A stretch of DNA of 64,000 nucleotides from an uncultured Gammaproteobacteria bacterium (GCA_963797555.1 CAWCPV010000007.1:128001-192000); one strand, 5' to 3'. Shown: positions 1 through 64,000, counted from the first letter of the stretch. Translations and numbers: made by a program. Notes: a model not told the origin generated them from the sequence alone.

Positions 1-377
1 CCGGCCTGGTCGGCCTCGATCTGATTCAGCATCTTCATGGCCTCGATGATGCAGAGGGTCTGGCCGACCTCCACGCGTTGTCCTTCCTCGACGAAGGCTT
101 TGGCTCCAGGGGCGGGAGCACAGTAGAACGTTCCCACCATCGGCGAGGTCACTTGGTGCCCGGGCGGAATGGATTCCTCCTGCGTCTCCTCGGGCGGCGG
201 CGGGTAGTCGCCCGTAACCGAAGTGCTGGGCGGCGGCTGGGCAATAAAGGGTGCAAATGGCGCCTGCGGCGAGCGCCGCGATAGACGCACCATTGCTTCG
301 CCCTCCTTCATCTCTATCTCGACGATGTCCGAGTCCTGCATCAGCTCGATCAGCTTGCGCAGCTTCCGAATGTCCAT
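1..377 (-). CDS. accB: Biotin carboxyl carrier protein of acetyl-CoA carboxylase (3' end outside window)
   Basis: Manual translation from ATG at 377: [27 protein letters not shown]...SPMVGTFY...[11 protein letters not shown] (biotinylation motif); start overlaps aroQ stop. Confidence 0.95.
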
Positions 378-847
378 CAAGGGGCTTCCTGCTTGTCATG
401 CTTGCCGTTGTCCGCCAAACGGGTGATGGCCGCCCGCAGGGCGAGTTCGTAGCCGATTGGCCCGAGCCCAGTGATCACACCGACCGCGATGTCGGAAAGG
501 TAGGAGGGATGGCGAAACGGCTCTCGCCGATAGATGTTTGAGATGTGGATCTCTATGAACGGGATGGCTACTCCGAGGAGGGCATCGCGCAATGCAATAC
601 TGGTGTGGGTAAAAGCGGCCGCGTTGATGAGGATGAAAGCGACGCCCTCCTCGGAGGCGGCATGGATGCGCTCGATCAGTTCATGCTCGGCGTTCGTCTG
701 AAAGGCTTTCAGGCTATGACCTGAGGCTCGGGCTACCTCCTCGAGGCGACGATTGATCGCATCCAGGGTCAGCATGCCGTAAAGCTCCGGCTCGCGCCGA
801 CCTAAGAGGTTCAGGTTCGGTCCGTGTAATACCCAGACCGTTGCCAT
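377..847 (-). CDS. aroQ: Type II 3-dehydroquinate dehydratase
   Basis: [43 protein letters not shown] motifs; aroQ-accB synteny. Confidence 0.96.
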
Positions 848-1095
848 CTAGCTTGGGTGGTCTGGGCGGGGAAATTCGCGGGGCGCCTCGTGCACCTTCG
901 GGAACCTCTGAATGTCTCGTGGAATGGGAATCGCGAGAGGCCCCCCAGGCATCGCCCGCAGCAGGCGTTCCGCTAGGCCCTGCTTGGACCGGCGACCATG
1001 TCCCAGAGCAGCAACGCAGATCTTGCACAAAAGGACGAAACTTGTCCAGAACGTTCACGATTTAGCCTCGTTCCATGCTCGTGGGCCGCACTTTC

Positions 1096-1671
1096 TTACA
1101 GAAGAGGCAGCAGGAGCTTCTCAGCCTGCCGACTCGACAGTTCGCCGACCTGAACGTGGGCGACGCGCGCTTGGCGGTCAACGATCGCGGTGAAGGGCAA
1201 GACGCCTAGGGCGTTGCCCAACCGCTCCGAGAGCTGTATCGCATCCTGGTTACCGACGAGCACCGGGTAGTTGATATCCCTCCCATGCATGAACTCTTGC
1301 ACCTGGGCCAAGTCGTCGATGGCGATGCCGATGAACTGCAGCCCACGGCTGCCGTAGCGCTTCTGGAGCTGGACGAAGCTCGGGATTTCCTTAAGGCATG
1401 GGGGGCACCATGTGGCCCAGAAGTTGAGGACCACGACCTTGCCCAGCCACTCGTGGGCCGTGTGCGGTCTCCCTTGAGTATCGCGCAGCGCGAAGTCTGG
1501 GAGGGCCTCCCCCACGACGGCTCGCCCATCAGTCGCTGACCCTTCGTGCTGCCGCTGTTGCAAGAGATAGCCGCCCGCCGCACCCAATGCGACCACGGCT
1601 ATCAGCAGCGATGCCAGGCGTGCCCGAGGCAAACGACAGCTACCCGAGAGCCGAACGCACCAAGAGGGCAA
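1096..1671 (-). CDS. TlpA/ResA-like thiol:disulfide oxidoreductase
   Basis: N-terminal TM helix, VVLNFWATWCPPC; follows dsbD; exact start uncertain. Confidence 0.9.
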   Translation of the reverse strand: MPSWCVRLSGSCRLPRARLASLLIAVVALGAAGGYLLQQRQHEGSATDGRAVVGEALPDFALRDTQGRPHTAHEWLGKVVVLNFWATWCPPCLKEIPSFVQLQKRYGSRGLQFIGIAIDDLAQVQEFMHGRDINYPVLVGNQDAIQLSERLGNALGVLPFTAIVDRQARVAHVQVGELSSRQAEKLLLPLL

Positions 1672-3860
1672 ACCGGTCTGGACCGAGGTAGCCCACCAGG
1701 CGATGCTGGCGGCTTTCCTCGCCGTTTGCCCTGTAGAACAGGGTGGCGGGTGGTCCGATAAGCTCCAGGCGCTTGAGCAGAGCCTTGTCTTGGGGGTCGT
1801 TTGCGGTCACGTCGGCCTGCAGCAGAAGCACCCCCGACAACGTCCGGCGCACTGCCGGGTCTGAAAACGTGTACTTCTCCATGCGCTTGCACTCGATACA
1901 CCAATCCGCGTAGAAATCCAGTATTGCCGGCTGGTTACGTGACTTTGCCGCGGCCAGCTCCCGCTGTAAGTCGTCTATGGTCTTGATGCGCTGGAAGGCA
2001 AGGTGCGTGACGGCCGGTGCGTCTGCACTCCCTTTGCCGAGACCTGTCAAGGGACGCCACACATCTTCTCCGCCCATAGCTGCTCCGACGAGCAGGACCG
2101 AACCGTACAGCAGGGACATCCACCCGATACCTTTCCACAGCTTGCGCCAGCCACTTCCGCCACGTATCGGTTCCAGGGCGCCGAGGTAGACACCGCAAAC
2201 CACCAGCAGCGCTCCCCACAGCGCGAGACTGATCGCAGGGGGGACGATGCGCTCGAGCGTCCAGATCGCGAGTCCGAGCAGAACCACTCCGAACACCGCC
2301 TTGACGCTGTCCATCCATGGACCCGCCTTCGGGAGCAGCTTGCCTGCCGAGGCCCCCACCGCGAGCAGTGGAGTCCCCCATACCCAGACTCATGGCGAAC
2401 AAGGCCGTACCGCCGAGCACGGCGTCGCCGCTGTGACCGATGTAGATAAGCGCACCGGCCAGGGGCGGCGCAACGCAGGGGCCCACGATGAGAGCGGAAA
2501 GGAACCCCATCAGCGCGACCCCCATTGATGAGCCGCCGCGCTGACGGCTACTGAGCTGAGTCAGCTTGCTCTGCCAATCGCTTGGAAGCTGGAGTTCATA
2601 GAAGCCGAACATGGACAACGCGAGGAGCACGAAGACGACGCTGAAGGTGCCCAACAGCCACGGATTCTGGAACGTCGCCTGCAGGTTTTCCCCGAACAAG
2701 CCAGCGACCACCCCCGCCGCCGTGTAGGTGATCGCCATGGCGAGCACGTATACGACCGATAACGACAAGGCGCGCGCCATGGTGATGCCGCGGCCTTGGC
2801 CTACGATGATACTGGACAGGATGGGTATCATGGGGAACACACAAGGTGTAAACGCCAGCAGCAGGCCGAAGAGGAAGAACGAAGCCAGCACCAGGGGGGT
2901 GCTCCCGCTCGCGAGGGAGCCCGCGATCCGGTCCTGTTCTGGCAAAGGTGTAGCGACCCCGGCGGTCGGGGTTGGGGGCTTCGACGCTGCGGCGGCGGGT
3001 AAGGAGAAGGATGCCTCTTTCGTGATGGGCGGATAACAGAGGCCTGCCTCCGCGCAGCCCTGGTAGGTGATCTTCAGGGTGAGCGGCGTGCTGGCCGTCG
3101 CTGCGCCGCTTCGGATCAAGGGAATGCGTACCTGCAGATGGTGATGGTAAACCTCGGTGTCCCCGAGAAACTCGTCGTGCTTGGTCTCGCCCACTGGCAT
3201 CTCGACGCGGCCCAGCTCCACGTTGGGTGCGTCGACGGCTTGGAGCTTCAGCCGGTCCCGATAGAGGTAGTAGCCGTCCGCGATCTCCCACCGTGCCAGA
3301 AGCGCATTGGGCCCTGCCAGCTCCGTGGAGAGAACGAAAGCCTGGTCGGGATCCAGGAAGTCGCGTTGCTCGCTTCCGAGTCCCAGCTTGTGTCCGAGGT
3401 TTTGGAGGGAGACCGGGGCTTCTTCTGGGCGGCTGGCCTCGGCGAGGACCAGACCGACCCGCTCGGTCGAGGCCGGATAGCAGACGTCAAGGTCGGCGCA
3501 GCCCTGGTACCTCACGCTGATGGCGAGGGGTGCCCCTGACCGCCCACCCTGAACCGGCGCTTCTAGCGAGAAGCGGTGCGGGTCGGTCTCTACCTCCCGA
3601 AGCGTCTTGTCCTTCGTCATCGCCCCCCCCGGCATCCGAGTGTCTGCCAGGCTCATGCCTTGGGTCGATGATGACAAATTGAGATGCTTTCCGTGCGGGT
3701 AGTACCCGTCGCCGACGACCCAGTCCGCTCGCACTGCACGGGCGTGGTCGGCTTGCGCATGGAACCGGAAAGCTTGGCCCGGCTCCAGGACATTCTGTGC
3801 CTGCGCCGACCCGGCAACCCAGGGACAAAGCAGCAACGGGGCAAGCAGCAGCCTCATCAA
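1640..3860 (-). CDS. dsbD: Thiol:disulfide interchange protein DsbD (apparent frameshift at ~2377, G5 run)
   Basis: ORF 1935-3860 has two YQGCA..CYP alpha domains and FTPCVFPMIPI/VGPCVAPPL TM motifs; ORF 1640-2359 has DFYADWCIECK thioredoxin; removing one G joins them (SLGMGTPLLAVG). Confidence 0.92.
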
Positions 3861-3873
3861 GACTTGTGCTCCC

Positions 3874-4245
3874 TCACTTCTCCATCACTTCCCGGATCCA
3901 ACTGAGGTAGGCCGGGGACCCGGCAGTGATAGGGACCGCGACCACTTCGGGAAGTTCGTAGGGGTGTAGCTCCAGCAAGCGGGCTTGCAGCGCGGTATAG
4001 GCGCGCACCTCAGACTTGCAGACGAGGAGATGCTCGGTGCCCCTTTCCACGTGTCCGTCCCACCAATAGACGGAACGGACGCCCGGAACGATGTTCACGC
4101 ATGCCGCAAGCCGTTGTTCGACGATGGTGCCGGCGATGCGCTCGGCAGTCTCCGCGTCGGGACAGTTGCATAGCACGATGTGAAAGGGTGTGGTGTCGAG
4201 CTCCATGACCGCATGCAGGTGTCTGCCGGGCGCAACGCTAAGCAT
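3874..4245 (-). CDS. cutA: Divalent-cation tolerance protein CutA
   Basis: LAACVNIVPGVRSVYWW, HPYELPEVVAVP; true start probably ATG at 4206. Confidence 0.93.
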   Translation of the reverse strand: MLSVAPGRHLHAVMELDTTPFHIVLCNCPDAETAERIAGTIVEQRLAACVNIVPGVRSVYWWDGHVERGTEHLLVCKSEVRAYTALQARLLELHPYELPEVVAVPITAGSPAYLSWIREVMEK

Positions 4246-4451
4246 ACCAGGCTAGCAGTTTTCGATGCGTGGTGTCTTTAGGAGTGGGCAAGCGCTGGCA
4301 GCGCCGCTCCTGCGGCTTTGCCGGGGCGGCCCCAAGTGCGAAGTGACATAGTATCCAGTCCGGATAGCGGGAGAAGACACGAGCCCAAGAAGGTCGGTGG
4401 ATGATAAGTTTCAGTAGCTAATCCATAAAAAAATAATATGGCGCGCGGCCC

Positions 4452-4479
4452 TTGACTCCGTCGCTTTCGGTCCTATCAT
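4452..4479 (+). promoter_or_regulatory. Putative groESL promoter (TTGACT-16-TATCAT; also sigma32-like CCCTTGA...CCTATC)
   Basis: Hexamers at 4452-4457 and 4474-4479, directly abutting CIRCE. Confidence 0.55.
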
Positions 4480-4505
4480 TAGCACTCGCGTAAGCTGAGT
4501 GCTAA
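4479..4505. promoter_or_regulatory. CIRCE element (HrcA operator)
   Basis: Perfect TTAGCACTC-N9-GAGTGCTAA upstream of groES. Confidence 0.97.
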
Positions 4506-4564
4506 CAGCATGGGCACAAAGCTTCATAACCCACGGTTCTCGTCAATTTGGATGGGAGGCATGT

Positions 4565-4855
4565 ATGAACCTGCGTCCGTTGCATGATCGCGTGATCATC
4601 AAGCGTTTGGAGGAAGAGCGTAGGTCCGCTGGCGGCATCGTGATCCCCGACACCGCGGCTGAGAAGCCGATTCGTGGCGAGGTGATGGCTGTCGGAAACG
4701 GCAAGATCCTTGAAGATGGCAGTGTACGGCCTCTCGCCGTCAAGGTCGGCGACAAGGTGCTGTTCGGCAAGTATGCCGGGACCGAGGTCAAGGTTGAGGG
4801 TGAAGAGCTATTGGTGATGCGCGAAGAAGACATCATGGCGGTCATCGAGGGCTGA
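4565..4855 (+). CDS. groES: Co-chaperonin GroES
   Basis: [14 protein letters not shown]...[13 protein letters not shown]; RBS GGGAGG. Confidence 0.98.
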
Positions 4856-4888
4856 ATGACGTTACGCGTACCTAAAGCGGCTGAATAG

Positions 4889-6544
<1,656 letters not shown>

Positions 6545-6570
6545 TGTAACGTCAGTTCGAGCTGTGGTAC

Positions 6571-6605
6571 AGGCCCTACCCGAGCAGGGTAGGGCCTTAT
6601 TTTTT
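6571..6605 (+). terminator. Rho-independent terminator of groESL
   Basis: Stem AGGCCCTACCC / GGGTAGGGCCT, 5-nt loop, followed by TATTTTTT. Confidence 0.9.
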
Positions 6606-6675
6606 GGGCACTTCTGCATGGTGCCGGTTCGCCGTTCGTGTTGCGCCCCCTGCCGGCAGCCGAGGATGCATTCGA

Positions 6676-9633
6676 ATGGTCCCGCCGCCCGAGCCTCCGT
6701 CCCGCAGACCGACTCTGCTCCCGCTGTCCCCGGTGCGGATTCCCGGCGTGCTACGCGCCCGCGTCGAACGCTATCAAGAAGACTTCCTGCGGGCGTTGGA
6801 GGAGCACGGGCTGGCAGAGCCATCGGCGGACCTGGGGCCGGCCCTTCCGTACCTTTGGGCCTATAGCGACTTCCTGGCCCAGGCCGCTGTGCGCCAACCC
6901 GACCTCATCCTGTCCCTGTGGGAAAGCGGCGACGCGACGCGCCCTTACCGACCCGACGAGTACGCCCAGCGCTTGAAGCAGTCCCTGTCGGGGATACCGA
7001 ACGAGCCCGAGCTGGCACGGGCGCTACGCAGGTTTCGCCAGCGCGAAATGGTCCGCATCGGTTGGCGCGATCTTGCCGGCTGGTCGCCGCTCGAGGAGAC
7101 GATGCTCGAGCTTTCATGGCTGGCGGAAGCCGTTCTGGAAGCGTCCCTGGAACGGCTGTACCTGTGGTTCTCCCAGGAGTGGGGCCGCCCGATGGGAGAG
7201 AGCGGGAAAGAGCAGCAACTCGTCGTCGTGGCCCTGGGCAAGCTCGGCGCCTGGGAGCTGAACTTCTCCTCCGATGTCGACTTGGTCTTCGCTTACCCGG
7301 AAGAGGGCGAGACCGTTGGGGGAGCGCGACCCCTGACGGTCCACGAGTTCTTCACGCGGCTCGGGCAGCACCTCGTGCAGTTGCTGTCCACGCCCTCACC
7401 CGAGGGCCGAGTCTTTCGCATGGATATGCGGCTGCGTCCGTTTGGCGACAGCGGTCCGCTCGTGACGGGCTTTGACGCCATGGAGAGCTACTATCAAACG
7501 CATGGGCGGGACTGGGAGCGTTACGCCTGGGTCAAGGCGCGGCCGGTGGCAGGAGACCGGCGGGCCGGGGAACAGTTGATGAGCATCCTGCGGCCGTTCG
7601 TTTATCGGCGATATTTCGACTATGGTGCTTTCGAGTCTCTGCGGCAGATGAAGCAGCTCATTCGCCAGGAAGTGCGGCGCAAGGGACTGGAGGGCAATAT
7701 CAAGCTCGGCGCTGGAGGTATACGGGAGATCGAGTTCACCGCGCAGGTATTCCAGTTGGTGCGTGGAGGGAGGGTGCCCCAGCTCCGTGAGCAGCGCTTG
7801 CTGAGAGTGCTGCAGCTTCTCGCAAGCCGCGGCCACCTACCGCCCTCTGCGTGCCGAGAGCTGGCCGATGCTTATGTGTTTCTGCGCATGGTGGAGCACC
7901 GATTGCAGGAGGCCGGCGACCAGCAGACGCACGAGCTTCCCGAGGACGAGGTGCTGCGTGCGCAGTTGGCATGCAGTTTGGGGTTCGTCGACTGGGCTGC
8001 TTTCCGGCAGGTCCTAGACGGCCACCGTGCACGGGTCCAAAGACATTTTGAACAGGTGTTCGTTGACCCTCAAGGCGGAACGCCAGCTCAGAAGGAGGGG
8101 CGCCCGGCGGCCGCCTTCGCTGCCATCTGGGCAGGGTCTTTGGAAGGCCAAGATGCGGTCGACGCGCTGGAATCGGCGGGGTTCCTGCCGCCTGAAGAAT
8201 CTCTGGAGAGCTTGGTGCGGCTGCGCGAATCGCACAGCGTCCGTTCCCTGAGCGAAACGGGCAGAGAGCGGCTCGGCGTTCTGGTGCCATTGCTTATGGA
8301 TGTCTGTACTCGTCTCCCCACACCTCGCGCTGCCCTGACGCGTGTGCTGACTGTCGTAGAGACCGTCGCGCAGCGTACCGCTTATCTGGCGCTTCTTGTC
8401 GAGAGCTCCCTGGCGCTTTCCCATCTGGTGAAGCTATGCGCAGCCAGTCCCTGGATCACGCGGCTCGTGGCACTTCACCCCATTCTCCTGGACGATCTGT
8501 TAGACCCGAGAAGCCTCTACGCGCCCGTCCAGCGTGATGAGCTGAGCCGGGAGCTACGCGACGACCTGGAGGGGGTCGCTTTCGATGATCTGGAGCAGCA
8601 GATGGAGGTGCTGCGTCACTTCAAACAGTCGCAGGTGTTAAGTGTGGCAGCCGCCGACGTTATGGGGCTGCTCCCGTTGGCGAAGGTGAGCGACCACCTG
8701 AGCGACGTCGCGGAGATCATCCTGGAGCAAGTGCTGACGCTGGCCTGGGAGCACACGGCGCGGCGTCACGGCAGGCCCACTTACGGACAAGACGGCGGAC
8801 GTAAGGGAGCGGACTTTGCCATCGTGGCTTACGGTAAGCTCGGTGGCCGCGAACTCGGATACGGCTCGGACCTGGACCTCGTGTTCCTGCACGACAGCAT
8901 GGGTCAGAACGAGGTGACCGACGGGGAGAGCCCGGTAGACAACCAACTGTTTTTCTCCCGACTTGCGAAGCGTATCATACACATCCTGACGGCCCACACC
9001 CCCTCGGGGGTCCTGTACGAGGTCGATACGCGCTTGCGGCCGGATGGCGGTGCCGGTCTGTTGGTGAGCAGCCTGAATGCTTTTGAGGAATATCAGCGCG
9101 GCCAGGCCTGGACCTGGGAGCATCAGGCGCTGATCCGTGCCCGCGCCGTGGCCGGCAAGGAGGGGGTGCGGAGCGCGTTCAGTGCGGTCCGCGACCGGGT
9201 TCTCAGGCAGCACCGCGAGCGGGCTTTGTTGCGTGAGCATGTGTGCGCCATGCGTGCTCGCATGCAGCGATCGCTCGCGAGCCGCGACCTCGGATATTTC
9301 GATCTGAAGCAGGATACGGGGGGGATCGTCGATATCGAGTTCATTACCCAGTTCGGTGTCCTGGCGTGGGCTCATGCCGAGCCTGCGCTGACGCATTATA
9401 CGGCTACTCTGCCCCTGCTTGAGGAGTTCGCCCGTCGCGGGCTCATGTCCCCGGAAGATACCCACAGACTGGGAGAGGCCTACCGGGCCTATCGTGGCCG
9501 ACTGCATGCACTGACGCTGCAGGGAGACCTCGCGCGCGTCAGCGGGGATGAATTCGCGGAGCACCGGGCGGCGGTCATGGCAGTCTGGCGCGGCCTGTTA
9601 ACGTGTGCGGCCTCAGAGGAGAATCCAGCATGA
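6676..9633 (+). CDS. glnE: Bifunctional glutamine synthetase adenylyltransferase/adenylyl-removing enzyme
   Basis: Two nucleotidyltransferase halves: GKLGAWELNFSSDVDL and GKLGGRELGYGSDLDL; start chosen at ATG 6676 after GAGG. Confidence 0.96.
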   Translation: MVPPPEPPSRRPTLLPLSPVRIPGVLRARVERYQEDFLRALEEHGLAEPSADLGPALPYLWAYSDFLAQAAVRQPDLILSLWESGDATRPYRPDEYAQRLKQSLSGIPNEPELARALRRFRQREMVRIGWRDLAGWSPLEETMLELSWLAEAVLEASLERLYLWFSQEWGRPMGESGKEQQLVVVALGKLGAWELNFSSDVDLVFAYPEEGETVGGARPLTVHEFFTRLGQHLVQLLSTPSPEGRVFRMDMRLRPFGDSGPLVTGFDAMESYYQTHGRDWERYAWVKARPVAGDRRAGEQLMSILRPFVYRRYFDYGAFESLRQMKQLIRQEVRRKGLEGNIKLGAGGIREIEFTAQVFQLVRGGRVPQLREQRLLRVLQLLASRGHLPPSACRELADAYVFLRMVEHRLQEAGDQQTHELPEDEVLRAQLACSLGFVDWAAFRQVLDGHRARVQRHFEQVFVDPQGGTPAQKEGRPAAAFAAIWAGSLEGQDAVDALESAGFLPPEESLESLVRLRESHSVRSLSETGRERLGVLVPLLMDVCTRLPTPRAALTRVLTVVETVAQRTAYLALLVESSLALSHLVKLCAASPWITRLVALHPILLDDLLDPRSLYAPVQRDELSRELRDDLEGVAFDDLEQQMEVLRHFKQSQVLSVAAADVMGLLPLAKVSDHLSDVAEIILEQVLTLAWEHTARRHGRPTYGQDGGRKGADFAIVAYGKLGGRELGYGSDLDLVFLHDSMGQNEVTDGESPVDNQLFFSRLAKRIIHILTAHTPSGVLYEVDTRLRPDGGAGLLVSSLNAFEEYQRGQAWTWEHQALIRARAVAGKEGVRSAFSAVRDRVLRQHRERALLREHVCAMRARMQRSLASRDLGYFDLKQDTGGIVDIEFITQFGVLAWAHAEPALTHYTATLPLLEEFARRGLMSPEDTHRLGEAYRAYRGRLHALTLQGDLARVSGDEFAEHRAAVMAVWRGLLTCAASEENPA

Positions 9634-10553
9634 GTATGGCGGACCGCGACGGGGTGATTTGGCTGGATGGGGCGCTGATCCCCTGGCGCGAGGCGCGGAT
9701 CCACGTGCTTACCCACACCCTGCACTACGGGATGGGGGTGTTCGAAGGCTTGAGAGCCTACCCTACCCCGCAGGGCACCGCCATATTTCGGCTGCACGCC
9801 CACACGGAGCGGCTATTCCGCTCGGCACACATTTTAGGTATGGCGATCCCGTACGATCGGGAGACGATCGATGGGGCGTGCCGTGCGGTCGTCCGCGAGA
9901 ACGGTCTTGACTCCGCCTACATCCGGCCCTTGTGCTTTTACGGAGCGGAGGGGATGGGACTGCGCGCGGACAACCTGCGCGTGCACGTCGCGGTGGCCGC
10001 TTGGTCTTGGGGCTCCTACCTCGGAGCCGAGGGTCTCGAGAAGGGGATCCGGGTCAAGGCGTCGTCCTATACCCGGCATCACGTGAACATCACCATGTGC
10101 AAGGCGAAGGCAACGGGCAACTATATGAATTCGATGCTGGCACTTCACGAGGCATTGGCCTGCGGTGCGGACGAGGCATTGCTCCTTGACGTGGAGGGCT
10201 ACGTGGCGGAAGGCAGTGGGGAGAACATCTTCATCGCACGCAATGGCGTCCTGCATACCCCCGATCTCACGTCCGCGCTCGATGGGATTACGCGCGACGC
10301 GGTGTTCACCCTGGCGCGCGAAGTGGGTATCGAGGTGCGCGAAAGGCGTATCACGCGCGACGAGGTCTATGTCGCGGAGGAGGCGTTCTTTACCGGCACT
10401 GCCGCCGAAGTGACCCCCATCCGAGAGGTGGATCGCAGGATCATCGGCAACGGCACGCGCGGACCCATCACCGAACAGTTGCAGGCCATGTACTTCGACC
10501 AAGTGCATGGCCGTCGTCGTGAGCACTCCGAATGGCTGTCGCCGGTGGGTTAG
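9630..10553 (+). CDS. ilvE: Branched-chain amino acid aminotransferase
   Basis: HTLHYGMGVFEG, AKATGNY (PLP lysine), EGSGENIF, FTGTAAEV; ATGA overlap with glnE. Confidence 0.97.
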   Translation: MSMADRDGVIWLDGALIPWREARIHVLTHTLHYGMGVFEGLRAYPTPQGTAIFRLHAHTERLFRSAHILGMAIPYDRETIDGACRAVVRENGLDSAYIRPLCFYGAEGMGLRADNLRVHVAVAAWSWGSYLGAEGLEKGIRVKASSYTRHHVNITMCKAKATGNYMNSMLALHEALACGADEALLLDVEGYVAEGSGENIFIARNGVLHTPDLTSALDGITRDAVFTLAREVGIEVRERRITRDEVYVAEEAFFTGTAAEVTPIREVDRRIIGNGTRGPITEQLQAMYFDQVHGRRREHSEWLSPVG

Positions 10554-10603
10554 GATCCTCGGTACTCTGGGACGGATCGCAGCCGAGGAGCCCAGGAGTG
10601 ACC

Positions 10604-10816
10604 ATGACGCAACAACAGGCGGAGACTCCGCTCGCCACCACCTGCTGCATGAAGACCCGCTACGAGGTGACGCGGGCCGACATCCCGGTGCACTGCCCGA
10701 CCGACGAGATGAGCCTCTGGAACGGCCACCCCTGCGTCTATATCCCGCTGGAGGAAGTTGGAGATGAAGGGCGCTGCCCGTACTGCAGCGCGGTGTACGT
10801 GCTGGTGGATGGATGA
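10604..10816 (+). CDS. Small zinc-finger protein (zf-CHCC family)
   Basis: HCP..EMSLWNGHPCVYIP...CPYCS; usual neighbour of ilvE; RBS AGGAG. Confidence 0.85.
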   Translation: MTQQQAETPLATTCCMKTRYEVTRADIPVHCPTDEMSLWNGHPCVYIPLEEVGDEGRCPYCSAVYVLVDG

Positions 10817-10964
10817 TGGCGGCGGGTATTCAGCGGTGTTCGATCCTGGACATGCCTCCCGGATTCTCTTGCCTCTCTGACCGCTGCGAACGCGCCAAAG
10901 CAACGTCCCGAGATTTATACGGGGAGCCTCGACCAAGGGCTCCGTAGGGATGTGACTCAAGCTG

Positions 10965-10981
10965 TCAGAACGAGTATCCGA
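10965..10981. repeat. Left att core TCAGAACGAGTATCCGA
   Basis: Identical to 21224-21240 (last codons G-Y-S-F-stop of the sulfotransferase). Confidence 0.9.
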
Positions 10982-11095
10982 GGTAAGCCAATAACCGACA
11001 ACAATGGTCAACACTAGACAGTCAGCTTTTCAATGCCTTACCCTGTTCTAGCTGCTGTCTCGTGTTGGCGAAAATTGACCGAAATTGAGCCCAAT

Positions 11096-11113
11096 TGTCC
11101 CGCCAGTGTCCCA
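11096..11113 (+). repeat. Putative integrase arm-type site TGTCCCGCCAGTGTCCCA, copy 1
   Basis: Identical to 21163-21180; contains tandem TGTCCC. Confidence 0.7.
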
Positions 11114-11151
11114 CGGCATCGGCCGGAAAGCCGCGTCATTGATGGCACATG

Positions 11152-11440
11152 TCAGAATCGTCCGGGTCCGGGGCGCCTAGGCTCGACGCCATGTATGACC
11201 CACTCGCCGGTGAGCTGGACCGGGCCGCCGTCGCCGGCAAGCTCAACCCGCTCCGTCGCCTTGCCCCAGCCCCGCTCGATGACGAACTGAGCCGCCGCCA
11301 ACCTCACCCGGTCGTTTGAACTCTCGCGCATGAGGGTTTCCACCACAACGAGGGCTTCGGAGGTCTTTGCCCGGCACGCCTCCGCGAGGCTCACTTCTTC
11401 CTCGGTCCGCTTCGGCCGCCCGCCCGGATTTGCCCGACAC
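11152..11440 (-). pseudogene. C-terminal part of a DUF5681-like / small-terminase-like phage protein
   Basis: (VSG)NPGGRPKRTEEEVSLAEACRAKT...RVRLAAAQFVIERGWGKATERVELAGDGGPV; N-terminus missing here. Confidence 0.6.
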
Positions 11441-12183
11441 CCGCGCTATGGCTCGCCGGGCAGAAAGCGGGATAAATCGTGAAACTTTTATCCCGGTTTG
11501 CGCGCGCAAGAGCTTAGCTAACGGGTTGTCTTTGTTGTGTTTGGCGCCTTGTCCGAGCTTGACGCGAAACCGGGACAATTCGCGACACAGCGTGCTCGGT
11601 TCGACATCCGCGTTCGGGTACTTGCTTTGAAACGCGCGGTGGAAGTCGACCTCGGTGCATTGAATGTGCATGGTGTGGCGACAGCCGTTGCCACAACGTC
11701 TCTTCCTCCATTCCAGCACTAAACCCTGCTCAGACACTTCACGGTCTATGAGGTCGATGAAGCCTCCCAGGTCTCGACGCCAAGCCTTGGCCTTCTCACT
11801 CCTGGCTTGGTTCGCCCGACCGGTGCGCTTGACCGGCGGCTGGCCCCCGTCGGCCGGCTCCTTCAGCGCTTCAGGCCCGAACTCATTCAAGAGCAGCGAA
11901 TCAACCTTACCCTCCTCGAACATTCCTTCTTCAAGGCGCAAAAACTTGCCTTCCACACGGCGCGGCCGAATCATGCCGGACGCGTGATGGTAGGCTATCA
12001 GCCGCTGCGCTTCGAACTCCCGTTCCAGCACAGCGCGCGGGTTGCGGTGCTTGGGCAAGCGCTCTAGCGCCTGGTCCCAGGTCAAATAGCGTCCGCTGGG
12101 GTTACGTTCGAAACCGGCGTGGAAGGCGGGGTCGAACGCTTCGGCCTCGGCCCGGCGGAAACGGAAATGCTGTAGGCTGTCTA
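11441..12183 (-). pseudogene. Hypothetical phage-like protein, 5'-truncated by IS630
   Basis: Reading frame stays open from the IS630 CTAG boundary (LDSLQHFRFRR...YLTWDQALERLP...) with no own start; 3' end runs into the DUF5681-like remnant. Confidence 0.5.
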
Positions 12184-13266
12184 GTGTAGTGCTTCATTCT
12201 GTTTAGAACTTAAACGTGCGTTGGCGCGGATGACCTTCTGCAGGGTGTCCTTAGCCTTGGCGGTCCAGATGAAGGGTTTGGGATTGGCGTTGTGGGCATC
12301 GACATAGCGGTTGATGGCATGGATCAACTCGGGGACGCTTCGAAACACGCCACGGCGCAACCGATCCACAGTCAGGTCGCGGAAGAATCGCTCGACCATG
12401 TTCAACCAGGATGCTGAGGTGGGCGTGAAATGGATGTGGAAACGCGGGTGTTTTCCCAGCCATTTCTGAACGTTGGGATGTTTGTGGGTGGCGTAGTTGT
12501 CGCAGACCAAGTGCAGTTCCTTGTCCTTGGGCGTCTCGCGGTCGATTTGGCGCAGGAAGGTGAGCCACTCCGTGTGGCGATGGTGCGGCTCGCAGCGGGC
12601 AATCACGGAACCCTCCAAGGTGTTCAGGGCAGCAAACAGTGTCGTGGTGCCATGGCGCTTGTAGTCATGGGTCATGGTCGCAGCCCGCCCCTTCTTCAGC
12701 GGCAGGCCAGGTTGGGTACGATCCAGCGCCTGAACCTGACTCTTCTCGTCGCAGCACAACACCAAAGCATGCTCCGGGGGGGACAGATACAGCCCGACGA
12801 TGTCCTCCAACTTCTCGGTGAATTTCGGGTCGCGCGATACCTTGAAGGATTCGACACGATGCGGCTTCAGCCCATGGGCATGCCACACGCGCAGCACCGT
12901 GGTGTCGCTCACTCCCATTTCCTTAGCCAGGGTCCGCGTACTCCACTGTGTCGCTGCTAAGGGCTGGGTCTGAGTCGTGCGTCGCACGATCTCGGCGGCA
13001 TCCACCTTGGGCTGACGACCTCCGCGCGGCAGGTCACACTCGATGGCCGCCAGCCCGCCTTGCGCATAGCGCTCCCGCCAACGCCCAACCTGCACACGCC
13101 CAATCTTGAGTTCCGCCGCGATGGCCTTGTTCTCCATGCCCACCGCCGCCAACAGCACAATGCGCGCTCGGCGGGCCAGCCTCACACTCGTGGTGTTCGA
13201 ACGCGACACACGCCTCAGGCTCCGCTGTTCTTCCGCGCTCAGTCGGACCATCGGGGCTACTCGCAT
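12181..13266 (-). CDS. IS630-family transposase, intact
   Basis: HTH, CCDEKSQVQAL, HDYKRHGTTTLFAAL, DNYATH, SWLNMVERFF DDE motifs. Confidence 0.95.
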   Translation of the reverse strand: MRVAPMVRLSAEEQRSLRRVSRSNTTSVRLARRARIVLLAAVGMENKAIAAELKIGRVQVGRWRERYAQGGLAAIECDLPRGGRQPKVDAAEIVRRTTQTQPLAATQWSTRTLAKEMGVSDTTVLRVWHAHGLKPHRVESFKVSRDPKFTEKLEDIVGLYLSPPEHALVLCCDEKSQVQALDRTQPGLPLKKGRAATMTHDYKRHGTTTLFAALNTLEGSVIARCEPHHRHTEWLTFLRQIDRETPKDKELHLVCDNYATHKHPNVQKWLGKHPRFHIHFTPTSASWLNMVERFFRDLTVDRLRRGVFRSVPELIHAINRYVDAHNANPKPFIWTAKAKDTLQKVIRANARLSSKQNEALH

Positions 13267-13347
13267 CAGTGCTCTCCTGTCTTGGCTTCATAGCCCTGGA
13301 CAGCGATAGATCATATATGTTCCGTTAATTACCAAGCACTACACTAG
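12181..13347 (-). mobile_element. IS630-family insertion sequence
   Basis: Terminal inverted repeats CTAGTGTAGTGCTT (12181.. and ..13347) with TA/CTAG at both ends. Confidence 0.93.
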
Positions 13348-13380
13348 CGCGGGGCGGAGCGATGAGTGGGGGGTGCTGAG

Positions 13381-13425
13381 ATGAGCAAAAAACAGCCGCG
13401 CGGGAAGCCGTTCCCCAAGGGAGTG
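13381..13425 (+). pseudogene. N-terminal fragment of a DUF5681-like protein (MSKKQPRGKPFPKGV)
   Basis: Matches the PF.KG.SGNP.GRPK motif start; fused in frame to ISAzo13 fragment. Confidence 0.5.
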
Positions 13426-13868
13426 CCGGAGGACCATCGGCGGCGCTACGCGGCGCTTGAGGCGTTGAAGATCGGTTTCGGCGGCATCGCCTACGTGTCG
13501 CGGGTCTTGGGCATGAGCCGGTGCACGATCTACACCGGGATTCGCGAGTTGGAGGAGATGCGCAACGACGATCCCGAACACCCGGGGCGTCCCAGTGGCG
13601 ATGCCAAGCGCATCCGGCGGCCAGGCGGTGGTCGACCGAAGATCACCGAACGCCACGCGGGGCTGGAGGCGACGGTCGGCGACATTCTTGAAGCCCACAG
13701 CGCCGGCAGTCCGACCGACGAGACGGTACGTTGGACGGATCTGAAACCGCTGGAACTGGCGCAGGAACTGCTCCAACGTGGCTACGAGATCGGCCGCAAC
13801 ACGGCGGCGCAACTTTTGGAGCGGGCCGGCTATCGGCGTCGTTCCCTGCGCAAGGAGTTGATCACGTT
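13426..13868 (+). pseudogene. ISAzo13-family transposase fragment
   Basis: RRRYAALEALKIGFGGIAYVSRVLGMSRCTIYTGIREL...RIRRPGGGRPK...AGSPT...WT; truncated at both ends. Confidence 0.78.
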
Positions 13869-14202
13869 CCCTAGCCCGATCCACCCCTTGACCATAACCC
13901 GCCCCGCCAGCCCGCTCCCGGTGCCACAACCTTTTCGAGCCTCGCCAGGACCGCCCGGCTGGGTCTGCGCTTTCCGCTGAGCGACAGGTTCGCCGCGTCG
14001 ACATCAACGAACGGCAATAGAGCCTCATGAATTCTTCGTGCGACGCTTCATAACCGGGAAACTCGTTCATGGCGTTACCCACGGACTGGGCTAAGCAGAC
14101 CTCATGTTTGCATCAATATTGTTCCCGTTCAAGCAACTATCGGCCCAGGTTCAGACTCTACACCACGAAAGCTGGATAACTTGTTAGTGAACCGTTCCTT
14201 AA

Positions 14203-14342
14203 CAGGCTGTTGAAAAACTCCTGAGGACATTGAATCGGGGCGAGTCAATGGTGACTGAAGATTGAAGAATCAACGACTTATGTGGCCGCGCTCGGCCACG
14301 GACACGAAAAGCAGCCCGCGGCCGGACTTTTTCAACACCCTG
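14203..14342. mobile_element. 140-bp MITE with IS5/IS1182-like ends
   Basis: TIR CAGGCTGTTGAAAAA / TTTTTCAACACCCTG flanked by TTAA (14199-14202, 14343-14346); IHF-consensus AATCAACGACTTA at 14268-14280. Confidence 0.8.
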
Positions 14343-14448
14343 TTAAGGCCCCTTAAGGCTGCCTTTCGGTTTCCCTGACTCTTATTACTACCCTGCGTCC
14401 CCTCACCGGACTCTCGTGCAGTCTCCCACAAGGGTACCCCACCAGCAA

Positions 14449-15897
14449 TTATGGTCGCCCACGGTATGGCTCGCCAGCGGGGTGTGTGTGGAAAAAACGC
14501 ACCATCGCCTGCGAGGCGTCCGGTCCCCGGGGCTCGGTGAACGAGCCGGCCGGGCTGCCCCCCGACCACCCGTGTCCGGCACCGTGGACCAGCCAGCGCT
14601 CCAGAACGACCTCGCCGCTCGCGCCGCGATAGAGGGATCGGGTGTAGGCCAGTCCCTCGTGCACCTGTCCCCGGTGCGTGGTCATGCGCAGTTTCGTGCC
14701 CGCCGCCCGTCCCGTCCCGGCGCCGGCGTGGACCGTGGCCCATTGCGCGAGCACCCGGTCCCCATTGCCGGGGTGCACCGTGGTATCCCGGTCTCCGTGG
14801 AACACGATGGTGGGAACGGCCTGGAGGTGGGTCTTGCTCGTGGGAAAGCCGCCCTCCTGCGAAGGCCTAGCGCTCGTTTGGGGGTTTTGCATCGCCGCGA
14901 ACGCCGAGGGCAGGTCATGGGCGGCGCCGTAAGGCAGGCCGGAATGCACCCCGATGGCGGCAAACAGGTCGGGGTAGCTGACGCCCATCACCATGGCCAT
15001 GGCTCCACCGGCCGACAGGCCCGCCACATCGACGCGCCGCGCGTCGATGTGATAGTAGCTCATGATCTCACGCGTCATGCCGGCGATGATGGAGGGCTCG
15101 CCCCGGCCCCGGTGCTGGTCGCTCGCCTTGAACCAGTTCCAGCATCGGGACTGGTTGGCGGGCAGGGTCTGTTCGGGATACAGCACGAGGAACAGCTCCC
15201 GCTCCGCGAGCGCGTTCATGCGGGTGCCGGCGGCGAAATCATCCGGCCCCTGCGTACAGCCGTGGAGCATGACGATCAGCGGCAGGCGCTGTCCGCGATA
15301 CCCGCTGGGGACATAGAGCTTGTACGGCCGGGTCCCGGCCCGGTTGGTAAAGGAGGCGCTGACGAATTGTCCGCCGGTTTCCGTCTCCTTGCGGTCCCGA
15401 TCGGGCCTGCGGACGGCGCCCGGCGCGCGCAGTCCGCTGCGAGGCGCGCGCAGCGTCCTGCCCAGCAGCTCGGTCAGCTCGGAAGCGAGGGGGTTGGGCG
15501 CGGCCTGTCTGCTCCAAGGGGTATGCGTGGCGGTCCACGGTCCCCCGCTGCGCTGCGCCTTATCAGAGTCCGAGCCGGGCTCGGTCGGCTCGGCGCAGGC
15601 GCCCCTGCCCGCCCGTGGGGGTGACGGCTCCACATCCGGCGGTGGCGGCAAGGCGATGACGCGGCCCCGCCCGGCCGGCCCCGGGGCCGATGCCCCCGCG
15701 GGCGCTGCCGGCTCATCGACGACGCTGAACGTGGCGTCGATGGGCTCATCGACACCTCCCGCGGCGGCGCTTGACGCGGCTTCCGGCGCCCATCCGCCCC
15801 GCAGCGTGCGTTGAATGATTGCGGTCGCCCCCGTCAGCCGACCTGCGCGCGTGAGCCGGGTGGCTTCCGCCATTGCAGCGTGCATCGTATCGTCCAT
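14449..15897 (-). CDS. PHB-depolymerase family esterase (LpqC-like) with long Pro/Ala-rich N-terminus
   Basis: MLHGCTQ, CWNWF, AGLSAGG nucleophile, FHGDRDTTV, GHGWSGG; start MDDTMHAAMAEATRLTRAGRL after AAGGAG. Confidence 0.9.
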   Translation of the reverse strand: MDDTMHAAMAEATRLTRAGRLTGATAIIQRTLRGGWAPEAASSAAAGGVDEPIDATFSVVDEPAAPAGASAPGPAGRGRVIALPPPPDVEPSPPRAGRGACAEPTEPGSDSDKAQRSGGPWTATHTPWSRQAAPNPLASELTELLGRTLRAPRSGLRAPGAVRRPDRDRKETETGGQFVSASFTNRAGTRPYKLYVPSGYRGQRLPLIVMLHGCTQGPDDFAAGTRMNALAERELFLVLYPEQTLPANQSRCWNWFKASDQHRGRGEPSIIAGMTREIMSYYHIDARRVDVAGLSAGGAMAMVMGVSYPDLFAAIGVHSGLPYGAAHDLPSAFAAMQNPQTSARPSQEGGFPTSKTHLQAVPTIVFHGDRDTTVHPGNGDRVLAQWATVHAGAGTGRAAGTKLRMTTHRGQVHEGLAYTRSLYRGASGEVVLERWLVHGAGHGWSGGSPAGSFTEPRGPDASQAMVRFFHTHPAGEPYRGRP

Positions 15898-15937
15898 GTC
15901 CGTGATCTCCTTTAAGGTGCGGCAACAACCCGGCGGG

Positions 15938-16327
15938 TCAACGCATCCGGTCGGCCAGGGCCGCCCTGACGGCCGCGCTGGCCCGCAAGGCGCCCAGGAT
16001 GCTGATGGAGTCGATGGTATCTCGGGCCAAGTCGGGCGGCACGTCGTCGGCAATGATGACCAGGCCCAGCACCTGGATCTGAAGCCGCTGTCCGGTCGCC
16101 CGAACCGCTTCCAGGTCGCGGCGGGTGTAGTGTTGCAGACCGAGCACCAGGGTCTTGCGCGCCACCGTTTGCTTGATGGTCTCGGCATGAGTGGCGAGCT
16201 GATTGCGGATCGCGGTGCGAATGAAATCCGTGCGGTTGGAATAAAAGCCTTCCTGCACCAACAGGTCGATCTGCCCGAGGTCGACGAACCCCAGGTTGAT
16301 CGTGATCTTCTCGGTCTCTCCCGCCAT
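15938..16327 (-). CDS. CopG/ribbon-helix-helix transcriptional regulator
   Basis: EKITINLGFVDLGQIDLLVQEGFYSNRTDFIRTAIRNQL. Confidence 0.88.
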   Translation of the reverse strand: MAGETEKITINLGFVDLGQIDLLVQEGFYSNRTDFIRTAIRNQLATHAETIKQTVARKTLVLGLQHYTRRDLEAVRATGQRLQIQVLGLVIIADDVPPDLARDTIDSISILGALRASAAVRAALADRMR

Positions 16328-16328
16328 T

Positions 16329-16380
16329 ACCCGCTCTCTACCATCTAACCATCCTCCATACGGATGGTAGATTAGCGGGT
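16329..16380. promoter_or_regulatory. Putative CopG operator palindrome
   Basis: ACCCGCT..TCTACCATC...GATGGTAGA..AGCGGGT plus repeated ACCATC immediately upstream of the copG start. Confidence 0.6.
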
Positions 16381-17066
16381 CGGCACGTATTGTCAAGCAG
16401 CAGCTGAAGTCTGCGCGCAGCGGGGCCGAGAGTTCGGCGTCTGGGCTCGATGGGTCACTTGTTCACGCCATTACCTGCGCCTCCAGTCGAGCTTACCGCC
16501 TGCGAATGGGTCTGAGGTGCGCCCACCAGCGCCGTGACGTGGGCTATCGCCCTTCGCGAGGACTGGAACGCGGGCCGCAATGACATTCGGGTGGCGCCCG
16601 TATGACCGCTTCCAGCATCTGAAGCTGCCCCTCACCGGCGGCGGTTGGGCGTCCGCATTTGTTAAGGGTTATCAGATGCCTACTGCCGGGTGGAGGCGAT
16701 CGAGAGGGGCGCCGGGCTGGAAGATTGCCTTTGGACCTGCTGGTTAGCGTGGTCGGCGGTAGGCGTCTGATAAGCCTCGGGGGAGGAAACCGCGGGAGGC
16801 GAACGACGAGGCCAGTGCAGGGATAGTGCTATGGGGATTTGAATGCTGCCGGCGGGTCTCGGATGCGATGAGGAGGCGATGACTGGGGTGTGCTGCGGGT
16901 TCGGGGAGGCGAAATGGGCCACTGGAGGTGGGCGGCCGGCTGGCGCGAAGCGGTGATGGCTGCGGCGCGAGCGAGCTTCTCGCAGCGTTGTGCACGGCGT
17001 CTGGTTCACCGACGCCGAGCCGATGAGCGAAGGGCGCTGAAGCGCGGGGGATGATAGCGGCGATGT

Positions 17067-18279
17067 TCATACCGCCTCGCCCATGGCCGATGGTGGTGCA
17101 CGCGGGGCATGAGCACGCTCCAAGGTTGAGATGATTCAGCATGGGTGCACCGCAACAGGGACAAGGGCGCGCTTGGGTGGTTGGGGCAGCCGGCGGTGCC
17201 TCCTCGTGGAGGCGGACGGGCACGGCAATGAGCGGGGAGGTCTTGGCGCCGAGCAGCTCCCGAGCACGGGCCAGATGCTCAACTCGTGCGGCATTGGCGA
17301 GCAGTCCGTAGTGGCGGATGCGATGGAATCCCCGCGGCAGGACATGCAGCAGGAAGCGGCGCATGAACTCATCGACGGTCAAGGTTATGCGCCCATAGCG
17401 GCAACCGCCCTTCGCCCGATAGTCCTTGAACTTGAAGGTGACTCCTTTCTCATCGAGCGTGATCAGGCGGCGGTTGGCGATGGCCACGCGGTGGGTATAG
17501 CGCGAGAGATAAGCGAGGACCGCCTGCGGTCCGGCGAAGGGGCGCTTGGCGTAGACCACCCAGTCGCGCTGGCGCAGCGCCTGGAGCCATTCGCCAAAGG
17601 CGGTTGTCTCGGCAAGTCCGGCCTGCTCGCCGAAGAACTGTAGCTCACCGGCCTGATGGGCGGCGGCGAGCTTCTCGCAGAATAACCGCCGGAGGAGCCG
17701 CGAGAGCACCCGCACGGGCAGGAAGAAGCCACGGCGGCAGGCGACCCAGCGCTCGCCATCCAGTGAGATCCCACCCCCGGGCACGATACAGTGAAGGTGT
17801 GGGTGATGGGTCAGGGCCGAGCCCCAGGTATGCAACACGGCGCTGAGACCGATGCGCGCGCCCAAGTGGTTGGGATCCGCCGCGATAGTGAGCAAGGTCT
17901 CGGCGGCAGCCGCAAACAGCAGGGCGTAGATCACCGCCTTGTTGTGGTAGGCGAGCTGCCCGATCGGCGCCGGCAGGGTGAAGACTACGTGGTAGTACTC
18001 CACCGGCAGCAAATCGGCCTCCCGGGCAGCGAGCCATTGCTTGGCCACCGCCCCCTGGCACTTCGGACAGTGACGGTTGCGGCAGGAGTTGTAGGCGATC
18101 TGGGTGTGGCCGCAATCCGTACACTGCTCGACGTGGCCGCCGAGAGTGGCGGTGCGGCACTGGGTGATGGCCGACATCACCTGGAGCTGCCCCAGGCTCA
18201 GGTGCCCGGCCTGTGCCCGGCGCCACGCCGGTCCGTGGTCGCGGAAGATGTCCGCGACCTCCAAGGCCTGCCGCGGCAC
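17067..18279 (-). CDS. IS91-family (Y2/HUH) transposase, apparent extra base near 17137
   Basis: Zn-binding YNSCRNRHCPKC, HPHLHC (HUH), YLSRYTHR, RIRHYGLLAN, C-terminal CPCCG. Confidence 0.92.
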
Positions 18280-18282
18280 GGC

Positions 18283-19037
18283 TCAGGTGCGCGGCGGCTC
18301 CTGTGGCGTCAGCCGCTCCAGGGGACTGGTGACCGCGCACAGGGTGCGGGTGGCCACCTGGGCATAGAGCGCGGTGGTCTCCAGCTTCTGGTGCCCGAGC
18401 AGCACCTGGATGACACGGATGTCCTCCTGGTGCTCGAGCAGATGGGTAAGCTATGTCTGAGAGTATGCAGCGACACCCGCTTGGCGATCCCGGCCTCAGC
18501 GGCGGCGGTGTGGCAGGCGCGGTTGAGTTGGCGGGTCGACATCGGATCGAGCGGGTCCTGGCCGGGGAAGAGCCAGCCGTGGGGCAGCATCTTGCCGTGC
18601 ACATGCGCCTCACACCACCCTTGGCGCAGCAGCGCGAGCAAGGTCGGGGAGAGCATCACGTAGCGGTCCTTGCGCCCCTTGCCTTGTTCAACGCGGATCA
18701 CCATCCGCTCGCTGTCGATATCGTCGACCTTGAGCGCCACCACCTCCGAGGTGCGCAGCCCCGCCCCGTAGGCCACCGCCAGCGCCGCCTTGTACTTCAG
18801 CCCCGGCGCCGCCTCCAGCAGGCGCATGACCTCCTCGGGGCTTAACACCACCGGGAGTTTGCGCGGCACTCGCACATGGCTCATCTTCGCCATCAGCTCG
18901 CCACGCCCGAGGAAGCGCGTGAAGCTCTTCACCCAGCGGATATAGCCGCTCTGGGTCTTCTCTGCGAGCTTGCGCAGGCGCATGTCCTCGGTCATGCGCT
19001 GACGCAACGGGCTCACCGGCTTATGTTCGATACTCAT
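18283..19037 (-). pseudogene. Phage-integrase family tyrosine recombinase with internal deletion and frameshift
   Basis: SPLRQRMTEDMRLR, YGAGLR.SE, GKGRKDR, HTLRHS then shifted THLLE...LLGH.KLETTALY; N-terminal domain jumps FLGR|GELMAK. Confidence 0.88.
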
Positions 19038-19228
19038 GGGTCTGCTCCTGTTTGAGGTTGAGGGGGACTGCACCTCAAACCTCTAGACGGGACAGACCCT
19101 TCCCGCTAATTCACCAACCTCGCGCCAGCTTACCTCCCCTACCGCGCGAGCGGTTTAGTCCTCCGACCAGAACGGCCATTCGAGTTGCGCATTTTTGCGG
19201 CGGCCACTGACACCGATACATTGGCGAG

Positions 19229-19457
19229 ATGTTCGCTGTGCGGCCCCGATGCGAATCCTGGCCTTCGTCACCGATACGATACGCCCTCGGTCACCCACAT
19301 TCTGCGGCACCTCGGGGAACCGACCCAGCCGCCGCGCGTAGCCCCCGCGCGAGGACCGCCTGAATCTGCGGTACCCTTTGACCAGAGCCCGGCATTCGAC
19401 CCGGAAGCTACCGAGCCGGCGCCCGCCTTCCGGTTCGACCAGACCCTCTCCTGGTAA
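19229..19457 (+). pseudogene. C-terminal fragment of a second IS91/ISCR-like transposase
   Basis: CSLCG.MRILAFVTDTPSVTHILRHLGEPTQPPRVAPARGPP...FDQTLSW with small indels. Confidence 0.7.
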
Positions 19458-19631
19458 ACCTCGCGGCGCCGCCCCTCGGCCGGCGCGAGCCCTCGGCAAA
19501 AGGCACGGCGGCCTTCGCGCCGCTCGCCGGGAAACACCCCAACCACAGCCCCCAAGCCGCCCCAAGCGCAGGCTGCGCCTGCCTCGGGCACCCCAACCCG
19601 GCCTTGTCGAGCGACAGCCCTTCCCCGCGCC

Positions 19632-19693
19632 TTGACCGCTGCGCGCCCTGACCCTACACTCCTGTCTGCCTAGAGCCATTGGATTTCCTATCC
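19632..19693 (+). promoter_or_regulatory. Outward sigma70-like promoter and oriIS-like end of ISCR-like remnant
   Basis: TTGACC-17-TACACT (19632-19660) followed by TTGGATTTCCTATCC (19679-19693), similar to ISCR oriIS ends (..TTCCTATACCC). Confidence 0.5.
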
Positions 19694-19994
19694 TTGAAGC
19701 GGAGGCGGTACGGTGGTGTGGATGGTGGTGAAGATCCAGGCACAAGAGCAATTTCACATAGCACCAATCACGCCCGGCGCAGGACGGTCGCCTATCTTAC
19801 CCCGTCGGCAGATCATAGGCACTGCCTGGCTCGGTATTGTACTGTACTTGACGGCATGTTCTTCAGGCCGTAGATGTGACTGCGTACTCAGATTTAAGCG
19901 TCAATGGGGTTGCGGGGGCATGATAAATCGGCGTCGCAGTCCATTGAAGGAATCCAGCCGATGCTCATCGGCACTCCATGATGGGGTAGATCAC

Positions 19995-20624
19995 ATGAAA
20001 TCGCTATCGAAAACGTCTCGCGGAATCTGGGTGATTGGGTTGCTGATCGCTTTTCTTATGGTGAGCAGCTCATCCGTCGTAGGTGGAGAGAACGATCCGC
20101 AGGCCGCGATCGCGAAAAAGCAGGCGGAGCTCGAGAGGCAGCGCATCGAGCTCGAGAAGAAGAGCCTGGAGCTGCGGCAGAAGGAGCTCGACCTTGAGAA
20201 GTCGCGCAAGGAATTTCAGGCGCAGCAGAGCGGCCGTTCCCTCAGCATGAATCTTTCCGGCGACGTGCTCTTCGACTACGACCAGGCGACGCTGAAGCCG
20301 GAAGCCGAACAGGCACTCAAGAAGGTGGCGGTAGTGCTTTCACAATTCCCCGAAAGCCAGGTGACGGTGGAAGGCTATGCCGATGCGAAAGGCACACAGA
20401 CGGGGAACATGCAGCTGTCGCGCGAACGGGCTCAGGCGGTGAAGGACTGGCTGGTCAAGAACGGTGGCGTCCCGGCGGCCGACATCGCTACCAAGGGCTT
20501 TGGCGAGCAGTACCCGGTGGCAGCGAACACCAACCCGAACGGCACCGACAACCCGGTCGGTCGCGCGCTCAACCGACGAGTCTCGATCATCGTCGAGAGA
20601 GCGGCGCAGCGACCACCGCCCTGA
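19995..20624 (+). CDS. Exported coiled-coil + OmpA/MotB C-terminal peptidoglycan-binding protein
   Basis: Signal-like N-terminus, coiled coil, GDVLFDYDQATLK, VEGYAD, LSRERAQAV, GRALNRRV. Confidence 0.88.
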   Translation: MKSLSKTSRGIWVIGLLIAFLMVSSSSVVGGENDPQAAIAKKQAELERQRIELEKKSLELRQKELDLEKSRKEFQAQQSGRSLSMNLSGDVLFDYDQATLKPEAEQALKKVAVVLSQFPESQVTVEGYADAKGTQTGNMQLSRERAQAVKDWLVKNGGVPAADIATKGFGEQYPVAANTNPNGTDNPVGRALNRRVSIIVERAAQRPPP

Positions 20625-20629
20625 CCGGC

Positions 20630-21005
20630 GGAGCAGGACCGCTACCGCCGGGTCGACACCCACGTGGCGCCGCTGTCGGTGCTCGTAAGCAGCTCGCTAT
20701 CTGTTCCCGCGTACACCGTGGTCGGGGTTGCCGGATCGGTCATTGAGCATGCGGACAATCAAACCGTCCAGGTCGGTCATTACACTCCACGTCTGACCCG
20801 CATCAGTCGATCTGAATGCCCCGCTGGCGGTCCCCTGGTAGACGGTGTCGGACTGGACCGGGTCGGTGGTCACGACCATGATCTGCGTGTTTAGCACTCC
20901 GCTGCTTACGGCTGTCCAGCTCTCGGCGCCGTCACTGCTCTTGAAGATGCCCTCTGAGCTGCCGGCGTACAAAACCGTTGCACTCGTCACCAGGCTCCAG
21001 ACGGC
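20630..21005 (-). pseudogene. Fragment of a BNR/Asp-box (VPS10-like) beta-propeller protein
   Basis: Repeats LYAGSSEGIFKSSDGAESW, VYQGTASGAFRSTDAGQTW, VYAGT..LLTSTDSGATW. Confidence 0.7.
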
Positions 21006-21191
21006 GCCGCGAGCTACCTTGCCATGTCGGGAGCGGACATGCTCACCATCGCCGCGGTGCTGGGTCACAAGACGCTCTCCATGGTCAAGCGCTATGCGCA
21101 CTTGAGCGACCAGCATCAAGGCGAAGCACTGGCACGCATGAATGCCATGCTGTTCGAGCAAATGTCCCGCCAGTGTCCCAAGACCTTATGA
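21003..21191 (+). pseudogene. C-terminal remnant of the island's tyrosine integrase
   Basis: Manual translation GAASYLAMSGADMLTIAAVLGHKTLSMVKRYAHLSDQHQ... (box II LGH...RY); not in ORF track. Confidence 0.85.
21163..21180 (+). repeat. Putative integrase arm-type site, copy 2
   Basis: Identical to 11096-11113. Confidence 0.7.
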
Positions 21192-21223
21192 ATCCATTGC
21201 GGCACAGCGCACAGCGTAGATGC

Positions 21224-21240
21224 TCAGAACGAGTATCCGA
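21224..21240. repeat. Right att core TCAGAACGAGTATCCGA
   Basis: Identical to 10965-10981; coincides with the sulfotransferase stop codon. Confidence 0.9.
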
Positions 21241-21874
21241 AGGCATTGATGTCGCTGTAAAAGTGCTTTGCCACGAGTTCTGCCGTCTGGTCATCGTAGT
21301 ACCTTCGATATGCTTGGCGATCCCTTGCTCTGCGCCTGTGCGGGAGCTGACGCGGCGCAATGCCGATGCGCCGGCATGCCTCGTCGAAATCCTCCTGCAG
21401 GTTCTCGTACCTCCCCACGTAATCCACGATGATTTCCCCGGACAGGTCCCGCACGTAATCCGATTGCAACTCCATGGAGGTGTCGACGATGTAATGGTAG
21501 GGGCGTTCCTTGTCGAGCTTCCAGCGGATGAAGGAAGGGAAGTCTTCTATCGCTGTCATCAAGTGGGGGCGTTCCCGCTGGATGTGGTGGTATGAGCTGA
21601 CCTGCAAGTCCCAAGGGTTGCGTACAAAGGCGAACTTGAATAGCTCTTGGAACAGCTCCCGGGGAAGCATCTCCTTGGCCGCGATCACCTTGGCGTGGCG
21701 CGGGAACCTGACGCCCAGGCGGTGTCCGGTCATAGCGCTCAGCCGACTGCAGATCAAGCGCGAAATACGATGGCGGTCCTTCCAACGTTCCCACTGGAGT
21801 GCCCGGCGAATGCTGGTCCCCCCGGTCTTGGCGATGTGCACGAACAGGAACCGATGGCGGTAACAGAGCAGCAT
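21224..21874 (-). CDS. Sulfotransferase family 2 domain protein
   Basis: FVHIAKTGGTS (5'-PSB) and FVRNPWDLQVSSY (3'-PB), VGRYENL..DF. Confidence 0.88.
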   Translation of the reverse strand: MLLCYRHRFLFVHIAKTGGTSIRRALQWERWKDRHRISRLICSRLSAMTGHRLGVRFPRHAKVIAAKEMLPRELFQELFKFAFVRNPWDLQVSSYHHIQRERPHLMTAIEDFPSFIRWKLDKERPYHYIVDTSMELQSDYVRDLSGEIIVDYVGRYENLQEDFDEACRRIGIAPRQLPHRRRARDRQAYRRYYDDQTAELVAKHFYSDINAFGYSF

Positions 21875-21903
21875 GCAAGTCTTGTCGGGAAGATCAGACC
21901 TCA

Positions 21904-22110
21904 GAGCGTGAGAATAAATCTGCGCGTGTCCCGATAACGGTGTTGGCGGTGTTCATGATGCACCTCCCTGTACCCCTTTGGGGCATCGCGGACCTGCCGA
22001 ATGGCTATCCTGCCATTCGGTCGCTCCTCGCCTATCTAGTTGATATGTGGCGTTGCTGCGCTCTGTGCATCTTCCTCGCGGGCCGCTCGCGACGATTTCT
22101 TCAAGACCTC
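21904..22110. mobile_element. MITE-like repeat, copy 1 (207 bp, with ~66-bp internal insert)
   Basis: Aligns with reverse complement of 62748-62888; flanked by TCA on both sides (21901-21903, 22111-22113). Confidence 0.8.
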
Positions 22111-22127
22111 TCAGGCTCGACCGCTCT

Positions 22128-23271
22128 TCACTGCTTCGCGGTCAACCCGAGCACCTCGAGGTAGGCCAGCGCGCTGGACTCCGACCGGTAGGGCCCGACT
22201 GCCTGACGGAGAAATTCAGCGGCGGGCGGATTTTCCAGCGTGGCCTCTATGGCGTCAGCCAGGGCCATGGCATCACCCACTGGCACGAGGCGTCCGAACC
22301 GGCCCCCCTGGAGTATCTCGCGCGGTCCGCTGGGACAATCCGTAGAGACGACCGGGATGCCGAGTGCCAGAGCCTCGGTCAGAACGTTCGGGGAGCCCTC
22401 CCACGCAGAAGACAGCACAAACAGGGCGGAACCGGCCATGTAGGCGTAGGGATTCCCGACAAATCCCGGCAATGAGAACGTCTTCGGCAATGCCCAAGCG
22501 ACGTGCCAGAGACTCGAGGCCAGAGCGGTCATGGCCCTCGCCAAGGATGATCAGACGACAGCGCCGCATGGCCCGCACCCGCGCAAAAGCGTGCAGCAGA
22601 GTGGGGAAGTCTTTCTGACGGGTCAACCTGCCGGCTCCCAGGACGAGAGGAGGCTTACCCGGCCGAAGCCAGGGATGGTCGGATTCCTGCCGCGCTGAGG
22701 CGAGGATCTCGGGCGTAACTACCGGGTTGCGTACGACCAGGATGCGCTCCCGCGGCAGACCGGTGATCCGGGCAGTGTCGGCTGCAACGCCTTCGGAGAC
22801 CGCAATGATGTTGTCGGTCCACCGATAAAACAGGCGCATGGGCAGATAGCGAGACCAGCGAGCTGCCGCGCCTTTGCCTTTCAGGGAAGCGGAGAGATGC
22901 GTGCCAAGGCGGATGGTGACGGGGGTATCGACCCCGCTCAGGCGCCTGGCGATCAGGGCCGCCCGGCCCGCTCGATCCTTGACCGCAAGGAGAGCCTTTG
23001 GACGATGGCGGCGCAGATACCGCACCAGTTTCGGGATGCTGGTGATGGCGTGTCGGCGGCCCAACGGCACGACATTGACTTGCGGCGGTATGGCCTTCAG
23101 ATGGGCACTTTGAGCCCGCACCAACAGCAGATCCACGGGGACCGCGAGGCGAGCGAGCTCCCGGAGCAAGTTCGCGACCATACGTTCTACCCCACCGGAC
23201 CCAGAGAAGGAAACGAGGACGGCCAGCCGTTGGCGTTCGGAGAGCGAGTCGGGAGAGCTTGCCGTCGTCAA
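22128..23271 (-). CDS. GT4 glycosyltransferase (apparent frameshift at ~22478)
   Basis: [19 protein letters not shown], then [29 protein letters not shown] in next frame. Confidence 0.88.
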
Positions 23272-23526
23272 TGTGCGCGATCGACTAATCGGGTGCTGAG
23301 CCTACGATTGCTCCTGGAAAACGCCCAGGACCCTCAAGGGGTTCTCTGAACGCTCCATGGTCCTGATCGGCGGGGAGAAGGTATACTCGGCAGCTTCCGC
23401 GACGCGAGCACGCCCGTCGCTGGCGGCCGAAAAGGTTTTGTCCGAACAGGCGATGTCAAAGGTCTCCGCAACGTCCATCCCCGGCACTCAGCACATTATA
23501 CAGGTCCGGCGTATGCTGCCGACGCG

Positions 23527-24687
23527 TCAGGTGGCACGGCCTGCGAGCCCCATCGCTTGCAGATAAGCAGACGTGGCCCGTTCGATCTCGTAGGGTAGCG
23601 CGGCCTCCCTCAGGAGAGACCTCGGGAGTGGATCATCTAGGGTCTCCAGGATGGCGCGCGCTATGGCGTCGGAGTCGCCTACGGTTACCAGGGCTCCGTA
23701 CCGGCCGTCCCCAAGTATCTCGCGGGGTCCGCTCGGGCAATCGGTCGAAACGACCGCAGTGCCGAGTGCGAGTGCTTCGATAAGCACCATCCCGAGGCCT
23801 TCCCACTTGGAGGTGAGCGCGAGGAGCTTTGCATGGGCCATGTACGGATACGGGTTCGACTGAAATCCCGGTAGGTCGAAGTCGTCGGCAACGCCGAGTG
23901 CCCGAGCCAGCGCTTGGAGTCGGGGTCTATCCCTGCCCTCTCCCAAGATAAGCAGGCGGCAGAGCCGCTCGCGGCGTACCCGTGCGAACGCGTGCAACAG
24001 CGTCTCGAAGTCCTTCCTCGCGCTCAGCTCACCGACCCCTAGGATGACCGCTGGCTGGCCCGCCCCGAACCATGAGTGCGGGGGCAGGGGCTGCTCCGTG
24101 TCAAAAAGGGTGCGGGGAACGACGGGGCTCGGCACCACGGCGATCCGGGATAGGTCTAGGCCAGTATACTGCGCCATGTCGGTGGCGACGCCGTGCGAGG
24201 GAACCGCGATGGTGTCCGCGTACCGATACAGATGGCCCATGGAGATCCTCTGCATCCAGCGATCGAGTGGGCGCCGGCTGGCGAGATCCCGGGATACCGT
24301 CGTGCCCGAGCGCAGCACCAGGTGGGTGCGCGTGCGGGCCAGGGCCCTTGCCAACAGGGCGACGCGGTTGACCCTGTCCTTGTCCGACAGCATAGCTGTC
24401 GGGTGTTCCCGCCTCAGGTAGCGCACCACGGCCATCAAGGCCGTATAGACGTGGGAGGTCCCCAGGTCTATGACGCGAACGGCCGGGCCGTCGATCGCCG
24501 GGCCGTGCTGGCGAACGTGCAGCAGGTCTACCGAGTAGCCACGTCGCGCGATGGCCGGAAGCAGGTGCTGCGCAATCCGGTCCACGCCGCTGTGTCCGGA
24601 AGTCGCAAGGAAGAAGGACACGGTTTTATCAGTACGCGGCGGGAAACGGTTGCGGGGTGTTCCCCGGATGGGGTACGGGTCAGACAA
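23527..24687 (-). CDS. GT4 glycosyltransferase
   Basis: SGHSGVDR, GVGELSARKDF, TSKWEGLGMVLIEALALG; probable TTG start overlapping asnB stop. Confidence 0.85.
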   Translation of the reverse strand: MSDPYPIRGTPRNRFPPRTDKTVSFFLATSGHSGVDRIAQHLLPAIARRGYSVDLLHVRQHGPAIDGPAVRVIDLGTSHVYTALMAVVRYLRREHPTAMLSDKDRVNRVALLARALARTRTHLVLRSGTTVSRDLASRRPLDRWMQRISMGHLYRYADTIAVPSHGVATDMAQYTGLDLSRIAVVPSPVVPRTLFDTEQPLPPHSWFGAGQPAVILGVGELSARKDFETLLHAFARVRRERLCRLLILGEGRDRPRLQALARALGVADDFDLPGFQSNPYPYMAHAKLLALTSKWEGLGMVLIEALALGTAVVSTDCPSGPREILGDGRYGALVTVGDSDAIARAILETLDDPLPRSLLREAALPYEIERATSAYLQAMGLAGRAT

Positions 24688-26496
24688 TCCAGGACAATGG
24701 GTCTTCGTCCGGGGTCGGCAGGACACCGGGGCTGTCGATGAACAGGCGATGCCAGATGGCGAATTGCAGCAGGGACCAGATCTCCCGGGAAACCGGGTGT
24801 CCTGCCCGCTGGGCTTCGAGCATCTCTCGCACCCCCTGAGGGCAGAACCAGGCCTGGATGGCGGGGTGGCGAGGAAGGTGGGCGATGAATGGTCGAGCAC
24901 CGGGCCGCGCAGCCACTCTCCCACAGGGACGTGGAAGCCGCGCTTTCTGCGGCGCAGGTGGCCACGCGGCAGCATTGGCTGGGCCCAGGCTTTCAGAAGA
25001 ACCTTGCCATGCCGGGAGCGCACCTTGAGCTGGTCGGGGAGTGATAGTCCGAACTCGAGGATGCGATGGTCGAGAAAGGGGACGCGGCCTTCGACGCCGA
25101 AGGCCATGAGCATCCGGTCCACCTTGACCAGCAAGTTATCAGGAAGGGCTGTCCGGATGTCGACATACTGCCTGCGCTGCAGAGCGCTCCAGCCTTCCGG
25201 GCAGGACTGCCACGCCTCTATGAAGGGTAGCCGCGCCGCTGCCCGGGCGGCGGCGAGCTCTGGCCCGAAGACCCGGCTGATCCAGCGGCGCTGCCATCGG
25301 CTGCGGGTACGGAAGCCGCCCGACCCCGGCGCCGTGAGATTCTTGAGCCAAGACTTGGCCGGCGATGCGCGGTAGCGCCCATAGCCGGCGAAGACTTCGT
25401 CCCCACCTTCCCCCGTAAAGACCACTTTTAGCTCCTGACCAGCGCGTTCCGCGAGGATGGACATCGGCAGACACGCATAGTCCAACATGAGGTCGTCGGC
25501 CGCCCACACCGTATGCGGGAGATGACGGAACAGGCTGCGCAGGTCGAGGGTGAGAGGAGTGTGACGGGCGTTGAAGTGCCGGGCAATGCGGTCCGCGTCG
25601 GCCAGCTCGTCCTTCATCTCCACCCCGGTGTAGCCCACCGAGAAGGTCTGAATGGGCCGCTCCTGGGCGCGCGTAAGCAACGCCAAGAGGGCCGCGGAGT
25701 CAGCGCCTCCCGACAGGAACAATCCGTATGGAACGTCGGAGCGCAGGTGCTCGCGCATGACGACATTCATCAACTCGTCGAAGGTCTCCCGAGCGTCCTC
25801 GAAGCAATAGCGCTGAGGCGCGACGTCCAGGGCCGACCAGTAGCGCCAGGCCTCCATCTGCAGATCGGCCCGGATGGCGATCGCCTCGCCCGGGAGGACC
25901 CGGTGGATGCCCTGGAGGATGGTCTCCCGACCCGTGTGGAACTGGTTATGGAGGAACTGGGCCAGAGCGCCCGGGTGGATCTGCGGTGTGCGCGGGAGCT
26001 GCGGCAGAAGGGCCTTGATCTCCGAACCGAATACGATTCGGTCGGGCAGGACCGCGTAGTAAAGTGGCTTGATACCCAGCCGGTCACGGGCCAGGACCAA
26101 CTCCTTGCGCGCACGGTCGTAGAGGGCGAACGCGAACATTCCGTGCAGATGACCTAGGAACTGGCGCCCGTACAAGGCATAGGCGTGGAGGATGGTCTCG
26201 CTGTCGGAGCGGGTGGCGAAGCGGTAGCCGCTGTGTTGCAGTTCGGCCATCAGCTCGACGTAGTTGTAGACCTCGCCGTTCGCCACTAGGGCCAGCCTGG
26301 CCCCGTCGGCGAGGAGTGGCTGGTGTCCTCCACCAACGTCGATAATGGACAGGCGAGTATGGGCAAGACCAACTGGCCCATCGGTGTGGATGCCCACATC
26401 ATCGGGCCCTCGATGACGGAGCAGGTCGCCCATGCGCCGCAGCTCATCGTCACGCGCCGCGCCCGCCCGCAGATAGATGCCAGCGATACCACACAT
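24680..26496 (-). CDS. asnB: Asparagine synthase (glutamine-hydrolysing)-like amidotransferase (apparent frameshift at ~24890)
   Basis: MCGIAG, HRGPD, NGEVYNY, RDRLGIKPL, LSGGADS, GEGGDEVFAGY, RVPFLD; real C-terminus in ORF 24680-24916 (IWSLLQFAIWHR). Confidence 0.9.
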
Positions 26497-26665
26497 CTCG
26501 ATTACCCGTCAGGCGGCCGTTGCCCCTCTTGCCGCAGCGCTGCTCCCGGTCGCTCCCGCTGGCGAGTCAAGGGACAGACGCTCCACGCGCGCGGACCTCA
26601 CGACGCTCGTGTGCTCGGGGACGAGGGGGAAGAAGGAGGTGACGGTAGAGATTCTGCAGGCCCGC

Positions 26666-27812
26666 TCAATTCCGCTGGCTCCGGCTGTTGGCAGAGAGCC
26701 CGAGGGCAAGCAGGTACTCTTGGCTACTCGCCTCCAGGGTGTACCTACGCGCGGCAGACTGCAGCAAATCGCGCGGGCGTGAGTCAGCCAGGGCGGCGAG
26801 CATGGCTTGCGCCATGGCGGTAGGGTCCCCGACCGGCACCAGCCGACCGAAGCGGCCGTCCCCCAGGATCTCTCGCGGTCCGGTGGGACAGTCGGTGGAG
26901 ACCACGGGCAGCCCCAGGGCCAATGCCTCCACAAGGACGGCGCCGAAGCCCTCCCAGAGGGAGGACAGCACGAACAAATCGGCAGCGGCCATGTAGGGAT
27001 AAGGGTTGGGTTCGAAGCCCGGCAGCGAGAACGTCGCCCTGGACGCCGAGTTCCCGGCTGAGGGCTTCTAGACGCTGCCGCTGCCTGCCCTCGCCGAGGA
27101 TGATCAGACGGCAGGGCCGCTGGCGGCGCATTGCGGCAAAGGCCCGCAGCAGCGTCTGAAAGTCCTTCTGGCGCCGGAGGCCGCCGACCCCCAGTATCAC
27201 TGGCGTCTCCTTGTGAAGAAGCCAGGCATGAGGGAGCGGCGCGTTGGCCAGCCGCTCCAACTCCGGCGTTACGACAGGGTTCGGGACCACTCGGACGCGG
27301 TCACTCGGAAGACCGGTTATTCTCACTACATCCTCGGCGACGCCGCGCGAGACGGCGACAACGCCGTCCGCCCTGGCGTACATCCGACGGACCGCGCGTA
27401 ACTTGCGCCAGCGGTACAGCCCTCCCCGGCCACGCGCCTCGAGCCGGCCCGACAGGCTGGTTCCAGTGATCAGGACGCAGCGCACCGGAACCCCAGCCCA
27501 ACGCTTGGCGCGCAGCGAGAGGCGGTCGTCGCTGCCTTTCCCGGAAAGGACCACGTGCGGTCGCGCGGCTCGCAGGTAGCGAACTGTGGCGAGAAGCGCC
27601 CGCACGCCACGCGAGGAGCCGATCTCCAGCAGCCTGGCCTGCGGGGGCAGCGACGCCAGGGAACGAGCGGTGGCCTGCCGCACCACGAAGTCCACTGTGA
27701 CGCCGCGCTGGACCATGCCGCCGGCCAGGTTCACCAGCATGCGTTCCACACCACCGTCACCGAAGGAGGGTATGAAGACGCAAAGCCTGTATGGGGGCTC
27801 ACGGCTGTCCAT
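26666..27812 (-). CDS. GT4 glycosyltransferase (apparent frameshift at ~27031)
   Basis: [19 protein letters not shown], then [19 protein letters not shown] in next frame. Confidence 0.88.
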
Positions 27813-28059
27813 TGCGCTCCCCGGAACCGTCAGAGCGCGGGCTGACGCCCGGGTACTCGCGGATACGGATCTCGCCGCCGAGGCTCTGCAGTGCCTGGCG
27901 CTGACTTCCCTGGTTCAACAGGACCAGCCGACCGCGCCGTTCCGGGCGGCCCACCCCCAACGGTGCCGGGGCTCGCCGACGGGAACCCAGCGGTGGGCCG
28001 CGCGCTCGCGCGACACCGCGTAGATCCGGACTGACGAGGGGTTTGCCCATGATCTGGAT

Positions 28060-28374
28060 TCATCGCTCGGGTGCATTGAACAGGATGGCTAAGTCATCTG
28101 CCACCTCACGGGAGACGGGTCTGAGGTCGTCGTTTTGCGGGTAGTAGTGGTGCACGTAACGGTATTGTGACCGCCTCTTGGCCCCGAGTACACTTACAAA
28201 TTTATGCGCAGGCGGGTGTCCGCAGCGGAGTAGACTCGTTGTGCCGCGGCCAAGGCGGCGAGCCCGCAAGGCCGCGACTTTGGCGAGGATGCGGGACGCG
28301 AGCGGCCCTTCCGGTAAGTAGCGGCGCTCTGCGGCCCACCGATCGGCGAAAGCATTGACGAGATCGATGCGCAT
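28060..28374 (-). CDS. Hypothetical protein or gene fragment
   Basis: 104-aa ORF in operon direction with protein-like composition; no family recognised. Confidence 0.3.
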   Translation of the reverse strand: MRIDLVNAFADRWAAERRYLPEGPLASRILAKVAALRARRLGRGTTSLLRCGHPPAHKFVSVLGAKRRSQYRYVHHYYPQNDDLRPVSREVADDLAILFNAPER

Positions 28375-28487
28375 CTTCCCGCTGCCGACCGGGGAGCCGG
28401 GCAGTCCACCAGGACTGCGAAGCGCCTCGGGTACGGGTCGCGGCCGAGCTGCCGTAGGCTGGAGAGCGTCGTTTTGGAACTGGACCG

Positions 28488-29996
28488 GTGCGCAAGCGTG
28501 TGCCAGCGCGTGCGCCGAATTATACCCGATTCCGTATCTTTCCCACTGACCGCATCGTTACGAGCGTCGACCCGGCTGCGCCCTCGCCGGGCTCCGCGCT
28601 TTCACCAGGGAGCAGGCAGTTACCCCGTCCGGCGGAGAAAATCGTGGCCTTAGGGGTGTCCCCGCCGGAGCGGGTCGTGCCACGAGTGGCCCATGCGGCC
28701 TTGCTGGGGTTTGCCCTGACGGCCTGGATCAGCACGCCCGTAGCCAGCGTCTGCCTGGCCTTGCTATCGATCACCTTCGTGGCGGACAGGGACACGCCCT
28801 GGCGGGACCTTCAGCGGGATCCCATGATGGTGCTATTCGCGGTCTCTCTTGTGTATCTTTCGGCGCGAACACTCTGGGGGGTCTTGGAGTGGCCGGAGAC
28901 GGTGCACAAACAGGTGGGGGAGTCCCTGGACTGGTCCAAGCTCTGGGTGTTTTTGCTGGTGGCGTGGTGGCTGCGCGGCGAAGTGCGCGGGATCCTGCAG
29001 GTAATGGGGTTGGCGCTGGTGGGGCTGCTCGTAGGCACGGCGTCCAACCTGAACCCACAGAAGCTAGGGGACGTGCTGGCCGGGCTCCGGCCCCATCTGG
29101 AGTTCCCCGCGCTCGGCTTCGGACTGTACACCGCCACCGCGGTCCTGGGCGTGTTGCTGTTCGCCACGCGCATATGGGGCACGACGCAGCGGCCGGGGCG
29201 CTTCGCCGCTAGAGTGGCAGCCTGGCTCGCGGTCCTGGTTGTCTTGGTCCAGGGGGTGATCACCTCGCAGTCGCGGGCTACCTGGATCGCGGTCCTCGTC
29301 GTATTTCCGCCGCTGCTGGTGTTGAGAGTAGTTCCCTGGCTGCGGGCGCCGGGGAAGGGGCGTGGGCCGCGGACCCGCTGGCCGATCGTCTTGGCTGGGC
29401 TGGTCATTTTGGGGCTGGTCGGCGCGAATCTGGGACCCATCAAGCACCGGCTGCTGCAGGAGCGGTCGAGTATCCACGCGGTATTCTCGGGTCGTTGGCA
29501 GCAGCTTCCGCCCCAGGACTCGGTCAGTTATCGGGCGCATCTCTACCGGCTCGGGCTGGACCGCTGGCTAGAGCGACCCTTTTTCGGATGGGGTCCGGGA
29601 AGTGCTGCTCGCCTGATTCAGCAGAGCGATATCCCTGCCATTCGCCAGTTCAAGGAGTTTCACAATTCTTATCTGGATGTCCTGGTTCGCATGGGGCTTG
29701 TCGGTGCCTGTCTCATGGGGGTTGGGTTCTGGCTGTTGCTGAGGGCCTTGTGGCGCGCCCGCCGCGCAGGGTCGCTCCCGCTGGACGCTTTCTTGTGTTT
29801 AGGGGGCGCGTTCGCCCTCCTGGCGGTGTGGAGCGCCGGGGACTTTCGCATGGTGCACGCGGATTGGCGCTTCTATTGGGTCATCTTCGCGGGGTCGGCA
29901 TACACGTTTCAGCTGCGTACGAATGCGCACCCATCGACACCGACGCGGAGCGGGCACCGATTGCCAGGACGTGCGATTCGGCACGGCCAGACCTAG
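28488..29996 (+). CDS. O-antigen ligase (WaaL/Wzy_C) family membrane protein
   Basis: Many TM helices, SQSRATWI, PFFGWGPG, FHNSYLDVLVRMGLVG; true start probably later than 28488. Confidence 0.87.
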   Translation: MRKRVPARAPNYTRFRIFPTDRIVTSVDPAAPSPGSALSPGSRQLPRPAEKIVALGVSPPERVVPRVAHAALLGFALTAWISTPVASVCLALLSITFVADRDTPWRDLQRDPMMVLFAVSLVYLSARTLWGVLEWPETVHKQVGESLDWSKLWVFLLVAWWLRGEVRGILQVMGLALVGLLVGTASNLNPQKLGDVLAGLRPHLEFPALGFGLYTATAVLGVLLFATRIWGTTQRPGRFAARVAAWLAVLVVLVQGVITSQSRATWIAVLVVFPPLLVLRVVPWLRAPGKGRGPRTRWPIVLAGLVILGLVGANLGPIKHRLLQERSSIHAVFSGRWQQLPPQDSVSYRAHLYRLGLDRWLERPFFGWGPGSAARLIQQSDIPAIRQFKEFHNSYLDVLVRMGLVGACLMGVGFWLLLRALWRARRAGSLPLDAFLCLGGAFALLAVWSAGDFRMVHADWRFYWVIFAGSAYTFQLRTNAHPSTPTRSGHRLPGRAIRHGQT

Positions 29997-31078
29997 CGTC
30001 GGAGCACATCCTCGTAAACGTTCACGTTCCCCGCGACCATCCGCTCGATGGAGAACTCTCTCTCCGCGATCTGGCGTCCCGCCGCGCCCATAGAGCGGGC
30101 TCCAGCGGGATCCGCGAGGAGGCGCTGTATGGCGCTGGCGAGACCCTGGGAATCGCCGGGCGGGACCAAGTAGCCGTTCACGCCGTCATGCACGACCTCC
30201 GGGACCCCGCCCGCTCGGGCACCTGCAATAGGCACTCCGGAGGCCGCCGCCTGCAACAGGGAGACGCCTAGGCCCTCCGTGAGGGCGGCATGTGCCACCA
30301 AATCGAGACATGGGAGTACGCGATGCAGGTCTGAACGGAAGCCCGCGAGGCGTACGTACTCGGTGAGTGCGTTCGTCCTGCACAGCCGGCGTATCTCGCT
30401 CTCCAGGGGGCCTCGCCCGAACAGCAGGAACCGCACGGCGGGAAACCGGCTCGCCACGGCCGGCACAGCCTCCAGGACGTAGCGGTGACCTTTACGCTCG
30501 ATGAGTTGGGCGATGACACCCACGGCCCGTGTCTCCGGCGACAGTCCAAACTCCGCCTCGAACCATGCGCGCTCGCATGGAAAGTCATACGCGCCCGGGT
30601 CGACGGCGCTGTGCACGCATACCACGTGTCTCTCTGGGACACCCTCGCGCAGAAGCACCTGACGTATCGCCTGGGAAATGGCGATCACTCGGTCGTAGAG
30701 GCCGTATTTCCAGCGAGCCAGCCAGCCCGGTTCGGGGTTGTCGTTGCGGCGGCTATAGACACGTTTCATTCCCAGATGCCGTGCCACGATACCGCCCCAG
30801 AGGTCGGCCCCGAGGCGGCTGTGGACGTGCACGAGGTCCGGGCGTTCCCGTGCGATGAGTGCCCTGAGACGCAGCGGGAACAACGGGTCCAGGTCCCGGT
30901 GCAGAGGAATGGCGTGAACCGTATCGGCCGGGCCCACCGCGCGCGATGCGATGGCGCTTCCGCGGGGGCACACCAAAACGTTGTGGTACCCACGCGCCTT
31001 GAGGCCCTCTAGAAGGTACAGCACCTGCGCGGCTCCGCCATAGAGGTGCCTCCCCGCTTCGACATGCAGAACCTTCAC
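29993..31078 (-). CDS. GT4 glycosyltransferase
   Basis: YGGAAQV, AQLIERKGH, EGLGVSLLQAAASGVP. Confidence 0.9.
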   Translation of the reverse strand: MKVLHVEAGRHLYGGAAQVLYLLEGLKARGYHNVLVCPRGSAIASRAVGPADTVHAIPLHRDLDPLFPLRLRALIARERPDLVHVHSRLGADLWGGIVARHLGMKRVYSRRNDNPEPGWLARWKYGLYDRVIAISQAIRQVLLREGVPERHVVCVHSAVDPGAYDFPCERAWFEAEFGLSPETRAVGVIAQLIERKGHRYVLEAVPAVASRFPAVRFLLFGRGPLESEIRRLCRTNALTEYVRLAGFRSDLHRVLPCLDLVAHAALTEGLGVSLLQAAASGVPIAGARAGGVPEVVHDGVNGYLVPPGDSQGLASAIQRLLADPAGARSMGAAGRQIAEREFSIERMVAGNVNVYEDVLRR

Positions 31079-32169
31079 CCGCGCACTTCCGCCGCGGACA
31101 GAAGTCGCTGCGCCGTCGCCAACACCTGCTCTACATCGATACTACGCATGCACGTATAGGCGCCGTTGCAGGTTGGGTGCCGACGGCACGGAGAGCACGG
31201 TAGGCGGTGATACAGTACCGCGGCCTGCGGCATGGCCGGATCGAGGTAGGGGCGCGTCGAACCGAACAGTGCGAGCGTGGGGACTCCGAGGGCGATGCCC
31301 AGATGCGTTAGGCCAGTATCGACGCCTACCAGGAGCGAGGCCCCTCGGATGGTGGCTGCGGCCTGACCGATGGTTGTCCGCCCAGTCAAATCCTCGATAC
31401 AGGTAGGGGCTAACTCATGGATGCGCTGCGCTGCGGGGGTATCCGCACCTGAACCAAGGATGAGCGCCGGCAAGGACTGTGCCTGTGCCAGCCTTCTGGC
31501 GAGGTCCGCCCACCGTTCGTCCACCCAGTGTTTTTGGGGGCGGGTCGTGAAAGGGCAGAAGACTGCATAGCGAGCGCGGAGTCTGAGTGCCTTCAGACAG
31601 TCGCCGACCGCCTGCTCATCGTCGCGGCCGACGGCAACGTCCATGGGGAAGTCCCCCGGGGACAACTCAAGGTCCTTGGCCAAGCGGAAATATTCCGATC
31701 CGATACGCGGGTCATTGGGCGGGCGGTCGACCACCCGCGTCATCAGCAGCGCGCTCCCCTCTCTGGACCCCAAGCCGACGCGCTCGCCCGCTCCAGACAG
31801 GTACGCCCAGAGTGCGCTCTTCAGGAGCCCCTGGAGATCTAGGACGATGTCGAAACGCCGACGCCGAAGCTGCCGGGTGAAGTCTCGGACCTGCCGATAT
31901 AGCGCGGGCAGTCGCCGGGTCCGGGCTAGTTGGCGCCAGCGGTGCCGCGGCCACACGATGACCTCATCCAGAGCGCGGTTGTGTTTCAGCAGGTCCTGTG
32001 CGGGCGGCTCCACGAGCCAGGCGAGGTAGGCTTGGGGATGGGCGCGGCGCAAAACTGGTATCAGGGCCGAGGCCATCACCACGTCGCCGATGGCACTCAG
32101 CCGAATGATGAGGATCCTCGGAGAGGCCCCCGGCTTCGCGGCGGCAGCCGGATCGCTAGCTGGTCTCAT
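31075..32169 (-). CDS. GT9 LPS heptosyltransferase (WaaC/WaaF-like)
   Basis: ILIIRLSAIGDVV, DLQGLLKSA, VGVDTGLTHL...ALFGST. Confidence 0.9.
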   Translation of the reverse strand: MRPASDPAAAAKPGASPRILIIRLSAIGDVVMASALIPVLRRAHPQAYLAWLVEPPAQDLLKHNRALDEVIVWPRHRWRQLARTRRLPALYRQVRDFTRQLRRRRFDIVLDLQGLLKSALWAYLSGAGERVGLGSREGSALLMTRVVDRPPNDPRIGSEYFRLAKDLELSPGDFPMDVAVGRDDEQAVGDCLKALRLRARYAVFCPFTTRPQKHWVDERWADLARRLAQAQSLPALILGSGADTPAAQRIHELAPTCIEDLTGRTTIGQAAATIRGASLLVGVDTGLTHLGIALGVPTLALFGSTRPYLDPAMPQAAVLYHRLPCSPCRRHPTCNGAYTCMRSIDVEQVLATAQRLLSAAEVRG

Positions 32170-32186
32170 AGTGTACCCGATGGACT

Positions 32187-33267
32187 CTAGCGAGCCCGGT
32201 GGGAGAGCTCGTCGTACATCGCGAGATAGGCGTCCAACACTAAGTGCTGGTTGTGACGCTCTTTCAGGACGCGGCTTCCATGAGCAATCAGCTCCGCCCG
32301 CAATGCAGCGGGTGCGCGCAGCAGGTCAAGAAGGCGCTCGGCTAGGGCATGGGGGTCCCTGCAGGGCACCAGTAGTCCATTGACGCTGTCGTCGATCAGC
32401 TCCGCGGCACCGAGCGTGCGTGTCGCGACCACCGGAAGCCCGTGGCTCCACGCCTCGAGAATCACGTTGCCCAGGGGCTCGTGACGGGAGGGACATACGA
32501 ACACATCGGCGAGCTGATAGAAGGGGTCAGGGCGGTTCTGCCAGCCCGGCCAGCGCACCCGCTCGGCCACGCCCGCCTCGTCGGACTGTGCCTGAAGCAC
32601 AGCGCGCAGCGGCCCGTCGCCGATGATGATCAAGTACAGCGGTCTGCCATCCACGTCCGGAGGCAACTCCCGGAAGGCGCGCAGCAGGTCGCCGAAGCCC
32701 TTGACAGGGTGGAAGCGCCCGGCCGCGAGCAGAATCACGGCGTCGGGCGGGATGCCAAGGGTTTCCCGTAGCGCCTCGAATCTCCTGGCGTGGGAGGTCG
32801 GCCACATCCTCTACGAAGTTCCCGATGAAATAGACAGAACGTGCGGGCAGTCCCTCGCGGACCAAGTACTCACACACCCCGCGGGTATTTCCGACCCAGG
32901 CGTGGGCGTGGCGGTAGTAGCCATTGAGCTTGTAATAGCCGCCGAGCCGCGCCACGTGCACCGCGTTGCCTCGATGAGGTAAGCGCGTCAGACGCGTGGC
33001 CCTGCCCATGTAAGTTTGCACGATGGCGGGGCGGCGGCTGCGCACCAGTCGGCGGATGCGCCACACGGACAACACATCCCAGATGTTGCGCATCGGGATG
33101 TGCACCTGCTCCACCGCGCCTTCCAGGGCTCGGGCGATCGGGGTCTTCGGCCGGGTCACGGCCAGCGCATGATGACCAGCTTCGTTCAGGGCGCGCACCA
33201 GACGCACGTAGAAGCGGTCAGCGCCGCCGAACTGGCGGCTGCCGATGACGTGCAGGGAGTCAATCAC
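32187..33267 (-). CDS. GT4 glycosyltransferase (apparent frameshift at ~32780)
   Basis: FGGADRF N-terminus; GRFHPVKGF, PSRHEPLGNVILEAW in next frame. Confidence 0.86.
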
Positions 33268-33447
33268 GCGTGCAGCCGTCGTGGAAGGTCAAGAGCGCTG
33301 CGCACGGCACCCCCGTCCCTCGGTATAACGCGTCCGATGCGCGCAGACCGTGTGGACCGGGAAGGGGTCCATCAACTGAGAGTGCAGTGAGAATCGGCGT
33401 CCCCTTCAGCACCGCTTCAGGTGCCCGTGCGCGCAGCGCCCCTTCGC

Positions 33448-35235
33448 TCAAGGCAGCGCACGGGGGACTACTTCCTTGTCCCTGACAGCGAACTGTGCTC
33501 GGTACAGCCGGGCGTAGTGCCCGTCGCGCTGCACCAAAGCCGGGTGCGTTCCCATCTCGACGATGCGGCCCCTGCTGAGTACGATGATGCGGTCCGCGTT
33601 CTTGATGGTAGACAGCCGATGAGCGATCACCAACGTAGTCCGGCCCCGGCGCAGGCGCTCCATGGCCGCCTGGACGGCATGCTCGGAGCGCGTATCGAGG
33701 GCGGAAGTCGCCTCGTCCAGGATCAGGACCGGGGCGTCCTTGAGGATGGCGCGCGCGATGGCGATGCGCTGCCGCTGCCCGCCGGACAGACGGACGCCAT
33801 TCTCACCGATGAGGGTATCGAGCCCCCGCGGAAGTTCCTCGATAAACTCCATGGCGTGGGCGGCCTCAGCGGCCGCGATGATCTGGGTTTGGGAGTGACG
33901 CGTTAAGGTGCCGTACGCAATGTTGGCCGCGACGGTGTCGTTGAACAGTACAACCTCCTGGCTGACCAGCGCGATGTTGGTCCTTAACGCTGAAAGCTTG
34001 AGGTCGGCAATGTCGACGTGATCCAGCAGGATCTGGCCATCGGTCGGTACGTAGAACCGTGGCACCAGATTTACCAGCGTGCTCTTACCGCTACCCGAGG
34101 GCCCCACCAAGGCAACGGTTTCGCCGGGCGCTACCAGCAACGAGACATCTGCGAGCGCTTGTGTGCGGCCGTCGTAGCTGAAGCTAACCTGGCGGAACTC
34201 CAGGCGCCCCGCGGCACGACCCAGGGTCAGTGTGCCGTTGTCGGGCTCGGACGGCTGGTCGACCAGAGAGAACACGCTCTCGGAGGCCGCCAGACCGCGC
34301 TGTAGAGCCTCGTTGACGCGGGTCAAGCGCTTGATGGGTGAGAACAACAAGGCCATCGCGCCCACAAACGAGATGAAGCTACCGATGGTCATCTGGTGCC
34401 TGGCGGACTGCTGGGAGGCGAGGTGGACGATGACCGCGAGGGCAATGACTGCTACCAGTTGGACGGCCGGAACGTTCGCAGCCGCTGCGGTCACCAGCTT
34501 CATGCGGTAGCGACGGTTGTGGTTGATGGCGTTTCTGAAGTTGCCGCTCTCGTAATCCTGCCCTCCGAACAGTCGTATGATCTTGTGGCCTCTTATGCTT
34601 TCCTCGAGGGTGTGGGTGATATCGCCCATCGACGCCTGAATGGCCCGAGACATGACGCGTAGACGGCGGCTGATGAGCTTCACCATGACGGCGATGCCTG
34701 GACCCACTACCAGGGCGACCAGGGTCAGCCTCCAATCCAGATAGAGCATCCAGCCCAGCAGGCCGATGACGGTCAGCCCGTCCCGCACTGACACCGTGAG
34801 CACCTCGGTAGCGGCCTTGGTCACCTGTTCCACGTCGAAGGTCACTCGCGAGATAAGATTCCCCGAGGCATGGGCATCGTAGTAGCGTGTCGGCAGAACC
34901 AGGAGTTTTCCGAACATCGCTGCTCGCAGGTCCATGACGAGTCGGGTGGCCACCCAGCTAATACCGACGTCTCCGCCAAAGCTGGCCATCCCACGGAACA
35001 AGAACAGGCCTACCAGCAGAACAGGAAACAGGTGCAGAGGTCCGCCGTCTCTGTGTACGAAGCTGCCGTCCAGCATGGGCCTAAGGAGCGCGGGGACTGC
35101 CGGCTCGGTGGCCGCCTCGAGAATCATCGCGCCGATCGCTGCGGCAAACGTGCGCCAATACGGCAGGACGTGGCGCAACAGCCGCAGGTATAGCTGGCGG
35201 CTGCCCATGGTCTTGGCGAGGGTGGTGGGCGGCAC
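33448..35235 (-). CDS. msbA: Lipid A-core flippase ABC transporter MsbA
   Basis: TMD + GPSGSGKS, LSGGQRQRIAIARA, ILDEATSALD; heads LPS cluster; start 35235 (GTG) or 35208 (ATG). Confidence 0.92.
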   Translation of the reverse strand: MPPTTLAKTMGSRQLYLRLLRHVLPYWRTFAAAIGAMILEAATEPAVPALLRPMLDGSFVHRDGGPLHLFPVLLVGLFLFRGMASFGGDVGISWVATRLVMDLRAAMFGKLLVLPTRYYDAHASGNLISRVTFDVEQVTKAATEVLTVSVRDGLTVIGLLGWMLYLDWRLTLVALVVGPGIAVMVKLISRRLRVMSRAIQASMGDITHTLEESIRGHKIIRLFGGQDYESGNFRNAINHNRRYRMKLVTAAAANVPAVQLVAVIALAVIVHLASQQSARHQMTIGSFISFVGAMALLFSPIKRLTRVNEALQRGLAASESVFSLVDQPSEPDNGTLTLGRAAGRLEFRQVSFSYDGRTQALADVSLLVAPGETVALVGPSGSGKSTLVNLVPRFYVPTDGQILLDHVDIADLKLSALRTNIALVSQEVVLFNDTVAANIAYGTLTRHSQTQIIAAAEAAHAMEFIEELPRGLDTLIGENGVRLSGGQRQRIAIARAILKDAPVLILDEATSALDTRSEHAVQAAMERLRRGRTTLVIAHRLSTIKNADRIIVLSRGRIVEMGTHPALVQRDGHYARLYRAQFAVRDKEVVPRALP

Positions 35236-35516
35236 GTCAGGGGCGGCAAGCCCGCCTGGGCTCAGCGACGGTCATGGTGGGGATTACGCCACGCAGTGGT
35301 GTATAAGCAAACGGCATTAGCTTATCACACCGAGGTCAGTGGGTCCGGGGGGCCGCCACCTGGACTATCCAGCCCGGTAGGCCTCATGCCGTCAGGGTCC
35401 GTTGACGGAGACGGACGAGGTACTGGCTGAGGCGCGGCCACCGTGCGCTTGTTGAGGTTTCACCACTATGACCATGCGAGTGCCTGCCGCGAGCCCGGAA
35501 CAGGCTGCCACGTTTC

Positions 35517-36716
35517 TCAGACGTAGAGCAGATACGGTCGCACCGACTCGCTGAACTCTCGCTCGCACCGGCGCCAGTGCGCATAAAGATCGGGCAGCTC
35601 GCCACCCCCGTCCACGAGGTCGCGAATGCTGGTGTCCCCCGCGAGAAGATCGATGGCCAGCCGATCGCTCACGAACTCGTAGGGCTCGGTGCGCCAAGCG
35701 AAATCACTCGGATAGAGCCGCCGCAAGGCAATCAGCAACGCGACGCTCGTCGCCAGCGGTTGATAGCGGTGCCGGTCGGTGACGTGCAGTTGCACGGCGC
35801 CGCAGATCTGGCGGGAGAACTTGTGGAAGGCCGGCTCGATGAACGTGGCGCGGAAGGCGACGCCCTCCATGCTCCAGCTCCCGGCCGCCCGATCCATCTC
35901 CCGTTTCAGCGTCTGCGGGCAAATCCAGGGTGCGCCGAGCAGCTCGAAGGGCCGCGTCGTGCCCCGCCCCTCCGAGACATTGGTGCCCTCCAGCAGGCAT
36001 TGCCCCGGATACACCGCCGCGGTGTCCAGGGTCGGCATGTTCGGCGAGGGCAAGACCCAGGGCAGGCCCGTCTGGTCGAACCACTGGTCTCGCCGCCAGC
36101 CCTCGCAAGCAATGACGACCAGCGCGTCTTCGTCCGCAGGGATGTGCAGTTGCTCGCAGAACCAGAGCGCCAGCTCCCCGGCCGTGAGCCCGTGGCGGTT
36201 GGGGAGGGGGAAGCGACCCACGAAGGAGCCGTAGCCATCGGTATCGACCAGGTTGCCCTCGCGGCGATCGCCGCCGATCGGGTTGGGGCGGTCACAGACG
36301 ATCACCTGGAGTCCCGTGGCGGCGCAGGCTTCCAGACAGTAAGCCAGGGTGTAGCCATAGGTGTAGTAGCGGCTGCCGACGTTCTGGAGGTCGAAGATCA
36401 GTGCATCCAACCCTTCCAGATGTTCGGGCCGGGGCTTGAGTGAGTCCCGCTCGCGGCCGTAGAGGCTGATTTCGGGAATTCCGGTGACCGGGTCCGCGGC
36501 AGCGCTGACCGCAATCATGTCCTGGGCCGTGCCGCGCACCCCATGCTCGGGCCCGAACAGGCGCCGCAGATCGGTCTGCGCGTGCCCATGGAGCGCGTCC
36601 ACGGCATGCATGAAGTTCGGTAGGATCGCAGTCGAGTTGCAGCACAGGCCGACCCTCCGGCCACGCAGCAGGTCGACCCTGTCGGTCAGGAGGCGTTCCA
36701 ACCCGGTGCGTACCAT
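35517..36716 (-). CDS. DUF1343 / NamZ exo-beta-N-acetylmuramidase family
   Basis: LFGPEHG, DLQNVGSRYYTY, DRPNPIG, RHGLTAGEL, PSPNMPT, SEGRGTTRPFE. Confidence 0.9.
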   Translation of the reverse strand: MVRTGLERLLTDRVDLLRGRRVGLCCNSTAILPNFMHAVDALHGHAQTDLRRLFGPEHGVRGTAQDMIAVSAAADPVTGIPEISLYGRERDSLKPRPEHLEGLDALIFDLQNVGSRYYTYGYTLAYCLEACAATGLQVIVCDRPNPIGGDRREGNLVDTDGYGSFVGRFPLPNRHGLTAGELALWFCEQLHIPADEDALVVIACEGWRRDQWFDQTGLPWVLPSPNMPTLDTAAVYPGQCLLEGTNVSEGRGTTRPFELLGAPWICPQTLKREMDRAAGSWSMEGVAFRATFIEPAFHKFSRQICGAVQLHVTDRHRYQPLATSVALLIALRRLYPSDFAWRTEPYEFVSDRLAIDLLAGDTSIRDLVDGGGELPDLYAHWRRCEREFSESVRPYLLYV

Positions 36717-36859
36717 CTGCCCTCAGCGCACGAGCGGCGGGCATCGCGCCGCTCGCCCGGAAAGGTCGGAGTCGACGACCCACCCCCCTCGGCCGTCCGC
36801 GGTGCGGTGCCAGTAGCAGGCCCGACGAAATGCGGTCGGCCGGGCGGGTCGGGACCGTG

Positions 36860-37759
36860 TTACATCAGCCGGTATTTCCGGAACCTTTTGTCCCGCAAAC
36901 TGGCTCCTTCGCCGCCCGCGGAGGCATCGGCGACCTCGCCGCGAATGGCGGCAAGGCGCTCCGACGCCGGTGGATGGGTCTTGTAGAAGCCGGTGTCGCT
37001 CCGGCCCGAGTTCCGTTCCAGCTTCTGCAGCATAGAAGCGAGCCCGGACGGATCGTAGCCCGAGGCGCGCAGGATCTGCACCGCCGCCTGGTCGGCATTC
37101 AGCTCTTGGTCGCGAGAGTAGCCGGAGACCACCATCCGATTCACGATGTCGTTGATGCTGGCGTCGAAGGCGTCGGTCAGCGCGATGAGGTTGCGGCCTT
37201 GGCTGGAGCGCTGCAGGGCGGATTGACCGATGAGCGTGAATGCCTTGGTGAGATTGGAGGCGCGGATGGCGGAGAGTCCGTGCTGCAGCGTCACGTGGGC
37301 GATTTCGTGTGCCAACACGGCAGCGAGTTCGTCTTCCGATCCCACCATGCGATAAAGGCCGCTGGTTACCAAGATGAAGCCACCCGGCGCGGCGAAGGCG
37401 TTGATTTCCGGGGAGTCGATCAGCTCGAAGTGGTAACCGGCGAAGGTCTCCGGACGCGCGGAGAACTTGCTCAGATAGCCGCCGACCTCGTTCAGGTACT
37501 GGTTGACCGAACGGTTCGCCAGCGGCCTGTAGCTGCCGAAGACCTGCGCGGCGACCGAGCGCCCGATGTAGTACTCCTCCTCCGGGGTGAGGTCCTCGAC
37601 CCCCTTACGTAAGCTAGTCACCACCTCGGCGCCGGACCCGGCATGCTGCATCAGTGTGTTCCAGCCGCCGAGGTCGAACGCCCCCACCGTGCTCGGTGTC
37701 GCCGATCCGAACACCGCTGTGAGCCATAAGGGAGCGATGACCCGTTTCAGTTGCCCCAT
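36860..37759 (-). CDS. Exported M48-family zinc metallopeptidase
   Basis: EEYYIGR, INAFAAPGG, VLAHEIAH, YSRDQELNAD, THP...R. Confidence 0.9.
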   Translation of the reverse strand: MGQLKRVIAPLWLTAVFGSATPSTVGAFDLGGWNTLMQHAGSGAEVVTSLRKGVEDLTPEEEYYIGRSVAAQVFGSYRPLANRSVNQYLNEVGGYLSKFSARPETFAGYHFELIDSPEINAFAAPGGFILVTSGLYRMVGSEDELAAVLAHEIAHVTLQHGLSAIRASNLTKAFTLIGQSALQRSSQGRNLIALTDAFDASINDIVNRMVVSGYSRDQELNADQAAVQILRASGYDPSGLASMLQKLERNSGRSDTGFYKTHPPASERLAAIRGEVADASAGGEGASLRDKRFRKYRLM

Positions 37760-38451
37760 GGATCCACCCCGTGTGATTCGCGCCGCCGGTCATCCGATTC
37801 CTTCCGCGTCGCGCGAGGCTTTATCACGAAGGAAGCGGACCCGCGGCCGCTGGGTTCGCCCGCAGGCTGGCTAGCCTGGCTGGCCGGCGGCTGGCCCATG
37901 GTGATGAGTTGGCCGGCACTCGCAAACTTGCGGATCTCCTCGCTGTCCGCCTGTAGCCGCTCCAGTTTGTCCACCGCGGAAAAATCGGCCCGTGGATAGC
38001 GCGTGCGGTACTGCTCCTCGACGTTGCGGTTGAACCCCTTTCCGGCCAAGGCCACTTCGTCTTCCGTATAGCCCTTGCCGGCGCTGGCGGGCTCGGGCGC
38101 ACGACCCGCCAGCACGTCGAGGGCAGACCCGACCCCCGACAGCGCACCCGAGGCCGCTCCGCTCCCGCCACCCGCTCCCGACACTGCGGAGCTGTGGACC
38201 CAGCCGGTCACCGTTCCGTACTGGACGCGGTACCAGCCCTGCGCTTCCCCCAGCACCTCCAGGCGCTCGGTGAAACTTGCGGTCGCGAGACTGGGGGAGA
38301 AGAATTGATGGTCGGACCGCACCGAGGTCTGCTTCACCTTCACCACCACTGTGGCAACAGCGGCGAGAACGGCTCCAACAAAGACCGCGCCGGCGAGCAA
38401 TGCAGCACTCAAGATCCCGATTCTTCTTCGGGACACGCTAACGCCCTTCAT
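37747..38451 (-). CDS. Exported SH3b-domain protein
   Basis: Signal peptide, LEVLGEAQGWYRVQYGTVTGWVHSSAV, then EDEVALAGKGFNRNVEEQY. Confidence 0.78.
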   Translation of the reverse strand: MKGVSVSRRRIGILSAALLAGAVFVGAVLAAVATVVVKVKQTSVRSDHQFFSPSLATASFTERLEVLGEAQGWYRVQYGTVTGWVHSSAVSGAGGGSGAASGALSGVGSALDVLAGRAPEPASAGKGYTEDEVALAGKGFNRNVEEQYRTRYPRADFSAVDKLERLQADSEEIRKFASAGQLITMGQPPASQASQPAGEPSGRGSASFVIKPRATRKESDDRRRESHGVDPWGN

Positions 38452-38474
38452 GCAACCTCGTCCCCGAGTTGCGC

Positions 38475-40610
38475 TCACTTGCTGACATGGATAAATGCAC
38501 CGTCCCAATCCTCAGCCGGGGGATTGTGCCGGAAGTGCCTGACCCGCGCCATCAGTGCTTGTGTGGGTGGATCGCCTCCCAGTTGCGGCATCTCTTGGAG
38601 AACCCTCTCCGCTTCGTCCCATGCGCGTTCCTGATAAGCCCGAAAGGCCGCTTCGTAATGCTGGCACAGGTCGATCTGCTGTGGCGTGGCCAGGTCCTTG
38701 GGGGCAATGGGCTCGTACACCCGAACCGCATTGCTCTTGCCCTTCACCTTCAGATAGTCGATCTGACGGCCGACGAAGCGTTCCCGCACCGGCTCCCACG
38801 CCGACTCGCCGATCAACATACGGCTGCCATAGGCCTTGTTGAGACCCTCGAGACGCGATGCCTGGTTCACGGTATCGCCGATGGCCGTATAGTCGAACCG
38901 CTCGCGCGAGCCCATGTTCCCGACGATGCATTCGCCCCGGTCGATGCCGATGCGCACCGCCAGCGGTAAGTCCGGGTAAAGGGAGGCGACGTAGGCGGCA
39001 AAGCGCTGCTGACATTCCAGGGCCGCCGCCACCGCCAGCTCGGACTGCTGGGCCTGATCCACGGGGGCCCCCCAGAAGGCCATCACGGCGTCGCCGATGA
39101 ATTTGTCTACCGTCCCTTGACGCGCCAGAATAACCTCGGTCATCTGGGATGTATAGTCGTTCAACATCGCCACCAAGGCTTGGGGTTCCAATCGCTCCGC
39201 CAGGGTGGTGAAGCCGGCCAGGTCGGCGAACAGGACAGTGATCTCCCGTTTCTCACCCCCGAGTTCCAGGCCGTGGGGCGACTGGATGATGCGTTGCACC
39301 ACCTGCGGCGAAACGTAATGACTGAAGGCGCTCTGCAGGAACCGCCGGCGCCGACCTTCCGAATGGTAGCGGTAGGCAGAGGCCAGAATCAGGCCGCTCA
39401 GCGCACAGAGGATGAGCAAGGTCACGTCCCAGACCATCCCCTGGCGGAAACCGAGCTGGGTCGCCGCCAGGCCGCCGCTCAACGCGCCAGCGCTGAGCAG
39501 GGAAGACACCGACGACCGTTGGACCAGCACCGTGGAAGCCACCGCGGCCAAGGTCACTAACCCGGTCAAGAGAAGATTCCAGGCGCCGGCCGCCAAGTGC
39601 AGAAAATCTTTGTCCAGGGCGTTCGAGAGCAGTGTCGCCTGGAGGAAGGCCCCGGGCGTCACCGCGCTGACCGGTGTGGGCTTGAAGTCGAGGAGGCCGG
39701 GCGCCGTATAGGCGACGAAGACGTAACGGTCACGGAACACTTCCGGCGCGATGGGCGGCGTTTCACCTTTGGAGTGCATGACCGCCGATCGAATCACATC
39801 GACCGCCGAGAGGCGCTCGAACTGCTCGCCGCCGCCGCGAAAGCGCAGCAGTAGCCTGCCGGCGGAATCCACCGGCAAGCGCCGCCCGTCGAGACTCATG
39901 CCGTCCTCGTTGCCCCACCGCACCTCGCTGCCTTTCCCCACCAAAGCCGCCAGACCGAGGGCCGGCAGCAGACGCCCGCCAAGGACCACGAAGGGAAGGG
40001 CGGAGCGATACACCCCGTCTTCATCCGGTCCTTGGGTGACGAACGCGACGCCGGCGGCGGCAGAGGAGATTGGCTCCACTGGCAGCGAGACGGTTGCCCG
40101 GGTGAGGGCATCGGGCGGCGTCCCGCGAAACCGGATACCCAATGCCGCCGACGCCTTGCCGCCCGCGGAATCACCACGAGAGACGGCGGCGGCGAGATAA
40201 ACCTTGCCGGAAGCGGCTACCGCATCGGCGAACTCCCGATCGATGTCCGGTCCGAATGGCGATTGGTTATTGAACAGCAAATCGAACAGGATGGCCTTGG
40301 CGCCGCCCATCGTTGCGTACTGCACCAACGGTTTATACAGGGTGCGGGGCCACGGAAAGGGGACGTTGTCCCGGTCGAAGTAGTCGAGGCTGCGCTGGTC
40401 GACCGCGACGATCAAGATGCGCCGGTCGCGGAACGCCGGGTCGCGGTGCAGCAGGTGTTGCAGATTGAGCGCCGTCAGGCGGATCGGCGTGAGCGCCGGG
40501 GACTCCCCGAGGCCACCACCCAGCAGCATGGCGACCGCAGTGATGGCCGCTATTGCCAACCCCCTGGCGGTCGCGGTGGGGGGGCGGGTGGCCGCCGCCG
40601 TTTCCTTCAT
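38475..40610 (-). CDS. CHASE2-domain class III adenylate cyclase
   Basis: PFPWPR, DEDGVYR (CHASE2), 3 TM, LFADLAGFTTLAE, DKFIGDAVMAFWGAP, YTAIGDTVNQASRLE, C-terminal TPR-like tail. Confidence 0.93.
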   Translation of the reverse strand: MKETAAATRPPTATARGLAIAAITAVAMLLGGGLGESPALTPIRLTALNLQHLLHRDPAFRDRRILIVAVDQRSLDYFDRDNVPFPWPRTLYKPLVQYATMGGAKAILFDLLFNNQSPFGPDIDREFADAVAASGKVYLAAAVSRGDSAGGKASAALGIRFRGTPPDALTRATVSLPVEPISSAAAGVAFVTQGPDEDGVYRSALPFVVLGGRLLPALGLAALVGKGSEVRWGNEDGMSLDGRRLPVDSAGRLLLRFRGGGEQFERLSAVDVIRSAVMHSKGETPPIAPEVFRDRYVFVAYTAPGLLDFKPTPVSAVTPGAFLQATLLSNALDKDFLHLAAGAWNLLLTGLVTLAAVASTVLVQRSSVSSLLSAGALSGGLAATQLGFRQGMVWDVTLLILCALSGLILASAYRYHSEGRRRRFLQSAFSHYVSPQVVQRIIQSPHGLELGGEKREITVLFADLAGFTTLAERLEPQALVAMLNDYTSQMTEVILARQGTVDKFIGDAVMAFWGAPVDQAQQSELAVAAALECQQRFAAYVASLYPDLPLAVRIGIDRGECIVGNMGSRERFDYTAIGDTVNQASRLEGLNKAYGSRMLIGESAWEPVRERFVGRQIDYLKVKGKSNAVRVYEPIAPKDLATPQQIDLCQHYEAAFRAYQERAWDEAERVLQEMPQLGGDPPTQALMARVRHFRHNPPAEDWDGAFIHVSK

Positions 40611-40766
40611 TCGGTCGTTCCCATCCGCGATTCAGATCTCTTCCGGTGCAGGTTACGGCGACCTCTGCCTACCGGGTCGCGGATGGAGCGGGCACAGCCG
40701 GCGCGGAACGTTGGCGCCGGCGCGTCGGCCGCTTGCACAGCCGGGACCAACCGCGGTTCGATGACC

Positions 40767-42533
40767 TCACGACCTCCGGGACATGAGGCCGAGCAGGGTC
40801 GCTGCCGCCTCACGGGGGCCGCTTGCCTCGTAACCCGGAAGGCCGAGCCGGGTGCGCATCTGACCGACGAACACGCCGGCGGCGAACGCTGCCTCGAAGG
40901 TGTGCCGTGCGATGGCGTCGTGCGCGAGCGGCCGCTGGGCCGGCCCGAACACATTGGCGAAGTAGGTGCTCACCAGGCCGGTCGAGCTGGTCGTGCCCCT
41001 CGACATCGCGGTGCCCTCACGAAAGACGCGCACCGCGGCATCCACGGAGCCGAAGCGCTCGATGATGGGGTGCTGCTCGTCGACCGGCTGGTAGTTGTTG
41101 GCGTACAGGAGAAAATCGATGGGATACCCGCGCTGCACCTCCTCGATCGTGGTCACCGGAAGGACGACCCGCGCGTTGACCTTTTGCGGGCTCATGATGA
41201 TGGCCCGGTCGATCTGGCCGAAGGCGTAACCCCGCTGCAGGTCATCGAGGCGCACGAAGGCCCCGATCTCCGTCCCATAGCCGAGCAGTCGGCCGTCCCG
41301 TGCCACCTCGACCGATCCCATGTCGTCGGCCACGATACGCAGCTCCCCGACGACATCGTCGCCCAGCAGCCGCAGCGCCTCAAGCGTCTCCGACTTGCCG
41401 GTCGCGGTGTCTCCGAGGAGCAGCATAGTGGCCGCCACCCCGTTGCGCAGCACGACGCGCGCGAGGGCACCGTGGAACGGCATCAGCCCCTTCTTCATCA
41501 CCGCCACGTTGTGCAGCGTGAGCGCCATCTTCTTCACATAGCCGAAGTAGCCGAACCGCTCTTCGAGCGGTACGGCGCCCACCAGCAGGTCGCTGGTCTC
41601 GTCGTCGTAAAACACGGTCGGGGCGTGGCCGAACCGCGCAAGGGCCTGCGGCGGTGCGCCATAAAGGTAGATCGCATCAGGGCCGGCTGCGACTTGCTGA
41701 TCGCTGGCCATCTCGAACAGGTTGCCGAGCGCGAGCCCGAGCCCGGCGAAGCGCTGGTGGAAGTAGGCGAACACGACCAGGCGCCCGACCACCGCCGGGT
41801 AGCACATCCAGCGCTCCTTTTCGAGCGACATGCCGGCGAGCGGGTTCTCGTAGACCTCGACGAACTGTCCGGAGCGAGTGTTGGCGGGCGGGTCGAGGAT
41901 AAGCGGCGGATACATCAGCAGGTGACGCACGAAGGGGATGCCGACGAGCAGGTCGCGGTAGCTTTCGGGCATGCGCCAAGCGCGCTGCACGGCGATGACG
42001 CCCATGTCGGCACCGGCCGGAACCTGCCGGTACACGCGCGGATGACTGGCGGTGATATTCTCGACCACGTCGCGATACAGGTCGCGCACGAGCTGCGCGA
42101 GGGTTTCGACGGTCCGGTTGAACGTGCGGTACGGGCGCCGGTCGTGGCTGTCGGGCCCGCCTTCGGAGTGGTTGACCATGAAACGGTCGAAGCTCCGCCA
42201 GAAGTCGTACAGGCCCTCGGCGAGCTCGTGAAGAGCGGTGCGTTGACTGAGCAGCTTGGCGCTGTCCGGCGACGTGCCGGCGATGCGTTCGAGCGGGTTG
42301 TGCGCCAGCACGCGCAGCACGTCCACGAGGCGCGCCCGCCGAGGCGGGTCGGCGGCGTCAATTTCAAGCTCGTCGAGCACGGGAGCCCTGTGTGCAGCGA
42401 GGCGTTCCAGGTACAAAGCGACCACGCGCTCGAAGGCGGCGCTTTCGACGAGCTCCCGCGTCGTCCCGCAAATGGTCCCCTCGGTATGCAGCACGAGCTG
42501 CCCGGGGCCTTCGTCCATCCTGAGAAGCGGCAT
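40767..42533 (-). CDS. PEP-carboxykinase-like P-loop protein (~590 aa)
   Basis: YFGYVKKMALTLHN, PFHG, GDTATGKSE (Walker A), VADDMG, GTEIGAFVRLDD, NAR; start at MPLLRMDEG is a guess. Confidence 0.75.
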   Translation of the reverse strand: MPLLRMDEGPGQLVLHTEGTICGTTRELVESAAFERVVALYLERLAAHRAPVLDELEIDAADPPRRARLVDVLRVLAHNPLERIAGTSPDSAKLLSQRTALHELAEGLYDFWRSFDRFMVNHSEGGPDSHDRRPYRTFNRTVETLAQLVRDLYRDVVENITASHPRVYRQVPAGADMGVIAVQRAWRMPESYRDLLVGIPFVRHLLMYPPLILDPPANTRSGQFVEVYENPLAGMSLEKERWMCYPAVVGRLVVFAYFHQRFAGLGLALGNLFEMASDQQVAAGPDAIYLYGAPPQALARFGHAPTVFYDDETSDLLVGAVPLEERFGYFGYVKKMALTLHNVAVMKKGLMPFHGALARVVLRNGVAATMLLLGDTATGKSETLEALRLLGDDVVGELRIVADDMGSVEVARDGRLLGYGTEIGAFVRLDDLQRGYAFGQIDRAIIMSPQKVNARVVLPVTTIEEVQRGYPIDFLLYANNYQPVDEQHPIIERFGSVDAAVRVFREGTAMSRGTTSSTGLVSTYFANVFGPAQRPLAHDAIARHTFEAAFAAGVFVGQMRTRLGLPGYEASGPREAAATLLGLMSRRS

Positions 42534-42970
42534 CGGTTCGGTGGGTCTCCGGTCCAGGCACTGCCGCCGGTTTGGTGCCGGCGTGATGGTGGACCGCGCA
42601 CGAGCGGCGCGCATCCTGAGCATCAAGATATCATGGTAGCTTCGTGGAAGGGGCCAGAGGGTGGGCCAGAGGGCCTCACAGGACTTGGCACCGGCGCTCG
42701 GGCGGGTGCGGCCGACTCCCACATCGGGAAGCGGCTCGCACGCGCCGTTGGCTGCCGCCGTCCGGGTCTCGCGAGATCGGCCGAGTGCTGGATCGACGAG
42801 GCTCCAATCCAAAGGCCCCCGGCGGCCGCTATGGGGATACGCTCGTGGCTGGGTGCTCCGGCCATGCGATGACGGTGAGGTCGGAGAGCGCGCAGACGGC
42901 GGCGGAGGGGGATCTCCGATCGAGGTCGATTCGGTGATTCGCAAAACGACGAACCGGAAGGGTACAGCTC

Positions 42971-43549
42971 ATGAGTGGGCCTTCAATCGTGTTCAGAACC
43001 TATAGACGGACGCCGGTCCGGCATTTCTGGGTGGTCCTGGGAACCGCCGCTATCACCGGGTGCGCTTCGGTATCTTCCGTAGAGCCGATGGGAGAACGCC
43101 CGAAAGAGGTCACGGCGCAGGTGTGGCAAGGGACCTGGATACACCAAGAGCATCCGGTGACCGTCAGGGTGTCGGACCCGCGTGCGGGATTGCTCGATGT
43201 CGCGTGGGTGGAAGAGAAGGAAGGTGCGCTAAAGCTCGAATCCTATCGGATCGCCCTGAGAGAATCCGCTGAATCGACCTTCGCGAACACCAAAGATCCG
43301 GGTCAGCCCGGTCGTTATCTGTGGGCCCTGGTCAAGCGGGAGGACGAACAGATCGTGGTGTGGACCCCGGACGCCGTCCAGTGCGCGAAGCGGGTTCAAG
43401 CGGGTGTGCTGGCCGGGACGGTCGGCAAGGGGGGAGACGTAACCTTGGGAAAGCTCTCTTCGAAGCAGATCAAACAACTGGCCTCTCCCGGTCAGGGCAG
43501 TTGCTTGAGGTGGACCGAGCCGCTGGTGTTCTTCCGCGTCGGAAAGTAG
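42971..43549 (+). CDS. Hypothetical lipoprotein
   Basis: Hydrophobic stretch and lipobox-like ITG-C; 192-aa ORF. Confidence 0.6.
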   Translation: MSGPSIVFRTYRRTPVRHFWVVLGTAAITGCASVSSVEPMGERPKEVTAQVWQGTWIHQEHPVTVRVSDPRAGLLDVAWVEEKEGALKLESYRIALRESAESTFANTKDPGQPGRYLWALVKREDEQIVVWTPDAVQCAKRVQAGVLAGTVGKGGDVTLGKLSSKQIKQLASPGQGSCLRWTEPLVFFRVGK

Positions 43550-43973
43550 CGGCCGGAGCCAGACCCCACTGATTGGGACCTAGCCACCCGCTCTCGGGCG
43601 TCGAAGATCCCCTGTGCAGCGAAGGACAGGTCTCCAGGTGCTCCTCGGGGTTCTGGCGGAACGTACGGGCCGACTGCGGGCAATCGGGGCGAAACCCCGT
43701 CGACTGTTGCTCCCGCGACGCTGAATCTCTCTGCATCCGCCGAGGTGCTGCACCCATCGTCCGCCGCGCCTGCCCGAAACCGGTGACGAAACCGGGCCGG
43801 AAACCGTGACTGGGCAGGGCCAATGCCGGTCACTGCCCAGCGCACGCGGGATTAACACTCTCGGCCTGTCCGGGCAGTGTGCCGGGGTGTGCAGGATCGA
43901 CGACGCTCATCCGGACGTGGGCTGGGCCGCCGTGTAATACTGGTGCGGGTCAATTTATCAACGCTAACCGAGC

Positions 43974-45788
43974 ATGCCGAAAGTCCGTAAAGGCTCCCGC
44001 TCCCCCTCCCTGGTGCCGAAAAAGCTCACCCGGGAGCGGGACCAGGTGCTCGAGTTCGTGCGTCGGGGTCAACAGCTCGCGAACGTTCTCGATGACCCCG
44101 GCCTCAGCGGGGAGATCGACCAGCTTTCCGCCAGTGCCCTGAAGCCTTTTTTGTTCGTCGTCGTGGGCGAGGTCAAGTCCGGCAAGAGCAGCCTCATCAA
44201 CGCTCTGCTGGAGGCCCCGGTGTGCGCCGTGGACAGTGCCCCCTGCACGACGCGTGTGCAGGAGATCAGCTACGCGGAGGAGGAGAGCCGCACCGAGGTC
44301 TCCGAGTTCGAGGAGCACCTGCACCTGCCCCATGCCATCCTGCGGCACATCGCCATCGTCGACACTCCCGGCACCAACTCCATCATTCGTGAGCACCAGC
44401 GCATCACCGAGAACTACATCCCCCAGAGCGACCTGGTGCTGTTCGTGTTCTTCGCGAAGAACCCTTACACCGGGAGCGCCTGGGACTTCCTGCGCTACAT
44501 CAAACACGACTGGCAGCGCAACACCCTGTTCGTACTCCAGCAGGCGGACCTGCTGGATGCCGGGGAATTGGAGCGCACGCTATCGCTGGTCAAGCAGCAG
44601 CTCGCCGAAGAGAGCATTGCCGAGCCCGTCGTCTTCCCGGTCTCCGTGCTCACCGCTGAAGGCTTGGACGTGCTGCGCGAGTACCTGCGCATCGAGGTGG
44701 TTCAGGGGCGGCAATTCAATAAGAGCATCTCGCTGACACACAACGTCCTGCGTTTCTTGCGCCGCCTGGAAGCCGCCTTGCGCGATCACGAATGCCTCCT
44801 GCAGAACGATGAGACGTTGCTGGGCGAGCTGCGCCAACTGGCCGTCGGGTTGGGGCCGGAAGCGGACCAGGAATACGCGGCCCTGACGGCGAGGGCGCGG
44901 CACTACGCGGACGAGGCGCGACAGTGGCTGTTCGGGCAGGCCGTCGCGGCCGGCAGCTCGGGTGCTGATGTTGCCCGGGCCGGCTGGAGCTGGCGGGACT
45001 GGCGCTCGCTCCGGGAGCGCATGCGGCGCCTCGGGGCGGCTCTCGCGGAGCGCGCCGCGGTCGGGGAGGCTCTGTCCAGCGGCTGGGACAGGTCGCTGCG
45101 TACCGCCGAGCGCTTCAACCGGCTGCAGCTCGACCTGAACCGCTGTCTGTTTCGGGCACAGTTGCGGCGTATCGACCTCTACCGACAACTGAAACGGCAG
45201 GTGGAGCAGCAGCTCGCTGCCATCGCCGCCGATCCCCCGTGCCTTGCGAAACCGCTCGACGATGCGCTCGCGCGCGGGCGTCAGCGAACCCTCACCCGGG
45301 CCCGCGACGCGGTCCAGAGCCTCGGCGAGCTCGGCCTGGAGGGCTCCATCTCGCGGCTTCCCGCGCTGAGCGCGCTGAGGCCCTGGTCGTCTGTCTACGG
45401 AGTCGCTCAGGTTGGTGCCGGGGCGGCTTGCCTGGTCGTCGGCTACCGCCTGGACGATCTGCTGGCGGGCTTGCTGCTCGGCGTGGTGGGCTATCTGGGA
45501 GCCGGGTACGCTCTGGCCCGTCGGAGCCGGGCGCGTATCGGCGGACAGGCCGCGGCTGCGCTGGAGAAGAGCATCGAGGACGTCGACCGGCGGCTGCGCG
45601 AGACCCTCCTGACCCAGCCCCCCGAGCTGCAGGGCGCCATGCAGGATACCGTGGGCCGGTTCGAGCGCGACCTCGAGGAGCGGCGGGCTCGAACCGAAGA
45701 GCTGCTTCCCTCGGTCAACGCCTTGCGCGAGGACATCAAGCGCTTTCAATCGGAGGTGTGGGCCGATGCGGTGGAGGGTGACCAGTGA
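43974..45788 (+). CDS. Bacterial dynamin-like GTPase, copy 1
   Basis: G1 GEVKSGKSS, G2 PCTT, G3 DTPG, G4 QQAD, helical stalk, C-terminal hydrophobic hairpin. Confidence 0.88.
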   Translation: MPKVRKGSRSPSLVPKKLTRERDQVLEFVRRGQQLANVLDDPGLSGEIDQLSASALKPFLFVVVGEVKSGKSSLINALLEAPVCAVDSAPCTTRVQEISYAEEESRTEVSEFEEHLHLPHAILRHIAIVDTPGTNSIIREHQRITENYIPQSDLVLFVFFAKNPYTGSAWDFLRYIKHDWQRNTLFVLQQADLLDAGELERTLSLVKQQLAEESIAEPVVFPVSVLTAEGLDVLREYLRIEVVQGRQFNKSISLTHNVLRFLRRLEAALRDHECLLQNDETLLGELRQLAVGLGPEADQEYAALTARARHYADEARQWLFGQAVAAGSSGADVARAGWSWRDWRSLRERMRRLGAALAERAAVGEALSSGWDRSLRTAERFNRLQLDLNRCLFRAQLRRIDLYRQLKRQVEQQLAAIAADPPCLAKPLDDALARGRQRTLTRARDAVQSLGELGLEGSISRLPALSALRPWSSVYGVAQVGAGAACLVVGYRLDDLLAGLLLGVVGYLGAGYALARRSRARIGGQAAAALEKSIEDVDRRLRETLLTQPPELQGAMQDTVGRFERDLEERRARTEELLPSVNALREDIKRFQSEVWADAVEGDQ

Positions 45789-45844
45789 GACACCAGTGGT
45801 CAGGGCCAGGGATGCGGTGCTCAGGTATCGAACAACCTCAGTCC

Positions 45845-45926
45845 CGTCATTCCGGTGAATGCCGGAATCCAACCCTGCAACGTGCGCGTCCTGAATCTCG
45901 GGATATCGGCTTGCACGGGCATGACG
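45845..45926. repeat. REP-like palindromic doublet
   Basis: CGTCATTCCGGTGAATGCCGGAATCCA ... GGATATCGGCTTGCACGGGCATGACG (convergent, second copy degenerate). Confidence 0.65.
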
Positions 45927-46179
45927 TTTGGTACTGAACATGGCTGTCGTCCCAGGACGGCAAGGTGTGGACCGATGCGGTTCACGACCACCCGTGAGCC
46001 CCCGCGCCGGTTTGGCGGTCCTGATGACCTGCCGGACGTCTTCCGTCTCGCCATGAGCCGTCCGGCCAGGCGTTTGGCCGCAGGTTCACGCTTACCGGCC
46101 ACTCCGACAGCGGCCCGTGCTACCTTTGACTCCGGCCGGCGCAGCAGCGCGCCCTTCGAGTCCGCAGCGTACACCGACG

Positions 46180-47940
46180 ATGCTACGTATTGCTAAATCC
46201 CTGTTCGACAGGAGCCTGGTCCCGAGCGCCCTGACCCAGCAGCGGGATCAGTTGCTGGGCTTCATACGGCAGGGCCAGCAGCTCGCCACCGTGCTGGGTG
46301 AGTCTGCGCTCAGCGCCGAGATCGACCAGCTTTCCGCCAGTGCCGTGAAGCCTTTTTTGTTCGTCGTCGTGGGCGAGGTCAAGTCCGGCAAGAGCAGCCT
46401 CATCAACGCTCTGCTGGAGGCCCCGGTGTGCGCCGTGGACAGTGCCCCCTGCACGACCCGGGTGCAGGAGATCAGCTACGGGGAGGAGGAGAGCCGCACC
46501 GAGGTCTCCGAGTTCGAAGAGCACTTGCACCTGCCCCATGCCATTCTGCGGCACATCGCCATCGTCGACACTCCCGGCACCAACTCCATCATTCGTGAGC
46601 ACCAGCGCATCACCGAGAACTACATCCCCCAGAGCGACCTGGTGCTGTTCGTATTCTTCGCGAAGAACCCCTACACCGGGAGCGCCTGGGACTTCCTGCG
46701 CTACATCAAGCACGACTGGCAGCGCAACACCCTGTTCGTGCTCCAGCAGGCGGACCTGCTGCCTTCCGACGAGCGCAAGCGCACCGAGGAGCACATCCGC
46801 GAACAGCTCATCCAAGACGGCATCGAGAACCCCGTCGTGTTCGCGGTGTCGGTCAAGACCGGCAACGGGATGGGGGCGCTGCGCGACTATTTGCGCGCCG
46901 AAGTGATAGAGGGGCGCCAGTTCACCAAGGTCCAGTCCCTGGCGAATAACCTCATGCACTTCGTCGGCGGTCTGGACAAGCTGCTCCACGTACACGAACG
47001 GCTCAACCAGCACGACGAGATCCTGCTCGGAAAGCTCCATGGTCTCACCCTGAACCTGCAGGCCGAGGCCGAAGTAGACAGGCAGGTCGCCGCCATGATG
47101 GACGCCTGCCGGCGCCGCACCGAAGAAGCCGAGCGGCGCCTGCGCAAGCGCTTCCAGGGCCGCCATTCGTTCCTGGACAAGCTCGACACCCTCAAGAACG
47201 CGCTCGGCAGCGGGCACGAGGTACGGCAGTGGCTGGCCGATTTCTTCGCCCAGGTGCAGGCCGAGATCAGCCACGCCCTCTATCAGGACCAGTTGCGCTA
47301 CTTCTCGGAGCTGCACCGCCGCTCCCAGGAGTTGGGTCAGCAGATGCTGGAAGTCCTGGCCAACCGTCCCGGCTACCTCAAGAAATCCGCCTCGGATGCG
47401 CTGGCGCGCCGGCGCGACCAGACCCTGAGCGAGGTCCGCCAGCGCCTGGCCGCCCTCGACGACATCCGCCTCGAGGAGACCGTGCAGCCGCAGGCCTCGC
47501 TCGGGCGCCTGAACCGCCTGATCCTGGCCTACCGCCTGGCTCAGGGCGGGGCCGCGCTGGGGGTGCTGGTCCTCTCGGTGCATTTCGGCGACCTGTTCAG
47601 CGGCCTCATCCTCGCCGGTGTGAGCTACCTGGGCGTCGGGTATGCGCTGTTCGCGCGCAACCGCGAACGCCTGGAGACTCGATGCAGCCTGGCGTTGCAG
47701 GCGAGCCTAGCCGACCTGGAGCAGCGCCTGCGTACCGACATAGGGGAGCACCTGAACAGCCTGAAGGCGGTGGGCGACGGCGCCCTGACCCTGTTCGAGC
47801 GCGACCTCGGCGACCGGCGCAAGCAGACCGAGACCCTGGTCCGCTCGGCCCGCGAGTTACGCGACGGCATCCAGCGCTTCCAGGCGGCAGCGGCCGCGGC
47901 AAGGGCGGGCGGCGGGGCACAGACGGAGGGGGGGGTATGA
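46180..47940 (+). CDS. Bacterial dynamin-like GTPase, copy 2
   Basis: Same G1-G4 motifs; start MLRIAKSLFDRSLVP aligns with copy 1 N-terminus. Confidence 0.88.
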   Translation: MLRIAKSLFDRSLVPSALTQQRDQLLGFIRQGQQLATVLGESALSAEIDQLSASAVKPFLFVVVGEVKSGKSSLINALLEAPVCAVDSAPCTTRVQEISYGEEESRTEVSEFEEHLHLPHAILRHIAIVDTPGTNSIIREHQRITENYIPQSDLVLFVFFAKNPYTGSAWDFLRYIKHDWQRNTLFVLQQADLLPSDERKRTEEHIREQLIQDGIENPVVFAVSVKTGNGMGALRDYLRAEVIEGRQFTKVQSLANNLMHFVGGLDKLLHVHERLNQHDEILLGKLHGLTLNLQAEAEVDRQVAAMMDACRRRTEEAERRLRKRFQGRHSFLDKLDTLKNALGSGHEVRQWLADFFAQVQAEISHALYQDQLRYFSELHRRSQELGQQMLEVLANRPGYLKKSASDALARRRDQTLSEVRQRLAALDDIRLEETVQPQASLGRLNRLILAYRLAQGGAALGVLVLSVHFGDLFSGLILAGVSYLGVGYALFARNRERLETRCSLALQASLADLEQRLRTDIGEHLNSLKAVGDGALTLFERDLGDRRKQTETLVRSARELRDGIQRFQAAAAAARAGGGAQTEGGV

Positions 47941-48190
47941 ACCTGTCTGTGACCATATTGTTTTATTCCGCGACGGCAGCCAGGAGAGCGGCGGCCGGCT
48001 GCAGACAGGGGGCCAATGAACTCGTCAAGGGGCTCCTATCCCCCTGAGCAGACTGCCCTCCCAGTTTCTGAAGGGCGGCCGATCAGGGACTCCTATGCCT
48101 GGCACGGTTCGTTGTGCGGTCGGTGTGTGCCGCTCGGCCGCCTGCTCCAACCCCATGGCTCGCACGGCGTCTCATACGTTATCCGGAGTT

Positions 48191-48217
48191 GTGCTACGCT
48201 TGATGTCGATGTAGCAC
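48191..48217. promoter_or_regulatory. Toxin-antitoxin operator palindrome
   Basis: GTGCTAC-N13-GTAGCAC, 16 bp upstream of antitoxin start. Confidence 0.65.
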
Positions 48218-48232
48218 CTTGGGGGCAGCACC

Positions 48233-48460
48233 GTGCGGGAACTGACCATACGCGAGATGCGCGAGAATCTAGGTCGGCTGGGCGAGCTGGTGGAAGGGGA
48301 GGGCGAGGTTGTCATCACGCGCCGGGGAATACCCATCGCCCGCCTGCTGCCAGTGAAGAACGTGCGTCGGCGGCCATCTCATGCCGAACTGCGCGCGTCG
48401 ATGCCCTTCCTGAAGACGCCGAACGAGAAGCTGGTCAGAGCCGACAGGAACGAGCGGTAG
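48233..48460 (+). CDS. Phd/YefM-family antitoxin
   Basis: TIREMRENLGRL...GEVVITRRGIPIARLLP. Confidence 0.85.
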   Translation: MRELTIREMRENLGRLGELVEGEGEVVITRRGIPIARLLPVKNVRRRPSHAELRASMPFLKTPNEKLVRADRNER

Positions 48461-48680
48461 AGCACGGTCTATGTGGATACGTCCGCATTGGCGAAGTGGT
48501 ACGTCAATGAAGCCAGATCGGAGGACTTCGCGGCCTGGGTGCAGCAGGAAGCTGAGCTGCACATCAGTACATTGACCGCGGTCGAAATGCGGTGCCTCCT
48601 TGCCCGGCGTCGCCGCAACCGCGAGCTGACCCAAACGCAGCACACGCGTTGCACCTGGAAGTGGTGCGGTTCGACTGAGC
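48461..48680 (+). pseudogene. VapC (PIN) toxin with internal deletion
   Basis: VYVDTSALAKWYVNE...ISTLTAVEM; jumps to ALHLEVVR in another frame then stops. Confidence 0.75.
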
Positions 48681-49185
48681 GTTCACGGCGTCGGCGAGGA
48701 CCGCTCCGGGGCCGCGAATAAAGCACGGCAGGGCTCTTTAACTCAGACCTGCGGCACCAGCAGTGAGGACCTCACCCGCACCGTCAATGCCCACCGATCG
48801 TGAGTCCGCAATACCCTGACGGCGTGTGTTGTCCCGAGTGTTTTGGTCACCCAACACCACGCGCCATCGTGGAGGACGAGTCCAAGGAAGTCGGAACCTG
48901 CGATTTTTGCGGGTCGACTGCCGTCCCGATCCTACATGTGTCTGCTTTATCGGACGCCTTCCGCAATGCAACGAGTATTTACTCCGCTGCTGAGCGTGGT
49001 GCGTCAATTCCTCCTTGGACTGAGCCCTATGACGAAGGGGACCCCCTCCACGTCCTACTGCAAGACGACTGGCAAGTCGTCAGCGAGAAACTCACCGGCT
49101 CCGATAACGTTTCAGCCCTGCTCCAAGCCATTCTCGAAGCTGGATGGGACGATGATAGCGGAGAGCCTTTTCCGGATGCCAATGC

Positions 49186-50842
49186 CCTGGACCCGTGACT
49201 TGAATCTCCGAGCGCCCGGGGCGCGAGAGAATGGGAGCTATTCTCAGTTGAGTTGGTTAGTTTTTAGCCAACCGGTGACGCCGGCTATGTACAGCGGGCG
49301 TAGACCCTCGTCGGCGCAGGAGTGACGGCGGGGCTTTGAGGCTTGGACGCTGAATTTCGGGCGTAGGTTTACACCGGGGTCTGGTGAGGCCCGGGTCGAG
49401 TTTCTATGGAGGTCGTCCTAGCTACCCGAAGGCGAGTTGGTAATACAGCTGCTCGAAGGCGCGGAAGCCGGGACAGAGCCGGCTGAAGCGCAGCTTCAGT
49501 CTGCGGGCGGTGGCGACCAACCGGGCGGCGAGGTACATCAGTTCCTGGAGGACGGTCTTGATCCGCCGGCGCTTGGCCGGATGGCGCAGGGGAGCCGACT
49601 CGCCGGTCAGCCCGATGAGCCCGATGAAGCGCAGGATGTTGTAGGCGAACACGGCAAAGGCGAGCACCAGGTCATTGGTGTCGAATTTCCCGGAGGGCAG
49701 CCGTTCGATATCGAGGTCGGTCTTGAACTCGCTGTGGAACTGCTCGGAGGTCCCGGTACAGGGCGACGATCTCCGCGTCCGGATAGGCGAGCGAGGTCCA
49801 CCAGCCATCGAGCTCCAGCTCCGGTACCAACAGCGCCTGGCCCTTCTTGTCGATGGTGCGCTCGGTCACCCGCATCACCCGGCGAACGTGGTAGGTGTGC
49901 TCCCGATGGGGGTGCTCCTCGACGACGCTGAACAGCGCCACGCGCTTGCCGGGTCGGGGTGTCTCCCATGCCCCTTGGCGCTCGGCGCGCTCCAGCCAAT
50001 GGGCAGGGTCCTCGCCCCGAGGGTTCCACTGGATAATGAAGTCCACCTCCTCTTCGAGGTAGCGCAGCCGGTTCTCCAAGGCGTCGTGGGCGCTGTCCTG
50101 GCGCACCAGCAGCGGCAGTTTGGTCAGGCGCCTGGCCCGCGGCAGGATGCGCTCCCAGACCTAGCCGAATTCCTTCTGACTGTGCTGCTTGCCTTCTCGC
50201 AGCTCACAGCCGACGCACCACCCTTCGGTTCCCACGTAGGTCGCGATCGGCGCATAACCGTCATAGCCGTGGTAGGTGCGCGAGACTCCTTCTTGCTTGG
50301 TCCCGGAGTTGTCCATGGGAAAGACATCGATGTCCACCGGCACATGACCGGTCTTGAGCGCACTGACCGGTGCCTTGGCGTTGACCATGAACTCGATATC
50401 GGCCTCGTCAATGACCTCCCGCAGGACCGCTGCGTGCTCGTCGAGACGCTGCCTCAGCGTTTCTGGCGAGGGTACCCGCTCCAGCCCCAACGCCTGGCGG
50501 AAGAAATCGTCCTCTCGGACGTTGGAGACCGCTTCGAAGTCGCTCTTGCCCAAACACATCAACCCCAGATAGCTCTTGGCTACGTCTTCATGGGAGATGC
50601 CGTGGCGTAGCGGGATCGCCTCCTTCAGCGCCTTGCCCAACCCGCTAAAGCGGTTGACGCAAAGACCGACCAAGGCCAGACCAGAATGGGAGGTGTAAAA
50701 TTCCTCATCGGACTGCTCCAAGATGAACCGCTTCATCGTTCACCTGCCGGGTGAGCTGGAGTGCGGCCCGATTTTAGCTGAACTGCAATGATAAATCAGC
50801 AGGTTGCGGCCATCCGCTGAGACGCGAAGTCACGGAATCAGG
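49186..50842 (-). mobile_element. IS1380-family insertion sequence
   Basis: TIRs CCTGGACCCGTGACTT (49186-49201) / AAGTCACGGAATCAGG (50827-50842); 5-bp TSD AATGC. Confidence 0.93.
49422..50736 (-). pseudogene. IS1380 transposase with in-frame TAG (50161) and frameshift (~49750)
   Basis: YTSHSGLALVG, VDIDVFPMDNSGTKQEGVSRTY, LREGKQHSQ, GTSEQFHSEFKTDLDIERLPSGKF. Confidence 0.88.
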
Positions 50843-51695
50843 AATGCCCTATTCGTACGCGTGCCGTCGTGTCTCTACCAAGCTCCTGACGAATCGTGGG
50901 AAGAGTTCAGTCAGCGAGTGCGAAAAGACGGGTCGATAGAACATCAACTTCCCCATGCTCTCGAAGAGGACATCTACTGTCTTGAGAAGGAAATCCCCGA
51001 ACGAAGCACGTTTTACAGAGCCCGGAAAGGGTTTGAAGAGGATGCTTGGGGGCACAAGCAGCCATACAGGGGTGCCGAGATTGGGCTGCCATCACCTGAA
51101 AAGGCATTACCAGGACGGGCGAATAAGGGGGGCGAACCAGTCCTATACCTCGCGAAGGAAGAAAGGACAGCCGTCTCTGAGATTCGGCCAGCTCGCGGAC
51201 TACTGGTCTCTGTAGGGGAATTTGCCACCCGTCGCTCCACTCGCCTGCTCGACTTTGGTCAGCCCCATTGCGGAACCCGATCCTTTCGTGGACGACCCAC
51301 TGCGTTACTTGGATGGAGTTCGCTGGGCTGATGAGAGCTTTCGCTTCGTCTTTGTCCCAACCGTTGGAACGCGACGATACAACAGAAGATTACCGCGCGT
51401 CGCAGTGGCTTTCCGCCTGGATCAGCGATCACGGATTCGATGGTATTCTTTATCCCAGCGCAATGAATCCGAGCGGTGTGAACTTGGTGCTGTTTGATCC
51501 AAGGGCCGCGTCGGCCGTGGACTCGAATCTCCGAAGGATCACAGATGTTCGGTGGAGCTACAAGGGATTTGGCGATGGAGATGAAGAGTAAGATACGATC
51601 AGTGACCAACTGCATGAACCGGCTGGAGGGGGGGAGGTCGGCGACGCGCCGAAATTGCCGCTGATTCTGGCGGGCTTGACCACCGGTAGGCATTG

Positions 51696-53786
51696 ATGGA
51701 CTCAGTCGCGAAGCAATTAGAGGACATCCTGCGCGCCTACCAGGCAAAACCCGAGCTTATCCGCGAGCACTACAATGGTGAGGAATCTGACCGGCGAGGC
51801 TACGCTGGACGCCCCCTGCTGGAGCTGATCCAGAATGTTGAGGATGCCCTCGCGGACGCGGAACAGCGGGGCGATATGCTGCTGGCGCTCACCGACGGAA
51901 TGCTCACCATCGCCAACCAGGGTACTCCGTTCTCGGAGCGGGGCTTCCAGGCGCTTTGCGATCGGAATGACAGCCCCAATCGCCGCAGCCAGCGTTTCGT
52001 GGGCAGCAAGGGCACCGGATTCAAGGCCGTGCTCAACTGGTCTGACGGACTGGAAATCTACTCGGGGGCCATCGGGGCGCGTTTCGACCGAGTTGAGGCG
52101 GCAACCCGGATCCTTGAGGCTGTATGCGATGAGGGGCGTACGCGGCTCGATGCAGACGGGCACTGGCCAGACTCCCACATGCCCCTCCTGCGGGTGCCGC
52201 TACCGGCGATTCCGGACCAGCGCATGTGTCAGCTCCTTGGCGAAGGCTGGGCAACCGTCATTCGGCTTCATTTGTTCCCCGACAGGGTGACTGAAGTCGG
52301 CGACCAGCTGCGCTCGCTGGATCCGCGCGACCTACTTTTTCTCAGCCACCTCGGCGAGGTGACTCTGCGGCTGGACGGTGTACCGCTCACCTGGACACTG
52401 CACCGGCATCGGCATCGGCAAACCCAGGGCGTCGAATCCCACGACCTAGAGGTGCTGAAGGACGGCAGGACACACGCGAGCTATCGGGTGCTGCGGAGAC
52501 GCCTGCCGGATGTCCGCCCGGAGGAATCCGATGAGGTCGGGGACGTCGAGGTCGCGCTCGCCTACTGCACCGACGCGGGCGACCAAGCGACAGCGAGTTA
52601 CGTCTACAATTTCTTCCCGACAGAGTGCCTTTCCCCCTTGCCGGCGATAGCGATTCACGGGACCTTCCTGCTCACCTCTGACCGCAACCACTTGCGCAAA
52701 GACGATCCGAGCTACCAGGACGCCTTGATCGCGGCCCTCAGCGAGCTGTGCGCAGAGTACCTGATCCCGGAGCTCGTGGATCGTTTCGGACACAGGGCGC
52801 TGAACTATCTGCGGCCTGGGCCGCAGGTGGCGGGCTCATCAGAGAGTGTCGAGCGCGTGCTCAGCGAACGGTTGGTCGGTACGGTCCGGTCGATGCCTTT
52901 CGTGCCCACGGTGAGCGGTCGCAACGTGGCTCCTAAGGACCTGCGGCTGTGGAGCCATAGGTTGGGAGATCTGCTCGACGAGCATCCCGATGCGCCAGAC
53001 GAACCGGCGCTTCCCCGTCCCGCTTGGTGGCGGCGCATGCTTCGTCCGCTGTCCGCGGGCGCCACTCGGAGAGGACGCTCAAATGACCCATGGGATCCAG
53101 CCGTCCTGCACCAAGCATTGAAGGATTTGGCGGGGCGGCGGGATCTCATGGAAGACGCCTTGGCGAGACTGCTTGAGAAACTCGAACGATCGCAGGAGGA
53201 CGCCCATGCGTACCTTCATAACAAGGGGATCAGCGAAGAAGACATCAAGCTCTGGCACCCGCCGGAAACCACGAAGCCGGATCTTCCACTGTCACCCCCA
53301 ATTCGGCATCCCGAACCCGTGCCCATGGTCCCTCCGACCGAACCCGAACCTGAGCCAATTCCGCCTACGACCGGCGTCCCCGCCGTTACCGTCGGGGTAC
53401 CGGCGCCCGAGCCGGTGGTTCTCCCTACGGAGATTCCGCTCGTGACGGTTGTCCCCCCGACCCCGCAGGTACCGCCCAATGTCCCCCCGAGCGGGGGGCC
53501 CGGCCGGGACCAGTCCGCTCGCGAGCACGGCACGACCGCCGAGGCGTGGCTTCGAAAACAGCTCAGCGATCTGTTCCAAGGGCAGTGCGAAGTCAGCGAC
53601 AGACCAGACCGTAGCCAAGGCGGCGAGTCAGACATCGTCATCCGGAGGAACAGTGAAGATCTGCTGCACGTCGAGGCCAAAGCGGTCGAGAGAGGCCTAA
53701 TCTACTGGAGCGAGGGTGAAGTTGAGAAGGCATTGCAGTCGGGAGACAGGTACGCTAGTAACCGTTCAGACCCTCCCACCAGTTGA
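51696..53786 (+). CDS. Sacsin/GHKL ATPase-like N-terminus + DUF3883-like PD-(D/E)XK C-terminus; 3' end cut by IS66
   Basis: LELIQNVEDA, NQGTPFS, GSKGTGFKAV, YNFFPT, HGTFLLTSDRN; Pro-rich linker; G..AEAW...SDIV...HVEAK. Confidence 0.78.
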   Translation: MDSVAKQLEDILRAYQAKPELIREHYNGEESDRRGYAGRPLLELIQNVEDALADAEQRGDMLLALTDGMLTIANQGTPFSERGFQALCDRNDSPNRRSQRFVGSKGTGFKAVLNWSDGLEIYSGAIGARFDRVEAATRILEAVCDEGRTRLDADGHWPDSHMPLLRVPLPAIPDQRMCQLLGEGWATVIRLHLFPDRVTEVGDQLRSLDPRDLLFLSHLGEVTLRLDGVPLTWTLHRHRHRQTQGVESHDLEVLKDGRTHASYRVLRRRLPDVRPEESDEVGDVEVALAYCTDAGDQATASYVYNFFPTECLSPLPAIAIHGTFLLTSDRNHLRKDDPSYQDALIAALSELCAEYLIPELVDRFGHRALNYLRPGPQVAGSSESVERVLSERLVGTVRSMPFVPTVSGRNVAPKDLRLWSHRLGDLLDEHPDAPDEPALPRPAWWRRMLRPLSAGATRRGRSNDPWDPAVLHQALKDLAGRRDLMEDALARLLEKLERSQEDAHAYLHNKGISEEDIKLWHPPETTKPDLPLSPPIRHPEPVPMVPPTEPEPEPIPPTTGVPAVTVGVPAPEPVVLPTEIPLVTVVPPTPQVPPNVPPSGGPGRDQSAREHGTTAEAWLRKQLSDLFQGQCEVSDRPDRSQGGESDIVIRRNSEDLLHVEAKAVERGLIYWSEGEVEKALQSGDRYASNRSDPPTS

Positions 53787-53849
53787 TCGATGCGTTAAGA
53801 GCGCGTCCAGCGCAGCAGAGCCGCTCGGCTTGTCGTACACTCCCGGCTC

Positions 53850-54568
53850 ATGGATCAAGAGCCCTCTATTCCGCAGGCGATCACGGCGAGCGGCCGGAGC
53901 TTTACCGAAGAGGAGATCTCCGCCATCGTCCGAATGGTGTCGATGTGCGTGGGCCTGAGTCGTTTTGAGCTGGCGCAGACCATCTGTGAGCTGCTGGGGT
54001 GGAGACGGGACAACGGAGCCCTGAAGTCCCGCGAGGGTCGGGATCTACTGGAGCGGTTGGAAGCTCGGGGGGATCTGAGGCTTCCCGCCAAGCGCACGGG
54101 CAGGCCCAAGGGGCGGCGCACCTGCACTGCGCAGACCGATCGGGGCGAACGCCGCGGCGAGATTGCCGGTGCGCTGCAGGAGGTGGCCCCGGTGGAGCTT
54201 CAGTTAGTGCGCCAGGCCGAGGGACGGGCATTGTGGCGCGAGCTTCTCGCGCGCTATCACTACTTGGGCTATGCCACACCCTTTGGGGCCCAGTTGGTCT
54301 ATCTCATCTGCTCCCAGCGCCGGGAGGGGGAGGTGTTGGGCGGGCTCACCTACACCAGCCCGGCCTGGCGCATGCAGGCCCGCGATGCGTGGATCGGCTG
54401 CGCTTTGCCGGGACCTGCTACCGGGCGGCCAACTGGTGCGAGGTGGGCGAGACCAGCGGACGCGGGCGCATGGACCGTGCGCACCAACGCCATGGCAGAG
54501 CGATAAAGCGGGTCTTCCTCTACGCTCTGCACCCGCAGGCCAGAGAGCGCCTGCGCGGTGAGCGCTGA
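53850..54568 (+). pseudogene. DUF4338 (Druantia DruA-like) protein with internal deletion
   Basis: SRFELAQTICELLGW, YHYLGY..PFGAQL.Y, AWRMQARDAWIG | RFAGTCYRAANW..VGET.GRGR. Confidence 0.8.
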
Positions 54569-54570
54569 AC

Positions 54571-56141
54571 TCAAGCGGGCGCAGGAAGCGGCGGTGCCTC
54601 AAAGCCGCGGCGTCGGTGGGCGAGGACATCTCTGAGATAGCACAGCGGGGAGCTCAATCGCAGCCGAGAAGTCTCGATCACACTGGCGAGCAGCGCCAGC
54701 GCCCGGCTGCCTTGTTCGCTGCGGGTCCCCTGGCTGATGCGACGCAGAATCACCCAGTGACGCAGCGCCCGCTCCGCCACGTTGTTGGTCAGCGGCAGCT
54801 GAGGCTCATCCAACACCCGGAAGATCGCCCCCCAGTCGTTGAGCAGCTCCTTGCCCAGCGCCTGGGCCTTGTCATAAGGGCAGCAGCTCATGCGTTCACA
54901 CAGGGCCGTGGAGCTCGTTCGAGCTCGCCCGGGTGGGCTTGCCGCAGGGAGCCGCCCGGTCCCTCGCGGGCGTGATAGACGGCCTGCATCAGCGCATCGA
55001 GCAGGTCATAGACCGCCTGGCCGTAGCCCTGGAGGGTGGGCGAGAGGCAATCCCTCAGGCCCCGGGCCTTGCGAATGAGATGCGCCCAGCAACGCAGGCG
55101 CTTGGCATAGTCCCGATAGACCTGGTACCCATCGCTCATCAGATAGCCGCAGAAGAGATCCTCGATGAGGTTCTGAAACATCTCTTTGGCGCGAGAGCCG
55201 ACCAAGAACAGCGCCGTCGAGGCCGAGATGAACACCCATAACCACAAGGGCTCTCCCCATTGCTTGTGCGGTGTCTCATCGGCATGCATGAGGGCCGCTT
55301 CCAGCAACTGGGTCACCAGCTCATCCTCGACCGGCTCGCAGGCACGGGCGGTCTCCATCACGCATTGGTGGAGGGTGCCGATGCCGAGCGCCAGCCCAAA
55401 CACCTCGTGCAGGAACTCCCGGACCAGGCGGATGGACAGGCGCATCCGAAACCGCAGCCAGACGATGAAGGCGCACAATCCCGGCCCCACCAGGCGCCAC
55501 TCGCCAAGCTCCACCCCTCGCCAGCATCCCAAGTGCTCGGGCGCGCGGTGCGGCGCCTGCCGGGTCTCATGACCACAGTCGCAACGGCTCTGGTAGTATA
55601 CCTGCCGCGTGCAGGTCAGGCGCAGCCCCGGCGCCTGCTCATCGCCAAAGACCAAGTCCAGCCTATCAAAGGCGGTGTAGGGCTTCGCCTGCTCAGGATT
55701 GAGCGCCCCACCACACAGCGCACAACTTCCCGGCCGATGATGGTCCCAATCGGTGACTGTCAGCTTCTGGGCGCGCCCGAATCCCTGGGAGCCAGGCTGC
55801 CGGCCCGCTCGGCGCTGCGTCCCTGAGGTCTTGCCACTCGTGTCCTTTGCGCCCTTCTGGCCGCCAGCCCCGGGGAGGCCATCCTCCTCAGAACGGCTCT
55901 TGGCCTCCTCGTCCTCAGGACCGGCGTCGGCCTCTTCGTCCTCCCGCGCACGCAGCCAGGGGTCTTGACTGCTCGGCGGACGAGAGCTATTGGAGGGACT
56001 CTGATTGAGCCGCTCCCACGCTTCCTTGAGATCCTGCAGCAGGCGGATGCTCAGCGCTGCCAGCGCATCGGGATCCTTCTGCCTCAGCTCCAGAATGCGC
56101 TCCTCGCTGAGCTGACGAAGGTCGTGCTCCTTGAGCACCAT
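54571..56141 (-). CDS. IS66-family transposase (apparent indels near 54905)
   Basis: NSSRPPSSQ, GRQPGSQGFG, MHADETP, LMSDGY..Y, CWAHL, TNNVAERALR. Confidence 0.87.
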
Positions 56142-56388
56142 GATTGTGTGTGACAGTGAGGTCGAGGAACATCCTGCCAAGGGCACCCAACTGTCTCACG
56201 CTGGAACCGTTTTGTCCAGCCCTCCGGGTCAAAATATTCCAGGGGGGTGAACGGTTACCTCATCGAGTGCAAAATGCCGGAACCGCCCGTCACGGAACCA
56301 GTTGGGATCAATTCGATTTGCTGCCAAGTGGTTGTGAAATAGTGAAACTGATATTTGACTGCCGGCGACCTACATGAGCGCAATAGCG

Positions 56389-56717
56389 CTAATACTCCTC
56401 CGAGGTGGCCACCGACACGCCGAGCCGGACGATCCGCGTCACTTTGTCGAGCGATCCCAAATGCTGTCTCGCAACCGCGAGGGCGTTGAGCGCCGCGAGG
56501 TGGGCCGCCTTGCGCCCCGCTTCCACATCGAGCTCCGCGCCGACGCGCCCAATGAATTTCGCCCCGCGGCCTTCCGTGGGAAGCATGCCGGTCAGGAAAC
56601 AGCAGGTTGCCCGGTCTGCACCGCCTCCACATAGATGCCGAACGGCTCCGGCGGCGCCGGGAGCTTGATGCCGAGCTCGGCGAGACGGTCCTCGGCGGTC
56701 GTTGAGTTTGTGGTCAT
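56389..56717 (-). pseudogene. RidA/YjgF family protein, frameshifted and 3'-truncated
   Basis: EDRLAELGIKLPAPPEPFG.YVEAVQTGNLLFLTGMLP...GSLDKVTRIVRLG; C-terminal third missing. Confidence 0.8.
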
Positions 56718-56735
56718 GACGAAAGCTCCTTTCAA

Positions 56736-57464
56736 TTACCAGCGGCCGAAATGAGCGCCGCCATCGACGTACAGGATGTCACCAGTGACCGTCGCGGCGT
56801 CGGTCAGGTACATGACCGCGTCCGTGATGTCCTTGACGTCGAAGGCCGACCCATCGGCGACAGGCTCTCCATCACGTCCTTCGGAGTCTCCCGGTGAAGC
56901 GGCGTGTCGACGACGCCCGGCGCGACGGCGTTCACGCGAATGCCGTCTTTCGCGTACTCCATCGCCAGGTGCTGGGTGATCGTTTCAAGACCGCCTTTGG
57001 TGATCATCGGCACCGCCGCCGTGACGCCCCGGATCGGGTTGCGAGCAAGGGCCGCCGTGATCGTGACGATGCTCCCGCCGGTCTTCTGCGCTAACATTTG
57101 CTTGATGCAGAGTTGGGTGACGTACAGGAAGCCCTCGAGGTTCGTCGAGACGAGCGACTTGAAGTCCTCGGCCGTGTAGTCCGTGAACGGCTTGGTGAAG
57201 AAGATGCCGGCGTTATTGACCAGCGCGTCGATCGACTTGAAGCGAGATAGCGCCGTCTCGACGATCTTGGCGGCAGTTGCCGGCTCGCCGATGTGGCCGT
57301 CCACCAGAGCGACGCTGGTCGGAAGCCGCGACCTCGGTGGATTGGGTCACCTTCCGGGAATTGGCAACGACGTTGAAACCCCGTTCGACAAACCCTTTCA
57401 CGATTCCCGCGCCGATTCCCTGCGAAGCTCCGGTCACGATGGCTGTCTTCCGTGGGCCGCTCAT
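56736..57464 (-). CDS. SDR-family oxidoreductase (two apparent frameshifts)
   Basis: TGASQGIG, VNNAG, RVNAVAPGVVDT, ILYVDGGAHFGRW; catalytic YxxxK replaced by PMITK. Confidence 0.83.
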
Positions 57465-57519
57465 GGTTGTTTACCTCGAAAACGTCTTGTCACTGGAAAA
57501 AATTCGATGGTCAAGCGGA

Positions 57520-58527
57520 TCAGAAATCCGCGTCCAGCACGATGCGGTAACGGGCCTTGCCTGATTCAAGTCGGGCGAAGGCCTCGTTGATCTTGCTCAT
57601 CGGGAAGTGCTCGGTCTGCGGCGCGATATTGTGCCGTGAAGCAAAGTCGAGCATCGTCTCGATCGCCACCGGCGAGCCGGTCGGCGAACCCGAGACGCTG
57701 CGCTGCTGCACGATGAGCGAGAACGCCGCGACCGGGATCGGTTCCAGCACGGCGCCGACGACGTGCAGCCGGCCGTTGGGCGCGAGCGTGCCGATCATCG
57801 CGTCCCAATCGAGCTTCACGTTGACGGTGCTGATCAGGAGGTCGAAGCTGCCGCCGAGTTTCTTGATCGCCGCCGAGTCCTTGCTCGACACGACGTGATT
57901 CGCCCCGAAACCTTTGGCTTCATCGAACTTGCTCTCGCTCGACGTGAACGCGGTCACGTCGCAGCCGTAGGCGGCGGCGAACTTCACGGCCATGTGCCCC
58001 AACCCGCCGATGCCGATGATGCCCACCCGGTCGGTCGGCTTGGCGTACATCGCCAGCGGCGCGAAGACGGTGATGCCCCCGCACAAGAGCGGCCCGGCTT
58101 CGGCGAAGTTCAGCTTTTCCGGCAGCGGGATGGCCCAAGCCCAGTGCGAGCGGATGTGGGTCGCGAACCCGCCGCGATGACCGACGATGGTCGCTTGCAC
58201 TTGCGGGCAAAGGTGATGGCTTCCCGACATGCACTGGTGACAGTGCATGCAGCTGCCCGAGTTCCAGCCGACGCCGACGCGCTGTCCGACCTTGAGACCC
58301 TTGGCATTCGGACCTATGGCCGTGACCCGACCGATGACCTCGTGGCCGAGAATCGCGGGGTACTGCGAAATGCCCCAGTCATTGTTCAAGACGGAGAGAT
58401 CGGAGTGACACAAACCGCAGTGTTCGACAGCGACTTCAACGTCCTCGGCCCCGAGCGGTCCGAGATCAACGGTTTCGAGCACCATCGGCTGCTTCGCCGC
58501 CTTCGCAACCCATGCCTTATCATTCAT
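57520..58527 (-). CDS. Zn-dependent NAD(P) alcohol/aldehyde reductase (Ahr/YjgB-like)
   Basis: CGLCHSD, GHE, C..C..C structural Zn, PLLCGGITV, GIGGLG, RYRIVL. Confidence 0.92.
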   Translation of the reverse strand: MNDKAWVAKAAKQPMVLETVDLGPLGAEDVEVAVEHCGLCHSDLSVLNNDWGISQYPAILGHEVIGRVTAIGPNAKGLKVGQRVGVGWNSGSCMHCHQCMSGSHHLCPQVQATIVGHRGGFATHIRSHWAWAIPLPEKLNFAEAGPLLCGGITVFAPLAMYAKPTDRVGIIGIGGLGHMAVKFAAAYGCDVTAFTSSESKFDEAKGFGANHVVSSKDSAAIKKLGGSFDLLISTVNVKLDWDAMIGTLAPNGRLHVVGAVLEPIPVAAFSLIVQQRSVSGSPTGSPVAIETMLDFASRHNIAPQTEHFPMSKINEAFARLESGKARYRIVLDADF

Positions 58528-58829
58528 CGCGTCGCCTATTCTGAAAGGTGGGCCGGATTGGCCCTCCGTGGAAACTCTGACGTAGCCGGCGGCCTGCAGG
58601 TGCCTCACCTGCGAGGTGAGAATAGGCCACAGGCAAGGCAGATACAATCTGGGCGTCACACGCCGTTCGGTGTGCGACGGTCTTGGTCCGACGGCCCCAC
58701 AGGTAGGCTGGATTGGCACAACGGGATGCGTCGGACCCCGGCTTCGCGCTTGCGGTAGCGCCTTTGTGCACACCAGCTCACGGTCGCAGAGCTTCCGCGG
58801 GCCTGCGGTTCTCGGTCCAGCGCGCCGTG

Positions 58830-58915
58830 AGAGGCTCGCAGCGAAGATCTGGTTCGGGCGCACCGCGGCGTCGTCGCCCTCCGGCCCGTCCGGCACGTCG
58901 AACAGGCCGCCGGTT
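58830..58915 (-). pseudogene. Fragment of amylo-alpha-1,6-glucosidase (glycogen debranching) gene
   Basis: GGLFDVPDGPEGDDAAVRPNQIFAASL resembles the conserved RPNQ..A.SL motif. Confidence 0.55.
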
Positions 58916-59005
58916 TATGAAGCGCTGGAAGCCTCGCCGGGCGCCCTCCTTTGGCGCAGGGCCAGCCAACACGAACTCCCGATTCCCACGGTACCCCCTC
59001 AACTC

Positions 59006-59869
59006 TCACCCTCCGGTCTCGAATCCAGGATAGAGCGTCATTCCGCCGTCCACGAACAGCGTGATCCCGTGAACGTAATCCGAATCGTCGGAGGCGAGCC
59101 ATACCGCCGCACGGCCGATCTCGTCCGGCTCTCCGATGCGTTTATAGGGTATAAGCTTGAGAAGATCGGCGTATGCCTCGCGGCTTCCCCACGCTTCCAT
59201 GTTGATGGGCGTACGAATGGCACCGGGCGCAATGCTGTTCACGCGGATGCGGTAAGGCGCCATTTCCTGCGCCATGCTTTTCATCATGAGCATGACGCCG
59301 CCCTTCGATGCGGCGTAATTCACATGGCCCGCCCAAGGAATCACCTCGTGCACCGAGCTGATGCAAATGACCTTCCCGGCGGCGCAGGAGATGTCTCTGT
59401 CGACTCCTTGCTTCTTGAACTGACGCACGGCTTCCCGGGCGCAGAGGAACTGGCCGGTGAGGTTCACGCCGATCACGAAGTTCCAATCGGCAAGCGTCAT
59501 CTCATCGAATCGTGCGTCTTTCTGAAGCCCGGCGTTGTTGACCAGGATGTCCAGGCGTCCAAACCGCTGGACGACGTCCTGAACCATGGCCTGCACCTCG
59601 TCCTCCTTGCTGACATCCGCCGAATAAGCGTAGGACTCGGCGCCGCAGCGCTTGATTTCGTCCACGACCTCGTCGGCCAGCTCTTTGCGGCTCACATAAT
59701 TGACCACCACGTCGGCACCGGCATGACCCAGGGCGGCGGCGATGGACTTGCCGATTCCCGAGTTGGCACCCGTCACCAGAGCTTTCTGGCCTTTCAATAC
59801 TTTCACAACGGAGCAGCGCGGCATCACCGGTTCCGGAAATTCTTCCTCGATGAATCTGGTATCGATCAT
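59006..59869 (-). CDS. Glucose 1-dehydrogenase-type SDR
   Basis: TGANSGIG, NNAG, SSVHEVIPW, YAASKGG, GAIRTPIN. Confidence 0.9.
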   Translation of the reverse strand: MIDTRFIEEEFPEPVMPRCSVVKVLKGQKALVTGANSGIGKSIAAALGHAGADVVVNYVSRKELADEVVDEIKRCGAESYAYSADVSKEDEVQAMVQDVVQRFGRLDILVNNAGLQKDARFDEMTLADWNFVIGVNLTGQFLCAREAVRQFKKQGVDRDISCAAGKVICISSVHEVIPWAGHVNYAASKGGVMLMMKSMAQEMAPYRIRVNSIAPGAIRTPINMEAWGSREAYADLLKLIPYKRIGEPDEIGRAAVWLASDDSDYVHGITLFVDGGMTLYPGFETGG

Positions 59870-60056
59870 TTTCCCGTCCTCCAGTCGCTTTACGGATAGG
59901 CACTTCGGGCGCCCGCGTCGACCGCTTTCTCGCCTCAGAGCGAGGCGGAGTCAAGCCTCGGGGCGCGAGGCGGCCGCACCGAGAGTGCACAGACACGGTC
60001 TACCGCCGCACATGTTCCGGCCCCGCCCAGGCCACGCACCTTGGTCAGCGGCCCGC

Positions 60057-61523
60057 TCAGGCCGCCGCCTCCTCGCCGGGCAGTCCCTGCGCCGCCAGTG
60101 CGGCCCCGACCCTGAGCCCCCAGGCATAGATGGTGAGCGCCGGATTCACCCGGCTGGAGCGCGGCAGCACGCTGCCGTCCACCACATAAAGCCCTTCCAT
60201 CCCGTGTACCTTGCCCCCGGCATCCACCACCGAGTCGTCGGCATCCTTGCCGGTGACCAGCGTGCCGCAGGCATGGGCCGTGGCCTCGATCGGCATGAGG
60301 CGCGCGACGCTCACCAGGCCGAGGCCGAGCAAGCCGCGGCGGAAGGTCGCTACGAAGCGCCGGTGCTCGTCGAAGGCCGGGCGGATTCGCGTCGGGTCGT
60401 AGTCGACCAGTGGGCGGTCCGTCCCCTCGGCCCGAGCCGCCACGCGGTTGTCGGGGTGGCTGCCGTCCTCGGTGGTGAGGAAGAATCCGTAGGCATGCCG
60501 GCCCATGGCCGCCGCCAGGAAGCGCGGTGCAAAACCCGGCGCCTGCGTCACCACCAAGTCGCCGACGATGCCGCCTCCGAGGGCCTGAAGAATGCTGTGC
60601 GGGCAGTCGTCGTGCATCAGCAAGGCGGTTTTGCAGAGCACGTCGGTGCGCCGCGAGGCGCCGAAGGCGATGAGGATGGTGTTCAGGTGGGTCTTGAAGT
60701 TGCGCCCGATGCGCCGATAGCTAGGGAGCTGGGCGGCGAGCCCCTGGTCCTCCACGTACGCCTGCAGCAGGCGCGGCGAGTGCATGGCGCCGGCGGCGAG
60801 CAGCACGTGGCGGGCGCCATATTCGGTGCCGTCGGCGAGCCGCACCCCGGTGATGAGCCGCGGGTTGCCGAAAGCACCGACCAGCGCAGCGACCGGGCTG
60901 CCCGTCACGATGCGCAGGTTGGGACGGTCCTCGACCTTGGCCAGCATGGCCGCCTCCGCATCGGACTTCAGCCGGTGGGGCACGGCATAGCCGTCGAAGT
61001 GGCTCGCCTCCGCGGGGTGCTCCAGGATGTCCGAAACCAGCCCGATGGGCATGGCATGCTCGTGCCAGCCGGCGTCCTTGCGCGCTAGCCGGGAGAATAT
61101 GGCGCGCAGGTTGCGCTCGACCGGGAAGTTGCGCACCCCCAGCAGCCGCTCCGCCTCGTCGTAGAAGGGCGCCAGGTCCTCGTGGCCTATGGGCCAAGCG
61201 CGGCACTGGTGGGGCACGTCGTCGCCGAACTCATGGGGACTCAAGCGCAGCAGAGCCGCGCCGTACCACTTGGTCTTGCCGCCGAGGTTGAAATACTCCT
61301 CGGGGTAGACCGTTTTACCGCGGCCGTCCACCCAGGGCTCGTGGTTCTTGAAGGCGCCCTGGCGCAGGACCTTGTCGGGGTCCAGCGTGCTCCCGTCCTC
61401 CGGCAGCGCTGGCCCCTTCTCGATGACCAGCACGGAGCGTCCGGTCTGGGCCAGGCGATATGCGGCGGCAGAGCCGCCTGCGCCGGAGCCCACGATGACG
61501 TAGTCGTATGTCCTGTCGTTCAT
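60057..61523 (-). CDS. GMC-family FAD oxidoreductase
   Basis: GSGAGG, LGGKTKWYGA, LAAGAMHSPRLL, HACGT, VVDGSVLP..SRVNPALTI. Confidence 0.9.
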   Translation of the reverse strand: MNDRTYDYVIVGSGAGGSAAAYRLAQTGRSVLVIEKGPALPEDGSTLDPDKVLRQGAFKNHEPWVDGRGKTVYPEEYFNLGGKTKWYGAALLRLSPHEFGDDVPHQCRAWPIGHEDLAPFYDEAERLLGVRNFPVERNLRAIFSRLARKDAGWHEHAMPIGLVSDILEHPAEASHFDGYAVPHRLKSDAEAAMLAKVEDRPNLRIVTGSPVAALVGAFGNPRLITGVRLADGTEYGARHVLLAAGAMHSPRLLQAYVEDQGLAAQLPSYRRIGRNFKTHLNTILIAFGASRRTDVLCKTALLMHDDCPHSILQALGGGIVGDLVVTQAPGFAPRFLAAAMGRHAYGFFLTTEDGSHPDNRVAARAEGTDRPLVDYDPTRIRPAFDEHRRFVATFRRGLLGLGLVSVARLMPIEATAHACGTLVTGKDADDSVVDAGGKVHGMEGLYVVDGSVLPRSSRVNPALTIYAWGLRVGAALAAQGLPGEEAAA

Positions 61524-61584
61524 GCTCTCACTCCACAGTGCCGCGACTGCCGACAAGCCGAGCCCGGCCCCCCGCAGGCCACGC

Positions 61585-62626
61585 TCACCGTTGCACCAAC
61601 AAGACGGCGTGGCCGTCCGGATCCTTGACCATCAACCCCTTGGTGAACGGCATCCCGCTAAGCGTCACCACCCGCGGCGACACGAAGGTCACGTTCTGCC
61701 TCTCCAGGGCCGGCACCAGCTCTTCCAGGTCGTCCACCTGCAGCACCGAGTGCAGCGTGCACGGTGTCAGCGGCATGCGCCCCGGGCGGCGTCGGCCGGC
61801 CTCCCGCCGGGGTCAGGTACTGGAGAAATTCGATTCCAGGTCCTTCGGGGCTCTCCGGGTGCAGCCCGGTAACCCGCACCACCGCCCCGAACGCACCATC
61901 CAGGTGCTCCTGGGTGGGTCCGCTATTGAGGCTTCCGCCGCCCACCTTGAGGCCCAGGAGGTCCCGGTAGAAGGCCAGGCTGCGCTCGGTGCCCGAAACG
62001 GTAATGGCCGAATGGTCGATGCCCAGGAACAGCCGGTCGCTGGGGGCGTGCCACTTGGGCCGGCCCTTGTCCGGCGGGAAGTAAAGCAGCTCCAGGGGGT
62101 GACCGTCGGGGTCCTTGAACTTGAATGCCTGGACGCCGGCCGCCGCGGCATTCGCGGCCGGAATGGTCTGAGGCTCGCTGGAGATGGCTTGAAACGGTGA
62201 CTCGCCGAGGTGCCGGTAGGCCTTCTCCATGTCCGAGACCACGATGGCGAGGTGCTGAAACCACAGGTCGTTGGAGCGGCTGTCTATCAGGATCGGCTCG
62301 CCTCCCGGGGCCACGAACTGGTCCAGCTCGATGGCCTTGTCGCCCAGCCGCAGAGTCACGCTGCGCACCCGTGCGCCGAAAACCCCGGTGAGGGCGTCGT
62401 AACTCGGGTCCACGATGCGCCGCTCGGCGACCTTCTGGAAGCCGAGCACCTTCTCGTAGAAGGCCTCGGAGCGGTCAACGTCCGATACGGTGAGCGCGAA
62501 CCCCTGGACAGCACGGACCTGACCCAGAGCCGGCAAGGCAGCGAGGCCCAGGAGCGCGGCGCACAGCCATGCACCTGCCGTCCGCCTGCGCCACATCACC
62601 GCCGTTCCCAGAACTCTAGGCTCCAT
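61585..62626 (-). CDS. Exported double-domain VOC/glyoxalase family protein (apparent frameshift ~61757)
   Basis: Signal peptide, TVSDVDRSEAFY, SRSNDLWFQH, KDPDGHPLEL, GIDHSAI, second KDPDGH. Confidence 0.83.
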
Positions 62627-62747
62627 GCTCAGCCTCCACTCGCGGAATCCCAGTGCCTTCCGGTCTCGCACCGCCAGGCGCGGCTCCGGCGTGCCGTCTT
62701 TCGGGAGGGCTCCGCCCTTTCCTGCTCCCGGCCCGTACAACAGCTCA

Positions 62748-62888
62748 GAGCTTGTGAAGAAATCGTCGCGAGCGGCCCGAGAGCAAGGCGCACGGAGCGC
62801 AGCGACGAGACATATCAAGTAGATAGGCGAGGAGCGAGCACCGCGCAACGCCGCTATCGGGACGCGCAGCAGATCTATTCACAAGCTC
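62748..62888. mobile_element. MITE-like repeat, copy 2 (141 bp)
   Basis: Perfect 11-bp TIR GAGCTTGTGAA / TTCACAAGCTC, TCA on both flanks; homologous to 21904-22110. Confidence 0.85.
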
Positions 62889-62926
62889 TCAGACCTGTTC
62901 ATGCCGGCGTGGTCCCGTAACGTGCT

Positions 62927-63403
62927 CTAGAACCCGAACTTCTTTCCGAGCAGATGATCCAGGGACAGCTTCCCCGGTCCGTGCAGCAGCAAGACCAACA
63001 GCATCAGCCCCCACACCTCGTGCTGCTCCAGGCCCGCTGCCATCAGCCCCGGATAAGAGATCACCGCGATGATGTTGAACACGAACAGCACGAATGCCGC
63101 GAATCTGCCCGCGAGCCCCAGCACCAGCAGCACCGGGAAGAACAGCTCGGTGAAGGCGCCCATGTAGGCGGCCACCTCGGGCGGCAGCAGCGGCACGTGA
63201 TACTCCTCCTGAAACAGCAGGACGGTCGTGTCCCAGCTCTGGATCTTGCTGAGCCCCGACCTGAAGAAGCCGTTGGCCACCCACAGCCGCAACGCGAGAT
63301 CCGCCAACGGGGACAGGAAATCCAGCCCGCGGTACACCACCTTTACCCAGCCGGCGGCACGCCCGAACAGCGACGGGGGCCCTGATTGCATGACAGCGCT
63401 CAT
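62927..63403 (-). CDS. DoxX-family membrane protein
   Basis: LALRLWVA..FFRSGLSK, ELFFPVLLVLGL..R, GPGKLSLD. Confidence 0.9.
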   Translation of the reverse strand: MSAVMQSGPPSLFGRAAGWVKVVYRGLDFLSPLADLALRLWVANGFFRSGLSKIQSWDTTVLLFQEEYHVPLLPPEVAAYMGAFTELFFPVLLVLGLAGRFAAFVLFVFNIIAVISYPGLMAAGLEQHEVWGLMLLVLLLHGPGKLSLDHLLGKKFGF

Positions 63404-64000
63404 GTTTCACCTCCGATAGCGAACACGGGTTCCTCGTTCGAAGCCACGAATTCACTGCTGAAAAACTCCACCAAAGTGCCGCGTAGCACGTGATGCTGCA
63501 GGCAGGCGCTCAGGTCGAAATCCGATTGCACGTCCAAGGCGGATTCGCAGGCCTGGGCAAACGTTCGGTCCGCGCCCAGCTCCCGTAGCAGGGTGAACTC
63601 GGCTTCGCCGAGCGGCTCCAGCTCGACCTCCAACCGCTGCCGGGCGACGAGGATGCGAACGCCGCCCTCGGCAAGGTCCACGACAGGATCGCCTTCGAAG
63701 CCCTCCTGATTGACTTGCCAGATGCGCAAGATGGGGTACGGAGACCGCACCAGGCGGGTCGCAGGGTGCAGGCGAAAACGAAGTCGTCCGTAATGGTCGG
63801 GGTCGAACGCCGCGAGCGCCGCCAGGTCCATCGGAGCGTGGCTCGCCTCGTGGAACACCCGGTGATAGGCCCACTCCAGCCGCGCAACGTCCGGCAGATA
63901 GGCTAGCTCCGCGGCGGGCGCCAACGCCTCCAGGAACTCGGCCAACTCTGCGCCGAAGTCGTGGAGGTTTCCGGATCGGGACGGGTGGGCCGGGACATAG
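63400..64000 (-). CDS. DUF2063 (HvfC/BufC-like) protein, 5' end outside window
   Basis: HPSRSGNLHDFGAELAEFL, YLPDVARLEWAYH, RLHPATRL..SPYPILRIW; ATGA coupling to DoxX. Confidence 0.85.
   Translation of the reverse strand, partial: YVPAHPSRSGNLHDFGAELAEFLEALAPAAELAYLPDVARLEWAYHRVFHEASHAPMDLAALAAFDPDHYGRLRFRLHPATRLVRSPYPILRIWQVNQEGFEGDPVVDLAEGGVRILVARQRLEVELEPLGEAEFTLLRELGADRTFAQACESALDVQSDFDLSACLQHHVLRGTLVEFFSSEFVASNEEPVFAIGGET

Follow-up and report, generated by a model that had tools for sequence, protein, structure and literature searches.

Tandem BDLP-class dynamin-like genes with apparent gene conversion of the G-domain core in an uncultured gammaproteobacterium

The window, the whole stretch of DNA that was analysed, comprises 64,000 nucleotides from an uncultured Gammaproteobacteria bacterium (GCA_963797555.1 CAWCPV010000007.1:128001-192000). 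Two consecutive genes on its plus strand, here termed dlpA and dlpB, encode proteins of about 600 amino acids, as a first-pass annotation of the window had proposed. The features of the pair, in window coordinates, are:

43974..45788, plus strand: dlpA, 604 aa, predicted BDLP-class dynamin-like GTPase of the A clade
44112..44555, plus strand: putative conversion tract, dlpA copy, codons 47-194, with G1 GEVKSGKSS, G2 PCT, G3 DTPG, AKNPY and G4 LQQADLL
45384..45518, plus strand: predicted dlpA paddle, residues ~471-515, two hydrophobic Gly-rich helices, Kyte-Doolittle 19-residue maximum 1.88
45789..46179, plus strand: dlpA-dlpB spacer, 391 nt, single occurrence in this genome, no match to an RNA family in Rfam
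46180..47940, plus strand: dlpB, 586 aa, predicted BDLP-class dynamin-like GTPase of the B clade
46318..46761, plus strand: putative conversion tract, dlpB copy, codons 47-194 (coordinates derived from codon numbers)
47518..47658, plus strand: predicted dlpB paddle, residues ~447-493, two hydrophobic Gly-rich helices, Kyte-Doolittle 19-residue maximum 1.89

The open reading frame of dlpB spans 46117-47940 and opens at a GTG (46117). The conserved ATG at 46180 was taken as the true start because it agrees with the database gene P0020 and with the invariant N-terminus of the B clade (MLRIAK). Codon numbering is equal in the two genes up to codon 194. GC3 is 0.85 for dlpA, which is typical for its genome, and 0.88 for dlpB.

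Both proteins score well above the cut-off of the Pfam family Dynamin_N (PF00350; 80.5 and 82.8 bits, cut-off 27). In the AlphaFold model of dlpA (pLDDT 81.8), a G domain (residues 59-224) is followed by long helices (231-335, 343-418, 431-452, 473-547, and 549-602). A Foldseek search with this model returned Nostoc punctiforme BDLP as the best match (2j69, 1.3e-16), together with IniA, Campylobacter DLP1/DLP2, and LeoA. BDLP was also the best match in a profile search of the PDB (2j68/2j69/2w6d, 1.3e-17), with an alignment that runs through the paddle, followed by Campylobacter DLP1 (4e-15). By hydropathy, a short polar turn divides two Gly-rich hydrophobic stretches in both proteins; the hydrophobic stretch aligns with the BDLP paddle (residues 561-590) in the profile alignment, and in the dlpA model the paddle comprises helices 473-493 and 496-547. 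The G domain, the helical stalk, and the two-helix hydrophobic hairpin that the first-pass annotation had ascribed to both partners are borne out by these data, and the G1-G3 motifs are intact in both. By sequence and predicted fold, DlpA and DlpB belong to the BDLP/mitofusin class of the dynamin superfamily, each with a predicted membrane-inserting paddle. The predicted nucleotide-binding site is complete in both (P-loop Lys, switch I Thr, DTPG, and G4 Asp). An additional Arg/Trp-rich insert of ~30 residues at the membrane-proximal tip of the trunk (~320-350) is found in dlpA alone and is absent from dlpB.

The order of G domain, neck, trunk, and hydrophobic paddle is that of Nostoc BDLP, and the catalytic P-loop Lys is shared (GDMKRGKS in BDLP, GEVKSGKS here). 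BDLP likewise has a G4 without Lys, reading NAWD at the aligned place, and a second dynamin gene adjoins its gene (PMC5827413, available in part). In contrast, identity in the structural alignment is only 13-14%, and the G4 Asn is kept in BDLP, whereas both N and K are Gln here. The partners of the cyanobacterial Tandem A/B pairs differ greatly from each other, according to the available part of the same paper, while dlpA and dlpB are sister paralogues with homogenised G domains.

In both dlpA and dlpB, G4 reads QQAD (LQQADLL), as the first-pass annotation had noted, with N/T-K replaced by Q-Q; the canonical dynamin motif N/TKxD (or RD) is absent, and the specificity Asp (D192) is retained. 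Rather than a peculiarity of this locus, QQAD marks a large subfamily. All 49 aligned relatives share L188, Q189, Q190, D192, and L193, as well as GEVKSGKSS, PCT (T92), and DTPG. QQ occupies G4 in 95 of 128 scorable family representatives, 73 of these with the P-loop Lys, and LQQxDL accounts for 52 of the 78 G4 readings among the related genome loci listed. We define the QQxD BDLP subfamily, which is not a curated family, by LQQxDL at G4, usually with the P-loop GEVKxGKSS and an AKNP loop; dlpA and dlpB fit this definition. The subfamily comprises 719 representative clusters at E ≤ 1e-30, and no studied member was apparent in the literature searched. The textbook base-recognition motif N/TKxD is replaced by QQxD in this sizeable subfamily. 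Since G4 is described as the least conserved motif in BDLPs (PMC5827413, in the part available) and BDLP itself departs from the canonical form, QQAD is a subfamily signature and does not exclude these proteins from the dynamins. According to the portion available of a review (PMC5084822), the G4 Asp confers guanine specificity, and the P-loop residue that is the Arg finger in GBP1 is a Lys in BDLP. Among 66 genome loci scored for both positions, the P-loop and G4 pair as K+QQ in 50, N+[NT]K in 15, and G+NQ in 1. These loci fit the idea that the Lys moved from G4 to the P-loop, but the representative set weakens it to an association only, as 22 of the 128 scorable representatives combine N with QQ and 5 combine K with [NT]K. 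The Cys84/Cys91 pair of switch I was also dropped as a family feature; all of the 49 relatives keep it, but many Bacteroidota relatives have Met in place of the second Cys.

Within codons 47-194, dlpA and dlpB differ at 11 of 444 nucleotides (9 synonymous, 2 non-synonymous; 97.5% identity), as against ~60% identity in the flanks; the neck, trunk, and paddle of the two are ~32%-37% identical. Among codons for identical residues, 32 of 67 flanking codons differ synonymously, as against 9 of 146 within the tract (Fisher p 6.6e-12). The two paralogous tracts are closer to each other than are the orthologous dlpA tracts of the window and of G171, an independent genome (89.2%). The G171 assembly breaks within the tract and leaves dlpB codons 47-64 and 173-190 visible; these match the dlpA of G171 at 100% identity, and the identity begins exactly at codon 47. 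The boundaries are those of the window, while the tract sequence is particular to G171. When the tract columns, set on the window's own pair, were applied to all sequences, A and B labels interleaved in the tract tree (7 changes needed) and monophyly of A was rejected (p-AU 0.022), whereas the columns outside the tract give reciprocally monophyletic A and B clades (99 and 95). A and B are sister clades (100 versus the outgroup), in line with the common origin proposed in the first-pass annotation. P0019, a B-type protein from a metagenome, is 99% identical to dlpB outside the tract, while its tract protein is identical to that of dlpA in the window. This pattern indicates recurrent gene conversion between dlpA and dlpB, confined to the G-domain core. 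Conversion appears to be episodic and not universal, since four A/B pairs, the two partners of each from one contig, are only 82%-87% identical in tract protein. At the nucleotide level it can be examined in one further genome, G171, because a metagenome scan with dlpA returned only two loci, both without the dlpA G domain; in contigs from four marsh and soil metagenome runs, the unitigs are short and 90%-99% alike, and the two tract copies are not separable. No report of domain-limited conversion in bacterial dynamins was found in the literature searched. The near-identity of the two G-domain DNA sequences had not been mentioned in the first-pass annotation.

The pair is rare. No homologue at E ≤ 1e-10 was found in 40 relatives of the same class, and of 400 genomes sampled from the class (G247 not scored), two contain the module, namely the window's own and G171, both <90% complete. 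The A-then-B order recurs in G171, L084, and L085, and the genes are together and in the same order in all four loci where both are visible. Four further pairs of A-like and B-like proteins lie on contigs of identical size, and no lone A-type gene in a complete context was seen in the genomes and contigs examined. A scan of a genome collection (600 stretches, with the best 80 of 158 relatives kept) gave only distant relatives among the matches listed. A single G-domain match is present in 73 of the 78 related loci listed, including each of the 52 QQxD loci; L077 and L079 contain two, and the other 3 contain none. Mean column identity is 77% in the B clade versus 62% in the A clade, and this much stronger conservation of B suggests asymmetric, complementary roles. 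In P0006 (877 aa), the low complexity of the 280-residue N-terminal extension suggests that the gene was called too long.

With a spacer of 391 nt, it is uncertain whether dlpA and dlpB are co-transcribed here. The spacers of G171 and L085 are ~170 nt, and single low-depth contigs of related strains skip the 391-nt spacer. A promoter and terminator scan of 43400-48900 gave only consensus-level matches inside the tract, at the same site in both copies. No RNA sequencing run was found to contain the locus.

Bacterial dynamin pairs are thought to work as hetero-oligomers. The reading we prefer, with a probability of about 0.58, is that dlpAB is a conserved paralogous dynamin module with G-domain gene conversion, which acts in heterotypic membrane remodelling or maintenance; the most likely role of the pair is heterotypic membrane remodelling or repair. 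The origin of the module would lie in a lineage of uncultured Gammaproteobacteria in which a single-copy QQxD dynamin was duplicated. With their paddles, DlpA and DlpB may attach to the inner membrane on its cytoplasmic side, and in the nucleotide-bound state they would dimerise head to head through their identical G domains, which would make A-B and A-A contacts chemically equivalent. The divergent stalks and tips would then build a heterotypic assembly able to tether, curve, fuse, or seal the membrane, perhaps in maintenance of the envelope or membrane under stress. Structure prediction of a DlpA-DlpB stalk-stalk complex gave a score of 0.40 (best of three controls, 0.00), with 58% or more of the contacts shared between runs and a partner pLDDT of at least 66. 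Of 157 solved complexes, 116 reach this mark, as do 2 of 215 mismatched pairs; passes at or below 0.60 are rated weak. As the stalks are paralogues cut out of neck bundles, this pass may reflect a general stalk pairing of the family.

An alternative is that the two dynamins are independent and form homo-oligomers at different sites or under different conditions, with conversion as a neutral by-product of conserved tandem paralogues. Each protein has complete catalytic motifs and its own paddle, so that neither obviously needs the other; relatives outside the clade are single-gene, and the long spacer would permit separate promoters. The tract also coincides with the most conserved region of the protein, where A-A identity is 80%, and conversion may occur merely where enough homology survives, without selective meaning. 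Nevertheless, the maintenance of the pair and its order, the lack of a lone A-type gene in complete context, the unequal conservation of the A and B clades, and the stalk-stalk prediction, weak as it is, make independence rather unlikely. An assembly chimera or collapsed repeat would account for the near-identical tract in another way: the source is a MAG (84.6% complete), and short-read assemblers have difficulty with repeats of this size, as the broken G171 assembly illustrates. However, the two copies differ at 11 sites, so that one sequence was not simply read out twice, the pair sits on a contig of 619,545 bp, and both the boundaries in G171, with a different tract sequence, and the B-type body with a dlpA-identical tract protein in P0019 were obtained independently, which leaves an artefact hardly credible. 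A further proposal is that homogenisation is selected, giving one motor and two adaptors, and is coupled with a catalytic or nucleotide-recognition solution of the QQxD subfamily's own, based on QQxD and the P-loop Lys; we advance this only tentatively. Conversion would keep the GTPase heads interchangeable and every head-to-head contact in homodimer chemistry, while stalks and tips specialise, DlpA with the extra Arg/Trp membrane loop and DlpB without it. A plausible division of labour would be that the pair bridges two membrane surfaces or lipid states. The P-loop Lys might act in cis in place of a cation or an Arg finger, with altered contacts to the base.

The first-pass annotation placed the pair at the head of a defence-like island and suggested a heterodimeric membrane-repair or anti-phage system. 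In its strongest form, the pair would be a dedicated Eleos-type (LeoA/LeoBC) system at the edge of a defence island, with two dynamin-like GTPases that sense or counter phage at a late stage of infection. Eleos is a two-gene dynamin operon found near known defence systems in 60% of cases, in the part of the source available, and the two consecutive dynamin-like genes that it requires are present as dlpA and dlpB. LeoA and LeoBC top the PADLOC matches, the module is rare with variable flanks, and the L085 pair precedes an RHH gene and an HTH+HipA pair. The right flank in the window holds a truncated TmtA (a broken Tiamat gene), RES and DruA fragments, and IS remnants. Yet the Leo scores point to a distant relative within the superfamily: 53-68 bits in PADLOC on profiles of 559-601 positions, with matches to dlpA that cover the G domain alone, and 26.7 and 27.8 bits for NCBIfam LeoA/HP0731 (NF041922, cut-off 325). 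BDLP is far closer by profile search than LeoA (4aur, 3.8e-4). The DynA equivalog (NF052648) gave 41.1 and 45 bits, far below its cut-off of 1600. The codon composition of the pair is host-like, the left flank encodes LPS-core and envelope biosynthesis, and the adjacent defence genes are wrecks in a decayed mobile region that relatives do not share; the flanks are not common to G171, L084, or L085. The 69 related loci listed have 132 genes directly beside them, of which only ~6 are defence- or mobile-like, ~19 encode WbqC, and 4 encode polysaccharide pyruvyl transferases; the single-copy relatives in the loci listed are surrounded for the most part by housekeeping and envelope genes. When 824 neighbour ORFs were clustered in search of a conserved partner, the only synteny was lineage-specific, with a WbqC-like cluster shared by 21 loci of Saprospiraceae type, and no flank ORF of the window matches any of them. 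Only three A/B loci have any flank in which co-localisation with defence genes can be assessed; in that of G171, signalling and repair genes lie upstream of the pair. A class III cyclase at 38475-40610 was considered as Pycsar and rejected, as it matches PADLOC PycC via the generic cyclase domain only. Dedicated immunity is therefore unlikely, and the defence island is not supported; a heteromeric, membrane-acting pair is the better reading, with its order kept in three other loci. The rarity and unshared flanks of dlpAB suit an accessory function better than core housekeeping, which counts against the preferred role in maintenance.

The module offers a natural experiment on how dynamin partners remain compatible. 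In at least two lineages, the dimerising motor has been copied back and forth from one partner to the other with identical boundaries, while the membrane-proximal parts diverge freely, a pattern that points to which part needs to match and which carries specialisation. Such pairs are probably under-counted in metagenomes, because the tracts break short-read assemblies, as in G171. Campylobacter DLP1/DLP2 forms a 2:2 tetramer via a DLP1-specific assembly domain, and we know of no homogenised domain in this pair. Like dlpAB, the Campylobacter jejuni proteins (5owv/5oxf) are encoded by adjacent genes and, by entry title, form a membrane-tethering hetero-oligomer, but G4 is canonical (TKAD) and the partners (732 and 614 aa) are mutually distant. 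Eleos shares the two-gene operon, and both of its P-loops are needed for defence (Millman 2022 preprint, available in part); it differs in that its curated cut-off is missed more than ten-fold in bits and that defence co-localisation was not seen for relatives of dlpAB among the neighbours of related loci listed. The functional analogy that we favour is Bacillus subtilis DynA, a BDLP-type unit with a paddle-mediated membrane-binding site, which guards membrane integrity and delays phage lysis (PMC12998192, available in part). Any delay of phage lysis by dlpAB might likewise be a side benefit rather than a dedicated immune role. DynA is one fused, two-headed polypeptide in which, according to the same partial source, only the D1 half binds membrane, whereas dlpA and dlpB are separate genes with a spacer between them and a predicted paddle in both. 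Mammalian TLR1/TLR6 are also tandem paralogues in which conversion limits the divergence of one part of the gene (PMC2077338, in the part available), although they are eukaryotic and of a different protein family.

The tandem pair of dynamin-like GTPase genes and the spacer between them occupy the following positions:

43974–45788, + strand: dlpA, an ORF of 604 aa
45789–46179: dlpA–dlpB spacer, 391 nt, with a single occurrence in the genome
46180–47940, + strand: dlpB, 586 aa from the ATG at 46180; a longer ORF opens at the GTG at 46117

The ATG was taken as the start of dlpB because the public protein collection lists this product at 586 aa (P0020) and because conservation in the B clade begins with the first Met of its N terminus, MLRIAK. 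Both products matched the Pfam Dynamin_N model with 80.5 and 82.8 bits (cut-off 27). With a profile built from 49 relatives, the closest solved relative was Nostoc BDLP (1.3e-17), in an alignment extending through its paddle, followed by Campylobacter DLP1 (4e-15) and then Fzo1, IniA (7.5e-6) and LeoA (3.8e-4). In the AlphaFold model of DlpA (pLDDT 81.8, pTM 0.64), residues 59–224 form a G domain, long helices behind it make up the neck and trunk, and residues 473–547 fold into a helical hairpin; its top Foldseek ranks were BDLP, IniA, DLP1/DLP2, LeoA and mitofusin. In each protein, a pair of hydrophobic stretches rich in Gly, with a short polar turn between them, aligns to the BDLP paddle; the 19-residue Kyte-Doolittle maxima are 1.88 for DlpA and 1.89 for DlpB. 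Domain search, model, hydropathy and profile alignment confirm every part of the first-pass annotation, which had described tandem proteins with a G domain, a helical stalk and a hydrophobic hairpin.

Overall, DlpA and DlpB share 51% identity, which is very unevenly spread. From shortly upstream of G1 to the end of G4 (codons 47–194, the tract), just 11 of 444 nt differ between the genes (97.5% identity), nine of the differences being synonymous and two non-synonymous (L56V and A101G); on either side the genes are about 55%–60% identical. Where both genes specify the same residue, the codons differ in 9 of 146 cases in the tract and in 32 of 67 in those parts of the flanks that lack indels (Fisher p 6.6e-12). 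We read this pattern as gene conversion. Constraint on the tract DNA itself does not account for the pattern: in the orthologous dlpA of G171, a second genome of the same class that carries the pair, the tract is just 89.2% identical to that of the window dlpA, and of the differences 28 are synonymous and 16 non-synonymous. The eight tracts closest to that of the window dlpA comprise seven of B type and that of P0003, the nearest A orthologue. Since the nearest tracts are mostly B-type, the donor was probably dlpB.

G171 was the sole other pair-bearing genome among 400 sampled from the class. Its assembly is broken within dlpB, at codons 64 and 173, and the visible codons of that gene (47–64 and 173–190) are 100% identical to its own dlpA. 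Within the genome, identity begins precisely at codon 47 and stops at about 190–194; the boundaries match those in the window, and the sequence of the tract differs. The breaks, where contig C119 ends (L089) and C449 starts (L090), lie at both ends of the tract in a short-read assembly, from which it follows that tandem dynamin pairs are likely split and under-counted in metagenome assemblies. In the database protein P0019, the tract has the same protein sequence as that of the window DlpA, and the remainder shares 99% identity with DlpB.

Across 37 members of the sister clades A and B, which contain dlpA and dlpB respectively, mean tract identity is 82% between A and B, about equal to that within A (80%), and outside the tract the values are 32% for A–B, 43% for A–A and 66% for B–B. 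In a quick tree of the non-tract columns, A (99) and B (95) are cleanly apart. In the quick tree of the tract, for which the columns were selected on the window pair and then applied to all sequences, A and B are interleaved, the labels require seven changes and monophyly of A is rejected (AU p 0.022). Four same-contig pairs show a tract identity of just 82%–87% at the protein level, which indicates that conversion is episodic.

The window's genome contains no family members beyond dlpA and dlpB. Among the 78 related loci listed, 73 have one G-domain match, two (L077 and L079) have two and three have none; those with QQxD in place of N/TKxD at G4 have a single match in 52 of 52 cases. The presence of only two members in the genome, together with the single-copy state of the listed QQxD relatives, indicates that the tandem arose by a duplication confined to this clade of Gammaproteobacteria. 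Only about four of the representative clusters at 50% identity belong to the clade. The order A then B is retained in G171 and at two metagenome loci (L084 and L085). Mean column identity is 77% in clade B vs. 62% in clade A. DlpA has a specific Arg/Trp-rich insert of about 30 residues (about 320–350), modeled with low confidence and predicted to lie where the first long helix ends, at the membrane-proximal tip. The spacer is 391 nt long in the window, and those of G171 and L085 measure about 170 nt. A perfect inverted repeat of 7 bp (ATTCCGG ... CCGGAAT) lies in the window's spacer at about 45849–45871, and single low-depth contigs of related strains link 45792 to 46175 with the spacer absent.

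At the site expected to hold N/TKxD, both proteins read LQQADLL, confirming the QQAD noted in the first-pass annotation. All 49 relatives in the alignment, which come from Gammaproteobacteria MAGs, Desulfobacterales, Calditrichia, Bacteroidia and cyanobacteria, share L188, Q189, Q190, D192 and L193; judged from this alignment, the QQ pair is no local peculiarity. QQxD accounts for 52 of 78 G4 readings among the related genome loci listed (34 QQK, 15 QQA and 3 QQS), the QQxD loci belonging to Saprospiraceae and other Bacteroidota, Pleurocapsales-type cyanobacteria, 'delta proteobacteria' and Chthoniobacterales, and QQ for 95 of the 128 scorable among the best 150 family representatives. The sister group (Deinococcus, Gemmatimonadota, Chloroflexota and others) has NKxD, NQxD or TKxD. 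A full-library profile search returned 16,595 proteins at E ≤ 1e-3, 6,456 at ≤ 1e-10 and 719 at ≤ 1e-30. Loss of the G4 Lys has a precedent in Nostoc BDLP, where the motif is NAWD; what is distinctive in the DlpA and DlpB sequences is the replacement of Asn by Gln. The guanine-specifying Asp is retained in both. According to PMC5084822, this Asp mediates guanine specificity, and the use of ATP by EHDs is owed to causes beyond the motif letters.

The QQxD motif co-occurs with a P-loop of the form GEVK-x-GKSS, in which the Lys takes the position of the GBP1 Arg48 finger and the cation-binding Ser of dynamin. According to PMC5084822, this position is an Arg finger or cation ligand in other families, Lys in BDLP and Asn in Fzo1. 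The association is complete in the 66 listed genome loci scored for both motifs (Lys with QQ, 50; Asn with NK or TK, 15; Gly with NQ, 1) and looser in the representatives (Lys with QQ, 73; Asn with QQ, 22; Asn with NK or TK, 13; Lys with NK or TK, 5; other, 15).

DlpA and DlpB are each a complete unit of the BDLP type that has a paddle of its own, and their putative dimerising heads are near-identical. In dynamin-superfamily GTPases, hydrolysis is activated through head-to-head dimerisation of G domains across the nucleotide (PMC5084822). The DlpA and DlpB heads would pair in this manner on the inner membrane, driven by nucleotide, the diverged stalks would provide heterotypic contacts, and the assembly might tether, curve and seal the membrane by analogy to BDLP, DLP1/DLP2 and DynA. 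A stalk-only complex prediction (DlpA 228–604 with DlpB 228–586) scored 0.40 vs. 0.00 for the best of three controls, a mark that 116 of 157 solved complexes attained, as did 2 of 215 mismatched pairs, with passes up to 0.60 rated weak; contacts agreed between runs to at least 58%, and partner pLDDT was at least 66. Because the chains are paralogues excised from neck bundles, the score was given little weight, and the model is weakly suggestive of stalk–stalk contact. Dynamin pairs in bacteria, the fold of BDLP and conversion between paralogous genes in tandem are already known. The literature searched yielded no report of a bacterial dynamin pair in which conversion is limited to the G domain, and no description of the QQxD subfamily, members of which might be included in the cyanobacterial DLP clades of the PMC5827413 supplements.

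The pair had also been placed at the head of a defence-like island and given a possible anti-phage role. Its surroundings in the window are as follows:

23527–37759: envelope/LPS-core block (Asn-synthase/GT4 fusion, O-antigen ligase (Wzy_C), two GT4s, GT9 heptosyltransferase, MsbA-like ABC exporter, NamZ, M48 peptidase)
38475–40610, − strand: fusion of a CHASE2 sensor and a class III nucleotidyl cyclase, divergent from the dynamin side
40767–42944, − strand: 725-aa ORF between the CHASE2-cyclase and the pair, GC3 0.84, strong coding signal
42971–43549: lipoprotein-like ORF, left of the pair
48800–49198: CxxC-containing ORF, in a low-GC stretch (48800–51331)
50161–50736, − strand: DDE_Tnp_1_4 transposase fragment
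50804–51331: RES-domain ORF, in the low-GC stretch
51693–53786, + strand: TmtA (Tiamat) remnant, 697-aa ORF (PADLOC PDLC03964, 7.4e-79; NCBIfam sacsin-like P-loop)
within 53850–56186: DruA (Druantia) fragment, 218 aa
54571–54891 and 54888–56186, − strand: IS66 transposase pieces, downstream of the DruA fragment

The 725-aa ORF matched none of the Pfam, NCBIfam and PADLOC families searched. To the right of the pair GC falls and the genes are wrecks: the stretch 48800–51331 looks like a RES-type toxin gene broken by an IS, and the 697-aa ORF, judged by its coverage of just positions 11–425 of 1,538 in the TmtA profile (the N-terminal third), is a truncated remnant. None of the window's flanking genes was found at G171, L084 or L085. 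Upstream of the pair in G171 are a PAS-GAF-GGDEF-EAL protein and PMSR, and downstream in L085 are RHH and HTH+HipA. The PADLOC check proposed with the annotation gave only 53–68 bits for the Eleos models. Membership in Eleos or DynA was dismissed on the curated NCBIfam models, LeoA scoring 26.7 and 27.8 bits vs. a cut-off of 325 and DynA 41–45 bits vs. 1600. With wrecked defence genes, unshared flanks and such low scores, the defence-island reading was not sustained, and we concluded that adjacency to the defence remnants is local geography. The module is rare and its flanks change, which leaves room for an accessory role of dlpAB, possibly related to stress or phage.

A GAF-cyclase adjoins a distant relative at L081; the recurrence of signaling cyclase-type neighbours there, in G171 and in the window may be coincidence. 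Among 132 immediate neighbours at 69 listed related loci, about 19 are WbqC and four polysaccharide pyruvyl transferases, with several further envelope proteins; about six are defence- or mobile-like (two AAA_15/21, Uma2, two EAD11-TonB and one integrase). In Saprospiraceae-type Bacteroidota, a WbqC-like gene precedes a single-copy QQKD dynamin on the same strand at 21 loci (L006, L011, L013, L021, L023–L030, L033, L037–L039, L045, L047, L048, L053 and L074), so that synteny with a gene related to polysaccharides extends across the lineage.
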